Source: a virus (taxonomy: Duplodnaviria > Caudoviricetes). From it: a stretch of DNA of 64,000 bases. The translations under genes and the position numbers were made by a program. The number at the start of each line of letters is the position of its first letter. Position 1 is the stretch's first letter. Under the pieces are notes generated by a model. That model saw nothing but the letters and a program-made list of their open reading frames with translations, had not been told where the DNA came from and made no database searches. Shown here piece by piece: positions 1 to 64,000 of this stretch. The stretch spans positions 1,607-65,606 of the IMG/VR virus record IMGVR_UViG_3300042691_005081. One strand, 5' to 3'.

Positions 1-1
1 A

Positions 2-1087
2 AAAAAAATAAAAATATTAATATCTGAAGAAGAAAGAGCTAAAGAAGAGTGGTGGGATATTGAATATGATAAAGCTGTTAAATCAGGAAACCCAAAAACA
101 ATATTAAAATTCAAAGCATATTGGCCATTAAAAGCTTCTGATTCATTTCTAATTTTAACTAGAAATGATTTTGATATAGAACTTGCTAAAAGACATCAAT
201 TTAGATTAAAATCTCAAGAAGCTAAAGGAAGTAATGTAGAATTATTTTTAAATGAAACAGGAACTATTTCTCATAGTTTTTCTGATAAATTAGTTATTAC
301 AGAATTTCCAGTAAAAACACAAAACAAAGATGCCCCTGTAGTTATATATGAATTCCCAATAGAAAATCCTCCATATGGTTTATATGTCTGCGGAGTTGAC
401 CCTTACAGACAAGGAAAGTCTGCTTATAGTGACTCATTAGGTGCTGTGTACATATACAAACGTATGAACTCTATAACAGGAGAAAAGTATCAAGATATGT
501 TTGTTGCTTCTTATGTTGCCAGACCAAATGATAAAACAAAATGGCATGAACAAGCAAGACTTTTAATAAAATATTATAATGCTAGAACGCTTGTAGAAAA
601 TGATGAAATATCTTTCATTGATTACATGGTTGCAAAAGGAGACTCACATTATTTAGAAAGACAACCACAATGGCTTACAGAAATAGTTCCTAATACAACA
701 GTTAGAAGAGAGTTTGGAATACATCGTTCAGCAGAAAAAATTAGAACATTTCTACATGGATGTATTAAAAAATACATGGAAGAAATTGTACATAAAGAGA
801 CTGATAATGATGGTAATACAATAAAAGAAATTCAAGGTATTACTAAAATATTAGATCCAATGCTTTTAGAAGAAGTTATACAATTTGATGATGATTTAAA
901 CGTAGATAGATTAGTAGCAGCAGAACTTGCCATAGCACTAGCTATGAAAATGGATCCGCTATATGGAGCTGTAGGAGTGAAGGAAGATGTTCGTATAACA
1001 TCGTTATATACAAAGAAAAAAAGAAACACATTATTCTCTGAATCATCAGGGATGTTTAATAATAACAAACGCAAATTATTTATATAA
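2..1087 (+). CDS. terL: Terminase large subunit, C-terminal RNase H-like nuclease domain (5'-partial)
   Basis: Frame is open from base 2, upstream of the tracked GTG at 446; YVCGVDPY...SDSLGA, LVEND and NVDRLVA nuclease motifs; directly precedes the portal gene. Confidence 0.9.
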   Translation, partial: KKIKILISEEERAKEEWWDIEYDKAVKSGNPKTILKFKAYWPLKASDSFLILTRNDFDIELAKRHQFRLKSQEAKGSNVELFLNETGTISHSFSDKLVITEFPVKTQNKDAPVVIYEFPIENPPYGLYVCGVDPYRQGKSAYSDSLGAVYIYKRMNSITGEKYQDMFVASYVARPNDKTKWHEQARLLIKYYNARTLVENDEISFIDYMVAKGDSHYLERQPQWLTEIVPNTTVRREFGIHRSAEKIRTFLHGCIKKYMEEIVHKETDNDGNTIKEIQGITKILDPMLLEEVIQFDDDLNVDRLVAAELAIALAMKMDPLYGAVGVKEDVRITSLYTKKKRNTLFSESSGMFNNNKRKLFI

Positions 1088-3672
1088 TGGCTATAATTAG
1101 GTATACTAAAGACGCAACAATCAGATACGCTTACCTCAATATCTTCCCTGATCAGTTTAAAACAGAGGAAGAAAAAAAAGATGAGAGTTGGATAAAAAAT
1201 ACAATGGATTATTTTTCCAATAAAGCATATGCTGAATACATTAAAAACAGAGATACATTTGTTCCTAATTATGATTTAATGAAGGGAATTCTTCGTATGG
1301 AAGATTTCTATCAAGAACCAGAAGTTAGAAGTTTTACAGATGTTCTTACAGCTGATTTAGAACTTCCTGCATACGTGAAGATGTATTCAATTATCACCAC
1401 TCCTGTAAATGAATTAGTAGGTGAAATATCTAAAAGACCTGATACATTTAGAGTGAAGGCTTTTGATGATGACAGTAAGGCAGAAGAGCTACAATTTAAA
1501 ACAGATACTCTTCAAGAATATGTCATTAATAAAGCAAAACAACAAATTCTTTCAAAAGCAGCTATAGCAGGAGAAGAAATTGATGAAGAACAACTAGAAC
1601 AAATGACAATGGAACAAGTGAAAGATCAACTTGACTCATATACTTCTATAGCTGAAAAATGGGCCAATCATGTTCTTACTTGTCAAAAAGCTGAATTTAA
1701 TTTAAAAGAAAAATCAGAAGATGCCTTTAGAGATATGTTAATATCTGGCAGAGAATTTTATCATATATATGAAGACAACTCAAAACTTGGATTTAATATT
1801 GAAGTGGCCAACCCAAAAAACACTTGGTTTCTTACTACTCCTGATAGAAAATACATATCAGATCCCACAGGGAGAGCTCAAGGTGCATATGCTGCTGGTA
1901 CAGTACAAGTTATGGAGCTTTCGGAGATCATTGAAAGCATACCAGATCTTACAAAAGAGGAAATAGATCACCTCAGAAGTTCTCTTCAAGATTATGGCTT
2001 AATTAATGTTAGAGAATCCAACCTTGGTAATCCAGATGCTATTCCAGGCCAAGACTCTGTAATGTATGATACATTTGATCCATTAGTGTTACAGACACGT
2101 ATGATTATTGAATCAGAAATGAAAGAGAATAATGATGGCCTTAAAGACTTTTTAGGACTCACAAATAATGTTAGCTCATTTGGTTATAAATATGTTGTTG
2201 TTAGAAGTTATTGGATTAGTAAAAGAAAAATAGGAAAGCTTATATACATAGATGAAATGGGTAATGAACAATCTATGCTTGTTGATGAAACCTATAAATC
2301 AAAAACTATCCCTACACAACAATCATTAGAATGGGGATGGATAAATGAATGGTATCAAGGAACTAAAATAGGCCCAGACATCTATCACATAAAACCATTT
2401 AAATTATTAAATTATTGTCCTATAATAGGAACAACATATGAAGTGAAGAATACAGAGGCTAAATCCCTGGTTGACTTAATGAAACCATTTCAAGTAATAT
2501 ATAATGTATGTATGAACCAATTATATAAACTCCTTGAAAAAGAAGTTGGTAAAGTACAACTTATGTCATTAAGACATATTCCTATTCCTAAAGATGGAGA
2601 TGCACAAGATGCTTTAGATTTATGGGAAATGGAAGCACGTAATAGAGGAGTAGTATTTATTGATGATAGTCCAGAAAATTTAAAATCTCCTAGTTCATTC
2701 AATCAATTTACATCTTTAGATCTTACACGTACATCAGAAATACAATCTCGTTATACATTAGCACAACAAATTAAAATTGAATGTTGGGAACTTATAGGTA
2801 TGTCTAAACAACGTATGGGATCTATATCAGCATCTGAAAGTGCGACAGGAACTAATACAGCAATGCAACAATCATATTCTCAAACAGAACCATTGTTTAT
2901 TGCACACGAATATGTAATGGGACAACTATATCAAGGTATTATAGATGCTGCATTATATATAGCAAGTTCAAAACCACAAAGTACGCTATCATATATTACA
3001 TCAGAGGGATTATCTGCATTTGTACAAGTGAATGGAGATGATTTAAAGTTTAGAGATCTTAAAGTGTTCCCTACTAATAGACCAGAAGATAAACAAATGT
3101 TTGATGAGCTTAGAGCACTTGCACAACCTCTTATGCAGAATGGTGGTTCATTATATGATGTAATAGAACTATATAGCACTAAGTCTATGAGAGAAATGAA
3201 GAAAACATTCAAAGATCTTAGAGACAAACAAGAAGCACAGCAACAGCAGCAAATGCAAATGCAACAACAACAGCTTAATCAACAAAAAGAGCAGGCAGAA
3301 GCTCAATTGCAACAACAAATGCAAATGCAACAAGAGCAACAAGCTAATGATAATTATCAAAAAGAACTTGATAGAATATCTAAAGAAAAAATAGCTATTA
3401 TACAAGCTACAGGATTTGGTAAAGTGGAATCAGAAGATGTTAATGATAATTTAGTTCCTGATGTATTAGAAATGAGTAGACTAGCAAGTGATCAGGATAA
3501 AGCTGCTAAAGATTACGGATTAAAAATGGCAGATATTCAATCTAAAAATAAACAAGCTGCAGATAAATTAGCTGTTGAAAAAGAAAAAATTGCTGTTGCA
3601 AGAGAAAATATGGCTAATGATTTACAAATAGCAAAGGAAAATGCCAAAGGGCGTAATAACAAAAAAAGTTAA
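1087..3672 (+). CDS. Portal protein
   Basis: 861 aa, follows TerL with TAATG overlap; Gln-rich C-terminal coiled coil as in podovirus-type/crAss portals. Confidence 0.85.
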   Translation: MAIIRYTKDATIRYAYLNIFPDQFKTEEEKKDESWIKNTMDYFSNKAYAEYIKNRDTFVPNYDLMKGILRMEDFYQEPEVRSFTDVLTADLELPAYVKMYSIITTPVNELVGEISKRPDTFRVKAFDDDSKAEELQFKTDTLQEYVINKAKQQILSKAAIAGEEIDEEQLEQMTMEQVKDQLDSYTSIAEKWANHVLTCQKAEFNLKEKSEDAFRDMLISGREFYHIYEDNSKLGFNIEVANPKNTWFLTTPDRKYISDPTGRAQGAYAAGTVQVMELSEIIESIPDLTKEEIDHLRSSLQDYGLINVRESNLGNPDAIPGQDSVMYDTFDPLVLQTRMIIESEMKENNDGLKDFLGLTNNVSSFGYKYVVVRSYWISKRKIGKLIYIDEMGNEQSMLVDETYKSKTIPTQQSLEWGWINEWYQGTKIGPDIYHIKPFKLLNYCPIIGTTYEVKNTEAKSLVDLMKPFQVIYNVCMNQLYKLLEKEVGKVQLMSLRHIPIPKDGDAQDALDLWEMEARNRGVVFIDDSPENLKSPSSFNQFTSLDLTRTSEIQSRYTLAQQIKIECWELIGMSKQRMGSISASESATGTNTAMQQSYSQTEPLFIAHEYVMGQLYQGIIDAALYIASSKPQSTLSYITSEGLSAFVQVNGDDLKFRDLKVFPTNRPEDKQMFDELRALAQPLMQNGGSLYDVIELYSTKSMREMKKTFKDLRDKQEAQQQQQMQMQQQQLNQQKEQAEAQLQQQMQMQQEQQANDNYQKELDRISKEKIAIIQATGFGKVESEDVNDNLVPDVLEMSRLASDQDKAAKDYGLKMADIQSKNKQAADKLAVEKEKIAVARENMANDLQIAKENAKGRNNKKS

Positions 3673-3707
3673 AAAAAGTTTTCTTTTTTACAGAAGAAAA
3701 AAACATT

Positions 3708-3783
3708 AATGCTATATTACCCAAAAAATTGAATGATATAGTGTAATAACTCTTTGATATTAGAAATTCTTATTATACTTTTA
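3708..3783 (+). promoter_or_regulatory. Putative Bacteroidota-type promoter with upstream AAYGCTATATTA element
   Basis: TTTG 3753-3756, 19-nt spacer, TACTTTTA 3776-3783 (one mismatch to TAnnTTTG); upstream motif shared with 53030. Confidence 0.55.
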
Positions 3784-3816
3784 CATAAATAAAACCAAAC
3801 ATTAATACAACTACAT

Positions 3817-5040
3817 ATGGCTAATGATTTAGATAACTTTAGTATCCAAGGTACTATGGAAATGGGAATGGGTAATCAAGAATTACTTCAAGGACTTTTT
3901 GAACCTGAAACAGCATCATCTAATCCAGAAGATGTCACTCCTATTATAAAAGATGCAGAACCCACAACCCCTCCTGTTAAACCAGAAGTGCCGAAAGGCA
4001 AAGAAATAACACCAGTGGCAGAAGATGCTTCTGACAAAGAAAAAGGACAAGCTCTTATTTCAAATTTCTTAGGAGATGATGAAGAAGAAGAAGAAAATGA
4101 AGAACCTGCACCTATTGTTGAAAATTCAGAAGAAGAAGAAGAAGTAGAAACAACACAATTTACTGCTTTAACTAATGACCTTTACAAATTAGGAGTTTTT
4201 ACAACTGATGAAGGAGAAACACCAGAACCAGTAAATACTCCAGAAGAATTTTTAGAAAGATTTACTAATGAAAAGAAAAAAGGTGCTCAAGAAATTGTAC
4301 AAAATTTCATAGGACAATTTGGAGAAGATTATCAAGATGCTTTTGATGCCATATTTGTAAAAGGAGTTAATCCAAAAGACTACTTCACTACATATAATAA
4401 TGTTGTTGGATTTGCTGAAATGGATTTATCCATAGAAGATAATCAAATTGTAATAATGAAACAAGCCTTAGCTAATCAAGGCTTTGATCCAGAAGATATA
4501 GAAACAGAAGTTGAAAGACTTAAAAATTATGGTGATTTAGAAAGTGTTGCTACTAAAAACCATAAAGTGTTAGTTAAAAAAGAAGCAGCTAAATTACAAG
4601 AACTAGAAGCTAAATCTGAAGCTGAGTTACAACAAAAAACTCAAATTAGAAATAAGTATATAGAGAACGTACAAACCATTCTACAAGAAAAAGTTAAAAC
4701 AAAAGAATTTGATGGTATTCCCATCAATCCAAAATTAGCAGGTGAACTACAAGATTTCTTATTAGTTGATAAATGGAAAACTCCATCAGGAGAAACATTA
4801 ACAGACTTTGATCGTGCTATTTTGGATATGAAAAGACCAGAAAATCATGCAATGAAAGTTAAACTAGGACTTATCATGAAAATGTTAGAAAAAGATCCTA
4901 CATTATCAACTATACAAAAAACAGGTGTTACCAAAAAATCCAATGAACTATTTGGAGAAGTAGCAAGACAAGTAACAAAAGTTAAAACAGGTGGTCCATC
5001 ATCAACTGGTGGCACTAACACAAAATCATGGTTTTCATAA
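3817..5040 (+). CDS. Putative capsid scaffolding protein
   Basis: Acidic disordered N-terminal half, helical C-terminal half; lies between portal and MCP. Confidence 0.65.
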   Translation: MANDLDNFSIQGTMEMGMGNQELLQGLFEPETASSNPEDVTPIIKDAEPTTPPVKPEVPKGKEITPVAEDASDKEKGQALISNFLGDDEEEEENEEPAPIVENSEEEEEVETTQFTALTNDLYKLGVFTTDEGETPEPVNTPEEFLERFTNEKKKGAQEIVQNFIGQFGEDYQDAFDAIFVKGVNPKDYFTTYNNVVGFAEMDLSIEDNQIVIMKQALANQGFDPEDIETEVERLKNYGDLESVATKNHKVLVKKEAAKLQELEAKSEAELQQKTQIRNKYIENVQTILQEKVKTKEFDGIPINPKLAGELQDFLLVDKWKTPSGETLTDFDRAILDMKRPENHAMKVKLGLIMKMLEKDPTLSTIQKTGVTKKSNELFGEVARQVTKVKTGGPSSTGGTNTKSWFS

Positions 5041-5075
5041 CAAATAAATTAATAATTAATAAAAACGAATAAAAA

Positions 5076-6638
5076 ATGGCAATTCAAACACTTCCTGGAG
5101 TAACGGGGTTTCAATATGCACGTGTAGCGTCAATGGACAAACGTGCTGTAGGAAAATTGACTGACTCTAATCACTTGGAGTCTTTCCACTCCACTGAACC
5201 TGCAGACTATGATAAAAAAATTATCAGTTTGTATACACAGAGTTCATTGTATAGCAATGACTTTTTAGACATGATCAACAAAAGCACTCCTTATTACATT
5301 GATAATAACAGTGATGCTTGGAAATGGCAAATAGCTGTTCCTTACAAATTCCCAAAAATTATTGATGTTCCTCAATCTACATTAGATTTAATGTCTTCTG
5401 GTAAAACAGGTGTAGATGGTCAAGAATTTAATTTAGTATTAGACACTAATGAATTCTCTAAAAATGCTATTGTATCTGTAGGTACACGTCAATATGGTCC
5501 ACGTTTCTATGTAATTAAAGATCCACAACCTTGGAACATGGGGTATTTATATACATTTACATTAGTAAGTGATAATCCTCAAATTGATTTTGTAAACCCT
5601 ACATTTTTACAACATGGTATTGAACTAGAATTAGTTGATGCTGCTATTGGTGAGTTTGATCAAGATCTTTTAGGATTACCAAGATTGGGTGAACAAATCA
5701 CAATGTTTGAATCATTATCTAGTGCATATGGTTATGAGCACAAAATTACAGAATGGGCTGATGATAAAACAATGAGAGATGCTTCTGGTAAACCATTAGA
5801 TATTTTAGTATATGCTCCACAACGTAGAAATCAATTACCTTTAACACGTAATGATGTTAAATGGGAACCATTTATTGAGTTCTGGATGCGTAAATCAATG
5901 TTAGAATTAAAAGTTAAACGTATGATCTGGGCTAAACCAGGTACAGTTAAAACTAATGGTTCTAAACAAGAATTAAAAAGAACATCTGCTGGTGTATATC
6001 ACAGAATGCGTAACAATGGAAACTTGGTACAATATAATAGAGGGGAATTTTCTGCTAACTTGATTCGTTCAGTATTTGGAGATTTGTTCTATAGAAGAGT
6101 GGATGTAAAAGACCGTTCTGTAAAAATGTATACTAATGAAGCTGGATTCGATGTATTCCAACAAGCTTTGAAAAATGATGCATTAAATTCTGGTCTAACA
6201 TTAATGGCAGATAGCGGAAATAGATTTATGCAAGGAGAAGGACAACACATCACTTATAACTTTGCATTTGATGCAATGGTTACACGTGAAACTGGTAGAG
6301 TTGAACTTATCCACTTAAAAGAATTAGATTTACCACAAACTAATTTAGAGTTTGGACAAAACAAAAAATCTACTCCTGTATTTATGGTGTTTGATGTGTC
6401 TCCAATGTCTGATGGTTCAATGGTGAATAACATTAGAGAAGTGAGAATGAAAGGTGCTCCTTCTATGACATGGGGGTATATTGATGGTACTCGTCACCAC
6501 TTAGGTTTTGCTAAGTCTCAAGGTATGAGTTCAGCTAATAAATTCCCAGGATACGAAATCTGGATGAAAGACAGATGTGATGTATTTATTGAAGATTTAT
6601 CTAGAACTGTGTTGATCGAGGAAATTCCACAATTCTAA
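5076..6638 (+). CDS. Major capsid protein (crAss-like)
   Basis: 520 aa; position after scaffold; codon usage typical of a highly expressed gene (CGT, TTC, AAC); followed by structured RNA elements. Confidence 0.85.
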   Translation: MAIQTLPGVTGFQYARVASMDKRAVGKLTDSNHLESFHSTEPADYDKKIISLYTQSSLYSNDFLDMINKSTPYYIDNNSDAWKWQIAVPYKFPKIIDVPQSTLDLMSSGKTGVDGQEFNLVLDTNEFSKNAIVSVGTRQYGPRFYVIKDPQPWNMGYLYTFTLVSDNPQIDFVNPTFLQHGIELELVDAAIGEFDQDLLGLPRLGEQITMFESLSSAYGYEHKITEWADDKTMRDASGKPLDILVYAPQRRNQLPLTRNDVKWEPFIEFWMRKSMLELKVKRMIWAKPGTVKTNGSKQELKRTSAGVYHRMRNNGNLVQYNRGEFSANLIRSVFGDLFYRRVDVKDRSVKMYTNEAGFDVFQQALKNDALNSGLTLMADSGNRFMQGEGQHITYNFAFDAMVTRETGRVELIHLKELDLPQTNLEFGQNKKSTPVFMVFDVSPMSDGSMVNNIREVRMKGAPSMTWGYIDGTRHHLGFAKSQGMSSANKFPGYEIWMKDRCDVFIEDLSRTVLIEEIPQF

Positions 6639-6651
6639 TAATAGTAAAAGT

Positions 6652-6711
6652 AGTTACTACGCCAAGAAGAATAATTACTCATTTAGGAGTTGTAGGCGTA
6701 CCAGAGTAACT
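6652..6711 (+). other. Long interrupted RNA hairpin downstream of MCP
   Basis: AGTTAC/GTAACT, TACGCC/GGCGTA and ACTC/GAGT nested pairings. Confidence 0.55.
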
Positions 6712-6721
6712 CATTTATTCC

Positions 6722-6768
6722 GAGAAAAATCCCCTCACCTCCTCTCCCTCCTAGAGGGGATGATTCTC
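6722..6768 (+). ncRNA. Hairpin with C/U-rich loop containing an anti-Shine-Dalgarno-like sequence
   Basis: GAGAA/TTCTC plus perfect ATCCCCTC/GAGGGGAT stem; loop ACCTCCTCTCCCTCCTA. Confidence 0.5.
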
Positions 6769-6772
6769 AACC

Positions 6773-6830
6773 CAGAGTGTTTGATATGGATAGTATCCAT
6801 GATCAGGTTCCTTCGGTGGAACCACTCTAC
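6773..6830 (+). ncRNA. Minimal tRNA-like structure (acceptor stem, one hairpin, T-arm-like hairpin)
   Basis: AGAGTG/CACTCT stem; TGAT-ATGGAT/ATCCAT-G-ATCA hairpin; GTTCC-TTCGGT-GGAAC arm; lies 4 nt upstream of a tRNA 5' half. Confidence 0.5.
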
Positions 6831-6834
6831 AAAT

Positions 6835-6874
6835 CGCGTGGTAGAGCAGTGGTAGCTCAGCAGGCTCATAACCT
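6835..6874 (+). pseudogene. 5' half of an initiator-like tRNA-Met(CAT), truncated in the 3' strand of the anticodon stem
   Basis: CGCGTGG TA GAGC AGTGGTA GCTC A GCAGG CTCATAA CCT, then AT-rich sequence; closely resembles bacterial tRNA-fMet 5' half. Confidence 0.85.
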
Positions 6875-6888
6875 AATATAAACTAAAT

Positions 6889-7248
6889 GTGGCTTATAAA
6901 AATAAAAAAGACCAAGCAGAAGCAGCAAAGCGTCATTATGATTTAAATAAAGATAAAGTTAAAGCAAGAACAAAAGCAAATAATATTATATCTTTAGAAA
7001 GAAATCGTAATTTTGTTTGGAATTATTTAAAGAATAATCCATGTATAGATTGTGGAGAAATAGATCCAGTAGTTTTAGAATTTGATCATAGAGATACTAC
7101 AACAAAAAAGTTTTCTATTTCTAATGCTATAAGACAAAAAATTTCTATTAAATCTATAACAGAAGAAATAGAAAAGTGTGATGTTAGATGTGCAAATTGT
7201 CATAGAAGAAAAACAGCAATTCAATTTAACTATTACAAAATAAAATAA
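6889..7248 (+). CDS. HNH endonuclease (putative homing endonuclease)
   Basis: CIDCG...LEFDH...CANCHRRKT zinc-binding HNH motifs; GTG start. Confidence 0.88.
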   Translation: MAYKNKKDQAEAAKRHYDLNKDKVKARTKANNIISLERNRNFVWNYLKNNPCIDCGEIDPVVLEFDHRDTTTKKFSISNAIRQKISIKSITEEIEKCDVRCANCHRRKTAIQFNYYKIK

Positions 7249-7250
7249 AT

Positions 7251-7324
7251 AGTGTGGTAGACTGGAGGGGTTCCAGCTCAGTCTCATAAACTGAAGTACG
7301 TTGGTTCGAGTCCAACCCACGCAA
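7251..7324 (+). tRNA. tRNA-Met(CAT), atypical D-arm, 1:72 mismatch, CCA not encoded
   Basis: Acceptor AGTGTGG/CCACGCA, D region CTGGA-GGGGT-TCCAG, anticodon arm TCAGT-CTCATAA-ACTGA, T-arm GTTGG-TTCGAGT-CCAAC. Confidence 0.85.
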
Positions 7325-7355
7325 CAAATTAAAACCAAATATTAAAACTACATTT

Positions 7356-8324
7356 ATGGCAAAGACAGGCAAAATTTCTACTATTAAAAGAGAATATAAT
7401 AGTTCTCAATCACAAACAATGGATAGTGGGTTAGCACAAAAAGGAATGACAAGAATCCCTGGAACAGGTGTATTAAAACTTCCTTATAAAGAATTGGATG
7501 GTAAATACAGAACAGGGTTAGACCCAGATGCTACTTACATTAAAAGAATTCAAGATCCAACTGAAAAACAGATTGAAATTGAAAGAGTAACTGCTCTTAG
7601 GAAAAAACTTGAAGATGCAATTGGAGATATTGATTTAGGCCCACGTTCTAAATTTTGGAATTATGGCTTATCTACTTCTACAAATGATCAAACTCATGTA
7701 CAAGCAGTTAAATTATTAGATGGAGAAAACTATTTTGATTTATCAAATGCTTTTCAAGAAATAGCATTTTCTTGGCTTAGAGTACATCCAACTATTGCAA
7801 CATCTCTTCAAGCTTGGGAAAGAGGAGAATTTCCAGCAGAAACACAATTTTATGTTGTTGATGATGAAAGAGAGAATGAAGTGGTGTACAAGAAAAAACA
7901 ATTAATTAACAAAGCAATTGTTAAATTTGATTCTATGAGTCCTGAGAAGAAGAAAAAAGTTGCAAGACTTTTAGGTCTTCCAGTAACAGAAAACTCAAAA
8001 GAAGAAATGGTGTATAACTTAGTAGATAATGTATTAAAACAAACAGAATTTAAAAATGGAAAATATTCAGGATTAAATCCAGTTGAAGTGTTTAATAGAT
8101 TTGCTGATATGAAAGAGTCTTTGCTCCATATTAAAGATTTAGTAAAACAAGCTATAACTCATTCTATATATAGAATAAAACCTAGTGGAACTGTATATGA
8201 AGGAGAGCATGAAATAGCTAAAGATGAAGAAGAATTAATTAAATTCTTAGCTGATGATGATAACCAAGATGAGTTATTAACATTAGAAGGAAAATTAAAA
8301 ACTAAAAAACTAGCTGCTATTTAG
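7356..8324 (+). CDS. Conserved crAss-like head-region protein
   Basis: 322-aa ORF in the slot after MCP that crAss-like phages fill with a conserved gene. Confidence 0.6.
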   Translation: MAKTGKISTIKREYNSSQSQTMDSGLAQKGMTRIPGTGVLKLPYKELDGKYRTGLDPDATYIKRIQDPTEKQIEIERVTALRKKLEDAIGDIDLGPRSKFWNYGLSTSTNDQTHVQAVKLLDGENYFDLSNAFQEIAFSWLRVHPTIATSLQAWERGEFPAETQFYVVDDERENEVVYKKKQLINKAIVKFDSMSPEKKKKVARLLGLPVTENSKEEMVYNLVDNVLKQTEFKNGKYSGLNPVEVFNRFADMKESLLHIKDLVKQAITHSIYRIKPSGTVYEGEHEIAKDEEELIKFLADDDNQDELLTLEGKLKTKKLAAI

Positions 8325-8348
8325 TAATTAGTTTTAAAAATATAAAAA

Positions 8349-9080
8349 ATGATACTAGTAGATAGTCTATTATATAAAATTGATCAAAGATTAAATAAGC
8401 TATCTACTAATGATCATCAACAAATTCAATTAGAAGATAAAATATTGGCCCTCAATGAGGCCCAGATTAAATTAATAAAACAAAAAGTTGATGGTATTAG
8501 TACAGTTAGTCAATTAGGGCTTGATTCTTTTAAGAAAAGATATGAAGATTTACAAAATCTTATTATATCATATAATAGTGGTGAATTACCACTAACACTT
8601 AAAAATGAAGAATTAAATCAATGGAAAGCTAATATTCATGAATTAGAACCAAAATATATGTTCTATATAGATTCATATGTTTTAGCTGATAAAGGAAGAT
8701 GTAAAGATAGAAAGATTTGGATAAATAGAGATTTAGCTAAACATGGAGATTTACAATTCATTTTAAACAATGAACATTACAAACCTTCTTTTGAATATCA
8801 AGAAACATTTAATTTTCTTTCTTCTGATGAAATAAGCATATTTACAGATGGTACATTTACACCAAAAAAAATATGTATAAGTTACATGAGGTATCCAGTG
8901 TATATTGATAAAGAAGGATATGTTAAGTTTGATGGAACACCTTCTACTAATCAAGATTGTGAATTAGAAACATATTTAGAGGATGAATTGTTAGATTTAA
9001 CAGTACAAAATTTAGCAATGTTTACTGAAAATCAAGCAGCTGTACAAAGTGCAGCATATAGAATACAAACAAACGAATAA
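8349..9080 (+). CDS. Putative head-tail ring/adaptor protein
   Basis: LNEAQ N-terminal helix, Y-x-R-Y-P and CEL...E.LDL C-terminal pattern typical of crAss ring proteins. Confidence 0.6.
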   Translation: MILVDSLLYKIDQRLNKLSTNDHQQIQLEDKILALNEAQIKLIKQKVDGISTVSQLGLDSFKKRYEDLQNLIISYNSGELPLTLKNEELNQWKANIHELEPKYMFYIDSYVLADKGRCKDRKIWINRDLAKHGDLQFILNNEHYKPSFEYQETFNFLSSDEISIFTDGTFTPKKICISYMRYPVYIDKEGYVKFDGTPSTNQDCELETYLEDELLDLTVQNLAMFTENQAAVQSAAYRIQTNE

Positions 9081-9106
9081 ATTTTAACACTTAATAAATA
9101 AACAAA

Positions 9107-10300
9107 ATGGCTGATTTTTCATTAACCACGTTATTCGTGGTTCCAGTAGGGCAGAGTGCTGTCCCTAGCTCTGGCTCAACACAAGACCTAACTGCAGGTA
9201 CTGTGGGAATCTTTAAAAATGACTATGCTGTAGCTACCTCTGGTAACATTGCTGCTGCTCCTTATTTTTATATTGCACAAGGAAGACAAAACACCTATCT
9301 TCAAGGATCTAAAAGATCTGATAAGATTGGAGTTCAAACAACTTCTTTAACAGGTAATGCTCAAACAATTACAACAAAAAATTCTAATGTAACAGAATGG
9401 TATAAAGTATCAGGATGTCCTACAGCTGCTAATCAAATTACTGATGTAAGCAATTTTACTGTACAATGTGGAGAAGTTATTACATTAACTTTGCGTGCTC
9501 ACTCATCTTATATTGACACATTATATTTTAATGGATTTACACGTTCAGTAACTATACAAGCTCCATGCTGTAATTGTGGTGATAATCCTTGTGATGATGT
9601 AAGTGATGATATAATTATCAATTCATTAATTACTAAATTAAGACAAGCTGCTCCAGGTAACAACCCTGATAACATTAGTTTTAATACTTTCTTTACATTT
9701 GAAAACATAGGAGGTACAACTTTACGTATAACAGGAAAACCATTAACTAAATATGGTCAACCTTGTGATATTGCTGCATTCCCTTTTGAATACGATAGAT
9801 TAACATTTAGAACATTTGTTTTTTCTGGTCCTGCTACTACTGCTGACTTTATTGTTGATGACAATTGTAATCTAGTTGCCACTCCAACTATAACTCAACG
9901 TTCTTCTTATCCTACAGGACAATCTGCAGAAATTGCTCAATTAGAGAAAAATTTCTACAGCTATCAAGCTGGTTACTTGAAGCATTTATATAGAATGAAT
10001 GGATATAATGAGAACTTTGAATCTTATGTATCTGATGGCCAAACTTATAATACTTTCTATATTAGATTTAATGAGTATGACAAATCTGCTTATCAATGGG
10101 GTGATTATATTGAACAAGATTCTACAGTAATCCTTGCTATTCCACAAGGAGGTAGTAATTTAACTTCTGCATTTGAAACAATTTTAGTAGCTGGTTTAGG
10201 CTCTGTTGTAGATCAAGGATTGCCTTGTATAAGTACAACAACTACAACTTCTACTGCTGCCCCATCAACTACCACTACTACAAGTACTAATATACCATAG
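9107..10300 (+). CDS. Abundant structural protein (auxiliary capsid-like) with C-terminal Thr/Ser-rich tail
   Basis: 397 aa, beta-rich, followed by a strong hairpin; ends STTTTTSTAAPSTTTTTSTNIP. Confidence 0.6.
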   Translation: MADFSLTTLFVVPVGQSAVPSSGSTQDLTAGTVGIFKNDYAVATSGNIAAAPYFYIAQGRQNTYLQGSKRSDKIGVQTTSLTGNAQTITTKNSNVTEWYKVSGCPTAANQITDVSNFTVQCGEVITLTLRAHSSYIDTLYFNGFTRSVTIQAPCCNCGDNPCDDVSDDIIINSLITKLRQAAPGNNPDNISFNTFFTFENIGGTTLRITGKPLTKYGQPCDIAAFPFEYDRLTFRTFVFSGPATTADFIVDDNCNLVATPTITQRSSYPTGQSAEIAQLEKNFYSYQAGYLKHLYRMNGYNENFESYVSDGQTYNTFYIRFNEYDKSAYQWGDYIEQDSTVILAIPQGGSNLTSAFETILVAGLGSVVDQGLPCISTTTTTSTAAPSTTTTTSTNIP

Positions 10301-10321
10301 TAAGTAGATAATTAATAAACC

Positions 10322-10364
10322 TATGCCAGAGGAAAGGGAATAAATCTCATATTCCTCTGGCATA
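10322..10364 (+). terminator. 13-bp stem-loop (terminator or mRNA-stabilising/processing hairpin)
   Basis: TATGCCAGAGGAA / TTCCTCTGGCATA perfect inverted repeat; weak U-tail. Confidence 0.6.
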
Positions 10365-10381
10365 ATTATTTAGAAACAAAT

Positions 10382-10945
10382 ATGCCAAACTTACAATTAA
10401 ATATATTAATAGTTCCTACATATGATGTTAACACTTTAGGTGTTACAGATGCTTCTATATATCCTACCAATCCCCCAGTAGTATTAGCACCTTCTGTTGA
10501 AATTGATGTTCCTGGATTTGGTATTAAAATATTACCATTTGTTCCTAATCAATTAAATGTATTTACATCATCTAATTTAGAAATATCAGAACCAGGATGT
10601 AATCAACCTCTTCCAGATGGTGTATATAGAATAAAATATTCTGTTGCTCCTGCATATACAAATTATGTAGAGAAAACAATATTACGTGTTGACAAACTTC
10701 AAGAAAAATTTGATAATGCGTTTTTACAATTAAATATGATGGAATGTGATAGAGCTTTAAAAACTCAATCTAGTATAACATTAAATACAATTAACTTTTT
10801 TATACAAGGAGCTATTGCAGCAGCCAATAACTGTGCAGAGCAAGAATCAAATAGATTATATGCTCAAGCAGATAATATGTTAAATAACTTTTTAAAATCA
10901 AATTGTGGTTGTTCTGGTAACAACTATCAAATAAATTTTTATTAA
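10382..10945 (+). CDS. Putative structural protein (LPDGVY motif, Cys-containing)
   Basis: 187-aa ORF within the structural operon. Confidence 0.6.
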   Translation: MPNLQLNILIVPTYDVNTLGVTDASIYPTNPPVVLAPSVEIDVPGFGIKILPFVPNQLNVFTSSNLEISEPGCNQPLPDGVYRIKYSVAPAYTNYVEKTILRVDKLQEKFDNAFLQLNMMECDRALKTQSSITLNTINFFIQGAIAAANNCAEQESNRLYAQADNMLNNFLKSNCGCSGNNYQINFY

Positions 10946-10946
10946 T

Positions 10947-11045
10947 ATGAAAGCTCAGTGTTCAAATTGCCAAGCTAATGTAGGGTGTGGATGTCAGTTA
11001 ATTAATGGATTATGTGCTCACTGTGCGGCTAATGTAAATAAATAA
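10947..11045 (+). CDS. 32-aa Cys-rich microprotein (MKAQCSNCQANVGCGCQLINGLCAHCAANVNK)
   Basis: ATG starts 2 nt after the previous stop and the ORF fills the gap to the next gene; CxxC-CxC-CxxC; missing from the ORF track. Confidence 0.7.
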   Translation: MKAQCSNCQANVGCGCQLINGLCAHCAANVNK

Positions 11046-11049
11046 TACT

Positions 11050-11412
11050 ATGTTATTACCAAGACTGACAAATTGTCCAGAATGTGCTAATATACCTTCT
11101 CTACTTAGAAGTATAGATTGTAAATTAGCAGAACTTGGCAATAATTTATACAATAACATATCTTATATGTTAAATAAACCAGTACCTACTGATAACATTT
11201 CTCAATTAATAGGGTATAGAAGAATATTACAATATAAATATATTAACCCAAACTATGCTCATAAATATTCTATAAATATGATTGCTAATAGAGTAGTACG
11301 TTTAACAGCAGGATGTGTTAGTAGATGTAATACACCAGAGCCTTGTATAGAGATTCCATGTGATATTACAATTGTACCAAATCCAACAACCACAACAACA
11401 ACAACAATATAA
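11050..11412 (+). CDS. Cys-rich protein with C-terminal poly-Thr
   Basis: 120 aa ending PTTTTTTTI. Confidence 0.7.
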   Translation: MLLPRLTNCPECANIPSLLRSIDCKLAELGNNLYNNISYMLNKPVPTDNISQLIGYRRILQYKYINPNYAHKYSINMIANRVVRLTAGCVSRCNTPEPCIEIPCDITIVPNPTTTTTTTI

Positions 11413-11423
11413 AAATAAATAAT

Positions 11424-12551
11424 ATGTCTAATTGCTCAAATTGCTATGGAGGATGTACAGAGATTGTTTCTGACAGATGTGTTAAATATACAGGAATAGA
11501 TGTTCCTGTCCTAGGAATACAAACAGGTGACTCACTGTCATTTGTAGAACAAGCATTAATTACATTTCTTACTTCTACATTAAATGGAGAAGGAATAAAA
11601 ATTAATCTAGCTCCTACAGTGATATGTGAGCTTGTACAACAATATCTTCCTACATGTGGGGATTTATCTGTTGTAGATGTATTAAAAGCCCTTGTAGATG
11701 CTGCATGTGATTTACAAACACAAGTAGGTGCAATTGATGTAGTGCTCACTACATTAAATGCTGATTACACATTACCAGCAAATTGTTTAACAGGAGTTAC
11801 AGCTTCTTCAGATACACATGCTATTGTACAAGCTGTAATAAATAAACTTTGTTCAATAAATGCTGATTTTATTCAATTATTAATTGATCTTCCAAATACA
11901 TATGTAGCTATTGCTGATATTGATACATTAATTCAAAATTATTTAAATAGTCAAAACTTTTTATCTCTAGCTAAAGATAGAATGATTCCTTATGCTCCAA
12001 TTCCTTATTTTGGTCCTCTTTCAAATTATCCTGCTTCAGGAGATAGTTTTAGTATATCAGGAGTAGGATCAGGATATTGGGATAAAGTGTATTTATGTAA
12101 TGGATTAAATAGTACACCAGACTTAAGAGGAAGAACATTGGTTGGTGCTACAACAGGAATGGGTGGAGGTACATTTAATTCTGCTGTAAACCCAGCTATA
12201 TCTGGTAATCCTAATTATGCATTAAATACTTTAGTAGGACTAAATCAAGTTGTTCTTACAACTCCAAATCTTCCTTCTCATACACACACAGCTACAGTTA
12301 CAATTAATGATCCTGGACATACACATACAGTAATTGGCTCTAATAATGACAATGGAGATATAGGAAGTTATTTTATAACTACAGGTATAGATAATTATGG
12401 AAATGCTACTATTACTTCTAATGTTACAGGATTAAAAGGAACAGGTGTAGGACAAAATGTATTTGTATCTAATGCTTCTACAGGAGATAATGCTCCACAC
12501 TTAAATATTCAACCTAGTATAGGATGTTATTATATAATGTATATACCATAA
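11424..12551 (+). CDS. Fibre/collar protein: Cys-rich N-terminal domain plus tail-collar-like domain
   Basis: LCNG...TPDLRGRTLVG and LPSHTH...H.NIQP motifs of phage tail collar domain proteins. Confidence 0.75.
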   Translation: MSNCSNCYGGCTEIVSDRCVKYTGIDVPVLGIQTGDSLSFVEQALITFLTSTLNGEGIKINLAPTVICELVQQYLPTCGDLSVVDVLKALVDAACDLQTQVGAIDVVLTTLNADYTLPANCLTGVTASSDTHAIVQAVINKLCSINADFIQLLIDLPNTYVAIADIDTLIQNYLNSQNFLSLAKDRMIPYAPIPYFGPLSNYPASGDSFSISGVGSGYWDKVYLCNGLNSTPDLRGRTLVGATTGMGGGTFNSAVNPAISGNPNYALNTLVGLNQVVLTTPNLPSHTHTATVTINDPGHTHTVIGSNNDNGDIGSYFITTGIDNYGNATITSNVTGLKGTGVGQNVFVSNASTGDNAPHLNIQPSIGCYYIMYIP

Positions 12552-12564
12552 ATAAATTAATAAA

Positions 12565-12921
12565 ATGTCACATTCTTTTTTACCAGTTAATCCTTGTTGT
12601 ACAGATGTATTTCCAAACATTCCTTGTGAGTGTACTAATTGTAATAACAACTTATGTGGAACTAATGTAACTCTATCTAGTAATATAATTTATAATGGAC
12701 CTATATTAACTTGTACTACAATTGAGCCATGTGATAATCTTAATGTAGTGTTACAAAAAGTTGATGAAGTTATATGTAATCTATTATCTCAAATAAATAC
12801 ATTAACTACACAAGTTAATACATTAACTGTTCAAATTGTAAATATTAATAGTGATGTTATTAATATTAATAATACATTAGGAACTTGTTGTCCAACTACT
12901 ACTACAACTACAACAATATAA
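12565..12921 (+). CDS. Cys-rich coiled-coil protein with C-terminal poly-Thr
   Basis: Heptad repeat (INTLTTQVNTL); ends CCPTTTTTTTI. Confidence 0.7.
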   Translation: MSHSFLPVNPCCTDVFPNIPCECTNCNNNLCGTNVTLSSNIIYNGPILTCTTIEPCDNLNVVLQKVDEVICNLLSQINTLTTQVNTLTVQIVNINSDVININNTLGTCCPTTTTTTTI

Positions 12922-12930
12922 GTATAAGAT

Positions 12931-13803
12931 ATGTCTAATTGTCCTCAATCAAATAATGAAACAATAGAAACAAATACTATATCATACAATAGTAGCACAC
13001 TCCCTTGTACAGATGTAGATACGTGTGATGATTTAAATACAATCCTTTCTAAATTTAATACTATTATATGTTCTGCTACAGAGAGTGTAAATACAATAAC
13101 AGAAAATGTAGAAAACATTACACAAGATATATCAAATATAACAAATAGTATAACTAATATAAATAATCAGTTAAATACATGCTGTCCCTCTTTTACAACC
13201 ACCACAACTACCACTACAGCACGAATAACTTGTTCAGTTTATAAACTAGGAACTTCTGGTCCTAGTGGTTCTCCTGGAGATAGTGATTTTTCTGCAACAA
13301 GATGTTTTGGAGGTACATTTTCAGACACAATTGTATTTCCTTTAAATGTTAGTACAGGGTGCATAGTTGATTCTTCTTTAGTATTAGGATCTAAAGTTAT
13401 AGTAATTGAAGTAACTCCTTGTCCATCAACTACAACTACCACCACCACTATAACTCCAACAACAACTACAACAAGCACTAGTTCAACTACTACCACAACT
13501 ACTACTGTTGCTCCTACTACCACCACAACTAGCAGTAGCTCAACTACAACAACTAGTTCTTCAAGCACTACAACAACTACTAGTACAACTTCTATTCCAA
13601 CTACTACCACCACTACTACTCTTGGTTTATGTCAAGAGTTTTTAGCAGATGCTGATGGAATACCAGGTACAGTATATTATACAGATTGTACAGGTGTGCC
13701 ACAAGAACTTTTTGTAACCACTACAGCTGGTTTTTGTGCAATACAGGGTACAGTATCATCAGGTGGACCTATAATAAGTATAATAGGACTTTGTCCAACT
13801 TAA
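12931..13803 (+). CDS. Cys-rich coiled-coil protein with long mucin-like Thr/Ser tract
   Basis: About 65-residue T/S/P tract separating small Cys domains; N-terminus paralogous to 12565. Confidence 0.75.
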   Translation: MSNCPQSNNETIETNTISYNSSTLPCTDVDTCDDLNTILSKFNTIICSATESVNTITENVENITQDISNITNSITNINNQLNTCCPSFTTTTTTTTARITCSVYKLGTSGPSGSPGDSDFSATRCFGGTFSDTIVFPLNVSTGCIVDSSLVLGSKVIVIEVTPCPSTTTTTTTITPTTTTTSTSSTTTTTTTVAPTTTTTSSSSTTTTSSSSTTTTTSTTSIPTTTTTTTLGLCQEFLADADGIPGTVYYTDCTGVPQELFVTTTAGFCAIQGTVSSGGPIISIIGLCPT

Positions 13804-13813
13804 AACCAATATT

Positions 13814-14089
13814 ATGACAGTATTAATAACATTAACAACAGCAGGAACATCCTCTGGCCCATTTAATTTATATTCAAATCTTGATGGATTTTTAACTCCA
13901 TTTGAAACAGGTGTATCTAAATCATCATTACTTGCAGGATATGCTTCTGCTCTTGTTCCTGATTTTACATCAGCCATAAGAATTTTATCAGGAGGAAGTT
14001 GTTCTAATTATATAGATGTTATATTACAAAACACAACTACAACTACAACAACTATAGCTCCTACTACTACAACCACAACAACAATTTAA
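13814..14089 (+). CDS. Small beta-rich protein with poly-Thr tail
   Basis: LT-x-A-x-x-x-SGPF N-terminal motif; ends TTTTTTTIAPTTTTTTTI. Confidence 0.7.
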   Translation: MTVLITLTTAGTSSGPFNLYSNLDGFLTPFETGVSKSSLLAGYASALVPDFTSAIRILSGGSCSNYIDVILQNTTTTTTTIAPTTTTTTTI

Positions 14090-14120
14090 AAAATCATAGT
14101 TTATTGGTTTTCTATGTTTT

Positions 14121-14156
14121 CTCCCATTTACAAATTGTTTATGGGAGTTTTTGTTT
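14121..14156 (+). terminator. Rho-independent terminator
   Basis: CTCCCAT/ATGGGAG stem followed by TTTTTGTTT. Confidence 0.75.
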
Positions 14157-14233
14157 ATAACTAATTTAATTATAAATAATTACAACTCTAACTAAAATTA
14201 TTTGGAATATATAAAAATTATTTTTTACCTTTA
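14156..14233 (+). promoter_or_regulatory. Putative promoter with 28-bp upstream repeat element
   Basis: TATAACTAATTTAATTATAAATAATTAC (14156-14183), TTTG 14201-14204, 21-nt spacer, TACCTTTA 14226-14233. Confidence 0.6.
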
Positions 14234-14261
14234 CAATATTTTTTAATTAAAAAAAACATAT

Positions 14262-15518
14262 ATGTCTGAAAACCAAACATTGTTAGAAGAATTAGAATTA
14301 CTCTTAAAAAGAAAAAAATCAAACATTTATTATGCAGAAAAACTAAATATATCTGTAGAAGAAGTAGAAGATTTACGTAGAGAATTAAAAGAATTAAAAA
14401 AAGAAAACCCTTTAATAAAAGAAGAATTATCAGGAGAGACAACAAAAAAAGTAAATGTAGAAAAAGGAACATTAGAAAGTACAATAACAAGTAATTTTGA
14501 ACCTAAAAATGATGTAGAATTAGCACAATTACATAAAATAGATTTAACAAAATATGTAATTACAAACTATTGGAGTAAAATGTTACCCTCTGGTAAGTTT
14601 ACTTCTTCTGTATTTAGTAAGTTAATTTCTATAGAAGAAAAAAATAAAGAAAAATTAATAGAACAATTAGAAATTTTTTTTAATAATAACTATCCTGTTA
14701 GACAATATACTTTACCAAATAAAATTTCAAATAAAGCAATGTTTGTTTATATAGCAGATGATCATGCTGGAATTGATTTTAAAGAATCTTTATTTGACAG
14801 TCCTTACACAGGAGATATTTATTATGAAAGATTAGATAAATTAGCAGATAAAATATTATTTAATAATCAAGGAGCAGAAACTTTATATATAGTTAATTTA
14901 GGGGATGAATTAGATGGGTTTAATAAACAAACAACCAGAGGAGGACATGCTTTAGACTCTTTATCAAATAAAGAACAATTTGATATATACATAAAAGCTA
15001 GAAGAAATTTTTATGATAAAATTTTATATGAAAATACATATAAACAGGTAACTATTATTAATATTAATAACTCAAATCATACAGGAAATGATTATTCTTA
15101 TATAATAAATAAAGCCTTAGAATTTTATTTATTAGGACAATTTCCAAAAGTAAATTTTATTAATCAAGAAAAATTTATTGATTCTTATATATGGGGAGAT
15201 CATAACATTTTACTTACGCATGGTAAAGATGAAAAATATATGAAGTTTGGATTTCCATTAAATCTAAATGAAAAAACAGATTTATGGTTATTAGATTATT
15301 CTAAAAATCTTCCAGGAAAACATATATCAACTATAAAAGGAGACTTACACGCATACTCAGTTAATATAGGTAAATCAGGAAGATATATTAATGTCCCCTC
15401 TATATGTGGAGGTTCTAACTGGATAGAACACAATTATGGTTCTTCTAATGCAGGTGCATTACTAGAAGTAGTTGATAAAACAGATAAAAATATAATATCA
15501 ATACCTATCTGGTTTTAA
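14262..15518 (+). CDS. Calcineurin-like metallophosphoesterase with N-terminal helix-turn-helix
   Basis: ADDHAG, LGDELDG, NSNH, THG and GDLH motifs; YAEKLNISVEEV HTH-like segment. Confidence 0.75.
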   Translation: MSENQTLLEELELLLKRKKSNIYYAEKLNISVEEVEDLRRELKELKKENPLIKEELSGETTKKVNVEKGTLESTITSNFEPKNDVELAQLHKIDLTKYVITNYWSKMLPSGKFTSSVFSKLISIEEKNKEKLIEQLEIFFNNNYPVRQYTLPNKISNKAMFVYIADDHAGIDFKESLFDSPYTGDIYYERLDKLADKILFNNQGAETLYIVNLGDELDGFNKQTTRGGHALDSLSNKEQFDIYIKARRNFYDKILYENTYKQVTIININNSNHTGNDYSYIINKALEFYLLGQFPKVNFINQEKFIDSYIWGDHNILLTHGKDEKYMKFGFPLNLNEKTDLWLLDYSKNLPGKHISTIKGDLHAYSVNIGKSGRYINVPSICGGSNWIEHNYGSSNAGALLEVVDKTDKNIISIPIWF

Positions 15519-15527
15519 TAAAATATT

Positions 15528-16100
15528 ATGGCGAATTCTAAAATAACAATAGAAAGAAGTATAGAGATAAATTCTTTAGATTATTTACATCAGTGTACTA
15601 AATGTAATGAGTTTAAACCAAATTATGAATATTCCCCCAGTTTAAATAAAAGAGTAACAAATGGTTTAGGAAGAGCATTTGTATCTGAATGTAAGTCTTG
15701 CAGAAGAAAATATCACTCTTCTAGAGCAGTTTTAGATAGAAAAAAAGAACTAGCACCTATTCAAAGAAATAAACATAGACTTAGTTCAATTTTTTGGTCA
15801 TCTAAACAAAACGCTAAAAAAAGAAATTTAGAACACAATATAGATTTAGAATACATTAAAGATTTATTTAAAATACAAAAAGGATTGTGTTATTATACTG
15901 GTAAAGAAATGTTTATTGATACAAGAGAAAAAGATAATAATGAAGATTCTGTATCTTTAGATAGATTTGACTCTTCTAAAGGATATATAAAAGGAAACAT
16001 TGTATTATGTAGATGGATAGTTAATAGAATGAAAAATGATATTAATTTCAAAGATTTTTTACAAATTGTTTCTGAAATAAATAAAAAACATAATATATAA
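15528..16100 (+). CDS. HNH-family endonuclease
   Basis: CTKC/CKSC zinc finger; CYYTG...SLDRFDSSKGY..GNIVLC..IVN.MKN. Confidence 0.8.
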   Translation: MANSKITIERSIEINSLDYLHQCTKCNEFKPNYEYSPSLNKRVTNGLGRAFVSECKSCRRKYHSSRAVLDRKKELAPIQRNKHRLSSIFWSSKQNAKKRNLEHNIDLEYIKDLFKIQKGLCYYTGKEMFIDTREKDNNEDSVSLDRFDSSKGYIKGNIVLCRWIVNRMKNDINFKDFLQIVSEINKKHNI

Positions 16101-16828
16101 TGGCAACACTTCGTAAATTAGTCAGTGATGTTAGGGCAATGCATAAAATATTATCAACTGATGCTTTAACAACAGATAGAGCAATTGCTTCTGAAATAAG
16201 AAATAACTCTTTATTACTAATTAAAAGAGAAACAAATCTTAGAAAGCTATGGGCTACAGATACACTTTTCACCACTATCCCTTGTCTAGAGATGGTGGAA
16301 GTTCCTATTTCTGAATGTTGTAATTATGTTGATGAATGTAGCATAGCTAGAACTAGATTTAAAATTCCTAGAATATCAGAAGGTAATTATCAATATGTTA
16401 TACAAGGAGTCTATTCTATTAATGCTATGAGTGGTAAAGGGAGTAAACTAAAAGAAATAACAATCAATAGATATTTAAATCTATTAAAACTTCCTGTAAT
16501 AAAAAAAGAAAATTATTTTTGGATTTCTAATGGATATTTATATGTAACTAATCCAATGGTTAAATCAATTAGATTTGTTGCATTTTTTGAAGAGGACGTT
16601 GATAATGATATTATGTATCCTGAATGTGGATGTGGAACTCCAGATTATACAAATGAACAATTATGTATAAACCCATTAGATAAAGAATTTCCTCTTCCAG
16701 GATACTTAGAACAGCAGGTACTAGAACTTACATCTAAGAAGTTACTATCCACCTACTTCAACATTAAGAGTGATATAAGTTCAGAAGGAATTGATGGACA
16801 AGCACCAAATGCAAAACCAACTAATTAA
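16100..16828 (+). CDS. Putative tail ring/tubular protein
   Basis: 242 aa preceding the IHF-like gene, as in crAss tail modules. Confidence 0.55.
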   Translation: MATLRKLVSDVRAMHKILSTDALTTDRAIASEIRNNSLLLIKRETNLRKLWATDTLFTTIPCLEMVEVPISECCNYVDECSIARTRFKIPRISEGNYQYVIQGVYSINAMSGKGSKLKEITINRYLNLLKLPVIKKENYFWISNGYLYVTNPMVKSIRFVAFFEEDVDNDIMYPECGCGTPDYTNEQLCINPLDKEFPLPGYLEQQVLELTSKKLLSTYFNIKSDISSEGIDGQAPNAKPTN

Positions 16829-17310
16829 TGTGTAGAACAAAAATTGAATGGAGGTCTTCTAGTAAAGACAGTTATAATAACTTTTGTAAAAAACATCCAT
16901 CTATAAAACTAACATATGATGAATGGAGAAATATATTATACACATACAATGAATTATTTAAAAAACATATATTAGAAACAGGGGAAAAAGGAAAACTGCC
17001 TTTTGGATTTGGAGAGTTTTCTATTAATAAAAAGAAAAGAAGAAAATTAAAAATTAATGTAGAAGGAAAGGAATTTGTTAATCTTCCTATAGATTGGCAA
17101 AAAACAAAAGAAAAGGGAAAAGTTATATATAACTTCAACTATCACACAGAAGGGTATTTTTTTGGATGGATGTGGTTTAAATCCACAGCAAGATTTAAAC
17201 ATTCTGATTTATGGTATTTTAAACCTTCTAGACTCACATCAAGATTACTATCACACTACTTAAAAACCGATAATAAATATCAACACATTTATAATCAATG
17301 GAAAACATAA
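16828..17310 (+). CDS. IHF/HU-like DNA-binding protein of the crAss tail module
   Basis: KLPFGFGEFSI HU/IHF-like signature; basic; syntenic position. Confidence 0.65.
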   Translation: MCRTKIEWRSSSKDSYNNFCKKHPSIKLTYDEWRNILYTYNELFKKHILETGEKGKLPFGFGEFSINKKKRRKLKINVEGKEFVNLPIDWQKTKEKGKVIYNFNYHTEGYFFGWMWFKSTARFKHSDLWYFKPSRLTSRLLSHYLKTDNKYQHIYNQWKT

Positions 17311-17313
17311 ACT

Positions 17314-18282
17314 ATGTCATATTACTATAAATACAATTTTGTTAGTCCTGAACCTGTATATAGTACAGTAAAAGAGGAATTAAAGTCATATTTTGATACA
17401 GCAGCGGTAGATGATTTATTATTCCCAACTTATTTAGATAAAGCTCTAAAGAAGCTGGGAAGAACTACATTTGTTATAAGTGAAGAAATTCTTTATATAG
17501 AAGATTTTGAAGCAAGACTTCCTGATAATTTTTATGCTGTAAGAGAAGCATGGATGTGTACAGCAGTAAATGGTTTTCCATATCAAGATGCTAATTCATT
17601 CTATTCTCAAGCAGCATCAGCTACTACAATACAAATAAGTCCTGTAACATCTAATGGAGTACCTTGTACTAATTCAGAGTGTACAACAGGATGTCCTGAA
17701 TGTATGCCAAATTTGGTACAAGCTGTTTATAAAACAAATAATAGTACAGCTAGACAATTTACTCATGAATATTTACTAAGACCTGGTAATATATCTGCAA
17801 GACAAAACTGTGGTGTAGATTATACAAACAATTGGGAAATGTATGCTCAAGCTCCTCCTATTCATGAATTCACTCCTGGAGCTGCTAGTTATGACTCATT
17901 TGATATTAGAGATAATAAATTTGTTACTAACTTTAGAAATGGAATAGTTCATTTATTATTTTATGCCACAGAATATGATGAGATAGGAAATCAATTAATT
18001 CCTGATAATTATAGAATAAGAGAGTATGTAGAAGCATTTATTAAATATAAAGTATTTGAAATGCTTACAAATCAAACTAATGATGAAACTTTCAACCAGC
18101 TTCAACAAAAAATGATGTTTTATAAACAACAATATGAAGAAGCTTACATCATGGCTGAAATAGAAATGAAAAAGCAAACTCCTTGGGAAAAACAAAGAAG
18201 AGTTAAAAATGATTTAAGAAGATTTAATATGTATGAACTCCCCAATCGTACTAATAGATATGGAAGAAGAAGAAACAATTAA
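17314..18282 (+). CDS. Putative tail tubular (P22 gp4-like) ring protein
   Basis: ARLPDNF motif; lies immediately before the muzzle/stabilization gene. Confidence 0.6.
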   Translation: MSYYYKYNFVSPEPVYSTVKEELKSYFDTAAVDDLLFPTYLDKALKKLGRTTFVISEEILYIEDFEARLPDNFYAVREAWMCTAVNGFPYQDANSFYSQAASATTIQISPVTSNGVPCTNSECTTGCPECMPNLVQAVYKTNNSTARQFTHEYLLRPGNISARQNCGVDYTNNWEMYAQAPPIHEFTPGAASYDSFDIRDNKFVTNFRNGIVHLLFYATEYDEIGNQLIPDNYRIREYVEAFIKYKVFEMLTNQTNDETFNQLQQKMMFYKQQYEEAYIMAEIEMKKQTPWEKQRRVKNDLRRFNMYELPNRTNRYGRRRNN

Positions 18283-18290
18283 TTAAGATT

Positions 18291-21200
18291 ATGGCAGATA
18301 ATCAAGAACAATCTCAAGGTAATATAAAAACCGATTATAATGTTGCACAAACTGGTCTTAATATGGACCAAACCCTTAATCAAGTTAAGAAAGGGCAACT
18401 TACCTATGCATTAAACGCTTCTGTTGAAAACTTTGATGCTAGTTCTGTTAATTATCAAAATGAACCTGGAAATGAATTTTGTTTAACATTTCCAGATGAG
18501 TATGTTCTAATAGGAGATTATTTTATACAAGAAAAAAATAAACATATATTCTTTATTACAAATCCAAATACAGGAGACAGTGAAATAGGATATATGGATA
18601 ATAATGATTGTCAGTATAAAACATTAGTTAATGCTAAATGTTTAAATTTTAATATTAACTATCCTATACACAAAACAGCACATAAGATTACAAATTGTAC
18701 AACAGAAATATATTGGACAGATGGATATAATTCTAGAAGATATTTAGATATTGAAAATATTCCTTATTTATTAAAACCTAATGCAGATTTGTGTAATCCA
18801 GAATATACAAATCAACTAGACTGTAATCAATTAAAATTACAACCTAATTTTAGTATTCCTTTATTAAATGTTTCTGATATAACAACAGGAGGAGATTTAA
18901 CAGCAGGAACTTATCAGTTTGCTATCCAATATTCAGACCCTGCTGGTAATCCATATACATCTTACTACTCTGTAACAAATCCTACACCTATAGCTGATAT
19001 ATCATTAGCTACAGTTAATTTTAATTATCAAGTAGGTAAATCTATTATAATTGATGTAAACAATTTAGATGTTACAGGACAGTTTCAATATTTTAATTTA
19101 GCTGTAATTAAAACTATTAATAATATTACTTCTGTTGAATTAGTAGGAACATACTTTATTGAAGAAGCTAATAACAAAATAACATATACAGGACAGATAG
19201 TAGATAATATACGTCTTTCTATAAATGATATATTTGAAAAATTTCCACATTATGAACTAGCAGATGATTTAACAGCTGTACAAGATGTTTTAGTTTGGAA
19301 AGGACTTACATCTATAGACAGAGTTAATTATCAGTCTATAGCTTCTCAAATTAGCTTACAGTGGGTAACATATAAAATTCCTGCTTCAGAAAACTATGCA
19401 GATGAATTAAACGCTACAAATCTTAGAGGATATTTAAGAGATGAAGTATATGCATTTGAGTTTGTTCCAATATTAGCTAGTGGTAAACAAATGGATGGTT
19501 TTCATATTCCAGGAAGAATAGCAAATTCTTCAGATTTATTTCCTGTTTATAAGAATACAAATGATGATTTTATAGGGGATGAATTACAAGCTCCTACGTG
19601 GCAAATATATAATACAGCTTCTGTAATAGGAGATGCTTTAGGAGAAAACATAGGAAATGCCACCCCTTATCAATATGGAGAGTTTGCTTATTGGGAATCA
19701 ACAGAGGAATACCCTTGTAATACAAATGTATGGGGAGAGTTAGCAGGGCAAAAAATAAGACATCATAAATTTCCAGATGTATTAGTTAGTCCTATAAATG
19801 AAACAGCTATATTCTCTACATTAAATACAGCAACAATGGGTAATACAGCTGTATTTCCTATAGGAGTAAAAATAGATACACAACAAGTTATTTCTTTAAT
19901 ACAAAGTTCATCTCTTACAGCAGAACAAAAAGCAGACATTGTAGGGTATAAAATAGTAAGAGGAGATAGATCTACAAATAAATCTATTGTAGGAAAAGGA
20001 ATTCTTCGTAATGTAAATGAATATAAAAGAGAAGAACAAACTTTTTATTTTCCTAATTACCCTTATAATGATTTAAATGAAGATGCTTTTTTAAATTCAA
20101 ATAATAATGCTTGGGCACAAATATGTGAAACATGGCTTTTATACATTAGATTTTTAAATGATGATCCTAATGGTGGAGCTCCTTTTGTTGAAATAGATTA
20201 TGTAGACTGTAATACAAATAAATCAAGTAGACAAAAGTTTTACACATTAGGAGAAATAGAATTTTGTGCTATAGGAAAACCTATTTTTATAGGAGAAACA
20301 ACAAGAGTAAATACAGGATTTCCTTTTCCTACAATTATAAGAAATGAAATTGGATATGCTAATTATGATGGATGGTTAATTGCATCAACAGGTGTTTGTA
20401 GAGGATGGAGAGCAGAGTATAATGATGCAATAAATGGAATTACTACTCAATGGTTAGGAGGGTTTGGTGGTTCTACTAGATCCTTTGAAATACAAGTTGT
20501 AGTAGGGAGTGCTCCTACATGTATAGAATATTGTGATAGATGTGGTATTACTATTGAACGTAGACCAGGAAAAGATAGAAGATCTACTATCAAATGTAAT
20601 GAATCAACTTCTCTTCCTGGTTTAAATACTAATCTAGCAAAAAGACAAGTATTTAATTCTCCAGAAACTTCTTTTGGACAACCTTTTTTAGGAAATGTTC
20701 TTAAACTAGAAAATGTAATATTTGGAAAAGGACAAGCTCACTTTGTACAAGTAAAAGACAATGCTAAATATAGATTATTAACTAAAGAAGCTCAAAGAGA
20801 TGCTTTAGATAGTTCTAGTAGACTAGGAAACATAAGTTCTCCTTTTAGTGCTGCTGCAATGTTTGCTACATATCAAGCATATTTAACTATTTATTTAAAT
20901 GGAATAACAAGAAAAAATTATGCTTATAGTTATAATTCTATAGCTGATTATAATTATAATGTTAGTGTTCCTAATAATGGATTTAAACAAAGAATGCTGG
21001 ATATTAAAAAATATTTAATTCCTGCAGTTCAGAATGTTGGAGATACACATAATATTAATAATTTTCAAAGAGAAAGTTCTGTATTTTTAAAAACAAAAGA
21101 ACTTTTATCAGCATTACCCTTTCCTAGTGCTAGTGCTAATATGGCTTCTATAGGAATTACAGATAAATCTAGATTTACTATAGGTGAAAGTAATGCTTGT

Positions 21201-24035
21201 GCAACACCAGCTAAAGAACAAGATATTAGTGTAGTTTCTTATTATGCTTCATTAAAGAATATATTTGTAAATCAATGGGGACAAATGTATTCTTATAAAA
21301 CAATTGATACAGGGTTTCAAGTAGATTTAAATAGCTCTTCTCAACCAACAACAATATTTGGAGGAGATACATTTATCTCTAGATTTACATTTAAAACTAA
21401 ACTTCCATTCTTTATAGATAATAGAGTAAATGCTCCAGATGATAGTGATGTATTTTATGATGAGATTGGTAATATTGCCTATCCAAAATTCTGGCATTCT
21501 GCTAGAAGTATTTTAGAAGATTATTCTGGAAATGGTTCTGGTGTTATAACTAATATTGTTTCATATAAAGCACATAATTTTGATTGTCCTAATAGTCAAT
21601 TACCTGCACCACCAGCTAGTAATCCTAATAGAACATTTTATGATGGATATTTTTATTTGTTTGCATATGGAATTCCTAATTTTTATTGTGAATCAAGTTA
21701 TAACACAGATTTAAGACAAGCGTTTAATAATAGAGAAGGAGATTTTTGGCCACATGTTTCTACAGGTATTCCTGATGATTGGGTACAAGAAAGTTTTGTT
21801 TCTATAGCAAATGATAATACATATAACTATAATGTAACATATTCTAAACAAAATAAAGAAAACTTCTTTTCACATCTTCCTCCAGATTGGGAAGATAAAT
21901 TATGTTTTACAAATTATCCATTTAGAGCAATATACTCTGATTTACAAAATATAGACTCTGACAACAGAGTAAATAATTGGTTAATATATAGAGCAACATC
22001 ATATTTTGATTTTCCACAAAACTATGGAAATTTTATATCTATTGATGGTATTCAAAACAAAGCAGTATTAGCAAGATTTGAAAACAAATCATTAATGTAT
22101 AATAATCTATTAACATTAGATACAAGTAATCCACAAGCTGCTTATTTAGGAAATCCTAGTTTATTTAAAGGTGCTCCTCCAATTGATTTTGCTGAAACAG
22201 ATTTAGGATATGTTGGTAGTCAAAATAAATTTTTATTAAAAATACCACAAGGACAAATTACAATAGATGCAAAAAGAGGTCAGATATTTTTAATTGAAGG
22301 AACACAAGCTGTAGATTTAACAGCATTTGGTTCTGGTGTAAATAGATTTATGACAGATCACTTAGCTTTTGAAATATTAAGGTATTTTCCAGAAATAAAT
22401 ACAGATAATCATTTTAATGGTATAGGAATACATGGTGTATATGATAGTAAGTTTGATAGAGTTATAATAACTAAATTAGATTATATTCCGCAGTCTAATG
22501 ATGTTAAATACAATAAAGAAGATAATGAATTCTATGTAGAGACAATTATAAATAATACTCCTATTAAAACACAAGTGTATTTAACAGATACAGATTTTTT
22601 CTGTAATAAATCTTGGACAATATCATTTAATTTTAATACAAAATCATGGACATCATTTCATAGTTATATTCCTAATTGGTATATAGGAGAAAATAATTTC
22701 TTTTATTCTGGAATAAATGGATGTTGTACATCTTTTGATGGAAGTATTGAACTATTAACTGGTGTAGTAAATCGTCTTATAACAACAACAACTACATCTA
22801 CAATACCAATTACTACTACTACCACATCAAGTACAATATCACCAAAATGTTTATTAGAAGGAACAGCAGTGGCTACATCTTGTGAATTAGTAGGAACAGG
22901 AATAATTACAGTTCCTTCTCCAACTACAACAACTACTACTACACCTTGTTCTAGACCTCCTGGCTTAAGTACATTTGGATTCTTTACTGGTTATCAAGTA
23001 GATGGGGAGTCTCCAGTTGATTCAACAGGAAATCTCACTGATGTTTGTAATGCAATTGCATTTACAGGATCTGCTTTTGTAACAATGTTTGGTTTTGAGG
23101 TTATGACTTCTAGTCTTTCTATTAATAGTGTAGTTTATAATGGATTAGGAATTAGTTGTACATTAGCTCCTGATGGATGGTATTTTACAGATGAAAGTCA
23201 ATCAGATGGAATTGCTTATCATGTAGTTGGAGGAGTAATTGTAGAAATTGCTAGTTGTGATTGTAGCACCACCACTACCACCACTAATATCTCTCCTAAT
23301 ATAGAAGAATGCTGTGGTATATTACTTAATACAAATGACACTGTTTATTATACAACATTAGAGAATACTATTTTGAATACATTAAATGTCCCAGGATTTA
23401 CTTCTATATATGGAATAGCTATGACAGCTAATTATTTATGGAGTGTAACAACATCATTTTTACAATGGGATATTACAACAACCCCATTCACTGCTACATA
23501 TAATACAGCAATTCCTTTTCCTGGAACATTTACAACATCTTCAGGAATAGTTGCAATTAGTGATAGTGTAATTATAGCTGTTGATGATTCTGTTACCCCT
23601 CCAAATATTGTAGAATTAGAAATTGATAATCCTATTGGACCAACATCAATGACTCTTTCTATACAATTTGCTCTACAAACAGATAGAGTGGCTATTACTA
23701 ATATGTTGTATACAACAGAAGGAAAATTAATTGTAGTAAATCAAGATACTACATCTAGTGATTATTATATAACACAATATAATTATTCTACAGGAAGTAT
23801 AGAATTAGACTTAAATATAGAATCAATAGTTCCAACATCAATTTTCCAATGTGATTGTATAATATACATCACTACAAGTTTAGGAATTATGTATTCTATA
23901 GAAAGAACAGCTCCTTATTCTTTAGTAGAGGTAGAAACAATAACAAATTTATTACTTTCTGCAACACAAATAGCAACATGTGTAACAACAGGATTACTTG
24001 AAATTACAACTACCACTACTACTACAACAGTATAA
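18291..24035 (+). CDS. Tail stabilization/muzzle protein (P22 gp10-like) with Thr/Cys-rich C-terminal extension
   Basis: IYWTDG, YLRDEVYAF, IRHHKFP, FGGDTFI and SWTSFHSY motifs of crAss muzzle proteins; four Thr tracts in the C-terminal ~420 aa. Confidence 0.75.
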   Translation: MADNQEQSQGNIKTDYNVAQTGLNMDQTLNQVKKGQLTYALNASVENFDASSVNYQNEPGNEFCLTFPDEYVLIGDYFIQEKNKHIFFITNPNTGDSEIGYMDNNDCQYKTLVNAKCLNFNINYPIHKTAHKITNCTTEIYWTDGYNSRRYLDIENIPYLLKPNADLCNPEYTNQLDCNQLKLQPNFSIPLLNVSDITTGGDLTAGTYQFAIQYSDPAGNPYTSYYSVTNPTPIADISLATVNFNYQVGKSIIIDVNNLDVTGQFQYFNLAVIKTINNITSVELVGTYFIEEANNKITYTGQIVDNIRLSINDIFEKFPHYELADDLTAVQDVLVWKGLTSIDRVNYQSIASQISLQWVTYKIPASENYADELNATNLRGYLRDEVYAFEFVPILASGKQMDGFHIPGRIANSSDLFPVYKNTNDDFIGDELQAPTWQIYNTASVIGDALGENIGNATPYQYGEFAYWESTEEYPCNTNVWGELAGQKIRHHKFPDVLVSPINETAIFSTLNTATMGNTAVFPIGVKIDTQQVISLIQSSSLTAEQKADIVGYKIVRGDRSTNKSIVGKGILRNVNEYKREEQTFYFPNYPYNDLNEDAFLNSNNNAWAQICETWLLYIRFLNDDPNGGAPFVEIDYVDCNTNKSSRQKFYTLGEIEFCAIGKPIFIGETTRVNTGFPFPTIIRNEIGYANYDGWLIASTGVCRGWRAEYNDAINGITTQWLGGFGGSTRSFEIQVVVGSAPTCIEYCDRCGITIERRPGKDRRSTIKCNESTSLPGLNTNLAKRQVFNSPETSFGQPFLGNVLKLENVIFGKGQAHFVQVKDNAKYRLLTKEAQRDALDSSSRLGNISSPFSAAAMFATYQAYLTIYLNGITRKNYAYSYNSIADYNYNVSVPNNGFKQRMLDIKKYLIPAVQNVGDTHNINNFQRESSVFLKTKELLSALPFPSASANMASIGITDKSRFTIGESNACATPAKEQDISVVSYYASLKNIFVNQWGQMYSYKTIDTGFQVDLNSSSQPTTIFGGDTFISRFTFKTKLPFFIDNRVNAPDDSDVFYDEIGNIAYPKFWHSARSILEDYSGNGSGVITNIVSYKAHNFDCPNSQLPAPPASNPNRTFYDGYFYLFAYGIPNFYCESSYNTDLRQAFNNREGDFWPHVSTGIPDDWVQESFVSIANDNTYNYNVTYSKQNKENFFSHLPPDWEDKLCFTNYPFRAIYSDLQNIDSDNRVNNWLIYRATSYFDFPQNYGNFISIDGIQNKAVLARFENKSLMYNNLLTLDTSNPQAAYLGNPSLFKGAPPIDFAETDLGYVGSQNKFLLKIPQGQITIDAKRGQIFLIEGTQAVDLTAFGSGVNRFMTDHLAFEILRYFPEINTDNHFNGIGIHGVYDSKFDRVIITKLDYIPQSNDVKYNKEDNEFYVETIINNTPIKTQVYLTDTDFFCNKSWTISFNFNTKSWTSFHSYIPNWYIGENNFFYSGINGCCTSFDGSIELLTGVVNRLITTTTTSTIPITTTTTSSTISPKCLLEGTAVATSCELVGTGIITVPSPTTTTTTTPCSRPPGLSTFGFFTGYQVDGESPVDSTGNLTDVCNAIAFTGSAFVTMFGFEVMTSSLSINSVVYNGLGISCTLAPDGWYFTDESQSDGIAYHVVGGVIVEIASCDCSTTTTTTNISPNIEECCGILLNTNDTVYYTTLENTILNTLNVPGFTSIYGIAMTANYLWSVTTSFLQWDITTTPFTATYNTAIPFPGTFTTSSGIVAISDSVIIAVDDSVTPPNIVELEIDNPIGPTSMTLSIQFALQTDRVAITNMLYTTEGKLIVVNQDTTSSDYYITQYNYSTGSIELDLNIESIVPTSIFQCDCIIYITTSLGIMYSIERTAPYSLVEVETITNLLLSATQIATCVTTGLLEITTTTTTTTV

Positions 24036-24039
24036 TATT

Positions 24040-24906
24040 ATGTCAAAAGTAATTATCATAAAGTTAACAAAAGCTAGTCCTACATCAGGACCATTTGACA
24101 TCTTTACTAATAAAAGAGATGTTATTGCAAATGATGTTCCTAGAAGAGACCTTATTATTGGTAGAAATTTTACTGTTGATAGCAATGTAACAAGTATAAT
24201 ATTAGAATCTAAAGGAACTTGTAAAACATCAAAAGTATTTCAATTAAATAATATTAACACTGTTCAACTAGCAGAATCTACATACAAACAATCTATAACA
24301 GGATGTTTATGGAGACACCTTACTAATATACAATTATATAATTCTTACTATGGAATTACACATGACTATATAATTGATTATCCCTTTGCTTATCAATTCC
24401 AAGATGAAATATTACAAAATGTAAAAGATTATACAAAAGCATTTGAATACCTTCCTATATTAGATGGGGTATTTAATGATAATACAAGAATAGAAGTTGA
24501 TAATAAATGGTTTACACATGCTGTATTATATAATGGACAACAATCATCTGGTTTATTAAAACTTGTTCCTAAACCAAAAAACAATTTACAAGCATATAAT
24601 CAATACCCAATATTTAATATAGATAGTAAAACAATAACATATACTAAGAGTGATAACTTTTATCAATACAATACATTCTGGGCTCTAAACAAAAGTCCAT
24701 ACATTCCATTATTCTATACACCATGTACATCACTTTCTATTGATAAAGAAATAAATCAAGACAATATGGATTACAGCCAACGTTCTTTTAAGAAAGCTCC
24801 ATTAAGAGCTAAAGATTTACGTATAAGACATATCCTTAAAGATAATTGCACCACGCATCTAGTAAGCCAATTCACTACTATAAACTCTCAAATCTCATAC
24901 AAATAA
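24040..24906 (+). CDS. Probable C-terminal part of the muzzle/stabilization protein, fused to an SGPF-type beta domain
   Basis: ATG at 24040 preferred over the tracked TTG at 23998; LWRH...YNSYYG and PLRAK segments. Confidence 0.6.
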   Translation: MSKVIIIKLTKASPTSGPFDIFTNKRDVIANDVPRRDLIIGRNFTVDSNVTSIILESKGTCKTSKVFQLNNINTVQLAESTYKQSITGCLWRHLTNIQLYNSYYGITHDYIIDYPFAYQFQDEILQNVKDYTKAFEYLPILDGVFNDNTRIEVDNKWFTHAVLYNGQQSSGLLKLVPKPKNNLQAYNQYPIFNIDSKTITYTKSDNFYQYNTFWALNKSPYIPLFYTPCTSLSIDKEINQDNMDYSQRSFKKAPLRAKDLRIRHILKDNCTTHLVSQFTTINSQISYK

Positions 24907-24907
24907 T

Positions 24908-27772
24908 ATGAAAGGAAAAGTAACATGCACATGTGGATGGAGCTGGAACAAATCTGATTCCAGTAAGAAAGATATGTATATATGTCATGAGTGTGGTAGA
25001 GATAATTCTAACAACATGAAGAATGGTGGTTGGTTAGACAATTATGGTGAAGAAGAAAATACAAATGATTCCTCTGTATCATTACCAGAAGGATTTGTAG
25101 GAGAAGGATATAATACAAAAGGAAGAGATTATTCTCCTGCATGGGGAGGACAATTTCAAGAAGGAGGAGAAATTCCTAATGCTCAAACAGGGAAAAAAGT
25201 TAAATATGTAGAATCAAAAAATGATCCTAGATATAAAGCTTATCAAGATAGTTTATCAGATTATAAATGGTCATCTGAGATTTTAAATAAAGTATTAAAA
25301 GATAAAAAATCTCCAAATAAAAAACCTATTGATGTAACTAAAGTTGTAGATAAAACACCAAAACAAGTTTTATCAGAAAGAATATCAAGATATAATAAAT
25401 TAGGAATTTCTCCATCTATTATAAAACAAGATATGATAGAAACAGACCCTATAAACAAAGGTACTAATAAAAGAAATAGAGCTGTTTCTTATAAACAATT
25501 TCCTTATATTGGTCAAGATAAATCTTTAGGAAGTTATGATTTAGCACAATATAAAAAACCACAACAACCAGTAATAGTAAAAAAACAAGAAAAAAGAAAA
25601 CCTATACAAGCAATAGAAAACAACTTACAACCAATAGGAATACAAAATGATTTTAATATAGAAGTAGATGTTCCACAAATAAGACAACAATTTACTGCTC
25701 CAGAATATTATGATGTAGAAGATATTGTAAATAATGGAAAAAGTCAAACTAACTATCAATGGTATCCTGCAAACGGTGAAGCTTTAAGAGAATTATCTGA
25801 AGAGTCAGGAGATAGAAGAACAATGGTTCCTCGTTATCAGACAGGAGGTTCTCTTCCTGGATCTGTAGGATTTACATACGCACGTACGAAAGGTATTCCA
25901 TCAGAAGGACCATATTCAAAGAAAACAATGCCTAGTGCACAGAATGGTCAAGAGATGAGATACTACCAAAATGGACTTGATTGGAAACCAAAAACAATTA
26001 GTAGAGATGGTGCATGGTTAGATGGATATGAGAAAGCCCAGACTGGATACACCACAGGAGATAAAGTTGAATATGGAACTCCTGAATACACAGAAGCATA
26101 CAATAGAGGTGAAGTAGTTACAGATAAAGGTGTAAGATCTCCTATTGCTCTTGATGAAGTTGTAATACAAAACAACTACAAAAGACCTAGAGGTGTATGG
26201 GAACAATATGCAGATAAAATTGCAGAAGAAAATAAAGACGCTGGGTTGCTTGGTGCAATAATTGGTACACCTATTTCTGCTATAACAAGTCTTCCACAAT
26301 TAATGGGAATGAAAGCTTTAACAGGAGAAATGCAAAGACCTTCTGAAGCAATGGATATACAAAATCCTTATGGAGCTTTTGCTGTAGATGCTTTAGCAGA
26401 TCCTGCAAATTTAATTGGAGTAGGTGAACTAACAGCATTAGGAAGAGCAGCTAAAGCAGAATCTTTAGCAACATTAGGAAAAGGAGTAAATGTTGCAGGG
26501 CAAATATCTAAACAAGGTTTAAGAGAAGGTGTAGATTTAATTCATCCTGTAGGAAGAACATTAGCACAAATAGAAAAAGAAGGTATAGCAAATGGATTAT
26601 CTCCACAAGAAATAAAAAAATTACAACTAGAAAAAGTAGGCATAACTTCTGCACAAAGAGAAGCATATTTTCCTGGTGTTTCTGAAATAGTTACAGAATA
26701 CATCACACCATATAGTTATGATAATCCAGGAGCAAGAATTAAAGATATACCAAGAAGAATTATAAAAGGAGAAAAAAATTCTAAAAACTTAGTTGATGTT
26801 GATAATGATTTTGTATTTGATTTTGAAGCTAAAAATTTAGTGTCAAAACCAAGATATGATGCTTTTAGAATGTATTCAGGTATGCCACAAAAAAATAATA
26901 CTTTTAGAATAGCAGAAACAGTTCCTATAGATCATCCTAGTTATTCTGCTGAGCAATTAAATAACTTAGAAAAGTTTTCATTAAATCAAGAAAAAGATTT
27001 ACTCAGTACTTTACCTAGTGAGTTTGATTTAGCTTATTTAAAATATGGAGAACCACAAGATTTAGTTGAATCATTACCTAGGTTAAAAACTGAATTACAA
27101 AAAATTCAAGATATAAAAAACAAAGGAATAGATATAGGAAATGATTTTAGGCAAACTAATGTAATGGGAGGTTACAATAGAAGATATTTTGATAATAAAA
27201 TGGAATACAATGATATTTGGGACTTAGATTTAAAGGGAACTAAAGTAGAAAAATATTTTGGAAAACCATTTTTATCGCATGGACAATTAGATTATTCTTT
27301 TTTACCTGCAGAAAAAGAGCTTACTAAGTTAATAGAAAAAGCAGAATATTATAGTAAAAATATTAATAAAATTAAAAAACCAGAAACAGAATATCTTGAT
27401 ACTAAAGATTTTATTAATCATATAAATCAATTAAAAATACAAGATATAACAATAAATAAAAAACAAAAAGATGGAGGAATCATTAAAGATGATAGAGGAC
27501 AATGGGATCATCCAGGAGAGATAACAGAAATAGGAAGTAATGATATAACTATGGAAGGAGTTTCATATCCTGTTCTTGGAATATCAGACACTGGAGACAC
27601 AAAGATAATGAAGCCAGGAGGTAAATATAAATTCAAAGGAAAGAAGGTGACAGAGTTTCCTATGGCTAAAAATGGATTAAGACAAGAACAAAAAGGACTA
27701 CAAAACCTAGAGGATTTAACAAATTTTACAAACTACAACAAACCATCAGATTGGTTGAACAAATATAATTAA
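24908..27772 (+). CDS. Putative internal virion (cargo) protein
   Basis: Low-complexity segments punctuated by KNGG/QEGG/QTGG/KDGG motifs; N-terminal CxC/CxxC; C-terminal GQWDHPG...ITMEGV domain. Confidence 0.6.
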   Translation: MKGKVTCTCGWSWNKSDSSKKDMYICHECGRDNSNNMKNGGWLDNYGEEENTNDSSVSLPEGFVGEGYNTKGRDYSPAWGGQFQEGGEIPNAQTGKKVKYVESKNDPRYKAYQDSLSDYKWSSEILNKVLKDKKSPNKKPIDVTKVVDKTPKQVLSERISRYNKLGISPSIIKQDMIETDPINKGTNKRNRAVSYKQFPYIGQDKSLGSYDLAQYKKPQQPVIVKKQEKRKPIQAIENNLQPIGIQNDFNIEVDVPQIRQQFTAPEYYDVEDIVNNGKSQTNYQWYPANGEALRELSEESGDRRTMVPRYQTGGSLPGSVGFTYARTKGIPSEGPYSKKTMPSAQNGQEMRYYQNGLDWKPKTISRDGAWLDGYEKAQTGYTTGDKVEYGTPEYTEAYNRGEVVTDKGVRSPIALDEVVIQNNYKRPRGVWEQYADKIAEENKDAGLLGAIIGTPISAITSLPQLMGMKALTGEMQRPSEAMDIQNPYGAFAVDALADPANLIGVGELTALGRAAKAESLATLGKGVNVAGQISKQGLREGVDLIHPVGRTLAQIEKEGIANGLSPQEIKKLQLEKVGITSAQREAYFPGVSEIVTEYITPYSYDNPGARIKDIPRRIIKGEKNSKNLVDVDNDFVFDFEAKNLVSKPRYDAFRMYSGMPQKNNTFRIAETVPIDHPSYSAEQLNNLEKFSLNQEKDLLSTLPSEFDLAYLKYGEPQDLVESLPRLKTELQKIQDIKNKGIDIGNDFRQTNVMGGYNRRYFDNKMEYNDIWDLDLKGTKVEKYFGKPFLSHGQLDYSFLPAEKELTKLIEKAEYYSKNINKIKKPETEYLDTKDFINHINQLKIQDITINKKQKDGGIIKDDRGQWDHPGEITEIGSNDITMEGVSYPVLGISDTGDTKIMKPGGKYKFKGKKVTEFPMAKNGLRQEQKGLQNLEDLTNFTNYNKPSDWLNKYN

Positions 27773-27774
27773 TC

Positions 27775-30700
27775 ATGAGAAATCAAATTTTAAAAATAGC
27801 TGGTGTTAAAGATGATAAAAGTTTCTATGCTCTCTACCCTACAGAAGAAGCATTTATGAAAAAGCATGGTAAAGCTTTTAAAAAAGCACAATTTGGTTTT
27901 AATGCTCCTGGTATTCCACAAGAAGGGTATTATATGCCACAACAACAGACAATGTTACAAGGACCAATGAATCAGTCTAATAATTATTATCAAAATAATA
28001 ATCCATTCTTTACTACAAATCCTGGGGCAACATCATTAAATAATCCAGCAGTAGCTGCTCCAGAAACTGTAGGAGGAGGTATGTCAGAAGCTATGCCTTA
28101 CATACAAGCTGGTACAGATGTATTGCAAGGACTATCTATGATTAAAGGTCAAAAGAATAAAGTGAAACAAGCTAAACAAAATGCTATGGTTACTGATGTA
28201 CAAGCCAAAGCAGCTGAAAGTAGAGATGTAGATACACGTAGACAACAACAAGATTATTTTGGAAGAAAAAGAAATGCTTTAATGCGTCCTATTAATGGAG
28301 AAGAATTGTTTCCTGTTAATGGTGTAGGTACAAATGTTCTTGCAAAGAATGGAACAGAAATACAAAATACATATGCTCCTAATACATTATATGATGATTT
28401 AGGATATGAACCACTAGAAGATCAAGTTAAACAATACCAATATGGTGGAAGTATGTTTCCTTTTAATATGAATAGTAACCAAGGTAATATGTTTCAATAT
28501 GGAGATATGGCTACACAATTAAGTAATAGATTTATTAATCAAGGAGGACAACAAGATGCTGGTTCTATGATTGGTGGTGGTGTTGGTGCAGGAATAGGTA
28601 CAGCTATAGGTGGTCCAATAGGCGGAGCTATTGGTAAATTTGCAGGAAGTACAATAGGGGGGCTTATAGATACAGCAGATAAAAAAATTAAAAAATACAA
28701 TGCACAAACAGATAAAAACATAGGAAGAATAACAGGACAAGCATTTTCTCAAAACTTACAAGAACAAAATCAATCTTATATGGAAGATGGAGGATGGGTG
28801 AGTAATGATTGGCAACCACAAGTTATAGCTAAGTTTGGAGAACTTGATGCTCAAGATTATTACAATTTTGCACACAAAGATGAATTTAGAGCTGGAGGAC
28901 ATTTAAAATCATATACTGCCCCAAGTGAAAGAGCTATGGAAACATATGCTATGGGTGGTGAACTTAAAACTCATTGGGGAGGAGAAGCAGAAACCCTATC
29001 TTATAATCCTTATCTTCCAGGCCAAGGAGAAACAATTATGTTTAGAGGACAGTCACATGATGAAAGTGATGGACAAGGTAATACAGGTATAGGTATTACA
29101 TATGGTGACAATCCTGTTGAAGTAGAAAGAGGAGAACCAGCGGTTAAACTTAAAGATGGTGGAGAAGAAAATTTAACAGTGTATGGTAATTTAATGATTC
29201 CTTTTGGAGACGGTAAAGGTAAAAAGTTTAAAAATTATATAGCTGAAATTTCTAAAGGAGAAGCAAAACAAAATAAACTTATAGAAAAAACAACAAAAGA
29301 ATTAGATGGATTTACACCTCTAACATCATTTGATAAACTTAAAATGACATCATTAGAAGCTAACATGAAAGGAGCTAATATGAAATTAAAATCTATTGCA
29401 GAAAAGAAACAAAATGCTGCTTATTTACAAAATGCTATTAATGATACAGCAAAAGAACACGGACTAGTTGCAGATGATTTAGCTAAAGGTAAAATTAAAC
29501 AAGACAAACACGCTATGAAAGAATATGCTGAATATGGAACAACATTTCCTACAGCTGAATCTGGTATAACTACTGATGATGGTAAAAAAATTACTAAAGC
29601 TGAAAAAGAAAGATTATTAAAATCTGGTGAGTATAAAATAGATCCATCTAATCCTAAAAGAATTTATAAAGTAAAATCTAAAGCTGCTACAAGTGAACAA
29701 AAGAAATCTGCAAGTGCTATGGATAATATTCCTAAGCAGTCTAAAGATACTAAAACAGGATTGTATGGTGGAGTAACTCCAGAACAATTTGAAGAATACA
29801 AAAAGAAAAATGCTTGGTTTCCTGATTGGGATACTTTTGATCCAAATGATCCTGAAGATGTAAACAATTATGCAAAGGCATATAATATTGAGGCTGAAAA
29901 AAGAGGGTCTAAAGCACGTATACTTCCAGACAAACAAACTCCTGGTAAAACAACTCTTGTAGGTAAACAAGTTACAAGTGCTTTTCTTGATGATGTTAAA
30001 AAAGAAACTCCAGCATCTATTGAATCAGATTATTTAGAAGTAGAAGATGAGGCAGTTCCTACAGAACCAATTCCATATAAAAGAAACATGTTAATGGATA
30101 TATACAATCAAGCATTTCCATATATAAGAAGAATGCCTGATGAACAATTAGACCCTAGACAATTAATGGGAGAAATGTATGGCCTTTCTAATAATCAATT
30201 AGAACCTGTTCAAGCACAATTTTATAATCCACAACTTGATGTTCCTTTTGATATTTCTTTACAAGATCAAAGAAATGAAGTGACAGCTCAATCAAGAGCT
30301 GCACAAAGGATGGTTGGATATAATCCTGCAGCTCAAGCAATGATAGCTAGTCAAGCATATGAACCTTTAAATAAAATTACAGGAGAAGAGTTTAGACTTA
30401 ATCAAGCTATGAAAGATAAAGTTTATTCTGGAAACAGAGCTACATTAAATGATGCTCAATTAAAAAACCTAGCTATAGCTGATCAACAATACACAAGACA
30501 AGCTTTAGCTAAATCAAATACAAAAGCAATAGCACAAGCAGCTCTTCAATCCATAGGAGATAAATATGTACAAAATGCTTTAGAGAATAGAAAAGAAAGA
30601 ATTCAATCTAATCTCTATCCTCAATTTTCATTTGATAGTGAAGGAAGAGCTATTAACACAGGACAATTTTCACAATTTAATATTCCTACAGTAGGAAGTA

Positions 30701-30885
30701 AACAAGGAACACAAAGACAAGTTCCTGTATATAAGAATGGAAAATTAGACCATTATCAATTAGAAGAATATTATGACCCATCAGCAAATGATGGTGTAGG
30801 TAGTCCTCCTTTAATACCTCTTAAAAATGGAAAATCTATTAAACCTAAAAATGGTTCAATTGTTAAATCTTATAAAAATCTATAA
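27775..30885 (+). CDS. Putative ejected cargo protein with glycine-zipper membrane segment
   Basis: GSMIGGGVGAGIGTAIGGPIGGAIG glycine zipper; GQSHDE...VEVERGE motif; repeated xxGG motifs. Confidence 0.6.
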   Translation: MRNQILKIAGVKDDKSFYALYPTEEAFMKKHGKAFKKAQFGFNAPGIPQEGYYMPQQQTMLQGPMNQSNNYYQNNNPFFTTNPGATSLNNPAVAAPETVGGGMSEAMPYIQAGTDVLQGLSMIKGQKNKVKQAKQNAMVTDVQAKAAESRDVDTRRQQQDYFGRKRNALMRPINGEELFPVNGVGTNVLAKNGTEIQNTYAPNTLYDDLGYEPLEDQVKQYQYGGSMFPFNMNSNQGNMFQYGDMATQLSNRFINQGGQQDAGSMIGGGVGAGIGTAIGGPIGGAIGKFAGSTIGGLIDTADKKIKKYNAQTDKNIGRITGQAFSQNLQEQNQSYMEDGGWVSNDWQPQVIAKFGELDAQDYYNFAHKDEFRAGGHLKSYTAPSERAMETYAMGGELKTHWGGEAETLSYNPYLPGQGETIMFRGQSHDESDGQGNTGIGITYGDNPVEVERGEPAVKLKDGGEENLTVYGNLMIPFGDGKGKKFKNYIAEISKGEAKQNKLIEKTTKELDGFTPLTSFDKLKMTSLEANMKGANMKLKSIAEKKQNAAYLQNAINDTAKEHGLVADDLAKGKIKQDKHAMKEYAEYGTTFPTAESGITTDDGKKITKAEKERLLKSGEYKIDPSNPKRIYKVKSKAATSEQKKSASAMDNIPKQSKDTKTGLYGGVTPEQFEEYKKKNAWFPDWDTFDPNDPEDVNNYAKAYNIEAEKRGSKARILPDKQTPGKTTLVGKQVTSAFLDDVKKETPASIESDYLEVEDEAVPTEPIPYKRNMLMDIYNQAFPYIRRMPDEQLDPRQLMGEMYGLSNNQLEPVQAQFYNPQLDVPFDISLQDQRNEVTAQSRAAQRMVGYNPAAQAMIASQAYEPLNKITGEEFRLNQAMKDKVYSGNRATLNDAQLKNLAIADQQYTRQALAKSNTKAIAQAALQSIGDKYVQNALENRKERIQSNLYPQFSFDSEGRAINTGQFSQFNIPTVGSKQGTQRQVPVYKNGKLDHYQLEEYYDPSANDGVGSPPLIPLKNGKSIKPKNGSIVKSYKNL

Positions 30886-30957
30886 CTAATTCAATTATAA
30901 AAAATTACTAGAATTAATTATTAATTTTGGTAATTCTAATTATTTAAATTAAATTTG
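30881..30957 (+). promoter_or_regulatory. Consensus Bacteroidota promoter with 28-bp upstream repeat element
   Basis: TATAACTAATTCAATTATAAAAAATTAC (30881-30908), TTTG 30926-30929, 20-nt spacer, TAAATTTG 30950-30957. Confidence 0.75.
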
Positions 30958-30993
30958 CTAACCTACATTTATAATGTATAAATACATAAGCTA

Positions 30994-33795
30994 ATGGCTT
31001 CATTTACAGACAATTTACAATACTTAACAAACTTTAATCCCTACAGACAACAAGTGCCACTTGATGAAATGAGGCAAGTTGGTATGTACAAACAAGCAAA
31101 GTATGAAGAAGGTGTACAAAGAATTCAAACAGCAATAGATAATATTGCTGGCCTTGATATAGCTAAAGATGTAGATAAAACATATTTACAATCAAAACTT
31201 AATCAACTTGGCAATAATTTAAAGACAGTGGCTGCTGGAGATTTTTCTAATTTCCAATTAGTTAATTCTATAAATGGAATGACTAATCAACTTGTAAAAG
31301 ATAGTAATGTTCAAAATGCGGTAGCATCCACATCTATATTAAGAAAAGAAAATCAAAGAAAAGAAAAAGCAATACAAGATGGTAAATCTTCTCCAGGAAA
31401 TGAATATTTTTTTAATAATCAAGTTGGAGAGTATTTAAATAGTTCAGAGATAGGACAATCTTTTAATGGTAAATACATAGAATACTTTGATATAGATAAA
31501 TTTGCTAAAGAAACATTTGATGCTGTAAAGCCTGATGAATATTCTTATGATCAAATTTATCAATTAGGTTCTGATGGAAGACCTATGAAAGATGGTAGAG
31601 GTAATCTTATTTATTCTCCTACAATGACTAGATTAGAAAAAGAGGGAAGATTTCCTCCTAAAGTTAAAGCAACGTTAGAACAAATCTTTTCAGATCCAAG
31701 AGTAGGTCAACAATTAAACATTACAGGTCAATACAATTATCGTGGGTTAGATACTAATCAACTTGTACAAAAAATTTCATCTCAAAGAGCTAGTGTATTG
31801 AGTGGATATGAAGATCAATTAAATGATCTAGTTCTTAAAAAAAGTATGGGTAAAGATGTGCAAGCTGACATTGATGTTATTGAATCAAAAATAGCAACAG
31901 TGAATTCTGCATATGACAGTTATGTTAATTTAGCTTTTGAAGATCCAAAAACTGTTAGAGGGTCTTTATATAAAGATGATGTGAATTCTAGGTACACAAC
32001 TATGTTTGGGCAGATGAAAGAAAAAACTCAAGTAATGGAAAACCCAGGTTGGAATCAAAACTTTAAACTACAACAAGAAGCTAATGAACAATCTAGATTT
32101 GCTCAAACATTACGTCAGCAAAAGATTGCTCATAAAGATGACATGGACTATAAGTATACTGCATTAGCACAAGCTAAAGAACTTGCTATAATTGCAGCCA
32201 ATGCTAAGGGTAAAGGTAAAACACTTGGTGGAGGTGATCTTGATGATGGTGCAGGACCTGGAGGAGATCCTACAGAACAAGCAGCTCAATCTGCAGCTAT
32301 TGAAATTATTCGTGTACAAAATGCTAAATTTGAAGAAGCTGCTAGTAATTTCTCTAATGCATCTGATGGATTTATGTGGGAAACTATTTTCTCAAAAATT
32401 CCTAAAAATGATGTTACTCTTAAAGGATTAATGAATAAAGGAATGAAACGTGATGATGCTATTTCATTAATGATAAATAATGCTGCTAAAGCAGCTGGCC
32501 AAAGCCCAGAGCAATATAAAACACATTGGGCAAATAGAGCAACTACGGAATATAATAAATTAACACCAGAAGAAAAAGCAGCACGGCCAATCATCTCAGA
32601 TACATATCATAAATATAGAGATAGTAAACGTATATTTGATAGTGAGTTTATTGTTAAGAAAAAAATTGATACTCAAAGACAACAAGAGCTTGGAGAAGTT
32701 GGTAAGAAGATTGCAATGACAGACTTCAAACCACAAACAATAACATGGCAAGATAAAAAATATACACTTACTAAAGATGATATATTAGATCTTGCTATAT
32801 ACAAAAAAGGTAATACAGGAATATTAAGTGAATGGTTTGGTGGAGAAGATGCCAGAGCTCTTAAACAAGATTCAAACATGGCTCTTTCTAGATTAACCAA
32901 AAGAGGTAAAGCAGCATTAGCAGAAGCTTATCTTAATGATGAAAATATGCAAAAAGATGAAGGATTTTATAATATTGTAAAAGGAGTAATGGATCTTCCT
33001 AATAGAATTAGGTATCAATCTGAAGGATGGGGAGGAACTACTAGAGATTGGTCTCAAGTTAAGAAAGCAGAAAATATAATGAATAATCAAGCTTATACAG
33101 AAGGGATTAAAAAATCAGCTGAAATTATACAACAACATTATAACATTGCTCCAAACAGAAATATTGATGTAATGACAGGAGATAATGAAATTGATAGAGG
33201 TACATTAGCTAAACTTAAACGTTGGGGTGCTGAGGCTGTAAATGGAGCAGGAAACTTATCTCCAGATTATGAAGACTTTAATGAAAGTTTATCTAATAAC
33301 CCTAATGAAAATAATATAGGTGCTCGTACTATTTTTGATGAAAACAATAACCCTATGGTTGAGGTAATATCTTATGATAGTACAGGTAAACGAAAAGCTG
33401 GTATTACATTACAACCTGATCAAGCTACTAAGATTGATATTGATCTAGGAACCTTGTATGAAAATAAAGAAGCTTCTGCAGCTAGAAATAAAATGAATTT
33501 TAATAATAATCAAACTTCTGCTGAAGATCCTTCACAGACATCTACATATATTTCTGGAGATTCATGGTATGATAAAACTGATTTTCCAGGAATGAAGGGT
33601 AATAAAAACTTTGATGTTCAAGCAAATATTGTATACAGTCGTGGAAAGTATTATCCATTTGTATATGTATCAGATGGTTCTAAACAAACTGTAAAACAAT
33701 TAAATGGCGATGAAAACTTAGAAAATTTATTAACAGCTCTTAAAACTGTAGTTACACCTACCTTTGCTAAAGGTTTAATAACAACACCAAACTAA
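30994..33795 (+). CDS. Large cargo protein preceding vRNAP
   Basis: 933 aa, helical; first gene of the three-gene giant-protein block typical of crAss-like phages. Confidence 0.6.
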   Translation: MASFTDNLQYLTNFNPYRQQVPLDEMRQVGMYKQAKYEEGVQRIQTAIDNIAGLDIAKDVDKTYLQSKLNQLGNNLKTVAAGDFSNFQLVNSINGMTNQLVKDSNVQNAVASTSILRKENQRKEKAIQDGKSSPGNEYFFNNQVGEYLNSSEIGQSFNGKYIEYFDIDKFAKETFDAVKPDEYSYDQIYQLGSDGRPMKDGRGNLIYSPTMTRLEKEGRFPPKVKATLEQIFSDPRVGQQLNITGQYNYRGLDTNQLVQKISSQRASVLSGYEDQLNDLVLKKSMGKDVQADIDVIESKIATVNSAYDSYVNLAFEDPKTVRGSLYKDDVNSRYTTMFGQMKEKTQVMENPGWNQNFKLQQEANEQSRFAQTLRQQKIAHKDDMDYKYTALAQAKELAIIAANAKGKGKTLGGGDLDDGAGPGGDPTEQAAQSAAIEIIRVQNAKFEEAASNFSNASDGFMWETIFSKIPKNDVTLKGLMNKGMKRDDAISLMINNAAKAAGQSPEQYKTHWANRATTEYNKLTPEEKAARPIISDTYHKYRDSKRIFDSEFIVKKKIDTQRQQELGEVGKKIAMTDFKPQTITWQDKKYTLTKDDILDLAIYKKGNTGILSEWFGGEDARALKQDSNMALSRLTKRGKAALAEAYLNDENMQKDEGFYNIVKGVMDLPNRIRYQSEGWGGTTRDWSQVKKAENIMNNQAYTEGIKKSAEIIQQHYNIAPNRNIDVMTGDNEIDRGTLAKLKRWGAEAVNGAGNLSPDYEDFNESLSNNPNENNIGARTIFDENNNPMVEVISYDSTGKRKAGITLQPDQATKIDIDLGTLYENKEASAARNKMNFNNNQTSAEDPSQTSTYISGDSWYDKTDFPGMKGNKNFDVQANIVYSRGKYYPFVYVSDGSKQTVKQLNGDENLENLLTALKTVVTPTFAKGLITTPN

Positions 33796-33815
33796 AAACA
33801 CCAAATTTAATAATT

Positions 33816-36800
33816 ATGCTTCAACCAGATAAAGAAAATTATATAAATAGAAAAGCAGTTTCTTTAGGTCTTCCAGTTACACCAATTGTTGGGGATGTAG
33901 ATTTTCAAAGAAATCAATCTGAACCAGGTCAAAGTATATCTGCCCTTGATATGTGGGATAGAGCATTAGCTACTCCTAGACATTTAGGTGTAGCAGATAT
34001 TCCATTGTCTTCTTTTTATATAGGTAATAGATATAAACAAACTTTACCTGGAACAGACTATGAAGAGATGGCTGCTAGTGGTCAGAGTGCTGGTGAAAGA
34101 TGGACCAATGGTTCATTAAAACTATTAGGTACTGCTGCTACTTCTTTTGTATCTGGTACTTTAGGACTTGTGAATGGTATAGGTGCATCTATTGCAGAAC
34201 AAAGACTTGCTTCTTTGATTGATAATGATACTACAAGAAGAATGGATGAGGTAATGCGAAATATGGAAGATTTTGCTCCTAACTATTATTCACATGAAGA
34301 ACAAAATGCTGAGTGGTATTCTACAAAAAATATACTTACAGCAAATTTTTGGTCTGATAAAGTATTGAAAAATCTTGGATACTCTGTTGGAGCTATAGGA
34401 GGTGGAGTTGCATGGGGATCTTTATTCAGATCTATTGGACTTACTAATAGATTAGTTCAAGCTGGTAGAGGAATGGAAGCTGCTACAGCTATTGAAACAT
34501 CAATGTCTGCTGTACCAAACATGCAAAAGCTTAATGCATTTGAAAGTGCATTAAACTCTATGGCACAAAAATATATTAAGTCTCCAATATCTGCTGTATT
34601 AAAAGACTCTGATAGAATTCTTACATCTACTATGGGTACATTTGGTGAAGCTTCTATGGAAGGTCTTCAAGGAATGAATGAATATAGAAAAAGTGCTATA
34701 GAAGAATACAAAAAAATATATGGAGAAGAACCTACAGGAGCAGCATTAGATAAAATCAATGAGTCTGCTGATCAAGTTGGTATGTATATTTGGGGAGCTA
34801 ACAGTCTTTTATTAACTGGTACAAACTACATTCAGTTACCAAAGATATTAGGAAGCTCAAGAAAAGCTGATAAAGCTTTAATCAATGAGATAACAAAAGA
34901 TGCTGAGACTGGTTTATATAAACAAGTAGTTCCAAAAACTACGTTTGGAAGACTTACACAAAGAGCTAAAGGATTAAGTCAAGTATTATTTGCTCCTTCA
35001 GAAGCATTTGAAGAAGGAATGCAGTCATCTATTCAAATAGGTGTAACTAATTACTTCCAACGTGCCCAAGAAAATAAACAAGATACTAAAGAATTCCTAA
35101 GCACATTAAGTGGGGCTATGGGTAATGTATTTGGTGAAGGTATTTATGAAACATTAACTACTAAAGAAGGACTAGAAAGTATTCTTATTGGTGGTATATC
35201 AGGAGGAATTCAACAAGGTGGTATTGTTGGTACATACAAAAATAAACAAGGTAAAACAAGACTGGGTATTGGTAAATCAGGAGTAATAGGTGAACAAGGT
35301 TTATTTGGCCTTGGTGGAGAAAGACAAGCTAATACTAAAGAGGCTATTGAAATTCTTAATAAAACAACTCTTGAGAAACAACTTAAAGATGGTGTTAAGT
35401 ATTTAGGGATAGGGATAGGTTCTCAAAAATTAAGACAGGCTGCAATTGCTGGTAATGATGTGCTTTCTGAAAAAGATTATGAAGCTGATTTTACACTTTC
35501 TTATTTGATGCCTAGAATTAAGTATGGAAAAATTGATGCTGTAAAAGAAGAACTTGATCTGTATAGAAATCAAGCAATGGATGCAGAGGGGTTTAGAGAA
35601 TTAGTAAGAGGAGGAATTGCTAATGAAAATGAAACCAATGCTCAATTTATAAATAGGATAGATAATTTACAGAAATTATCAAAAGATTTAGAAATATTAT
35701 ATGATAAAATAAATGATAAATATGAAAATGAGCTTAATAGTAAAGGAGAAATTAAATATTCTAGTGATGTAATAGATAAACTTGTTTATGCTGCTTCAAA
35801 AATTAGAGATTATGACAAGCGTATACCAGAAGTAAATAATTCTATTATTGGTTCAGGTGTTAATTCACAATCTTTTTTAAATGCTTTATTGTTAGAAGAA
35901 AATCCTAATGTTAATGATATTAAAGATGCATTACTCACTATTGATACATTAGATATAACTGATGATGAAAAACAAGATTTTAAAAATAGTTTATATGATT
36001 TAGCAGAACTTTCTTTAAGAAGAAAAGAAATGATTAATCAATATAATAGTATATTAAATACACCAGAAAATTTCTTAGATAAAGAAGAACCATCTGTAGA
36101 TAAAGATGGAAATATAATTCCTAAAGAAACCATTACAGTTAAAGTTAAAGATGGTAAAACAGGACAAGTAGTAGATAAAAAAATCGAAATAGGTACTGAA
36201 TATTTAGTAGGTAGAGTTGTTAAATATGATAAAGATGGGAATGAAGTTATTCAAGCTCCTACACTTAGTATACTAGCTGATAATGGTGATGGTACATATA
36301 AAATTAAAGATGCTAATGGTATAAGAAATGTATCTGCACAAGTTCTTGAAGATTATCAATTATCTAAATTATCTGATATAACATCTGATAAAAAGAAAAA
36401 CTATGTATATGTAAATAGAAATAATCTTTTTTCAAACAAATTAATAAAAGATATTAATGGTAATCCTGTTATAGGAAGACTTGAATACTCTTCTAATGAA
36501 GATAGACTTACATTTGTATATAAAAATGAAAAAGGAAAAGTTATAAGAAGAGAGGTTTATAATAATATGTTTAAAGCTAAAGAAGGTTTTAAAGAAGCTA
36601 TTATTACACAAGTAGGACAAGTTACTGCTGAAGCTGCAAAAGCTACAGAAGAGTTTGTTAATGCTCCAACCACTATATCTCAAAGATTACAAACACGTAA
36701 TAATATTATATTAAACTTATATGAAAAAAGTACAAAAAGATTAGATGAGATAACTAAAAAACTAAACACTAGTAAAGAAAGAGCAGAAAAAGCTGTTGAA

Positions 36801-39800
36801 GCATTAGAAGATCAACTTGCAAAAGAAAGTCTTACAAAAGCAGGAAAACCTAGAAAGAATCAAACTCCTGCAATGAAAAGGATAATTAATGAACTATCTT
36901 CTTTAAGAGCTACATTAATTAAAGAAAATGAACAATTACAAAGTGAAAAAGAAGAATTAGAATCCAACATTCCATTTTTTAAAGATTTCTTAGATAATCT
37001 TGAAACTCTTCCTGAATCAGGAAGAGAGATGATTAAATTATTAAAATCTGATATTAACACTCTTGAAGATTTAATTGATATAACTAATAAAGCTATTAAA
37101 GATAATGATAGTTTATTAAAACAAATAGAAGATGCTTTAATGAAAGCTCTTAGTATATTTAATGATTATATTAAAAGACTTCAGGAAGATAATCCAGGTG
37201 TTCCATTATTTATAGATGATTTAAGAACCTACCTTGAAAATACATTAAAAGATAAAGGAATAGAAGAACTTAATAATATTTCTTCAGAGTTTTTAGCAAA
37301 AGCAGTAGAACTAGATTCCGATATAAATGACTTCTCACAAGAATTAAAAATACCTTCATTAAATAAAAAAGCAGAAGAACTTGTTAAAGACATTAAAGAT
37401 TTAAAAGAAGGACTTGATAAACTTATTAGTGAACAAATAGCTAAGAGAGAAATATTAAATGCTTTTGAACAATTTGCAGAAGATGTAAAGAGACAAGAAG
37501 AAGAAGCTAAACAAATGCAACGTAATGTAACATTAGGGCAAGAACTTCTTGGTACATTAACAGGTAGTGTTCAAAACTTCTTTGGCACAAAACCATATGA
37601 ACAAGAAGCTAAGAAAGATAAACTTGCTGTTGTAGGAAGTACTAAACCTACAACAGAAGATAGTGAAGAAAGACCTTTACCTAGTTATGCATCTAGAGTT
37701 AATCACTTTGGAGCTAGAGTGTCTGATATGGACAACGTAGATGATTTAAGAGGAACAATTGTAACAGCTGAAACAGAAGATCAAATACTTTCAGGACTAG
37801 TAGATAACTTCTTAAATGAAGACACAAGAGCAATTACTCCAGCTAGAAGAGAAGAGATTAAGAAAGAAGTTATATTCTTAGTTGTAACAGAGAATGGACA
37901 ACTTGTAGATAAAGATGGAAAACTTATTCCTGGAAAATCTGCTGAAGAAACACAGGAAGCTTATAACAAAAGACTTTATAATAATGCAATATTTCAAGTG
38001 TTTCCTTCTGCCAGTCTTACATCTAAGATAAAAGAAAAAGATGGAAAAGAAAAAACAGTTTCTATGTTTAGAGATACTGTTCCTGGATATGAAAGAGATA
38101 GTTTAAAAGAACAATACAAAGCATGGAGAACTACGCAATTAGCTAATAAAACATTAGATAAAAAAGGACAGAAGTTCAAAACATCTTTTGGTAATTTAGA
38201 GTTTGTTAAGGTGTGGGATGATGCAAAGAAAGAATTTGTTAATAATACTGCTACAAGAACTTCTGCACAAGATGCTGGATTATTAGCTAAGGGTATTCTT
38301 AACAGAGATGCTGTCATCACTGTTGCTACAACTAATGATGATAAGTCTGAAGGAAGTGTTTCTTTTAAATCTCCTAAAGGTAGAGTGTTTTTACGTGTTC
38401 CTGGACAAGGACTTGTCAGATTACAGAATAAAAAATTCACTAAAGAAGAAGCAGAAACAATATTTAGTGCTATGTTAAACTTAGCAAAAAATGCTTCTGA
38501 AAATGGTTCATTATATGGTGGTGAAAAAGAAGAAGTTAATAAAAATATTTTAAACTGGTTAAAGAGTGTTGTATATTGGGGAATTGCTAAATACCCTGAT
38601 GGTACAAGAAAAGATGCTGGGTATAATAATATTTGGTTTGAAGATGTATTAATAGATGGTAAACAAGTTAAGAAGTTATTTTTATCTGGTTTACAAAAAG
38701 AATCTCAAAAATATTTTGATTTTACACCTCAAGGTTTAACTAATAGTAAACAAGATATTCTTGGATTATTAACACAAATGTATGCTAATACAGATGCTAA
38801 AAAAGTAAACATTGATAATTATAATGCTCCATACGATGAAATATTAAGATTTGATAATTTAGGAAATCCTGTTACAAGAACATGGCCTAATTATCAAACA
38901 TATTTATTATCTGCAAACATTGTAGATAAAGATGGAAATGTAATAGGTAAAAGAACAGGAAAAGAAATTCCTCTTACAACACAAGTTAGACCTCTTACAT
39001 CACCAGAAGATACAAATAGAAAAGGAATATATTTCACATTAAACAGTTCAGTGGAATACACTGTACCTGCTGCTCCTGTAGTAGTTGCACCAGCACCTGT
39101 TGTTTCTACACCAACTGCTCAAGCTCCTGTAGCTGCACCAGTTGCTAAACAGCAACAACCTACAGCTTCTGGGCAATATGATTTAAATGGAACAGCAGAA
39201 AATAGTATTACTATAGGTGGTGGCTCTGATGGTAAGGGTGGTACTAGAAAAATATATAATTTAACTTTTACATTTGATATTAGTAAAATATCCGATTATT
39301 TAAAAGGATTAACAGATTTCACTAGTCTATATAATGATAAAGGTGTATTAACAACAGAGTTTTTAACTGTATTAAAAGAAAATAAAGCAGTAACATTTTC
39401 TGATGTAGAAGGAAATACAAATGGTATTATGCAGTTTAAAGCTGATGTACCTAATTCTTTTGAAGGTATTGCTTTAAATAAAATATTTGAAGCTGTTGCT
39501 CCACAAATTGTAGCAGAAATGATTCCTGTTCAACCAGCAATAGCTGATGAAGCTCCTGTAGTTGAAGAAGAAATAGTTACTCCTGAAGAAGTAATATCAA
39601 CAACTGAAGTTTCTGAAGATGAAATTAATATAGATGATTTAGATACTGATGATGTAGATCCAACTCAAATGAGGGTTGCTCAACTTATTGATAAACTTGA
39701 TCAATTTAAACCAGAACAATGGAGTAAAGTGGAAGAAGCAATACGTAAAATGCTCCCTAATATTCCTTTCTATAGAGTAAAAAATATAATTAAAGGTACT

Positions 39801-42800
39801 AATGGTAGACAAGCCTGGGGTATGCTTCATGATGCTGCTATATACGTATATGAAGGAGCAGAAGAAGGAACAGCTTATCATGAGGTGTTTGAAGCTGTAT
39901 GGAAAATGTTTGCTGGACCAGCTCAGAAACAAGCTATAATTAATGAGTTTAAATCAAGAAAAGGATCTTTTACTGATAGAGAGTCTGGTAAAATTATAGA
40001 ATATAAAAACGCTACTGCATATCAAATCAAAGAACAACTTGCTGAAGAGTTTAGAGATGCAGTTCTTAATGATAAGTTAGGTAAACCATTAGAATCAAAA
40101 ACTTTAATAGGTAGATTGTTCTCTCAATTGATTGATGCCATTAAAGCTTTTTTTACAGGAGAGAATGCTCAACGTAATACTAAAGAGTTATTTAATAATA
40201 TTGGTAATGGCTATTATGCACAATTTAATCCTTATCAAACACAATTATCTTATGCTAATAGAGGCATAATAGATATTGAAAATGCTCAAGCTAATGCTGA
40301 CTCTGAAATGAGATCAACAACAATTCCTGAGATTGAAATGCATGATATTATTCAACACATGACATTCTTAACATTGACTAAACTATCTCTTAATAACAAG
40401 AGTGTATTCACTGTTAATGAGCAAAAAGAATCTGAATTATATCCAGAACTTAAACTTAGTATATTAAAACTTCTTGCTAAACAAAACAAGTTAATAGATA
40501 AATTAGTAGTAGATGGTAAAACAACATTAGAAAAAGCTACAAGATTAAAAAATAATAATAAAACTTTATCTAGTAATATTCAGAAAGAATGGGAAGAAAT
40601 TAAAAAGAACCATAAGGCACATTTAAAAACATTTGATGTTCAGTTTGATGAGAATGATGAAGGATTATTAAATAGTGATGAAAATACTGGTAGAGGAGAG
40701 TTTGAGGCAGCTAATAAAATAGACTCATTTAGAAAAGCTAATGCTGCATTAAAACTTGTATTAAGTACACTTCCTGTTACACAAATAGTAGATGGGAGTA
40801 TAAATTGGTTTCCTTCTTCTATAGGAGGAGTTACACTTATTCCTGCAGAACAAATACACATTGATTTAAAAAGTAAACTACATAGCTCTATGGATATAGA
40901 AGACATGTTATTTGGTCTTAAAACAATGGCAGAAAACAATCCTAATTACAATGCTTTATTTAGAAGACTTACAGGTAATTCCGCTAGTGTAGGACTGGAT
41001 ATTAACACTATTGAAGAACATGATTTTCAATTAGCAACAGCATTATGGAAATCTATTAGTATGCAGAATCCTGATGTTATCACTGTATTTTTACAAGAAG
41101 ATGGGGATGTAGTTGTTAGTAATTCTACACTTAGTAGTGCAGCTAAATCAGCTAAAAAAGAAATGATTAATGATATAATATCTACACTAAAAGCAGATCA
41201 ATCTAAATATTTTAGATATGTACCAGCTACAGGTAGATATTATGCTAAAGATAACTTAAAGGCTCTTTCATTTGATGGTAGCACTTTAAAACCTTATATT
41301 GATTTTCTTAAATCTATTGGTATAAATTTTAATGAAAGAGAAATAGAAGATTTAAAACCAGACCAAATTACAGCATTTAAAAAATCAGTAAGTGATATTA
41401 AAAATGAACTTTCTAAAGTTGGAGATACTAAAATAGTAAAAGATGCTAACAATAATGATGTTGAAGAGGATGGTGGTATAAGAACGATTAATACTAAAAC
41501 ATTAAATATTGATGGAGACTTATTAAGACTTGCTATTGTAAAAGCTGTTATTGAAAATACAGAATTTCAATCTACATATTTTAATATTAATGGAGAACGT
41601 ACACAATCATTTATTGGTACAAATCTTATTAGTGCATTACACAATACCCTATCTAAATTAAAGAATATAGAAGAATTACAAAATGATGCTAGATATAAAA
41701 GGTTTGCTTATTTAGCTGCAAACAATGATGTATTTGTACAAGGAAGTCAAGTATTAAAGAAAATGTTTGATATAGTGGGAGTAGATAGTACAGGTAAACG
41801 TAGAGCAGGTACAGAAGAAATATTAAAACCTGTTATTATAGATGGAATTGTAGATGAAGAAACTGGTAAAAAAAGAGAAGCTTCTAAAGTTACATACAGA
41901 CAAAGACTTATACAAGAAATAAATCTTAACCTATCTGGTATATTTATGAACCTTGTTCCTGGGGATGCTTCATTAGAACATGCTATTAGAATGTATAATG
42001 CTAAAGATCCATTTGTATCAGAAGATGAACTATCTAATAAAAATTACTTAGACATATTCAAAGACTATTTTATTTCTGAAGTAGAACTTGTTAAAGAAAA
42101 TAGAAATACAGCAAAGGATAATGGTAAAGATTTACGTTTCTTTAAAGCTATTCTAGGAGAAGAGATGCACAAGAAAATTGCTACTAGAATTAAAAAGGAT
42201 ACTGATGCTGCACAATTATATGAAGATAATAAACAAGCTATAAACTCTGCAGTAGAAGAATTTATTAAAAAAGAAACAGCAGATACAGAAGCTTTATTAA
42301 GAACTTATGATATTATAACAACAGAAGATAATGTAGTTAAAGTAGACAAAGTAGATTTATTTAAAAAAGGAGAAACAGTTACACAAGCTGGTTTAAATAC
42401 AAAATTAAAAGCATTAACTATTAACTACATGATAGCTAACATAGAAATGCATAAAGTTTTATATTCAGATCCTTATCAATACAGTGATGAGCTTAAACGT
42501 ATTAAAAACTTTACATCTCCTGGACAACCATTAGTTCCTAGTTCACAAGCAATAGATGCTAGACTTAATGAGATTTATAACAAAGGATTTAAACCTGCTG
42601 ACATTGGATATACAGATATGACTCAAGATCATTTTAGATCTATAGCTTTACAAGATGTATTAAGTACAAATGAAAATATTGGATATGATGTTCCTTATGA
42701 AGAAACAGATGGTGGAGGATTAATAACATTAAAAGGAGCTAGAATATTTGCTTTAAGAGCTGGTACATGGACTGCTAATAATGAGAAGCAATATAGATTT

Positions 42801-45800
42801 GATGTAGCATTTGAAGAACTTGTTAAATCTGGTGCTGATGAAACTACTATTAAAAAATTCTTAAAAGGTAATCCAGGAATTAAAGATACATATACACCTG
42901 TTAAACCTATTGTTAGAGGTAATAAAGAGAACGGTAGAAGTTATAATGATATTGTATTACATAAGTTTGCACTTGCCCCATTATCATTTAGAATTCTTTA
43001 TGAGTTAAATCCTAATTCTAATGCAATCAAGTTGTATAACAAGATGCAAAAAGAAAATATTGATTATGCTGTATTTGCTTCTGGTAGTAAAGTGGGAACA
43101 GAAAAAATATCTCCTTTGTATAATGCAAAAGGTGAGTTTGATAATACACCATTTGAAGATGCTAGAGAGAAAAAGGGTAATCTTCCAGATAATGTTAAAA
43201 GAGCTGTAACTAATATACCATTTACTATTGTAGCTGTACAGTCAGAAGTTCCTTCTAAAGATGCTCCAGTTGTTACACAGGGATCTCAGATTACCAAACT
43301 TGCTACTATGGATTATTTAGAATCTGGTGTTCCTGTAGACTTTATGCCTGGTAAAGAATTTGAAGATAGATTCATTGAATGGTTAGCTCTTGATGATAAA
43401 TCAAGTTACAATGGTGGTAATAATATTTATAATGAAATTGTAAATAATCAAAAACTTTTAGAAGCTAGAATTGAAGATGGTATACAATCTTTATATAAGA
43501 AACTTGGTATTGTAGAAACTACAAATGATGAAGGAGATAAACAATGGGTAATAGAAGATAGAAATAAATTAGTTAACACTCTTACAGAAGAGATTGGTAA
43601 AAGAGAGATCAATTATAACATTACAGATGCATTTGAAGGATTTGTGAAAGGTGATGTTATATTAGAAGCTACTCCTGTATATCAACAAGTAAGAAACATT
43701 CTTTATTCTATTGCTGATAAAACTATTGTACGTCCTAAAATATCAGGAGGTATGAAAGTGCAAGTATCTTCTGCATTATTAGAATCTGTAAGAGCAGAAG
43801 GAAAACCTGTATTAGATAGTAAAGGTAATCCAACATTTAATAAAGATGGTAGTCCTAAACTTACATATGAATCTAATGAACTAAAATTCTATAAGAATAA
43901 AGATGGTGAGAGAGTATGTGAGATAATGATTGGTAGATGGTTTAAATCTAATAAAACAAATGAAGAACTTATGGATTATTTTAACAATGATCCAGAAGGT
44001 AAAAAAGAACTTGCAGCTATTACAGGTGTAGCATTTCGTATTCCTACACAAAAACAAAACTCTATTGATGTATTCAAGATAAAACAATTCCTTCCTAAAG
44101 ACTTTGGTGACTCAGTAATTATTCCTTCAGCTCTTGTTAAGAAAGCAGGATCGGATTTTGATATTGATAAATTATCTATTTATCTAAAAAACTTATTTAC
44201 AGAAAATTCTGGAAGATTAAAAAGAATTCCTTTTTATGGTATAGGAGAAGATGCTAAAAAAGAATTTGGAAAACTATATGATGTTGGATATTTTGATAAG
44301 TATATATCACAAATAAAAGATTCTCTATCTTTAGAAACTGCTGAAGATAGATTAATGGAAAGTATATTTCCTGAAGAATATTCTTTACAAAAAGAAAATA
44401 TTATAGGTGAGTTATATAAAGCATCATTAGAAAATGCCTACATACAATCATTAGAAAATCTTATATCCCATCCATTAAACTATGATAACTTAGTTAAGCC
44501 TAATGATGCTGATCCATTAAAGAAACTATCAGAGGATATTCAAAAAGAGATGGGGTATGAAAAAGCAGATTTTGGTAATGTAGGTAATATGTTAAGTAGA
44601 GGATTTATGTCTAATTTAAGACAATCTTTTGTTGGTGGTAAAAAAGCATTAGGTATTGCTGCTCAAGGACAAACAGGACATGCTCAAAGACAGCGTAGTG
44701 TTACATATATAGATGTAGATAGACTAGAAGGAGATTTAATAAATGAGCAAGACAAAATTATTCTTGGTTACAAACCAAACTCTTCTTTGTTTGCTACAGA
44801 TACAAACATTAACTTCCAAGAATATAATTCTGCAATTATAAATGGTGTACGTAGACCAATGCTTTCTTGGATTAAGAATAAAGCAGGTGAATACATATCA
44901 GATATTAATGGAATGTTTATTGATGGGTATGTAGATATTTCTAAAGGTGACTGGATTATAAAACTTGGAGCAACTACTAATGTAGCTTCTACATGGTTGT
45001 TTCTTGCAGATTTAGGTGTTCCTATTAAAACTGTGGCTTATTTTATGAACCAACCTATTATCAAAGATTACTTACGTGCTATTGAAAATAAAGGATATTC
45101 ATGGTTGTACAATGATTCTATATTAGAAGACAAACTAGATGCTTATAATCCCAGCCCTAGTTTTTTAAAACAAGGTACATCTATAAAAGGTATTCCTTCA
45201 GAAACAGATTTATTTGAAATGCTTAAATATAATAACGCTGCTCCTAAAAAAGATATGTCAGATCTTCAAAAGCTACAACAACAATATATGTTAAAAGAGT
45301 TTTTGAAATATTCTAAAATAGCTTCTCATATGTTTAATATATCTCAAGCATCTAACTATGATACAGCTAATCTTAATGATCCATATTTAGTATTTAAGAA
45401 AATAATTCAATTAGAGAAAGCAAGGAAAACCATTATATCTTCTGTAGATGATATTATTTCAGGATCTTTTGTAAAAGAATTAAAAAATAAAATATTTGAT
45501 TATAGAGATGCATTCTCTGAAATATTAATGTCAGATAGAGGTAATGTTAGACAAGTGATGCAAAATGTTTTAGAGCCATATACAGATATGCCAGATAGAG
45601 ATTTTGTTAAACTCTCACAAAAAGCTGTAAATGATCTTTTTGATTGGGCAGTACAAACAAATTCAAATGTTAATACAAAAATTTCTTCTATATTACTAGG
45701 AACAGAAACAGAAAAATCTGCAGCTGAACAAATCATTGACTATAGAGATTCTATATTAGGTAATCCTGTAAAAGGAATAGCTCCTAAGCCAGAACATAAA

Positions 45801-46856
45801 TTGTTCAATAACATCATTCTTAATTCTTTGTCTATAGATCAAAATGATAAACAAGGAGGTAAAAAAGGTGCTCCTATTAATCTTGTATTAAATAATAGAG
45901 ATAATAAAGTGTATGATCAAAACTTAACCATATATGGATTCAATGAGTTAAGAGAAACATTAAAGGAGGAAAACAATTTAAAACTGTATGGTAAACTAAC
46001 TAGACTTGCTTTATTACAATCAGGATTAACCAATTCTCCTATATCATTCACTAACCTTCTTCCTTATGAAGATTTTAAAGGAATATACAATGAAACCTTG
46101 TCTATATTAGAAAAACTTCCTAACTTAGCACAATTTCAAGAATTAAATGTTTTTGAAAGAAATAACTGGAATAATAGTGATGTAGTTACATATAAAAGAG
46201 CTACATTATATTTTGGGGAAGATAAAGATGGTACTAAGTATGTATCTAATTTAGATAGAGATACATTAATTAAACCATTAAAAACTGCTGTAAAAAATAA
46301 TGTTATTCCTAAGTTAGTTGGACTTAGCCCTATGACAGAAGCTGGTAGATCAGATTTTATTGTTTATTCTTATGAAGATGTCATTTCTTCACAACAAAGA
46401 ATTCTAAGAAGAAAAAATGGAGACACACAACATCAACATAAAATGTTAATGCAGAAGGTGTATACAACAGATGCTAATAATAAAAGAGTTCCTCTTCTTC
46501 ACATCACTGAAAAGAAAAATAAAAAAGGAGAAATGGTTATTTACACTAAACATGTGTACAAAGCAATTAATGCATGGGGTGATTCATTCAGAGCACAAGA
46601 GTTCTACACAACAAACCAACAATCAGTATTAGATAATGGATTTGATAAAGTGAATGAAGTGGAAGACGATGTTATTGTAAACATATATAAAGGTGGTGGT
46701 GTCACTGCTACAGCTGATGTTGCTATTACTCCTACAGAAAATATCAAACTGAAAGATGGTAATGAATATAACAAAGCTGATATTAATTCAGAGATGCTAG
46801 AAGCAATGGGTTATACACCAAAAGAAATAGGTAAAATTTTAAAATCAATATGTTAA
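33816..46856 (+). CDS. Virion-associated DNA-dependent RNA polymerase polyprotein (phi14:2 gp66-like)
   Basis: 4346 aa; RIPTQ and GSDFDIDK catalytic motif near 44154; ETDGGG; N-terminal hydrophobic Gly-rich segments; zincin-like segment near 39879. Confidence 0.9.
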   Translation: MLQPDKENYINRKAVSLGLPVTPIVGDVDFQRNQSEPGQSISALDMWDRALATPRHLGVADIPLSSFYIGNRYKQTLPGTDYEEMAASGQSAGERWTNGSLKLLGTAATSFVSGTLGLVNGIGASIAEQRLASLIDNDTTRRMDEVMRNMEDFAPNYYSHEEQNAEWYSTKNILTANFWSDKVLKNLGYSVGAIGGGVAWGSLFRSIGLTNRLVQAGRGMEAATAIETSMSAVPNMQKLNAFESALNSMAQKYIKSPISAVLKDSDRILTSTMGTFGEASMEGLQGMNEYRKSAIEEYKKIYGEEPTGAALDKINESADQVGMYIWGANSLLLTGTNYIQLPKILGSSRKADKALINEITKDAETGLYKQVVPKTTFGRLTQRAKGLSQVLFAPSEAFEEGMQSSIQIGVTNYFQRAQENKQDTKEFLSTLSGAMGNVFGEGIYETLTTKEGLESILIGGISGGIQQGGIVGTYKNKQGKTRLGIGKSGVIGEQGLFGLGGERQANTKEAIEILNKTTLEKQLKDGVKYLGIGIGSQKLRQAAIAGNDVLSEKDYEADFTLSYLMPRIKYGKIDAVKEELDLYRNQAMDAEGFRELVRGGIANENETNAQFINRIDNLQKLSKDLEILYDKINDKYENELNSKGEIKYSSDVIDKLVYAASKIRDYDKRIPEVNNSIIGSGVNSQSFLNALLLEENPNVNDIKDALLTIDTLDITDDEKQDFKNSLYDLAELSLRRKEMINQYNSILNTPENFLDKEEPSVDKDGNIIPKETITVKVKDGKTGQVVDKKIEIGTEYLVGRVVKYDKDGNEVIQAPTLSILADNGDGTYKIKDANGIRNVSAQVLEDYQLSKLSDITSDKKKNYVYVNRNNLFSNKLIKDINGNPVIGRLEYSSNEDRLTFVYKNEKGKVIRREVYNNMFKAKEGFKEAIITQVGQVTAEAAKATEEFVNAPTTISQRLQTRNNIILNLYEKSTKRLDEITKKLNTSKERAEKAVEALEDQLAKESLTKAGKPRKNQTPAMKRIINELSSLRATLIKENEQLQSEKEELESNIPFFKDFLDNLETLPESGREMIKLLKSDINTLEDLIDITNKAIKDNDSLLKQIEDALMKALSIFNDYIKRLQEDNPGVPLFIDDLRTYLENTLKDKGIEELNNISSEFLAKAVELDSDINDFSQELKIPSLNKKAEELVKDIKDLKEGLDKLISEQIAKREILNAFEQFAEDVKRQEEEAKQMQRNVTLGQELLGTLTGSVQNFFGTKPYEQEAKKDKLAVVGSTKPTTEDSEERPLPSYASRVNHFGARVSDMDNVDDLRGTIVTAETEDQILSGLVDNFLNEDTRAITPARREEIKKEVIFLVVTENGQLVDKDGKLIPGKSAEETQEAYNKRLYNNAIFQVFPSASLTSKIKEKDGKEKTVSMFRDTVPGYERDSLKEQYKAWRTTQLANKTLDKKGQKFKTSFGNLEFVKVWDDAKKEFVNNTATRTSAQDAGLLAKGILNRDAVITVATTNDDKSEGSVSFKSPKGRVFLRVPGQGLVRLQNKKFTKEEAETIFSAMLNLAKNASENGSLYGGEKEEVNKNILNWLKSVVYWGIAKYPDGTRKDAGYNNIWFEDVLIDGKQVKKLFLSGLQKESQKYFDFTPQGLTNSKQDILGLLTQMYANTDAKKVNIDNYNAPYDEILRFDNLGNPVTRTWPNYQTYLLSANIVDKDGNVIGKRTGKEIPLTTQVRPLTSPEDTNRKGIYFTLNSSVEYTVPAAPVVVAPAPVVSTPTAQAPVAAPVAKQQQPTASGQYDLNGTAENSITIGGGSDGKGGTRKIYNLTFTFDISKISDYLKGLTDFTSLYNDKGVLTTEFLTVLKENKAVTFSDVEGNTNGIMQFKADVPNSFEGIALNKIFEAVAPQIVAEMIPVQPAIADEAPVVEEEIVTPEEVISTTEVSEDEINIDDLDTDDVDPTQMRVAQLIDKLDQFKPEQWSKVEEAIRKMLPNIPFYRVKNIIKGTNGRQAWGMLHDAAIYVYEGAEEGTAYHEVFEAVWKMFAGPAQKQAIINEFKSRKGSFTDRESGKIIEYKNATAYQIKEQLAEEFRDAVLNDKLGKPLESKTLIGRLFSQLIDAIKAFFTGENAQRNTKELFNNIGNGYYAQFNPYQTQLSYANRGIIDIENAQANADSEMRSTTIPEIEMHDIIQHMTFLTLTKLSLNNKSVFTVNEQKESELYPELKLSILKLLAKQNKLIDKLVVDGKTTLEKATRLKNNNKTLSSNIQKEWEEIKKNHKAHLKTFDVQFDENDEGLLNSDENTGRGEFEAANKIDSFRKANAALKLVLSTLPVTQIVDGSINWFPSSIGGVTLIPAEQIHIDLKSKLHSSMDIEDMLFGLKTMAENNPNYNALFRRLTGNSASVGLDINTIEEHDFQLATALWKSISMQNPDVITVFLQEDGDVVVSNSTLSSAAKSAKKEMINDIISTLKADQSKYFRYVPATGRYYAKDNLKALSFDGSTLKPYIDFLKSIGINFNEREIEDLKPDQITAFKKSVSDIKNELSKVGDTKIVKDANNNDVEEDGGIRTINTKTLNIDGDLLRLAIVKAVIENTEFQSTYFNINGERTQSFIGTNLISALHNTLSKLKNIEELQNDARYKRFAYLAANNDVFVQGSQVLKKMFDIVGVDSTGKRRAGTEEILKPVIIDGIVDEETGKKREASKVTYRQRLIQEINLNLSGIFMNLVPGDASLEHAIRMYNAKDPFVSEDELSNKNYLDIFKDYFISEVELVKENRNTAKDNGKDLRFFKAILGEEMHKKIATRIKKDTDAAQLYEDNKQAINSAVEEFIKKETADTEALLRTYDIITTEDNVVKVDKVDLFKKGETVTQAGLNTKLKALTINYMIANIEMHKVLYSDPYQYSDELKRIKNFTSPGQPLVPSSQAIDARLNEIYNKGFKPADIGYTDMTQDHFRSIALQDVLSTNENIGYDVPYEETDGGGLITLKGARIFALRAGTWTANNEKQYRFDVAFEELVKSGADETTIKKFLKGNPGIKDTYTPVKPIVRGNKENGRSYNDIVLHKFALAPLSFRILYELNPNSNAIKLYNKMQKENIDYAVFASGSKVGTEKISPLYNAKGEFDNTPFEDAREKKGNLPDNVKRAVTNIPFTIVAVQSEVPSKDAPVVTQGSQITKLATMDYLESGVPVDFMPGKEFEDRFIEWLALDDKSSYNGGNNIYNEIVNNQKLLEARIEDGIQSLYKKLGIVETTNDEGDKQWVIEDRNKLVNTLTEEIGKREINYNITDAFEGFVKGDVILEATPVYQQVRNILYSIADKTIVRPKISGGMKVQVSSALLESVRAEGKPVLDSKGNPTFNKDGSPKLTYESNELKFYKNKDGERVCEIMIGRWFKSNKTNEELMDYFNNDPEGKKELAAITGVAFRIPTQKQNSIDVFKIKQFLPKDFGDSVIIPSALVKKAGSDFDIDKLSIYLKNLFTENSGRLKRIPFYGIGEDAKKEFGKLYDVGYFDKYISQIKDSLSLETAEDRLMESIFPEEYSLQKENIIGELYKASLENAYIQSLENLISHPLNYDNLVKPNDADPLKKLSEDIQKEMGYEKADFGNVGNMLSRGFMSNLRQSFVGGKKALGIAAQGQTGHAQRQRSVTYIDVDRLEGDLINEQDKIILGYKPNSSLFATDTNINFQEYNSAIINGVRRPMLSWIKNKAGEYISDINGMFIDGYVDISKGDWIIKLGATTNVASTWLFLADLGVPIKTVAYFMNQPIIKDYLRAIENKGYSWLYNDSILEDKLDAYNPSPSFLKQGTSIKGIPSETDLFEMLKYNNAAPKKDMSDLQKLQQQYMLKEFLKYSKIASHMFNISQASNYDTANLNDPYLVFKKIIQLEKARKTIISSVDDIISGSFVKELKNKIFDYRDAFSEILMSDRGNVRQVMQNVLEPYTDMPDRDFVKLSQKAVNDLFDWAVQTNSNVNTKISSILLGTETEKSAAEQIIDYRDSILGNPVKGIAPKPEHKLFNNIILNSLSIDQNDKQGGKKGAPINLVLNNRDNKVYDQNLTIYGFNELRETLKEENNLKLYGKLTRLALLQSGLTNSPISFTNLLPYEDFKGIYNETLSILEKLPNLAQFQELNVFERNNWNNSDVVTYKRATLYFGEDKDGTKYVSNLDRDTLIKPLKTAVKNNVIPKLVGLSPMTEAGRSDFIVYSYEDVISSQQRILRRKNGDTQHQHKMLMQKVYTTDANNKRVPLLHITEKKNKKGEMVIYTKHVYKAINAWGDSFRAQEFYTTNQQSVLDNGFDKVNEVEDDVIVNIYKGGGVTATADVAITPTENIKLKDGNEYNKADINSEMLEAMGYTPKEIGKILKSIC

Positions 46857-46857
46857 T

Positions 46858-49800
46858 ATGGCAACTTGTCCAAATAAAAATACAGAAGCTTGGCAACTAC
46901 TAGTATCTTCTAGAGGAGAAGATGTAGCTCATTACCTATGGGATAAATATGATGGTCTTGTTCCTGAATCAGAAAGTGGAGAACAGATAGTGAAAAGTGG
47001 ATTGAAAGCTACAAACATTTTACAATCTGCTAAAGCTGATCAGTTTTTTAATACTGTTTCTAAGAATAAAATATCTGGTGATTTTTTCTGGAAGAAAATG
47101 CAAGCTGATCTTGGTATTCCTAAAGATCAATTAGAAATATTAAAATCATTTGATACAGAGGATAAAGGAGAACTAATCTCCTCTCTTCTTGCTAATTATA
47201 GTTATGCTATTGAGATTAATACTGCTAAAAATAAAATAGCAACTAGAGGAACAGAAGACAGTCCATCATTTGATCAATATGGAGAATTAATAGAACAAGT
47301 TAAAGAAGCTGAGTTTGAAAATACACCAACAAAATACTATTCTAACCTAACAGTTCCAGGAGGAACTAATTATACAGAGAATGAAATAGCTACACCAGCT
47401 ATTACACCTTCTATTAAAGGACATGCTCAGTTTGCTACTGATAATGGCATAGGATGGTTTCGTAGCGATGATAAATCTATTATAGAAACTCCTGAAAATG
47501 TTGAAGATGAAATAGATTTATGGACAGCGAAAGAGGTTAATGGTAAAGTAATAGTACCTACTAACAAATCTACTAAAACTCGTAGAATATTAGAAGTACA
47601 ATCTGACTTATTTCAGAAAGGTAGAGACGAAAAAAAAATAGTTAAAGAAGAATATAATAAAGATGAAGTTTTTAAAAGTGAACAATTTAAAAATGCAGAA
47701 GATGATGATGTAATAGATATAAAGTTATCTAATGGTAAAAATGTAAAAATACAAAAAACATCTGACTTTGGATTTAAAGACTTAGACTTTAAAAAGTATA
47801 TAACTGATTCTAATAATCAATTCCTTCAATTATTAAACCAAGGATCTAACTGGGTAACATTCTTTGTTAAATCTATTGTACAAGATAGTTCTAAGAAAGG
47901 ATATGAGAAAGTGTTATTCCCTTCTGGTGATACAGCTAGTAAAGTGGAAGGACACACAACATTAGAGCAGTTTAAAAAACAGAAAGAAGATAGGTTAAAA
48001 GAGCTTGAGGATAAAGTTAATAAAGGTAGATATGTACTTACTGATAGCACTGGGTTTCCAATGGGTATAGCTCCAATAGATTCTGACATCAATGTATTAA
48101 AAAGTAATAATCCAACATTAAAAATTGAAAAAGAGTCTTTGACGCAAAAAGAATTAGATGATACAAATAATGAAATAAACCAACTTAAACAAGAACTTGA
48201 GAGAGTAGAAGGTCCAGAAGGATTTGGTGCTCTTAAACCTATATATAACTTCTATGAAAACACTGTAAAGAATGTTCTTAACAAACAATATGGTAAAGAA
48301 AATATAAAACAAGTTACTGATGAGTATGGTAATACATGGAATGAAGTAGAGATTGTTGCTGAGAGAGAACAACAAACTATATTATTTCAATCAGAAGATA
48401 TGGCTGCATCTAAAGCTTCAGATGAAACTGTATCTATGATGAGACAAGCTGCTGAGCAAATGGGTATTGATATTCAAGACTTACTTGATTACGCTAAAGC
48501 TAATCCTAATGTAGATGTTAAGAATGTAAATGGACTTGCTGATCTTATGAAAGGAGCAGTAGCTATTGCACAAGGAAAAGAAGGTGTAGCATTGATTGAG
48601 GAGATTGTTCACATAACAACAGCTATATTAGAACAAACTGATCCAAAACTTATAACAGAACTTATCAGTAAGATAGATAGATTTAAAATCTATAAGCAAG
48701 TGTTAGAGGTTTATAGTAAGAAGAAAGAGTATCAGCTTGCTAATGGAAAACCTAACATTAGAAAGATTAAAAAAGAAGCTGTGGATAAACTTATATCTGA
48801 GGTGGTAGTTTATCAATCTGAGGGCTCTACAGAATATCCTGAGCTGATGGAAGAGGAAACAAGAAATTGGGTTCAAAGTTTGTGGGATATGATTCTAGAT
48901 AAACTTAGAGGTGTGTATAGAAAATCTAATATTGATATATTCCAAACAGCAGGAACAATAGTTAAATCTGGTAAAGCTGGTACAGTGGCTGATATAAAAA
49001 CTGAAGGAATTTATTTTCAAGTAGATGGAAGTGTTAAAGCTAAAATAGATAACTTTTATAATAAAGTAAAAGGTTATGCTAAAGAAATGGTTTATATTCC
49101 TGAAATAAAAGATGCTCAAGGTAATATAACTCAAAAAAGAGGTTATACATTTAAAGGACAATCTGTAGCTACAACTATTACAGAAAAAATAAAAAAGAAT
49201 AAAAAATTTCCAGAAAGAACAGCTGAACAAGAAGCTACAGATAATGAAAAAAAAGATTGGGGAAATGAAGGACACAGATTTTTAGAAAGATATTTTGTTA
49301 CAAATCTTATTGATCAAGATGGTTATAGAAAACCAGTATTTGAGGACAATCCTATAAATTCTACATTAAGTTTAGGTTTACAAAAACAATTAAAAAACTT
49401 TGCAAAAGAACTTATTGCATCATATCCTCCTGGAACGAGATTTCTTATAGAAGAAATGGTTGTTAACTTAAAGGAAAAAGGAATGATTGGTTCTAGAGTG
49501 GACTTTAAAGCTGTATATCCTTTCCAAAAGAAGGATGGAACTTATGATATGAAAATCGATACTCTTGACTGGAAGTTTACTACAGTGGATAAAACTAGAT
49601 ATGACGATATATCAAGAGACAAAATAAAAGACTGGGTTCCTCAAATGGGACAATTTGTTGCTATTGATTATACATATGGTGCTTCACAAAATCAAATTGG
49701 TAAAGCACGTATGATTCCTTTTATAGTTAATTATGATTATAGGATAGCAGGAGATAAGAAATCTGGATTAGTTCCAACAGAATTAGAAATAGGTAAATTA

Positions 49801-52800
49801 GACTCTCTTAAGGAAACTAATCTTTACTTACTTCCTGTTCCAATCTTATCTGAAACAACAGGTAATGAACAAGTAGATAAATTAATTAATTCATTACAAG
49901 CTCAATGGGATAAGTTATATAGTAAGCCTGTAGTTTTTGAAAATAAAGATAAAAGAATTGCTGATTTAGCAGAACTTAGTAAAGCTATTCGATTCTTACA
50001 TTTAAGACTTGATTTTGAACCATTAGTTAATGTTGGTAAAACATTTTTAAATAATGCTGCAGATACATTAAAAGAATTTAAAAATATAAAGTTTGCAGAA
50101 TTAAGTGATGTAGAATTAAATAAAAAATTAGAAGATTTAATTGCTTATGAAGAGGGAGCAAAAAAATATGGAGATTTAGATGAAACATTTCTTTCATACT
50201 ATCCTAGAAAAGAATTAACTAAAGAAGGCCAAAAAATAGTTGATGATCTTACAAATATCTCTAGAGCTACAGATAATATGCTTAAGGTGATAGATAATCT
50301 TCAAAAACAATTTGTTGTAGAAATAGCTTTAAGAGAAAAGTTTACAACAGAAGATACACAATTATCTGTACTAGATGCTGAAGCTACTATTGTAGGAATG
50401 TCAAAATCTTTTTCTGAAGGAAGTAAATTATCTTCTAAAATAATAAACTTAGCTACTAATCTTATAATGGTTGCTAAAAAAGTAACAGATGGTAAGATTA
50501 ATAAACAAATTAAAGAGTTTGGAGAGTTATTAATACCATTAGAAAAAGAAGCAAGAGCTAGAGGAATAAAAGCTTTTGATATGATAGCTATAAAATCTGA
50601 TAAAGAATTATCTTTAATTAAAAAAATTAATCCAGAATTTTGGAAAATAGTTAACAAAGCTAAAGAAGACAAGAATAAAAAATTCTTTTTAGAAAATTTA
50701 GATTTAGATAAATATAATGCTCTTGCTAAAACAGCTATGGAGCAAAGAATAATTGATGCTAGTAAAAGACAATATTCATCAGATGAAGAAACTAATGAAA
50801 GATATAAAGAGTATGCTATACAAGCTGTAAAGAATGCATTAGATATAACTAGTGATTCTTTTAATGGGTATAATGATAGAACATTTGGTTATTTATTTAA
50901 TAAATCTTTCAAAGAAGAAAAAAATTATTCAAAAGAATATTTAGAAATGTCTAAGAGCAAAGCTGCTTTAGATGTTTGGAATTATTTTACACAATTAAAT
51001 CAAAGAGCTGAAGGTTTAGGATATATACCAGAATATCAAGACTCCTTCTTTCCTCTAATAGAAGCTACAATATTAAATAAGTTTTATCAAACTACTAGTA
51101 TAACAGGACAAACAAAAGATTTCTTTCAAGATTTTTATAAAATAAAAGTCAATGAAGAACAGCAGTTTTCTAAACTCGATCCTGAAACAGGTAAAGTTAA
51201 AAAAATTATTCCTAAATTCTTTACAAGAACAGATAAGGCAGTTGAACAACTTTCTACAGATCTTAATAAAGTTGGGGCTCTTTGGATTAAATCATTGGAA
51301 GAATATGAAAGTAAAAAGAATTTAGAAAGTACATTAATTACATTACAATCTGTTGAAAAAGCTAAAGGAAGTCTTATAATAGAAAATGGTAAAGTGGTAT
51401 TTGAAAACAGAATACCAAAAGTTAATCTTGCTGAAAATAAAAATGCTGATTTATTACAAGTAATTATAGATGATGAACTTTATGGCTTAAAAGAAAATCA
51501 AAGTTCATTAGGTAATATTGCTATTTCTTCTCTATCTTCTAAATTAGGAAAAACAGATGAAGGTAAAGAAAAATATGAAGTGGCTACAAAAAAATTAATA
51601 TCTACAGCAGATACATGGGTTCAATCATTAGCTGTAGGACTTAAACCAGCTATTTCAATTGCTAACTGGTTTGGTAATCAATTTAATGCATTTATACAAG
51701 CAGGAGGTTATTATAACTTCTGGGGTGATTTTGAAAAAAATAATTTAAAAGTTACTACAGGTAAAATATCTACAATAGAAAGAGGGCTATTAGATTTAAT
51801 ACATCCTTTAAATGAAGATGTTACTCAAGAAGAAAGAAGAAAACTTGCTTGGAAACAAGGATATATTGAATATCTTTCTACATGGACTTTTACAGATGTT
51901 ATGCAAATTACTAACTCTTTTCCTGAGAGAAAACTACAATTTGCTAATGCATTAAGTTTTATTGATAATTCAATTGTAATTGATGGTGAAATTAGAAACA
52001 TAAGAAAGTATTTAAAAGAACAAGATAGACAAACTAAATATAATTTATCTGTTAGTGAAAGAAAAGCATTAGAAAATACCTTTGAAAAAAGAGTAGAAGA
52101 ATTAAAAAAAGATCCTAGAGCATTAAAAAATATTGCTAAGATAGAGAATGGAGAAACAGTTATACCAGGTGTAAGTGATTTAAATGTTGCTAAATTTAGT
52201 TTACAAGTAACAGAATATGGTAGAACACTAAATGGTCAAATGAGTCTTACTAACAAAGCTGATTATAGACGAGATACAATGTTCAGTTCATTTATGATGT
52301 TCAAAAACTGGATTCCTAAACTTGTTACAGCAAGAGGAATGGATATTAAAAAGAATGTTGAACTCGATACATGGGAATATGGTAGAACAAGAGCATTCTT
52401 TAAAACAGCAGCATTTTTAGGAGCAGCTAATATTACATCAATGATTGATATTATTAATGGAACTGAAAAAGGCCTTAAAATATTAGATGAATTATTAGAA
52501 GCTAAAAAAATAGAACATTACAAAAAAACTGGACAAGAACTAGAAATAACCCAAGAAGAGTTTTATGATTTAATGAGAGAACAATTAGTTAATCAATCAA
52601 AAGAATTTGCTTTATTATTTGGAACATTAGCTTTAGTGTTAGCAGCAGCTGCAGCTGAACCACCAGAGGATGCAACAGATGCTGAAAAAAATAGATATAA
52701 ATGGTGGGCTAAAACTATTAATAAAATATCTGATGAGGTGTCATTCTATTACAATCCTATATCATTTGAATCTATAACTAAAGGAAGTTTACTTCCATCT

Positions 52801-53028
52801 GTAGGGCTTTTATCTAAAGGATTAAAAATTATACAACAAGTAGGAAGTGAAGGAATAGGAATAGCTACAGATGATGAAGAAATGATGAAAAAAGCACATG
52901 GTTTAAAATATACATTTAATATAATTCCAGGGTTATCTCAAGCTCAAAATGAAGTTCTTCCTTACTTATATCCTGAACTTGCAAAAGAAATGGGTATTAG
53001 AGTTACAAAAGAATCAAGAAGTAGATAG
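46858..53028 (+). CDS. Large multidomain cargo protein with PD-(D/E)xK-like and degenerate zincin-like segments
   Basis: 2056 aa; GNEGH...IEE...GSRVD...LDWK; EEIVH; C-terminal hydrophobic helix. Confidence 0.65.
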   Translation: MATCPNKNTEAWQLLVSSRGEDVAHYLWDKYDGLVPESESGEQIVKSGLKATNILQSAKADQFFNTVSKNKISGDFFWKKMQADLGIPKDQLEILKSFDTEDKGELISSLLANYSYAIEINTAKNKIATRGTEDSPSFDQYGELIEQVKEAEFENTPTKYYSNLTVPGGTNYTENEIATPAITPSIKGHAQFATDNGIGWFRSDDKSIIETPENVEDEIDLWTAKEVNGKVIVPTNKSTKTRRILEVQSDLFQKGRDEKKIVKEEYNKDEVFKSEQFKNAEDDDVIDIKLSNGKNVKIQKTSDFGFKDLDFKKYITDSNNQFLQLLNQGSNWVTFFVKSIVQDSSKKGYEKVLFPSGDTASKVEGHTTLEQFKKQKEDRLKELEDKVNKGRYVLTDSTGFPMGIAPIDSDINVLKSNNPTLKIEKESLTQKELDDTNNEINQLKQELERVEGPEGFGALKPIYNFYENTVKNVLNKQYGKENIKQVTDEYGNTWNEVEIVAEREQQTILFQSEDMAASKASDETVSMMRQAAEQMGIDIQDLLDYAKANPNVDVKNVNGLADLMKGAVAIAQGKEGVALIEEIVHITTAILEQTDPKLITELISKIDRFKIYKQVLEVYSKKKEYQLANGKPNIRKIKKEAVDKLISEVVVYQSEGSTEYPELMEEETRNWVQSLWDMILDKLRGVYRKSNIDIFQTAGTIVKSGKAGTVADIKTEGIYFQVDGSVKAKIDNFYNKVKGYAKEMVYIPEIKDAQGNITQKRGYTFKGQSVATTITEKIKKNKKFPERTAEQEATDNEKKDWGNEGHRFLERYFVTNLIDQDGYRKPVFEDNPINSTLSLGLQKQLKNFAKELIASYPPGTRFLIEEMVVNLKEKGMIGSRVDFKAVYPFQKKDGTYDMKIDTLDWKFTTVDKTRYDDISRDKIKDWVPQMGQFVAIDYTYGASQNQIGKARMIPFIVNYDYRIAGDKKSGLVPTELEIGKLDSLKETNLYLLPVPILSETTGNEQVDKLINSLQAQWDKLYSKPVVFENKDKRIADLAELSKAIRFLHLRLDFEPLVNVGKTFLNNAADTLKEFKNIKFAELSDVELNKKLEDLIAYEEGAKKYGDLDETFLSYYPRKELTKEGQKIVDDLTNISRATDNMLKVIDNLQKQFVVEIALREKFTTEDTQLSVLDAEATIVGMSKSFSEGSKLSSKIINLATNLIMVAKKVTDGKINKQIKEFGELLIPLEKEARARGIKAFDMIAIKSDKELSLIKKINPEFWKIVNKAKEDKNKKFFLENLDLDKYNALAKTAMEQRIIDASKRQYSSDEETNERYKEYAIQAVKNALDITSDSFNGYNDRTFGYLFNKSFKEEKNYSKEYLEMSKSKAALDVWNYFTQLNQRAEGLGYIPEYQDSFFPLIEATILNKFYQTTSITGQTKDFFQDFYKIKVNEEQQFSKLDPETGKVKKIIPKFFTRTDKAVEQLSTDLNKVGALWIKSLEEYESKKNLESTLITLQSVEKAKGSLIIENGKVVFENRIPKVNLAENKNADLLQVIIDDELYGLKENQSSLGNIAISSLSSKLGKTDEGKEKYEVATKKLISTADTWVQSLAVGLKPAISIANWFGNQFNAFIQAGGYYNFWGDFEKNNLKVTTGKISTIERGLLDLIHPLNEDVTQEERRKLAWKQGYIEYLSTWTFTDVMQITNSFPERKLQFANALSFIDNSIVIDGEIRNIRKYLKEQDRQTKYNLSVSERKALENTFEKRVEELKKDPRALKNIAKIENGETVIPGVSDLNVAKFSLQVTEYGRTLNGQMSLTNKADYRRDTMFSSFMMFKNWIPKLVTARGMDIKKNVELDTWEYGRTRAFFKTAAFLGAANITSMIDIINGTEKGLKILDELLEAKKIEHYKKTGQELEITQEEFYDLMREQLVNQSKEFALLFGTLALVLAAAAAEPPEDATDAEKNRYKWWAKTINKISDEVSFYYNPISFESITKGSLLPSVGLLSKGLKIIQQVGSEGIGIATDDEEMMKKAHGLKYTFNIIPGLSQAQNEVLPYLYPELAKEMGIRVTKESRSR

Positions 53029-53029
53029 A

Positions 53030-53095
53030 AACGCTATATTATCCCAATTATTTAATAATCCCCCTTTCAAAATACATAATTAATAATTAACTTTG
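53030..53095 (+). promoter_or_regulatory. Putative Bacteroidota-type promoter with upstream AAYGCTATATTA element
   Basis: AACGCTATATTATCCCAA; TTTC 53065-53068; 19-nt spacer; TAACTTTG 53088-53095. Confidence 0.6.
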
Positions 53096-53100
53096 CTCAC

Positions 53101-53490
53101 ATGAGAACAGCTGCAATTTGCCCAACATGTGCCACATATGAAAATGCTAAATGCATTTTATATAATGGCTCTTTTCTTTCTAATATTAATGTTGCTCCTT
53201 TAGATGATTTAGAGACAATATTAGAAAAAATAAATACTAGATTAGTACCGCTATCTGGATCTTTAGCTCCTAGTACATCCGCTACATATTTAGGACAACT
53301 GTATTTAAATACAGCTAAATCTGTATTATATTTTGCTAAATCTGTAGGAACAGGAGCTTCTGATTGGAGTGTTGTATTAACTACTCCTGTTATCCCTCCT
53401 CAATATGCTAATAACTCTGCTGCATTATTAGCGGGATTAGTTGCTGGTCAAATTTATCGTACAGGAGATGTTCTTAAAATAGTTCATTAA
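53101..53490 (+). CDS. Short fibre/decoration protein
   Basis: N-terminal C..YNG..L domain shared with 11424/12565/12931; C-terminal YA..AA..AG...G..Y motif shared with 60796. Confidence 0.6.
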   Translation: MRTAAICPTCATYENAKCILYNGSFLSNINVAPLDDLETILEKINTRLVPLSGSLAPSTSATYLGQLYLNTAKSVLYFAKSVGTGASDWSVVLTTPVIPPQYANNSAALLAGLVAGQIYRTGDVLKIVH

Positions 53491-53509
53491 TATATTTAAA
53501 TAAAAAGAA

Positions 53510-54001
53510 ATGAATTGGTTTTTAGAAAATTGGCAAGCAATAGTTGGTACTGGAACATTAACTACTATTATTAATTATTTAATAAACAAACAACAACAAA
53601 AACAACTTCTAAAAAAAGGAGATGTAGAGATTGATTCTGCAGAAGTAGATTACGCTGTTAAAGTGAGAGAGCTTTACGAAAGTTTGCTTGTACAAGCTAA
53701 TACAGATAAAGATGCTCTTAAATCAGATAAAGATGCTATTGTTAATGAATTTAAAGCAGAAAAAGAATATTTTAGAAAACAAATTGATGAACTTCGTTCT
53801 CAAGCATCTTTAATGCAAGAACAATTTAACTCTATACAAATTGCCTATGCAAAGGAGGTTGAGCAGTCGCAAAACTGGGAAAAATTGCATAGAGAATTAG
53901 CCAAAGAAAATGAAGAATTAAAACGTCTTTATGAAGATTTAAAATCTCTTTATGATAAACTGAAAGCTGAATTCGAGAAACATAAAAAACAAAAACAATA
54001 A
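53510..54001 (+). CDS. Membrane-anchored coiled-coil protein (holin-like or lysis accessory)
   Basis: N-terminal hydrophobic helix, long coiled coil, upstream of the endolysin. Confidence 0.55.
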   Translation: MNWFLENWQAIVGTGTLTTIINYLINKQQQKQLLKKGDVEIDSAEVDYAVKVRELYESLLVQANTDKDALKSDKDAIVNEFKAEKEYFRKQIDELRSQASLMQEQFNSIQIAYAKEVEQSQNWEKLHRELAKENEELKRLYEDLKSLYDKLKAEFEKHKKQKQ

Positions 54002-54002
54002 T

Positions 54003-54587
54003 ATGAAATTTGATTATAAATATATTTTAATTATAATTCTTATAGTTATAATTATTTTAATGAGAGGTTGTGATTCTAAATTTATTCCTAAAGATCCTAT
54101 TATTACAACTCAATATGACACTGTATTTAAAGAAACACATGACACTGTATTTAAAAAAGTAACAGTTACAGATGTAAAATATATTACACAAGACATTCCT
54201 ATATTTACAGATATAGATAGTTGTAATAAACAATATAATAGACAAACTACATATAAGGATACAATTAAACTAGATAGTTTAGGTGTAATTACAGTGATAG
54301 ATACAGTGTATCAAAACAAGTTAAAAGAAAGAACCATATTTAAAAACTATAAAATACCTCTTGTCACTAAGACAATTACAATTATAAAACAACCAGATCC
54401 TAAAAGACAATTGTATATAGGAGGTAATTTGTTTGGTGACAAGACAAGTATACAATTATTTACTCCTGGTCTTTTATATAAGGATAGAAAAGATAGAATA
54501 TATCAAGCTAATGTTGGCGTAAATTTTGATGGCTCACTAACATATGGTGCAGGAATGTATTGGAAAATCAATTTAAATAAAAAATAA
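54003..54587 (+). CDS. Putative spanin-like lysis protein
   Basis: N-terminal TM/lipobox-like LMRGC; DTV/DTI repeats; C-terminal amphipathic beta strands; adjacent to the endolysin. Confidence 0.5.
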   Translation: MKFDYKYILIIILIVIIILMRGCDSKFIPKDPIITTQYDTVFKETHDTVFKKVTVTDVKYITQDIPIFTDIDSCNKQYNRQTTYKDTIKLDSLGVITVIDTVYQNKLKERTIFKNYKIPLVTKTITIIKQPDPKRQLYIGGNLFGDKTSIQLFTPGLLYKDRKDRIYQANVGVNFDGSLTYGAGMYWKINLNKK

Positions 54588-54590
54588 CCA

Positions 54591-55019
54591 ATGGTGACAA
54601 GTAAACAATGTTTTGATAAATGGGGAGATCCATTAACTACACATGATGAAGGAACTTATATGGTTATGTGGGATGTTCCATCTAATTTAGAAATTGGCGT
54701 TATACCAAAAAGATTATATTGTAATAAAGCAATGATAACACCATTAACAAATGCATTTAAGAATTTAATTTCTAGAGGATTTGTAAATGAACTTAAAACA
54801 TGGGATGGATGTTTTAATATTAGAAAAAAAAGAGGACTTAGCTCTCAATCATTACATTCTTGGGGTGTAGCAATAGATGTTAATGCATTTGAAAATGGAT
54901 TAGGTGTTACACCAAAACTTTCATCAGGGTTTGTAAAATGTTTTATTGATGCTGGTTTTGATTGGGGAGGAACTTGGACTCGTCGAGACGGTATGCACTT
55001 CCAATTAAATAAAATATAA
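54591..55019 (+). CDS. Endolysin, M15-family zinc peptidase
   Basis: SLHSWGVAIDVN and DGMHFQ motifs. Confidence 0.88.
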   Translation: MVTSKQCFDKWGDPLTTHDEGTYMVMWDVPSNLEIGVIPKRLYCNKAMITPLTNAFKNLISRGFVNELKTWDGCFNIRKKRGLSSQSLHSWGVAIDVNAFENGLGVTPKLSSGFVKCFIDAGFDWGGTWTRRDGMHFQLNKI

Positions 55020-55159
55020 TGGCAAAAGTAACTAACACTATAGAAAATAAAATTACATCAAGTGTTAATCGTCCTGGTGTACATGCTAAAGCTAAAACTT
55101 CTAGTTTAAAAACTAGTAAAAATTATAAAAAGAAAAATGTTGGTCAAGGTAGAATATAA
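55019..55159 (+). CDS. 46-aa basic microprotein (RPGVHAK...KNYKKKNVGQGR)
   Basis: TAATG overlaps on both sides; missing from the ORF track. Confidence 0.75.
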   Translation: MAKVTNTIENKITSSVNRPGVHAKAKTSSLKTSKNYKKKNVGQGRI

Positions 55160-55458
55160 TGAATGTAGTATATCAAGGAAAAATTGCATTAGATGGAAGT
55201 ACAAGAATTAATTGTACAGCTTCTTCTATGGAAATTTCTCTAATTATTATAAACAATATAAGTTCTAATTATACGTTAACAGTTAGTAGATTTGAAACTG
55301 GTCCAGGTATTCATGAAATTCCTATTTATAGGTTTGATTTAGATGCTGGAGACACTGTAAGAGATACAACTATTTATACACTCTCTCAAGGAGATTATAT
55401 TCGTTTAGAGTCTACTCAAATTAATACAACATATTATATTTCAGCAGAAACTACATGA
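55159..55458 (+). CDS. Small beta-sandwich structural protein
   Basis: 99 aa; LDAGD/LSQGD repeats; translationally coupled to neighbours. Confidence 0.55.
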   Translation: MNVVYQGKIALDGSTRINCTASSMEISLIIINNISSNYTLTVSRFETGPGIHEIPIYRFDLDAGDTVRDTTIYTLSQGDYIRLESTQINTTYYISAETT

Positions 55459-56933
55459 TACAAGTATATGATAAATATGGAAAGATAAAGTCTTCAGGAC
55501 TTCCTGGAACTGGTACTGTTACAAGTTTTTCTGCTGGTAATTTGTCTCCTTTATTTAATTCTATAGTTACCTCTCCAACAAGTACACCTAATATTTCATT
55601 CTCTAAAATATCCCAAGCACAAAATTTATTTTATGCTAGTCCAAATGGAGTTTCTGGAGTTCCAACATTTAGAGCATTAGTAGCTGCAGATATTCCTACA
55701 TTAACAAATTATGTCCCTACAAGTAGAACATTAACAATAAATGGAGTAACATTTGATTTATCTGCAAATAGAACTTGGACAGTTTCAGGAGCTACTTGGG
55801 GAAGTATAACAGGAACAATAACAGCACAAACAGATTTAACTACATATCTTTCTACAAATTACTTTCCTAAACCAACAGGAACAACTGGTCAATATATTAG
55901 AGGTGATGGTTCTTTAGCAACTTTTCCAACTATACCAACTGTAGGAACATGGGGAGCATTAAATTATCCATCATGGACTACAGGTACACCATTTGTAAAA
56001 ATGACTGCTGTTGGTACATTTGTTTTAGACACTAATACATATTTAACTACAGCTGTTACTTCGGTAGGATTATCAATGCCTTCTGCATTTAATGTAACAA
56101 GTAGTCCTGTAACAGGTACAGGAACATTAACTGTTACAGGTGCTGGTGTAGTGTCTCAATATATAAGAGGTGATGGAACACTTGCTAATTTTCCAACCTC
56201 AACAGGGGGTGGTGCTTCTTTATCTTATTATTTAAATGGAAGTGTATCACAAGGAACATTTGGTGGTGTTTCGTTTAGAGAAATGGATAGAACACCAATA
56301 TTAGGAGCAGGTACAGACTTTACAATAGCAACAAATGGATATATTCAATCATTTATAACTGATGCAGGAGTTCCAAATTTATTAGAAATACCAGCAGGTA
56401 ATTGGAACTTTGAAACTTATTTTAGTGCATCAAGTGGAGGAGGAACTCCATCATTTTATATAGAATTATATAAATGGGATGGAACAACTCTATCATTACT
56501 AGCATCTAATTCAATAAACCCTGAAGCTATAACAGGTGGAACAGTTGTAGATTTATATATAAGTGCATTAGCAGTTCCACAAACAACATTGTTAACAACT
56601 GATAGATTAGCAGTTAGAATATATGTTAATAATAGTGGTAGAACTATTACACTTCATACAGAAGATAGTAATTTATGTCAAGTTATAACTACATTTTCAA
56701 CAGGAATAACTGCATTAAATGGTTTAACTGTACAAGTACAAAACTTTGCTAATGACACTAATGTTACTATGGTTTCCTCTGGAACAACGCACACTATTAC
56801 ATGGGCAGGAACATTAGCAGATGCTAGAATAACAAGTGCTAGTGTATGGAACAGTAAACAAAAAGAAATAACATCAGGAACAGCAGCTCCATCAGGAGGA
56901 GTAGATGGAGATATTTATTTACAATACATTTAA
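55455..56933 (+). CDS. Tail fibre protein
   Basis: GTVTS, PTFRALV, two QYIRGDG.LA.FPT repeats; C-terminal GTAAPSGGVDGDIYLQY cap motif. Confidence 0.75.
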   Translation: MIQVYDKYGKIKSSGLPGTGTVTSFSAGNLSPLFNSIVTSPTSTPNISFSKISQAQNLFYASPNGVSGVPTFRALVAADIPTLTNYVPTSRTLTINGVTFDLSANRTWTVSGATWGSITGTITAQTDLTTYLSTNYFPKPTGTTGQYIRGDGSLATFPTIPTVGTWGALNYPSWTTGTPFVKMTAVGTFVLDTNTYLTTAVTSVGLSMPSAFNVTSSPVTGTGTLTVTGAGVVSQYIRGDGTLANFPTSTGGGASLSYYLNGSVSQGTFGGVSFREMDRTPILGAGTDFTIATNGYIQSFITDAGVPNLLEIPAGNWNFETYFSASSGGGTPSFYIELYKWDGTTLSLLASNSINPEAITGGTVVDLYISALAVPQTTLLTTDRLAVRIYVNNSGRTITLHTEDSNLCQVITTFSTGITALNGLTVQVQNFANDTNVTMVSSGTTHTITWAGTLADARITSASVWNSKQKEITSGTAAPSGGVDGDIYLQYI

Positions 56934-56944
56934 AAATAAAAATT

Positions 56945-57367
56945 ATGGCAGATAATGTAGGATATACACCAGGAACAGGTGCAATAGTAGCGGCAGATGA
57001 AATAGATGGCGTTTTATATCAAAGAATTAAACCCACTGTTGGCGCAAATGGTATAGCAATAGATGTAAGCGAAGAAAACCCTATGCCAGTTCAAGAGGCA
57101 AGAGTAGAAGATTTATTGGCAATTATTCAGCGACTTGTAAAGGTTTGTGAATCATTGCAAGTTGTAGACTCCGCCCAAAGACAAAGAGTAACAATAGATG
57201 CAATTACAGGTAACTTAACACTAGCCACAGTTTCTACAGTTTCTACAGTATCATCAGTCACTAACGTGGCTGCTCAAACCTCTCTTGCAGGAATGGATAG
57301 AGAAATGTACATAAACATAGCAAGACAAACATATGAGAATTCAATTCGTTCAAAACTAACTTTTTAA
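56945..57367 (+). CDS. Fibre-associated protein
   Basis: VSEENPMPV motif, TVS repeats. Confidence 0.55.
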   Translation: MADNVGYTPGTGAIVAADEIDGVLYQRIKPTVGANGIAIDVSEENPMPVQEARVEDLLAIIQRLVKVCESLQVVDSAQRQRVTIDAITGNLTLATVSTVSTVSSVTNVAAQTSLAGMDREMYINIARQTYENSIRSKLTF

Positions 57368-57383
57368 TAATTAAAAAATAATT

Positions 57384-60017
57384 ATGCCAGCATTAACAAA
57401 TAATACATTAACAAAACAAGTAGATTTACCTGTATGGGAGTGGACAAGATTTGCACCTGCAGTAAGTTCAGCAATATCAAGTTCTTGTTCAGCAGATAAT
57501 GGTAATTTTATGCCAGAAGAGCACGGTAGATACATCTATTATTTAATTTCTGCAACTTCGTTTGTAAAACACGATACTTGGACTGATATGTATTTGCCAG
57601 TATCTACACCTCCAATAGCTCCTGTTAACTTTAGTGCTATGAAGTATAGCGGTGCATTAGGCATAGATGGAAACGTTATTGCAGCAACAGCAAACACGCT
57701 TACTATTCCGTCAATTACAATGCAATCTTTAAAAGGATATGATGTTGAAATTGTTTCAGGCACAGGTGCAGGACAACGTAGAACTATCACAGGAGTAGCA
57801 GAACCAGTTATTGCAGATAGCGGAATAGTTACAGCAGTCAACAACGTAGCAGGAGCTTTAAATATTACAGATACATTAAAAGCATTTTCTGGTAATCAAT
57901 ACGCTGGTTACACTTTGCGTATTGCAGGAAACGCAGGAGTTTCTCAAATTAGAAGAATATTATCTAATACTGCTACTCAAATTGTTTTGGCAGATACTAC
58001 CCAAATGAATGAAACTTGGAATAACCCTGCAATATTTAACCCTGCAATTAACGCAACAGCGGGTTCACAAGCTGTTTATTCTATTGAATCGCAAGTTATA
58101 ACACTTGACTCGGCTTGGGGTGTAACTCCTGATGCTACTTCTGTTTTCAGAGTACAATCAGGATTGGTGATATTAGTTTCTAATAATACAAGTGCGCCAT
58201 TTTTTACGATGCAAGCATACGATCAAATTTCAGATACTTGGTACGTCATGCCAGCAATGCAAAATATTTTTGCAGCAGCAGGAAATGATCTTAGTATTGA
58301 AAGAACTACCGAAAACTCATCTATTTGGGAAAGAGGTATTGCAGCGGCAGCAAGTACAACAACAACGCTTGTAGATGCTTCACAAGGAGTTGATAGAGCG
58401 GCTTGGACTACAGATCAATGGAAAGATTATTGGGTTTACATTTATTCGGGAACAGGTGCAGGACAAATTAGACGAATTGCTTCCAATACAGCAAACACAC
58501 TTACTTGGGCAACCGCTGGTACTGCTCCAACTGCAACTAGTCGTTATTTTATAATTGGTTTTGATGCGGGAATTGCTACAGCAGGAGCATCTACAACAAT
58601 AACAGATAGTACAAAATCTTGGGAGGTTAACAGATGGAGAAATTATGCTGTTAGAATATTAGCAGGAACAGGAGCAGGACAGCTTAGACCTATTGCTTCT
58701 AATACAGCTACAGCATTAACCATTGTAGGAACTTGGGCAACTACTCCAGATAACACTTCTGTTTTTGCTATACAAGGCGACCCAAACAAACTATACATTC
58801 AATTAGGGGGTGTTAATGCTTTAGCAATACACAATATAGATTCGCAAGTACCAACTTTTGGAAGACAGCAAGACTTCGGTATTGCTAGAAATGCGGCTGC
58901 AACAGTTGAAGGACATAACCCTGTTGCTATTGCTTCTTTTGCAAATGCTACAAGTACAGCAACAGCTACCACAGCTCATCCGCATCAATTCAAAGTGGGG
59001 CAATTAGTAACTGTAAGAGGCGCAACAGATGCTAACTTTAACGTAACAAATGTGGCTATTGCTACCGTTCCATCAGCAACTACTTTTACTTATGTAATGG
59101 CAGGAACTCCAGCATCAACTACAATTGTTTCATCTCAATCAACTACTGTATTGGTAGATGCTACAAAGAACTGGACTGTCAATCAATGGGCAGGACAAAC
59201 TGTTTATATGTACACAGGTGCGGTTACTGCTGCAAATGGTAGTACAGCTGGTCAAGCGTTTAGAATAGCAAGTAACACAGCCACTACTTTAACTCTTGTG
59301 GCAGTTGGTACTGCTCCGACAAACGGAGTAAGTAGATACGCTATATCAACTTCAACAGCTATTGGTGCTGCTGACTTTGGAGTAGCAACAGGAACGCAGT
59401 CAGCTACAACTTTACAAGATACAACTAAATCTTGGGCAAATAATATTTGGGCAGGAAAAAGATTGAGAATATTAACTACGACAGGTTTTAGTGCAGAAGT
59501 GAATATTACTTCTAATACTGCCAATACACTTACTTTTCCAGCAATTACTGCACCAACTACATTAGTAACAGAATATGTAATTTTAGAACAAGCACAAAAA
59601 AATCAAGGAACTAATGTTAACTGGGCATTTGGTACAAGTGATTTAGCCACAAGAGGAAAGTATATGTTTGTTGTTCGTGGCGGTGGTGCTATAGGATTTG
59701 ACAGATTTGACTTAACTACTGATAGATGCAATCAAATGTTTACTTCGCCACTAACCGAAACTTTATCTACAGGAACAATGACTGCTTATGATGGAGCTGA
59801 TAATATATTCTTTCACAAGGATGCCACGCAGAGGGTAATGTCCTTAAATGTGGTAACTGGTAGAGTAAATGGTGCTTCTATGTACCCTTACGCTCCGCCA
59901 ACGGCAGTTATAGGAAACAGAATGGAAATATTTACAACTAAGGATGGATTAAAATATATATGGTTAAATCGTGCATCTTTTGCAGAATGTTTCCGTTGCT
60001 TAATTTTTTGGACATAA
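57384..60017 (+). CDS. Repeat-containing receptor-binding/adhesin-like protein
   Basis: About six repeats of D..K.W..NQW.G..V.I..GTGAGQ.R.I.SNTA..LT flanked by propeller-like segments. Confidence 0.6.
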   Translation: MPALTNNTLTKQVDLPVWEWTRFAPAVSSAISSSCSADNGNFMPEEHGRYIYYLISATSFVKHDTWTDMYLPVSTPPIAPVNFSAMKYSGALGIDGNVIAATANTLTIPSITMQSLKGYDVEIVSGTGAGQRRTITGVAEPVIADSGIVTAVNNVAGALNITDTLKAFSGNQYAGYTLRIAGNAGVSQIRRILSNTATQIVLADTTQMNETWNNPAIFNPAINATAGSQAVYSIESQVITLDSAWGVTPDATSVFRVQSGLVILVSNNTSAPFFTMQAYDQISDTWYVMPAMQNIFAAAGNDLSIERTTENSSIWERGIAAAASTTTTLVDASQGVDRAAWTTDQWKDYWVYIYSGTGAGQIRRIASNTANTLTWATAGTAPTATSRYFIIGFDAGIATAGASTTITDSTKSWEVNRWRNYAVRILAGTGAGQLRPIASNTATALTIVGTWATTPDNTSVFAIQGDPNKLYIQLGGVNALAIHNIDSQVPTFGRQQDFGIARNAAATVEGHNPVAIASFANATSTATATTAHPHQFKVGQLVTVRGATDANFNVTNVAIATVPSATTFTYVMAGTPASTTIVSSQSTTVLVDATKNWTVNQWAGQTVYMYTGAVTAANGSTAGQAFRIASNTATTLTLVAVGTAPTNGVSRYAISTSTAIGAADFGVATGTQSATTLQDTTKSWANNIWAGKRLRILTTTGFSAEVNITSNTANTLTFPAITAPTTLVTEYVILEQAQKNQGTNVNWAFGTSDLATRGKYMFVVRGGGAIGFDRFDLTTDRCNQMFTSPLTETLSTGTMTAYDGADNIFFHKDATQRVMSLNVVTGRVNGASMYPYAPPTAVIGNRMEIFTTKDGLKYIWLNRASFAECFRCLIFWT

Positions 60018-60034
60018 TTTTAATATTATAAAAA

Positions 60035-60196
60035 ATGACAATAGATATATTAATTAATCAATGTGAGATAAGACTAGAATATCTTAAATCTCAAAAACAT
60101 TCTAATATCCAATTATCTAATTTAGATTTGGTTAATAAAATAGATATAGAAATCATACAAGTTGAACAAACAATTGAAAAGTTAAAAAATAAATAA
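60035..60196 (+). CDS. 53-aa helical hairpin microprotein
   Basis: MTIDILINQC...TIEKLKNK; A-rich leader; coupled to the next ORF. Confidence 0.6.
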   Translation: MTIDILINQCEIRLEYLKSQKHSNIQLSNLDLVNKIDIEIIQVEQTIEKLKNK

Positions 60197-60351
60197 TGTT
60201 ATTAACGCTTTTACAAAGTAATACTCCTGTTACTACAAAAGCATGGATTAAAGTTTCAGGCGTTTGGAAAATAGCTATTGTATATATAAAAGTGGGAGGA
60301 GTATGGAAAATAGCAACACCAAATATAAAGGTTGCAGGAGTTTGGAAATAA
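60196..60351 (+). CDS. 51-aa microprotein with three IKVxGVWK repeats (fibre tip adaptor-like)
   Basis: WIKVSGVWK, YIKVGGVWK, NIKVAGVWK; TAATG overlap. Confidence 0.7.
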   Translation: MLLTLLQSNTPVTTKAWIKVSGVWKIAIVYIKVGGVWKIATPNIKVAGVWK

Positions 60352-60375
60352 TTATAATTATAAAATAATAATAAA

Positions 60376-60759
60376 ATGAGAAAAACGTACCATCAATTTA
60401 GAAACGTAATGCACGTAGTGGGGTTTTTAACACTTGCTTACAAAGGATTAGGGTTACTTGACTTGGACTTATGGACTTGGCAAAAAATAGTTTTAGGATT
60501 TGTACTAAGTGCGATTGGCTACGGATTAGGTCACGCATACGAGGGAGTAAGATATATGCTTTTTGGTGACCCTGTAAGCAAAAGTGATGGTAATTTGTCG
60601 TGGATTGGATTTACTGCTGGAGCATTTTTAGTAATGTTTATTCCAAACATAAATTTTATAAATACCTATTTATTCTATTTCTGTTTGAGTTTGTTTGTTT
60701 TGGATAATGTTTTAGCTGTTAGAAAAAAAAATAATAAAAATATAATCAATTATAAATAA
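60376..60759 (+). CDS. Small multi-pass membrane protein
   Basis: 127 aa with about four hydrophobic segments. Confidence 0.6.
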   Translation: MRKTYHQFRNVMHVVGFLTLAYKGLGLLDLDLWTWQKIVLGFVLSAIGYGLGHAYEGVRYMLFGDPVSKSDGNLSWIGFTAGAFLVMFIPNINFINTYLFYFCLSLFVLDNVLAVRKKNNKNIINYK

Positions 60760-60766
60760 ATATTAA

Positions 60767-60774
60767 TATATTTG
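60767..60774 (+). promoter_or_regulatory. Possible -7 promoter element TATATTTG
   Basis: Matches TAnnTTTG 21 nt upstream of the 60796 start; no clear -33 TTTG. Confidence 0.35.
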
Positions 60775-60795
60775 TATAATTAAAATAAAATCATT

Positions 60796-61512
60796 ATGGC
60801 AATAGGCAGAAAACAAATAGGATGGAGTAATGAAAGTAATTTACTTTGGCAAATTTCTAAGTTAATAGATAGATTAATAAAAACTATTGCTTCAAGCGGT
60901 GGAGTTCCAACACTTCAACAGGTTTTAGATAATAACCACGATTTAGTTGATAACAATAATTTTCAAGGTACAGAAGCTGGTGTAAGGAACGAAGGAGCTT
61001 ATGTAAATGCTTTTGGGCAACAAGCAGCACAAGATAATACAGGCACAAGTATTAACGCTTTTGGCTTATCTTCTGCTCGTGAAAATACAGGAAATGATGT
61101 AAATGCTATTGGTTATTACGCTGCAAATAATAACTCAGGAGATAATGTTAATGCCATAGGTGCAGATTCGGGTAGTGGAAATTCAGGAGTACACGTAAAC
61201 GCTTTTGGTAATAGCGCAGGAAAAAACAATACTTATAAGAACGTCAATCTTTTTGGATATAACGCTACTGCAGATGCTGATAATCAAACAGTATTTTCAA
61301 AGTGGTTAGGTGGTGTAAATAAATATTTAGGTAGATTATCATTTAACAATATCACAGATGATAGAACTTGGAAGTTGCCTAATCAAAGTGGAACATTAAC
61401 TGTTTTAGAAACTTCAAGTAATTATGCATCAGATGCTTTAGCAGCAGCAGGAGGAATACCTGTTGGAGGATTATATCATACAGCAGGAGTTGTAAAAATT
61501 AGACTTGTATAA
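60796..61512 (+). CDS. Fibre/spike protein with beta-roll-like VNAFG repeats
   Basis: QIGWS N-terminus, PTLQQVL, six 14-aa N.G..VNA.G..A repeats. Confidence 0.65.
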   Translation: MAIGRKQIGWSNESNLLWQISKLIDRLIKTIASSGGVPTLQQVLDNNHDLVDNNNFQGTEAGVRNEGAYVNAFGQQAAQDNTGTSINAFGLSSARENTGNDVNAIGYYAANNNSGDNVNAIGADSGSGNSGVHVNAFGNSAGKNNTYKNVNLFGYNATADADNQTVFSKWLGGVNKYLGRLSFNNITDDRTWKLPNQSGTLTVLETSSNYASDALAAAGGIPVGGLYHTAGVVKIRLV

Positions 61513-61514
61513 TT

Positions 61515-61910
61515 ATGGGAACATCAAATGCACAAATAGGATGGAGTCAAGAAGCCAAACTATTACAGGAAATAACAAAACAATTACAGAGAGCTGTACA
61601 AGTTGCAGGTAATCCCCCAATCACTACAACTACTACCACTACTACTGCTCCATTAGTTTTAATAAATGGTAACTACTATTCTGGAGGTTGTGTACCTTGT
61701 GAATCTGCTTGTATTTCTACACCAGTTAATTTATACATGGAACAAGCATGTATTGATATTATTACTATTGGATGTCATATATATCTTGATTTGGAAAGAA
61801 CAACTAATGCTTCTGAAGGATATTATGATAGATGGGATGGAGTGGGAGGAATACTATATGTTGATGCTAATGGATTAGTATTAAATATAGATGTATGTCC
61901 ACAACCTTAG
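61515..61910 (+). CDS. QIGWS-family protein with poly-Thr linker and Cys-rich domain
   Basis: PPITTTTTTTTAP linker. Confidence 0.7.
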   Translation: MGTSNAQIGWSQEAKLLQEITKQLQRAVQVAGNPPITTTTTTTTAPLVLINGNYYSGGCVPCESACISTPVNLYMEQACIDIITIGCHIYLDLERTTNASEGYYDRWDGVGGILYVDANGLVLNIDVCPQP

Positions 61911-61946
61911 AATAAAAAATAACAATAAAACTCTACAGGAAATTTT

Positions 61947-62966
61947 ATGAAAAAAGATGTTATATTATGCACAGCTCAACCGACAGACACCTATTTTGTA
62001 TGGCAAAATCATTTATTTATAGAGTCTTGTTTAGAACAAGGATTTACAGAAGATCAAATACATATTCTTTTATATAATCCTATAGGAAGACCACATAACT
62101 CTAATTGGGATAAACTAAAAGAATGTTATCCTAATATAAACATATTTACTTATCAAGATAGGGGAATTCAACAACATTTAGGAACTTATATTCCTATATT
62201 AAGACCACATATTCTTTGGCAACATTTTGAAGCTTTTCCAGAATTACAAGATAGAACAATTATATATACAGATAGTGATATTCTTTGGTTAAAATCATTA
62301 AATATAAATCATTTATTAGAAGATGATGTTAATTATGTTAGTGATGCTAATTCTTATTTAAATAACTCTTATTTTGAAAGTAAAATAAAAGATGTTCTTC
62401 CAGAAAAATTAGAAGAATACAAAAAAAGAGATGTAGTAAAAGAACTTTGTACAATAACAGGAATAGATAAACAAACAGTATTAAACAATAATTCAAACAC
62501 AGGAGGTGTACAATATATACTAAAAAACATTAATTCTGATTTTTGGAAGAAAGTGGAGAAAGATGTTTTAGTTATTAGAACACATTTATTAAACTTTAAT
62601 AAAGAGTTTTTTAAAAATGAAAACTCAGGTATCCAGTCTTGGTGCAGTGACCTTTGGGCATTACAATACAATCTATGGAAATTTGGAAAAAGTAAAGTTG
62701 CTAAAGAATTAGATTTTGCTTGGAGTACAGATCCAATAAGTAAAATAGATACATATCCTATTCTTCATAATGCAGGAATAGTTTCTGAAACAGGAAATGG
62801 TTATCCAGCTTTTTACAAAGGAAAATACCATCAAGGCTCTAATCCAATAAAAGATGCTTATTTAGATGTTATTCTTAACAATGAAGAATCAAAAAAGTAT
62901 TGTACATGGTATTACACAAATAAATTAAAAGAATTATCAATAAAATATAACTTAAACTATAATTAA
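61947..62966 (+). CDS. GT-A fold glycosyltransferase, resembling GT95/GT96 protein O-glycosyltransferases
   Basis: YFVWQ, YIPILRP, IIYTDSD (DxD), GGVQY, WCSDLWA and ILHNAG motifs in order. Confidence 0.7.
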   Translation: MKKDVILCTAQPTDTYFVWQNHLFIESCLEQGFTEDQIHILLYNPIGRPHNSNWDKLKECYPNINIFTYQDRGIQQHLGTYIPILRPHILWQHFEAFPELQDRTIIYTDSDILWLKSLNINHLLEDDVNYVSDANSYLNNSYFESKIKDVLPEKLEEYKKRDVVKELCTITGIDKQTVLNNNSNTGGVQYILKNINSDFWKKVEKDVLVIRTHLLNFNKEFFKNENSGIQSWCSDLWALQYNLWKFGKSKVAKELDFAWSTDPISKIDTYPILHNAGIVSETGNGYPAFYKGKYHQGSNPIKDAYLDVILNNEESKKYCTWYYTNKLKELSIKYNLNYN

Positions 62967-62967
62967 T

Positions 62968-63411
62968 ATGTCTATATTTATAAAACCTGGTTTTTGGGAT
63001 GAAAGAACAATAGCACCAAAGTATTGGTTCAATCTCGAACAATACATAAAATCTTTTATTCCTCCTGTAGTTTCTACAACCACAACCACAACAACCGCTC
63101 CTCCATATAAAGTATATACAGCTTTAATAACACAATCAGGAACAAATCCACCTACTTCTATTGTATTAGAAAATACTATTGGAACTATAACATTTACATA
63201 TACAGCTACAGGATTTTATTCAGCAGTTTCTACAGGGTTGTTCACACTTAACAAAACAGCTTGTTTTATTAATGAATCAAATGGTAATACTACACTAATA
63301 GCAAAAGCCAATAATGTAAATTCCGTAACTATATTATCACAAAGTCCAACAGGTAATTTTCAAAATGACAGTATAGATAAAGCAACATTAGAAATAAGAG
63401 TGTACTCTTAA
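62968..63411 (+). CDS. Structural-type protein with poly-Thr linker
   Basis: STTTTTTTAPP followed by a YKVYTALITQSGT...IEIRVY-like beta domain. Confidence 0.7.
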   Translation: MSIFIKPGFWDERTIAPKYWFNLEQYIKSFIPPVVSTTTTTTTAPPYKVYTALITQSGTNPPTSIVLENTIGTITFTYTATGFYSAVSTGLFTLNKTACFINESNGNTTLIAKANNVNSVTILSQSPTGNFQNDSIDKATLEIRVYS

Positions 63412-63446
63412 AAAATAAATATTAACTAATTTAAATAATAAATAAA

Positions 63447-64000
63447 ATGACACCAAACAAACGTGATCTTATAGGGTATATAAGATATGATGGAAATGGA
63501 CGTATAATTCCAGGAAGCTCAGTGCTTAGACGTTCTAAACCTAAAAATGGAAATTGGAAAGAAATTTCAACTTATGAATGTTGTAATGATGTAACATTAA
63601 CAACAACTGTAGCAGCAACAATTAGTAACTTTAAAGTGAGATTTTATTGTGCTAAAAAATTAGGATCTGAATTACTATCAAGTACTGGATGGACAACAAC
63701 AGCTGGATGGACAGGTAGCTATGGAACAGGATTTACACACACTACAGGAACAACTACACTTTCTAATTCATTAGCTGCTGTAGTTAATAGTGTATATGAA
63801 TTAGTAATCACTGTAACAGGTAGAACTGCAGGAAGTGTTACTGTAGCATTTGGAGGAGTGAGTACAGCAGGTATAACTGCAACCACTACTATTCCTATTA
63901 CTGCTTCAACAACTGGAAATCTTGTAATCACTCCTTTAACAGCATTTGATGGAACTGTTCAAGTTTCTATAAAATTACAAACAGGATTATCTTATGTATT
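63447..64000 (+). CDS. Structural-type protein, 3'-partial (MTPNKRDLIGYIRYDGNGRIIPGS...ECCN then Thr/Gly-rich beta domain)
   Basis: ATG with A-rich leader; frame stays open to the window end; not in the ORF track. Confidence 0.7.
   Translation, partial: MTPNKRDLIGYIRYDGNGRIIPGSSVLRRSKPKNGNWKEISTYECCNDVTLTTTVAATISNFKVRFYCAKKLGSELLSSTGWTTTAGWTGSYGTGFTHTTGTTTLSNSLAAVVNSVYELVITVTGRTAGSVTVAFGGVSTAGITATTTIPITASTTGNLVITPLTAFDGTVQVSIKLQTGLSYV

What the first reader, a model, noticed from the sequence alone, without database searches (positions are those of the whole stretch)
6835..7324. Initiator tRNA gene split by an HNH cassette that supplies a replacement 5' half
Seen: an orphan tRNA-fMet-like 5' half (6835-6874), an HNH gene, then a full tRNA-Met. 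The orphan acceptor strand CGCGTGG pairs better with the downstream 3' strand CCACGCA (six Watson-Crick pairs plus the initiator-diagnostic C1.A72 mismatch) than the downstream tRNA's own AGTGTGG does (A.A mismatch plus G.U). Joining 6874 to 7293 rebuilds a near-canonical tRNA-fMet with one anticodon-stem mismatch. Inference: an intron-less homing element inserted in the anticodon arm and restored the tRNA with a divergent, cleavage-resistant 5' half. Assembly of a tRNA from the two halves is a less likely alternative.
Basis: partly seen in the sequence, partly recalled or inferred. Interest (0 to 1): 0.72.

Follow-up and report, generated by a model that had tools for sequence, protein, structure and literature searches.

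The report
Nuclease-plus-tRNA cassette splitting phage initiator tRNA
In this uncultured crAss-like freshwater phage, a selfish DNA-cutting-enzyme gene that travels with the front two-thirds of a foreign methionine tRNA has landed inside the phage's own initiator-type tRNA gene, leaving a dead 40-base stump and a patched hybrid tRNA.

Summary
6835-6874 is the first 40 bases of an initiator-type tRNA-Met. 6889-7248 is an intact 119-aa HNH gene. 7251-7324 is a complete tRNA-Met(CAU).

Of 80 close relatives (capsid protein 93-97% identical), 27 carry one uninterrupted initiator-type tRNA at exactly the stump's position. None has two tRNAs, and none has this HNH gene.

The last 26 bases of the window's tRNA and its 3' flank match those resident alleles. 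Bases 1-48 are foreign: they belong to a phage tRNA(CAU) class with an odd D arm. So the tRNA is a hybrid, and bases 42-48 of the old gene were overwritten.

Homologues of this HNH sit directly upstream of a same-strand tRNA in 53 of 120 distinct loci. Two further loci show stumps that break after the anticodon arm.

The same arrangement occurs at 100% identity in contigs of four public runs from four study codes, so it is not an assembly artefact.

The same 50-base patch occurs without stump or upstream HNH in two other contigs, which is probably a state after the nuclease gene was lost.

Homing, resistance of the host's own alleles to cutting, and function of the hybrid tRNA are inferred, not shown. 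This scan has noted the same layout before on other DNA. Four of my full-text searches found no paper describing it for tRNA genes.

The parts
6835..6874 (+). Stump: nt 1-41 (40 bases, 7-nt D loop) of the resident initiator-type tRNA-Met gene. It sits in its native position right after the conserved CACTCTACAAAT.
   Evidence: The breakpoint is ambiguous by up to 2 bases (6874-6876).
6875..6888 (+). Left end of the insert: a 14-base A/T-rich spacer carrying the start context of the HNH gene.
   Evidence: No counterpart in the 6 relatives aligned in A2, and none of the 80 relatives has this HNH at the locus.
6889..7248 (+). Intact HNH endonuclease gene, 119 aa, GTG start.
   Evidence: ORF. PHROG HNH families at E 9e-27. 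The N-terminus MAYKNK and the C52, C55, D66, H67, C97, C101, N103, C104, H105 columns are conserved in homologues. AlphaFold model has mean pLDDT 96.
7251..7298 (+). Foreign tRNA part, nt 1-48: acceptor 5' strand, non-canonical D arm, anticodon arm (CAU) and variable loop.
   Evidence: Does not match the resident profile before model position 28. Identical 50/50 in L023/L082. The D arm belongs to a class found in 71 IMG/VR stretches and in Gordonia phage Boopy tRNA-Met.
7299..7324 (+). Resident 3' part: T arm, acceptor 3' strand and discriminator. The crossover lies at 7299-7300.
   Evidence: 26 of 26 identical to the resident tRNA of L017, L022, L030, L034 and L053. 53 of 54 identical to L017 when the 3' flank is included.
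7251..7324 (+). Hybrid tRNA-Met(CAU) with an A1.A72 mismatch.
   Evidence: ARAGORN. Rfam 38.5 bits. Pair list.
6831..6845 (+). Direct repeat D2, copy 1 (copy 2 at 7247-7261, 13 of 15 identical): the two tRNA starts with the preceding AAAT.
6861..6874 (+). Direct repeat D3, copy 1 (copy 2 at 7279-7292, 12 of 14 identical): the two anticodon arms. Copy 1 ends exactly where the stump ends.
7258..7260 (+). TAG formed by tRNA nt 8-10, in frame with the HNH ORF four codons after its TAA stop. In 17 of 53 cases of this HNH family, the stop codon lies at exactly this tRNA position.

Best explanation
A free-standing HNH endonuclease gene that travels fused to the front two-thirds of a tRNA-Met(CAU) gene entered the phage's resident initiator-type tRNA gene. 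The phage is crAss-like and the tRNA gene lies between the major capsid gene and the next gene.

The most likely course is as follows. The resident gene was broken just after its anticodon arm, at nt 41/42. The right-hand end was repaired by copying from a donor, using homology in the conserved T arm. This copied the donor's tRNA nt 1-48 and the HNH gene. The left-hand end was joined without homology.

The result is: resident nt 1-41 as a dead stump, a 14-base spacer, the HNH gene, then a hybrid tRNA made of foreign nt 1-48 plus resident nt 49-73.

Shown: the insertion and replacement anatomy, its absence from relatives, the foreign origin of the patch, and the tight HNH-tRNA linkage across the family.

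Inferred: that this HNH makes the break; that neither the stump nor the hybrid is cut because each lacks one side of the site; that the hybrid tRNA is made and used; and that the stump-less, HNH-less allele of L023/L082 arose by later loss of stump and HNH between the 15-base direct repeats.
For: Empty and filled sites. In 27 of 80 relatives one uninterrupted initiator-type tRNA starts right after CACTCTAC(A/T)AAT, exactly where the stump starts. No region has more than one tRNA or any other tRNA fragment at E<=0.01.

Native flanks. The element before the stump is 59/61 identical to L017. The tRNA 3' end plus flank is 53/54 identical.

Foreign patch. Profile matches split at 6835-6876 and 7278-7325. 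The D arm TAGACTGGAGG(N)GGTTCCAGC occurs in 71 IMG/VR stretches, of which 55 are called tRNA-Met(cat).

Spread. The 50-base patch is 50/50 identical in L023, where the neighbouring sequence is 280/297, 48/56, 21/25 and 380/446 identical and the T arm is of another resident type.

Cassette linkage. In 53 of 120 distinct homologue loci a same-strand tRNA starts -20 to +80 from the HNH stop. In 17 of 53 cases the stop codon is tRNA nt 8-10, and the window keeps that TAG in frame.

Recurrence. Stumps without an intact upstream tRNA occur in 3 of 53 cases (the window, L114, L257). All break after the anticodon arm.

Intact enzyme. The ORF is full length and its N-terminus and HNH/Cys columns are conserved.

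Real DNA. Contigs with 0 differences cover 6737-7800 (X1), 6776-7460 (X4), 6822-7110 and 7133-7598 (X6), and 6825-7126 and 7251-7460 (X7).
Against: No cleavage or homing data exist.

No close copy of this HNH was found elsewhere whose context could be read. The best matches were 58% in IMG/VR, 63% over a part in metagenomes and 71% for P0002.

The nearest HNH-less relatives differ by 5-15% in the flanks, so there is no otherwise identical pair of filled and empty sites.

L023/L082 carry the patch with no upstream HNH and no stump. The patch can therefore exist or spread without this gene.

52 of 80 relatives have no tRNA here at all, so the tRNA is dispensable. The hybrid may be a by-product of repair and not a selected replacement.

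Only 2 of 71 tRNAs of the patch's class have an HNH homologue within 900 bases upstream.

Seven of 80 relatives carry other HNH genes in this gap, three of them without any tRNA. The gap is thus an HNH hotspot whether or not a tRNA is present.

Fold searches did not confirm the HNH fold.
Confidence: 0.75

Rival explanations
1. Passive recombination scar. Two phage haplotypes, one with the resident allele and one with the patch allele as in L023, recombined unequally. The HNH gene is merely a passenger of a hotspot and does not target tRNA genes.
For: L023/L082 show the patch allele without this HNH. The capsid-downstream gap holds other HNH genes in 7 of 80 relatives, three of them without any tRNA. 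Direct repeats of 15 and 14 bases link stump and hybrid.
Against: It does not explain why homologues of this HNH abut a same-strand tRNA in 53 of 120 loci, often sharing the stop codon with tRNA nt 8-10. It also does not explain why two unrelated loci have stumps broken at the same tRNA position.
Confidence: 0.15
2. Two tandem tRNA-Met genes existed, and the HNH insertion deleted the 3' part of the first.
For: In the wider HNH family, 4 of 53 cases have an intact same-anticodon tRNA upstream of the HNH.
Against: 0 of 80 relatives have two tRNAs or a second fragment at this locus. The hybrid's 3' end and flank are the resident type and its 5' part is foreign.
Confidence: 0.03
3. A split or intron-bearing tRNA: the stump and the 3' part are brought together at the RNA level by splicing or by pairing of halves.
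For: The stump shows no decay. Joined at 6874/7293, it gives a near-canonical initiator cloverleaf.
Against: No Rfam ribozyme or intron family matches at E<=10. The 418 bases between are 360 bases of ORF plus a competing tRNA 5' part. No inverted repeat links 6875-6890 with 7270-7292. The bases 7293-7298 used in the join are foreign. No DNA contig in four runs joins 6874 to 7293, so no DNA form lacking the insert was seen; no RNA run was laid.
Confidence: 0.02
4. Assembly chimera.
For: None beyond the metagenomic origin of the record.
Against: Contigs identical to the window span the junctions in four runs from four study codes, dated 2019 and 2024. One of these runs may be the source sample.
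Confidence: 0.01

Closest known systems
Phage T4/T6 SegB, a free-standing homing endonuclease in the tRNA gene cluster (PMC2330249, abstract seen; PMC13096335, abstract and section 10 read)
   Same: It is an endonuclease gene outside any intron that lives among phage tRNA genes. It recognises tRNA gene sequence: a 27-bp site holding the conserved T-stem-loop motif. It drives inheritance of itself and neighbouring tRNA genes. SegB homologues are enriched near tRNAs across phages.
   Different: SegB is GIY-YIG, not HNH. It sits between whole tRNA genes. The text I saw of those papers does not describe it fused to a tRNA 5' part, nor leaving a stump plus a hybrid tRNA. Their supplements were not seen.
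Mobile endonuclease ORFs (mORFs) that make gene hybrids in fungal mitochondria: atp6 of Allomyces macrogynus; atp6, atp9, cox2 and nad3 of Glomus (PMC3630166, passages read)
   Same: The endonuclease ORF travels with a foreign copy of the end of the gene it enters. The foreign piece becomes part of the expressed gene. The native piece is left beside it and is closer to the relatives' sequence than the inserted piece is.
   Different: Those are protein genes of mitochondria. The endonucleases are LAGLIDADG or GIY-YIG. The 3' (C-terminal) end is replaced and joined in reading frame. Here it is a tRNA gene of a phage, an HNH enzyme, and the 5' two-thirds are replaced.
Integrases that insert into tRNA genes and bring a replacement 3' end (recalled, no call)
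   Same: The target tRNA gene stays whole because the element carries a copy of the displaced part.
   Different: That is site-specific recombination through an identical core. It replaces the 3' end and leaves no nuclease-made break. No integrase is present here (ORFs).
Group I introns with homing endonucleases in tRNA anticodon loops, such as cyanobacterial tRNA-fMet and tRNA-Leu (recalled, no call)
   Same: An endonuclease gene sits inside a tRNA-fMet-type gene near the anticodon.
   Different: There is no ribozyme here. The gene is patched at the DNA level, not by RNA splicing.

Membership tests
HNH (beta-beta-alpha-metal) endonucleases | Match to family profiles | tested here: met
   phrog_2255 'HNH endonuclease' E 9e-27, phrog_3106 E 1.7e-22, and two more HNH PHROGs. 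Pfam-A gave no family at E<=0.1. One homologue (P0040) carries PF01844 in the precomputed list.
HNH (beta-beta-alpha-metal) endonucleases | Catalytic His...Asn...His and a pair of CxxC zinc ligands (motif recalled) | tested here: met
   C52, D66, H67, C101, N103, C104 and H105 are invariant in 74 sequences. C55 and C97 are at least 90% conserved.
HNH (beta-beta-alpha-metal) endonucleases | Fold | tested here: inconclusive
   The model has pLDDT 96. Foldseek's best rows are HNH proteins (Cap5, Cas9, Gme HNH) but at E above 1. VIA-align ranks Gme HNH 4h9d_A fourth at Z 4.1, rmsd 3.5, 62 aligned, among unrelated rows.
Free-standing homing endonuclease genes (intron-less homing) | ORF not inside an intron or intein | tested here: met
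   No intron family in Rfam at E<=10. The 424-base insert (6875-7298) is 360 bases of ORF plus 48 bases of tRNA.
Free-standing homing endonuclease genes (intron-less homing) | Present or absent among close relatives at one locus, with an uninterrupted target in those lacking it | tested here: met
   0 of 80 relatives have this HNH (other HNH genes at 44-51% identity occur in 7). 27 of 80 have the uninterrupted tRNA.
Free-standing homing endonuclease genes (intron-less homing) | Site-specific cleavage of the allele that lacks the gene | not testable with these tools
   Needs purified protein. The predicted cut is near nt 41/42 of the resident tRNA gene.
Free-standing homing endonuclease genes (intron-less homing) | The host's own alleles are not cut | not testable with these tools
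   Sequence only: the stump lacks everything 3' of nt 41. The hybrid differs from residents throughout nt 12-47.
Free-standing homing endonuclease genes (intron-less homing) | Co-conversion of flanking markers | tested here: inconclusive
   The patch is 50/50 identical in two different haplotype backgrounds, but one of them lacks the HNH.
SegB family | GIY-YIG catalytic domain | tested here: not met
   All named PHROG matches are HNH. It works like SegB but is not a member.
mORF-type gene hybrids | Endonuclease ORF plus a foreign duplicate of the displaced gene part, with the native part left beside it | tested here: met
mORF-type gene hybrids | Protein-coding target joined in frame | tested here: not met
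   The target is a tRNA gene.
Bacterial initiator tRNA (resident allele and stump) | Unpaired 1:72, A11:U24 and G-C pairs at 29-31/39-41 (features recalled) | tested here: met
   Stump plus 3' strand gives C1.A72, G2-C71 and C3-G70; D-stem pairs GC, AT, GC, CG; and two of three G-C pairs. All 27 resident alleles have a 1:72 mismatch (17 CA, 6 TT, 4 GA), and 10 have three G-C pairs. Formylation cannot be tested here.
Bacterial initiator tRNA (hybrid tRNA 7251-7324) | The same features | tested here: inconclusive
   It has an A1.A72 mismatch, but only one of the three G-C pairs (TA, CG, AT, GC, TA) and a non-canonical D arm.
Group I intron in a tRNA gene | Ribozyme core | tested here: not met
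   No match at E<=10.
Split tRNA genes (Nanoarchaeum type, recalled) | Complementary sequences after the 5' half and before the 3' half | tested here: not met
   None of the 8 inverted-repeat pairs links 6875-6890 with 7270-7292.

The most novel reading that the evidence does not exclude
HNH-tRNA cassettes are a widespread, undescribed class of homing element. They cut tRNA genes just after the anticodon arm and overwrite the front two-thirds with their own tRNA body. This moves tRNA bodies between unrelated phages: here a crAss-like phage received the D and anticodon arms of a class otherwise seen in other phage contigs, many of them large (up to 288 kb), and in actinophages. After the nuclease gene is lost, as in L023/L082, an allele that cannot be cut remains. 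Such body-swapping could also let phage tRNAs escape host nucleases that target tRNA.
Probability: 0.3. Interest if true: 0.75.

Novelty: new variant of a known kind. Interest (0 to 1): 0.5.

Why it matters
Homing endonucleases usually avoid killing their target gene by sitting in a self-splicing intron or intein, or by sitting next to the gene. Here the element occupies an RNA gene with no splicing. It does so by bringing a substitute for the part it displaces, a trick so far described for protein genes of fungal mitochondria.

This locus offers an unusually complete natural series in one phage group:
- 27 uninterrupted alleles;
- one filled site with a stump;
- two contigs with the patch only.

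It also makes a sharp, cheap prediction: a cut near nt 41/42 of the resident tRNA gene.

It further shows that tRNA genes of phages can be mosaics of unrelated tRNAs. This matters for tRNA annotation and for ideas on how phage tRNAs diversify.

Tried and rejected
Group I intron or other ribozyme: Rfam at E<=10 on 6000-8000 gave only the tRNA and six chance-level rows.

Promoters and terminators: 4 sigma-70-like sites against 3.6 expected, and 0 terminators. This is uninformative for a probable Bacteroidota phage.

PDB by sequence: only unrelated rows at E of 0.039 or more. Fold searches were inconclusive.

Search for a close copy of this HNH, to read its usual context: IMG/VR best 58%; metagenomes best 63% over a part; protein database P0002 at 71% and an identical P0001 on 3 contigs, whose contigs I could not fetch.

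Read laying: no contig joins 6874 to 7293 or removes the insert. The listed joints (6638 to 7174, 6830 to 7440 and others) have unknown sequence between and short sides, and I take them as relatives with other inserts. Contigs that match 6835-6874 and then run on unlike the window look like cellular initiator tRNA genes, not phage alleles. No RNA run held more than 0.06 of the words, so expression was not examined.

The ARAGORN bracket line printed and the anticodon-stem lists came from joins or indices that were off by one or two. They are superseded.

A 38/40 identity of the stump to L017 ignores gaps, and I do not use it.

Literature: four full-text searches for the layout found no description of an HNH gene splitting a phage tRNA gene and supplying a replacement part. 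One search found 316 papers and I viewed 25 listings. Searches found 0 papers each. One search found 24 papers and I viewed 15 listings. I checked PMC3185647 and PMC10448857 by passages. Subscription journals and supplements were not searched. The supplementary neighbourhood tables of PMC13096335 could bear on this.

Full report
SETTING. The window lies in a 65,606-base IMG/VR virus record estimated 56% complete. ORF 5076-6638 matches the crAss-virus major capsid protein family (Pfam PF23898, E 1.2e-29). The finding lies in the 717-base gap between that gene and the next gene (7356-8324). ARAGORN finds a single tRNA in all 64 kb, tRNA-Met(cat) at 7251-7325.

Read directly, 6835-6874 has an acceptor 5' strand CGCGTGG, a GAGC/GCTC D stem with a 7-base loop, the strand GCAGG, the loop CTCATAA and then CCT. 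After that it runs into A/T-rich sequence.

A GTG-initiated ORF of 119 aa follows at 6889-7248. It matches HNH endonuclease PHROGs at E 9e-27 and 1.7e-22. Pfam gives nothing at E<=0.1.

Two bases after its stop begins the tRNA, which Rfam scores at 38.5 bits (gathering score 29).

A scripted join of 6874 to 7293 has one anticodon-stem mismatch (GA, CG, AT, GC, GC) and perfect D and T stems. ARAGORN calls it tRNA-Met, and calls nothing on the stump region alone.

The stump is not a chance look-alike. A profile of 27 resident tRNAs from relatives hits the whole window only at 6835-6876 (model 1-44, E 6.4e-7; 5'-half profile E 6.8e-9) and at 7278-7325 (model 28-75, E 7e-9).

RELATIVES GIVE THE EMPTY SITE. 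The best 80 were kept, at 93-97% protein identity. Their capsid-to-next-gene gap is 151-797 bases long.

ARAGORN finds a tRNA in 28 of the 80 and never two. The profile search gives 27 full-length resident hits, one partial hit (L023), and no other fragment at E<=0.01.

In those 27, the tRNA starts directly after the conserved CACTCTAC(A/T)AAT, which is exactly where the window's stump starts. It ends in ...CCACGCAAC followed by AAATTAAA(A)CCAA..., as does the window's tRNA.

All 27 have an unpaired 1:72 (17 C.A, 6 T.T, 4 G.A). Ten have three G-C pairs next to the anticodon loop. The locus therefore holds initiator-type tRNAs of several allele families.

WHAT IS NATIVE AND WHAT IS FOREIGN. Three pieces are native:
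- The last 26 bases of the window's tRNA are 26/26 identical to the resident tRNA of L017, L022, L030, L034 and L053.
- With the 3' flank, 53/54 are identical to L017.
- The element before the stump is 59/61 identical to L017.

Bases 7251-7298 do not resemble any resident allele. Their D arm (TAGA, then CUGGA-GGGGU-UCCAG) is non-canonical. The motif TAGACTGGAGG(N)GGTTCCAGC nevertheless occurs in 71 IMG/VR stretches, 55 of them called tRNA-Met(cat) by ARAGORN. It also occurs in the annotated tRNA-Met of Gordonia phage Boopy, which is 85.7% identical to 7257-7325.

The variable loop (AGTAC against the resident AGGTC) is still of the foreign type. The crossover therefore lies at 7299-7300. The insert is 6875-7298 (424 bases), and the resident gene's nt 42-48 were replaced.

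Stump and hybrid share two short direct repeats, 13/15 at the tRNA start and 12/14 at the anticodon arm. The second repeat ends exactly at the stump's last base.

THE HNH TRAVELS WITH A tRNA. The protein is intact. Its length equals that of its nearest homologues (119 aa). The N-terminus MAYKNK... is shared, which supports the GTG start. C52, D66, H67, C101, N103, C104 and H105 are invariant in 74 sequences. The model is confident (pLDDT 96), but fold searches were inconclusive.

I examined 160 loci that encode homologues, 128 of them distinct. In 53 of the 120 with enough downstream sequence, a same-strand tRNA starts between -20 and +80 of the HNH stop. For comparison, 30 of 118 have a tRNA ending within that distance upstream.

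In 17 of 53 cases, the stop codon is the T8-A9-G10 (or TAA) of the tRNA itself. In the window the ORF stops at TAA, but the tRNA's TAG follows in frame four codons later.

Cultured examples include Rhodococcus phage Francesca, where the annotated HNH CDS overlaps tRNA-Phe. Another is Pseudomonas phage nickie, the closest cultured homologue at 57.8%, where the ORF end overlaps tRNA-Met.

RECURRENCE OF STUMPS. I joined every upstream end point with the downstream tRNA's 3' part in 53 cases and asked ARAGORN for a tRNA of the same anticodon. Seven cases scored. In four the upstream partner is an intact isoacceptor tRNA. In three (the window, L114 and L257, the last two tRNA-Arg(ACG)) it is a stump with no intact tRNA. 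Sets with upstream pieces swapped between loci gave 2, 0 and 1. In L114 and L257 the stump again ends just after the anticodon arm.

This points to a break site at about nt 41-43 of the target tRNA gene. SegB recognises a tRNA feature in a comparable way, the T-stem-loop motif (PMC2330249, abstract).

A SECOND STATE OF THE LOCUS. The first 50 bases of the hybrid occur, 50/50 identical, in L023 (the same contig as L081) and in L082. There they follow CACTCTACAAAT directly, with no stump and no upstream HNH. They are joined to a T arm and flanks of another resident type, and a different HNH (49% identical) lies downstream.

The surrounding sequence is much less alike: 280/297, 48/56, 21/25 and 380/446. 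The patch has therefore moved between backgrounds recently.

My reading, which is inference, is that this is the state after loss of stump and HNH by recombination between the 15-base direct repeats, or a repair event that copied only the patch. It equally weakens the claim that the patch needs this HNH to spread.

NOT AN ARTEFACT. Logan contigs with no differences cover 6737-7800 in X1, 6776-7460 in X4, 6822-7110 and 7133-7598 in X6, and 6825-7126 and 7251-7460 in X7. The runs are labelled fungus, freshwater and lake-water metagenomes of 2019 and 2024 and carry four study codes. One of them may be the source sample.

CAVEATS. Nothing shows that the enzyme cuts, where it cuts, or that the hybrid tRNA is made.

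The tRNA is dispensable in this phage group, since 52 of 80 relatives have none. The hybrid scores below resident alleles (37-38.5 against 41-63 bits). It keeps a 1:72 mismatch but only one of the three G-C pairs. 'Restoring the tRNA' may simply be how repair through the conserved T arm ends.

The gap is an HNH hotspot: other HNH genes occur in 7 of 80 relatives.

COMPARISON AND NOVELTY. The element works like the free-standing homing endonucleases of phage tRNA clusters (SegB: PMC2330249; PMC13096335). It also works like the fungal mitochondrial mORFs that bring a foreign copy of the gene end they displace (PMC3630166). It is a member of neither family: the enzyme is HNH and the target is a tRNA gene.

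Four full-text searches found no description of this layout for tRNA genes. Supplements and subscription journals were not covered.

Earlier notes of this scan report the same layout on other DNA many times. This is therefore a further instance, with an unusually clear set of relatives, and not a first sighting.

Noticed in passing
window 6773-6830: A two-hairpin element closed by AGAGTG/CACTCT sits directly before the tRNA site (MFE -20.8 kcal/mol, z -2.2). Relatives keep the outer stem with two different inner sequences. It is also present where there is no tRNA (L003, L039).
   Followed up: partly
window 6718-6772: The C-rich hairpin module (CCCCTCACCTCCTCTCCCTCCTAGAGGGG) is 52/53 identical in L023, although neighbouring sequence is more diverged. 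It is present in 12 of the 14 gaps printed (11 of 13 relatives).
   Followed up: no
L165-L233 (IMG/VR); L163:1495-1570: A widespread phage tRNA(CAU) class has a non-canonical D arm (TAGACTGGAGG(N)GGTTCCAGC: four bases between acceptor and D stem, a 5-bp stem). It was found in 71 stretches. ARAGORN fails on 15 of them. First-base and base-72 combinations vary (T-A, C.A, A.A).
   Followed up: partly
L003, L023, L025, L029 (about 300-750 of the capsid-downstream gap); L058, L063, L067: Other HNH genes (44-51% identical to the window's) occupy the same gap. One type lies downstream of the tRNA and has an extra N-terminal region. Another type occurs with no tRNA at all. The gap is an HNH hotspot.
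   Followed up: partly
L085:1267-1276 and 16 other loci: In 17 of 53 HNH-tRNA pairs, the HNH stop codon is formed by tRNA positions 8-10 (TAG in 15, TAA in 2). The last codons of the ORF therefore encode the acceptor 5' strand.
   Followed up: yes
L133:2147-2220; L106:2396-2425: L133 has a tRNA-Lys-like sequence upstream of its HNH with a degenerate D arm, which ARAGORN does not call. L106 has an extra anticodon-arm fragment (GGCTCATAACC) between an intact tRNA-Met and the HNH.
   Followed up: no
L125:2246-2320 and 2824-2897: tRNA-Glu(TTC) and tRNA-Lys(TTT) flank an HNH and share an almost identical anticodon arm that differs by one anticodon base.
   Followed up: no
window 6881-6891 and 7344-7358: The HNH start and the next gene's start are preceded by the same AACTA(C)A(T)T motif. 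The motif also precedes the other HNH genes in relatives and is possibly the phage's translation-start context.
   Followed up: no

What the first reader, a model, noticed from the sequence alone, without database searches (positions are those of the whole stretch)
61947..62966. Phage glycosyltransferase resembling plant/algal peptidyl O-glycosyltransferases (GT96 SGT1, GT95 HPAT)
Seen: YFVWQ...ESC, YIPILRPHIL, IIYTDSDIL, GGVQY, WCSDLWA, ILH in order. From memory, plant Ser O-galactosyltransferase and Hyp O-arabinosyltransferase show YFDWQ, Y-x-x-[IL]-N-[KR]-P, a DxD-like motif, W-x-x-EMY and a late His in the same order. It has no signal peptide, so it would act in the cytoplasm during assembly. 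Inference: the initiating enzyme for Thr glycosylation and a possible viral relative of a family regarded as mostly eukaryotic.
Basis: partly seen in the sequence, partly recalled or inferred. Interest (0 to 1): 0.8.

Follow-up and report, generated by a model that had tools for sequence, protein, structure and literature searches.

The report
Phage glycosyltransferase paired with poly-threonine tags
This phage gene encodes a sugar-adding enzyme of an unnamed family that, in unrelated phages, sits beside virion proteins carrying threonine-only tracts, so it probably sugar-coats the virus particle, though no experiment has shown this.

Summary

**Evidence for a poly-Thr acceptor.**
- In 76 of 80 related viral loci, a run of five or more Thr lies within 1.5 kb of the gene. 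The density is 1.15 runs/kb near the gene against 0.05/kb further away.
- In Enterococcus phiFL1A, Lactococcus 1706, Lacticaseibacillus R3.3 and Chryseobacterium MA9V-3, the homologue adjoins poly-Thr virion or neighbouring genes.
- Seven phages with a homologous tail-tube protein but no such enzyme have no poly-Thr tail.
- Bacterial homologues are fused to a GT2-like domain. They sit in bacteriocin-type clusters whose double-glycine-leader peptides have Thr-rich core starts.

**Reading.** Cytoplasmic O-glycosylation of poly-Thr tracts on virion proteins is well supported comparatively but untested.

**Plant GT95/GT96 kinship.** This remains a faint lead only. PF23452 hits 3 of 51 relatives at E 0.012 or worse, and the rest is language-model neighbours.

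**Earlier notes.** The scan has noted this pairing many times on other DNA.

The parts
61947..62966 (+). Glycosyltransferase gene (339 aa). GT-A fold, DxD at D109/D111, late His at H274, member of PHROG 4417.
   Evidence: ORF. PHROG 4417 at E 1.3e-46. Invariant residues. AF2 model pLDDT 96.1, pTM 0.92. Fold matches to GT8/GT24 enzymes.
61515..61910 (+). Upstream neighbour (131 aa), a candidate acceptor. It has a conserved N-terminal module, then a T8 tract at aa 37-44, then a Cys-rich C-terminal domain.
   Evidence: The N-terminal module is shared with ORF 60796. It falls in the 194-member cluster of poly-Thr ORFs beside the enzyme in 78 loci. The gap to the enzyme gene is 36 nt.
62968..63411 (+). 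Downstream neighbour (147 aa), a candidate acceptor, with a T7 tract at aa 37-43 used as a linker.
   Evidence: It starts 1 nt after the enzyme's stop codon.
60796..61512 (+). 238-aa fibre-like protein with the same N-terminal module as 61515 but no poly-Thr tract. It belongs to the same cassette.
   Evidence: BLASTP of the two proteins gives E 5e-06, with identity concentrated in the first ~30 residues.
9107..10300 (+). 397-aa protein in the head/tail module, a candidate acceptor. Its C-terminus carries two Thr/Ser blocks.
11050..11412 (+). 120-aa protein ending in T7-I-stop, a candidate acceptor.
12565..12921 (+). 118-aa Cys-rich protein ending in T7-I-stop, a candidate acceptor.
12931..13803 (+). 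290-aa protein with seven runs of five or more Thr (a mucin-like stalk), a candidate acceptor.
13814..14089 (+). 91-aa protein ending in two T7 blocks, a candidate acceptor.
18291..24035 (+). 1914-aa virion protein with four internal Thr runs and a T8-V-stop tail, a candidate acceptor.

Best explanation
**Proposed function.** The gene encodes a soluble, cytoplasmic, metal-dependent GT-A glycosyltransferase. It takes a nucleotide sugar and attaches the first sugar to threonine hydroxyls in the poly-Thr tracts (runs of 5-8 Thr) that this phage places on many virion and fibre-like proteins. It would act while those proteins are made and assembled late in infection. The result would be mucin-like glycosylated stalks and tails on the particle.

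**Shown here**
- The fold, the DxD and the late His.
- Tight, repeated pairing of the gene with poly-Thr tracts across distant phage lineages.
- Absence of such tracts in relatives that lack the gene.
- Residence of the bacterial homologues in peptide-modification clusters.

**Inferred**
- That Thr is the acceptor, and that this enzyme initiates rather than extends.
- A retaining (alpha-linking) mechanism, from its likeness to GT8-type enzymes.
- That a small GT2 enzyme, encoded 2-9 kb away in complete relatives, may extend the glycan.

**Unknown.** The sugar, the linkage and the benefit to the phage.
For: **Enzyme**
- The AF2 model has pLDDT 96.1.
- Foldseek agrees, E about 1e-6.
- D109, D111 and H274 are invariant in 51 of 51 sequences. 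The equivalent residues are invariant in 31 of 31 bacterial homologues.

**Pairing in this phage group**
- 76 of 80 related viral loci have a run of five or more Thr within 1.5 kb of the gene.
- That is 259 runs in 225.9 kb near the gene against 47 in 912.7 kb further away, all on the gene's strand.
- Of 204 such ORFs, 127 carry the run as a C-terminal tag.
- In the window, 8 ORFs carry such runs, two of them flanking the gene.
- The Thr codons are mixed (ACT 55, ACA 49, ACC 24), so these are not simple DNA repeats.

**Independent lineages**
- phiFL1A: the homologue directly follows the major tail protein. That protein and gp45, an unnamed ORF next to the scaffold gene that I read as a likely capsid protein, both end in poly-Thr.
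- Lactococcus 1706: both orf10 (capsid/protease) and orf13 end in T9-T10, and the enzyme is orf14.
- R3.3: the ORF before the enzyme and the tail-tube homologue both end in T5-T6 runs.
- MA9V-3: the two ORFs just upstream carry long Thr/Ser tracts.
- Sources.

**Absence control**
- Seven phages have a homologous tail-tube protein but no enzyme: Javan47, phiJL-1, ATCC8014, SPP1, Javan235, phiLpTT2 and SplendidRed. None of the 7 has a run of five or more Thr at the tail-tube C-terminus.
- The same profile found the enzyme in the 3 positive records.
- R3.3 and three of the negatives are listed in one genus, Coetzeevirus.

**Peptide context in bacteria**
- Homologues are fused to a GT2-like domain; Glyco_transf_7C matches 14 of 31.
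- In Mucilaginibacter the fusion sits between a C39-peptidase ABC exporter with HlyD and a LanC-like protein with a methyltransferase. In Elizabethkingia it sits next to a LanC-like protein.
- 21 double-glycine-leader, Cys-rich peptides lie in 16 of 42 loci. The Thr fraction is 0.18 in the first 15 core residues against 0.06 in the rest.

**Initiator role**
- Five phages with the enzyme show no GT2 or GT1 match at E<=0.01, while the controls matched in 14 of 14 genomes.
- Four of 4 complete relatives of this phage do carry a GT2 2.2-8.9 kb away.
Against: - No experiment on any member of the family turned up in six literature searches. Glycosylation of these proteins is therefore an inference.
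- The 80 viral loci belong to one phage group, so their synteny is partly inherited. The independent support rests on 5 other lineages, and one of those is weak: Enterococcus phage 9183 has only TTTSTT at the tail-tube end and none on its capsid protein.
- The Lactobacillus myophages, and the Staphylococcus, Clostridium and Arcanobacterium phages that also carry the family, were not examined for Thr tracts.
- ORFs were called mechanically, stop to stop or from the first ATG.
- The major capsid protein of this phage (5076-6638) has no Thr tract.
- A shared fold does not fix the acceptor. The top fold match, LgtC, acts on a lipooligosaccharide.
Confidence: 0.7

Rival explanations
1. The enzyme extends a glycan that another enzyme starts on the Thr tracts. 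The starter could be a host enzyme or the phage GT2. This protein would then be the second step, not the initiator.
For: - Complete relatives of this phage carry a GT2 2.2-8.9 kb away in 4 of 4 cases.
- Bacterial homologues are fused to a GT2-like domain, so two steps exist and their order is unknown.
- Several of the closest folds (Gat1, GlyE, XXYLT1) are, as I recall, extending enzymes on protein-linked glycans.
Against: - Five phages with this family and poly-Thr or Thr-rich tags show no GT2 or GT1 match. There it is the only recognisable phage transferase.
- It is this family, not GT2, that tracks the Thr tags.
Confidence: 0.12
2. The enzyme modifies a host envelope glycan (LPS, capsule or teichoic acid), for example to block superinfection. 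The neighbouring poly-Thr tracts would then be unglycosylated flexible linkers.
For: - The top fold match, LgtC, and WbbM act on LOS and O-antigen.
- Phage-encoded envelope-modifying transferases are well known (established knowledge).
Against: - The gene lies in late structural operons, directly after capsid or tail-tube genes, in Firmicutes siphophages.
- It comes and goes with Thr tags.
- Bacterial homologues sit in peptide clusters rather than polysaccharide clusters in the 2 loci scanned.
- No membrane segment is seen.
Confidence: 0.08
3. The enzyme glycosylates modified bases in phage DNA, in the way the T4 glucosyltransferases do.
For: Only the general precedent that phage glycosyltransferases often act on DNA (established knowledge).
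Against: - No DNA-glycosyltransferase appears among the listed fold matches.
- The gene sits in structural modules, not replication modules.
- The Thr-tag correlation and the bacterial peptide-cluster context have no place in this reading.
- I did not search the relatives for a base-hydroxymethylase.
Confidence: 0.03

Closest known systems
Mycobacteriophage virion glycosylation (Che8, Corndog, Myrna; Freeman et al. 2023, Cell Host Microbe). The paper itself was not in the library and is recalled. I saw it only through search listings and the abstract of PMC11256854.
   Same: In both, a phage-encoded glycosyltransferase is predicted or shown to decorate capsid and tail-tube subunits at C-terminal extensions, giving a sugar-coated particle.
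   Different: - The hosts are different phyla: Bacteroidota and Firmicutes here.
- The acceptor here is a pure poly-Thr tag. It is also used as an internal stalk in small fibre-like proteins.
- The enzyme here is an unnamed family (PHROG 4417) with no Pfam match.
- Nothing has been measured for it.
Retaining GT-A enzymes of CAZy GT8 and GT24: LgtC, glycogenin, Gat1, GlyE, WbbM C-domain, UGGT catalytic domain. The CAZy family numbers are recalled.
   Same: - They share the DxD plus late His arrangement (the GT8 metal triad is recalled).
   Different: - No sequence-level membership: no Pfam family at E<=10, and no PDB chain by profile apart from chance repeats.
- Only 7-11% identity in the structural alignments.
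- Foldseek TM is only 0.41-0.46.
Plant and algal peptide O-glycosyltransferases: HPAT (GT95, Pfam PF23452) and SGT1 (GT96). The two families are called related in PMC8012813 (passage read).
   Same: - The proposed job is the same: putting the first sugar on hydroxy-amino acids in repetitive, extended protein tracts.
- 20 of the 30 nearest named Atlas clusters carry PF23452 on 10-58% of members.
- 3 of 51 relatives hit PF23452 weakly.
   Different: - The plant enzymes are Golgi membrane-anchored (PMC8012813 passage). This protein shows no anchor.
- This protein and 50 related viral records do not match PF23452.
[quoted passage not shown] (PMC8476585 passages).
Glycocin-type ribosomal peptides and their glycosyltransferases (sublancin SunS, glycocin F). 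SunS is recalled. The glycocin F abstract was seen in the listing.
   Same: Bacterial homologues of this enzyme lie with double-glycine-leader, Cys-rich peptides, a C39-peptidase exporter and HlyD. That is the layout of a modified-bacteriocin cluster.
   Different: - As I recall, known glycocin enzymes are GT2 proteins of Firmicutes acting on Cys, Ser or Thr in loops.
- Here a GT8-like domain is fused to a GT2-like one in Bacteroidota, and a LanC-like protein is present.
- No product is known.
Chlorovirus PBCV-1 A64R, a glycosyltransferase for the major capsid protein (PDB 2p6w).
   Different: It is a weaker match than the GT8 enzymes, it comes from a eukaryotic virus, and as I recall its acceptor glycans are N-linked.

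Membership tests
GT-A fold, metal-dependent glycosyltransferases | A Rossmann-like nucleotide-sugar-binding fold | tested here: met
   [not shown]
GT-A fold, metal-dependent glycosyltransferases | A DxD motif after the fourth strand, plus a C-terminal His or Asp as third metal ligand | tested here: inconclusive
   D109-S-D111 and H274 are invariant in 51 of 51 sequences, and their equivalents in 31 of 31 bacterial homologues.
PHROG 4417 (phage protein family, function unknown) | A full-length match to the family profile | tested here: met
   E 1.3e-46, with residues 8-319 on profile positions 4-285 of 293.
CAZy GT8 / Pfam Glyco_transf_8 | A sequence match to the family model | tested here: not met
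   No Pfam family at E<=10. None of the 51 relatives hit Glyco_transf_8 at E<=1.
CAZy GT8 / Pfam Glyco_transf_8 | A GT8-type retaining fold | tested here: met
   [not shown]
CAZy GT95 / Pfam HPAT (PF23452) | A sequence match to PF23452 above 23.9 bits | tested here: not met
   - No match for the query at E<=10.
- 3 of 51 relatives match below threshold, best E 0.012.
- 0 of 40 proteins scanned singly.
- 0 of 31 bacterial homologues.
- 0 of 50 related viral records, though that prefilter is loose.
CAZy GT95 / Pfam HPAT (PF23452) | Remote homology by profile-profile or fold comparison with HPAT | not testable with these tools
   No HPAT sequence or model could be obtained from any tool. The only lead is the Atlas neighbours: 20 of 30 named clusters carry PF23452 on 10-58% of members.
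CAZy GT96 (SGT1) | Sequence or fold similarity to peptidyl-Ser alpha-galactosyltransferase | not testable with these tools
No sequence, profile or structure of GT96 was on hand.
Phage virion glycosylation systems (mycobacteriophage type) | A phage-encoded transferase genetically linked to tagged capsid and tail proteins | tested here: met
Phage virion glycosylation systems (mycobacteriophage type) | Sugars demonstrated on virion proteins | not testable with these tools
   This needs mass spectrometry or glycostaining of virions.

The most novel reading that the evidence does not exclude
PHROG 4417 and its bacterial fused relatives form an undescribed, cross-phylum family of peptide poly-Thr O-glycosyltransferases. 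The family would be the prokaryotic and viral sister of the plant extensin enzymes HPAT (GT95) and SGT1 (GT96). Phages of Bacteroidota and Firmicutes would use it to build mucin-like glycan brushes on capsids, tails and mini-fibres from a portable Thr7-8 tag. Bacteroidota would use the same domain, fused to a GT2-like extender, to glycosylate the Thr-rich N-termini of exported Cys-rich bacteriocin-like peptides.
Probability: 0.3. Interest if true: 0.85.

Novelty: new variant of a known kind. Interest (0 to 1): 0.66.

Why it matters
If the reading holds, sugar-coating of phage particles is not a peculiarity of mycobacteriophages. It would be a widespread trait of phages of Bacteroidota and Firmicutes, written in a very simple code: a run of about seven threonines plus one enzyme.

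That would bear on several things:
- how phages stick to mucus and cell surfaces
- how they are seen by immune systems
- how therapeutic or dairy phages behave

It would also offer a compact, genetically portable tag-and-enzyme pair for glycoengineering. The bacterial relatives point to an unexplored class of glycosylated peptides in soil Bacteroidota.

The idea is directly testable today, because cultured carriers exist: Enterococcus phiFL1A, Lactococcus 1706, Lacticaseibacillus R3.3 and Chryseobacterium MA9V-3.

Tried and rejected
**Sequence searches against known families**
- Pfam at E<=10 gave nothing for the query.
- PDB sequence searches gave only chance hits. The single protein hit Legionella LPG1670 at E 0.056. 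The profile hit TAL-effector repeats at E 0.03.

**HPAT (PF23452) link.** I tried every route open to me.
- Own genome: nothing.
- A1 members: 3 of 51, best E 0.012.
- Four batches of ten proteins, hoping to locate those three hits and see which profile region aligned: none found. The aligned region therefore remains unknown.
- 31 bacterial homologues: none.
- Five bacterial genomes: one unrelated 15.7-bit hit elsewhere in the Mucilaginibacter genome.
- 401 Bacteroidota genomes: none.
- 50 related viral records: none.
- A homologue search from a Myxococcota-type member, hoping for hits pre-annotated with PF23452: 120 rows listed, none with any Pfam annotation.
- A profile search with A1 likewise listed only unannotated close relatives.

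No plant sequence could be obtained, so I made no profile-profile test. No AlphaFold DB library was on hand for a fold test.

- Complex prediction was not sent. An enzyme with a low-complexity substrate is the kind of pair the tool text advises against, and a miss would carry no weight.
- No sequencing-run or read mapping was done.
- The careful phylogeny did not finish in 300 s. Only the quick tree is reported. It is unrooted and separates three well-supported groups: this phage clade (100), the Firmicutes phages (99) and the bacterial fusions (98). It says nothing about direction of transfer.
- My first regular expression for leader peptides was too strict and found none. I corrected it and tightened it. 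In one search, two loci (L021, L035) gave only false positives, such as fragments of an ABC-transporter frame.
- Supplementary files were not consulted. Supplementary Table 5 of PMC8476585, with fold calls for GT95/GT96, may bear on the fold claim.
Full report
**Observation**

The window is 64 kb of a 65.6-kb viral contig that CheckV rates 56% complete. G+C is about 30%. It has a portal, a major head protein, tail-fibre-like genes and giant ORFs of 4346 and 2056 aa.

The ORF listing gives one ORF at 61947..62966, + strand, 339 aa.

They coincide with the conserved columns of the family. In a 51-sequence alignment Y81, D109, D111, Y137, Y142, Q230, F257, H274, K291 and Y323 are invariant. R86, Y107, G186, G187, Q189, Y190 and D235 are nearly so.

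The gene is real and widespread:
- 728 cluster representatives at E<=1e-3
- 1356 proteins by profile
- 498 viral contigs
- 77 phage records in GenBank, all annotated hypothetical or the like

**What the protein is**

Pfam finds nothing at E<=10. PHROGs places it in phrog_4417, function unknown, at E 1.3e-46. PDB sequence searches give only chance hits.

With the 51-sequence alignment, AlphaFold2 gives a confident model: pLDDT 96.1, pTM 0.92. Its first strand starts at residue 5, so there is no room for a signal peptide or membrane anchor.

Foldseek against the PDB lists WbbM, the UGGT catalytic domain, glycogenin, XXYLT1 and LgtC at E about 1e-6, with TM 0.41-0.46. VIA-align against 48,161 representative chains gives:

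|---|---|
| LgtC (rmsd 3.6, 238 aligned) | 14.7 |
| glycogenin | 14.4 |
| Skp1 alpha-galactosyltransferase Gat1 | 14.4 |
| WbbM | 14.2 |
| UGGT | 13.9 |
| an Anaerococcus GT8 protein | 13.3 |
| GlyE | 13.2 |

In the viral structure library, the two family members (an uncultured phage protein and Lactobacillus phage LP65 Orf49) come first. GT8-type proteins of giant viruses follow.

So the protein is a GT-A glycosyltransferase of the retaining GT8-like kind, with a DxD and a late His. Its sequence is too far from any named family to be filed in one.

**What it travels with in this phage group**

Eight plus-strand ORFs in the window carry runs of five to eight Thr. Four end in T7-8 plus one hydrophobic residue and a stop. 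Two flank the enzyme gene and use T7-8 as a linker after a ~35-residue N-terminal module. The codons are mixed: ACT 55, ACA 49, ACC 24. ACC is far commoner here than in the other large genes of the window.

Among 80 related viral loci (enzyme identity 49-81% to the query):
- 69 have at least one ORF with five or more Thr in a row within 10 kb. Only 5 of 42 bacterial loci do.
- 76 of 80 have such a run within 1.5 kb of the enzyme gene.
- The density is 1.15 runs/kb near the gene against 0.05/kb further out, and every run is on the enzyme's strand.

Of 204 such ORFs (ATG-started, 40 aa or more), 127 carry the run within three residues of the C-terminus, and the median length is 77 aa. With the Thr/Ser runs masked, 194 of them, from 78 loci, fall into one single-linkage cluster. 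Single linkage can chain unrelated members. The example member printed for that cluster, and window ORFs 60796 and 61515, share a short N-terminal module. I infer that this module helps hold the cluster together.

The enzyme is therefore embedded in a cassette of mini-fibre genes that consist of an anchor module plus a Thr stalk or tail. These loci are related to one another, so this shows conservation rather than independent recurrence.

**Independent lineages and an absence control**

- **Enterococcus phage phiFL1A.** The homologue (gp51) starts at the last base of the major tail protein gene gp50. gp50 ends in a 21-residue Thr/Ser block. The ORF after the scaffold gene (gp45, which I read as a likely capsid protein) ends in three Thr blocks.
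- **Lactococcus phage 1706.** The homologue (orf14) follows the major structural protein orf13, which ends in T10 plus three residues. The capsid/protease orf10 ends in T9 plus three.
- **Lacticaseibacillus phage R3.3.** The ORF before the homologue ends in T6 and T5 blocks. The tail-tube homologue ends in T6.
- **Chryseobacterium phage MA9V-3.** The two ORFs just upstream carry long Thr/Ser tracts.
- **Enterococcus phage 9183.** This is the weak case. The homologue follows the capsid gene, but the capsid protein has no tract and the tail protein ends only in TTTSTT.

For the control I took the tail-tube family of phiFL1A, which 76 phage records share. Seven records had no match to the enzyme profile: Javan47, phiJL-1, ATCC8014, SPP1, Javan235, phiLpTT2 and SplendidRed. 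None of the seven has a run of five or more Thr at the tail-tube C-terminus.

The same profile found the enzyme at E 1e-55 to 1e-76 in the three positive records. R3.3 (positive) and phiJL-1, ATCC8014 and phiLpTT2 (negative) are listed in the same genus.

I did not examine the Lactobacillus myophages or the Staphylococcus, Clostridium and Arcanobacterium phages that also carry the family.

**Bacterial relatives**

A scan of one genome per species found 42 loci. Most are in chromosomes of Sphingobacterium, Pedobacter, Mucilaginibacter, Chitinophaga and Elizabethkingia. There the domain is the N-terminal 280-300 residues of 450-710-aa proteins. The C-terminal half is GT2-like: Glyco_transf_7C matches 14 of 31.

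I scanned two contexts:
- In Mucilaginibacter sp. X5P1 the order is a C39-peptidase ABC exporter, an HlyD-type protein, the fusion, a LanC-like protein and a methyltransferase.
- In Elizabethkingia ursingii the fusion is followed by a LanC-like protein.

A pattern search found 21 small ORFs in 16 of 42 loci. Each has a Bacteroidota-type double-glycine leader and a core that mostly holds six Cys. The first 15 core residues are 32% Ser+Thr and 18% Thr, against 17% and 6% in the rest.

This is the layout of a modified, exported peptide. It fits a peptide-directed Thr glycosyltransferase. Only two loci were scanned for domains, and no product is known.

**Initiator or extender**

Five phages that carry the family gave no GT2 or GT1 match at E<=0.01. 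The control genomes matched in 14 of 14. In those phages it is the only recognisable phage transferase, which favours an initiating role.

Four of four complete relatives of the present phage (114-125 kb) do encode one or two small GT2 ORFs. These lie 2.2-8.9 kb from the enzyme, on the opposite strand. The present contig ends about 1 kb after the gene, so none is visible here.

Together with the bacterial fusion, this suggests a two-step glycan in some lineages.

**The plant connection**

The ESM Atlas puts clusters bearing Pfam HPAT (PF23452) among the nearest named neighbours: 20 of 30, on 10-58% of their members. DUF7164 accounts for 6 more. hmmscan finds PF23452 in 3 of 51 relatives, below threshold, with best E 0.012.

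Everything else was negative:
- the query itself
- 40 proteins scanned one by one
- 31 bacterial homologues
- 50 related viral records
- 401 Bacteroidota genomes

Other GT-A families (Glyco_transf_34, DUF6492) give equally weak hits on other members.

I could not obtain any GT95 or GT96 sequence or model, so neither a profile-profile test nor a fold test was possible.

From the literature:
- PMC8012813 (passage read) states that GT95 is related to GT96 and that the arabinosyltransferases are Golgi membrane-anchored.
- PMC8476585 (passages read) predicted a GT-A-like fold for GT95 and a novel fold for GT96.

The kinship is therefore a lead that my tests neither confirm nor exclude. Functionally the analogy is apt.

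**Phylogeny**

A quick, unrooted maximum-likelihood tree of 42 rows has three well-supported groups (the careful search did not finish):
- the ~338-aa clade holding the window protein and metagenomic relatives (support 100)
- the four Firmicutes phage proteins (99)
- the 14 bacterial fusions (98)

No direction of transfer can be read from it.

**Literature and earlier notes**

Six full-text searches found nothing on this family, on poly-Thr tails of phage proteins, or on glycosylated peptides of Bacteroidota. This library lacks most subscription journals.

Virion glycosylation of mycobacteriophages is the known precedent. The primary paper is recalled, not read.

The scan's own notebook shows that this pairing has been noted many times on other DNA, and once on this window. 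Those notes gave me the leads on peptide clusters and on a nearby GT2, both of which I then tested here.

**Verdict**

The glycosyltransferase call and the poly-Thr acceptor idea are well supported by comparative evidence, but they remain untested at the bench. The specific GT95/GT96 kinship is unproven.

Noticed in passing
window 60796-61910, and loci L045-L124 near the enzyme gene: ORFs 60796 and 61515 share a ~30-residue N-terminal module (BLASTP E 5e-06). 194 of the 204 poly-Thr ORFs, from 78 loci, fall into one single-linkage cluster, and its printed example member carries the same module. Many members are micro-proteins of 45-80 aa. I read the module as a likely virion-anchoring part of mini-fibres.
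   Followed up: partly
window poly-Thr tracts (9107-24035 and 61515-63411): Thr runs use ACC in 24 of 128 codons. In seven other large genes of the window ACC is 24 of 702 Thr codons. This looks like deliberate codon mixing, perhaps against slippage or for tRNA supply.
   Followed up: no
bacterial loci L011-L044, e.g. L025 2000-2236 and 4452-4724, L036 5615-5863: 21 double-glycine-leader peptides with mostly six-Cys cores and Thr-rich core starts lie near the fused bacterial homologues, alongside C39-peptidase exporters and LanC-like genes. They are candidates for an undescribed class of glycosylated peptides in Bacteroidota.
   Followed up: partly
L006 (contig of 111,986 bases in a Sediminibacterium MAG). 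Also L004 (Saprospiraceae MAG) and L005 (Cytophagales MAG).: Homologues of 44-50% identity lie on MAG contigs. One contig is about the size of the complete phage genomes of this group (113-125 kb). It is probably a phage genome binned with a Bacteroidota host, which is a weak host hint.
   Followed up: no
records G406-G409 (complete relatives): One or two small GT2 ORFs (195-254 aa open frames) lie 2.2-8.9 kb from the enzyme on the opposite strand. The present contig stops before that region.
   Followed up: partly
window 57384-60017: An 877-aa ORF just upstream of the cassette is 14.5% Thr. It lies in the window's most G+C-rich stretch (0.395 at 58-60 kb, against about 0.30 elsewhere). It matches no Pfam or PHROG family.
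   Followed up: no
GenBank records MT939241.1 (ORF095) and GQ478085.1 (gp49): In Enterococcus phage 9183 the homologue carries an annotator's note of homology to a PqqD-family peptide-modification chaperone. In phiFL2B the feature listed under the match is called 'major tail protein'. I could not tell whether that is a mislabel or the neighbouring tail gene.
   Followed up: no
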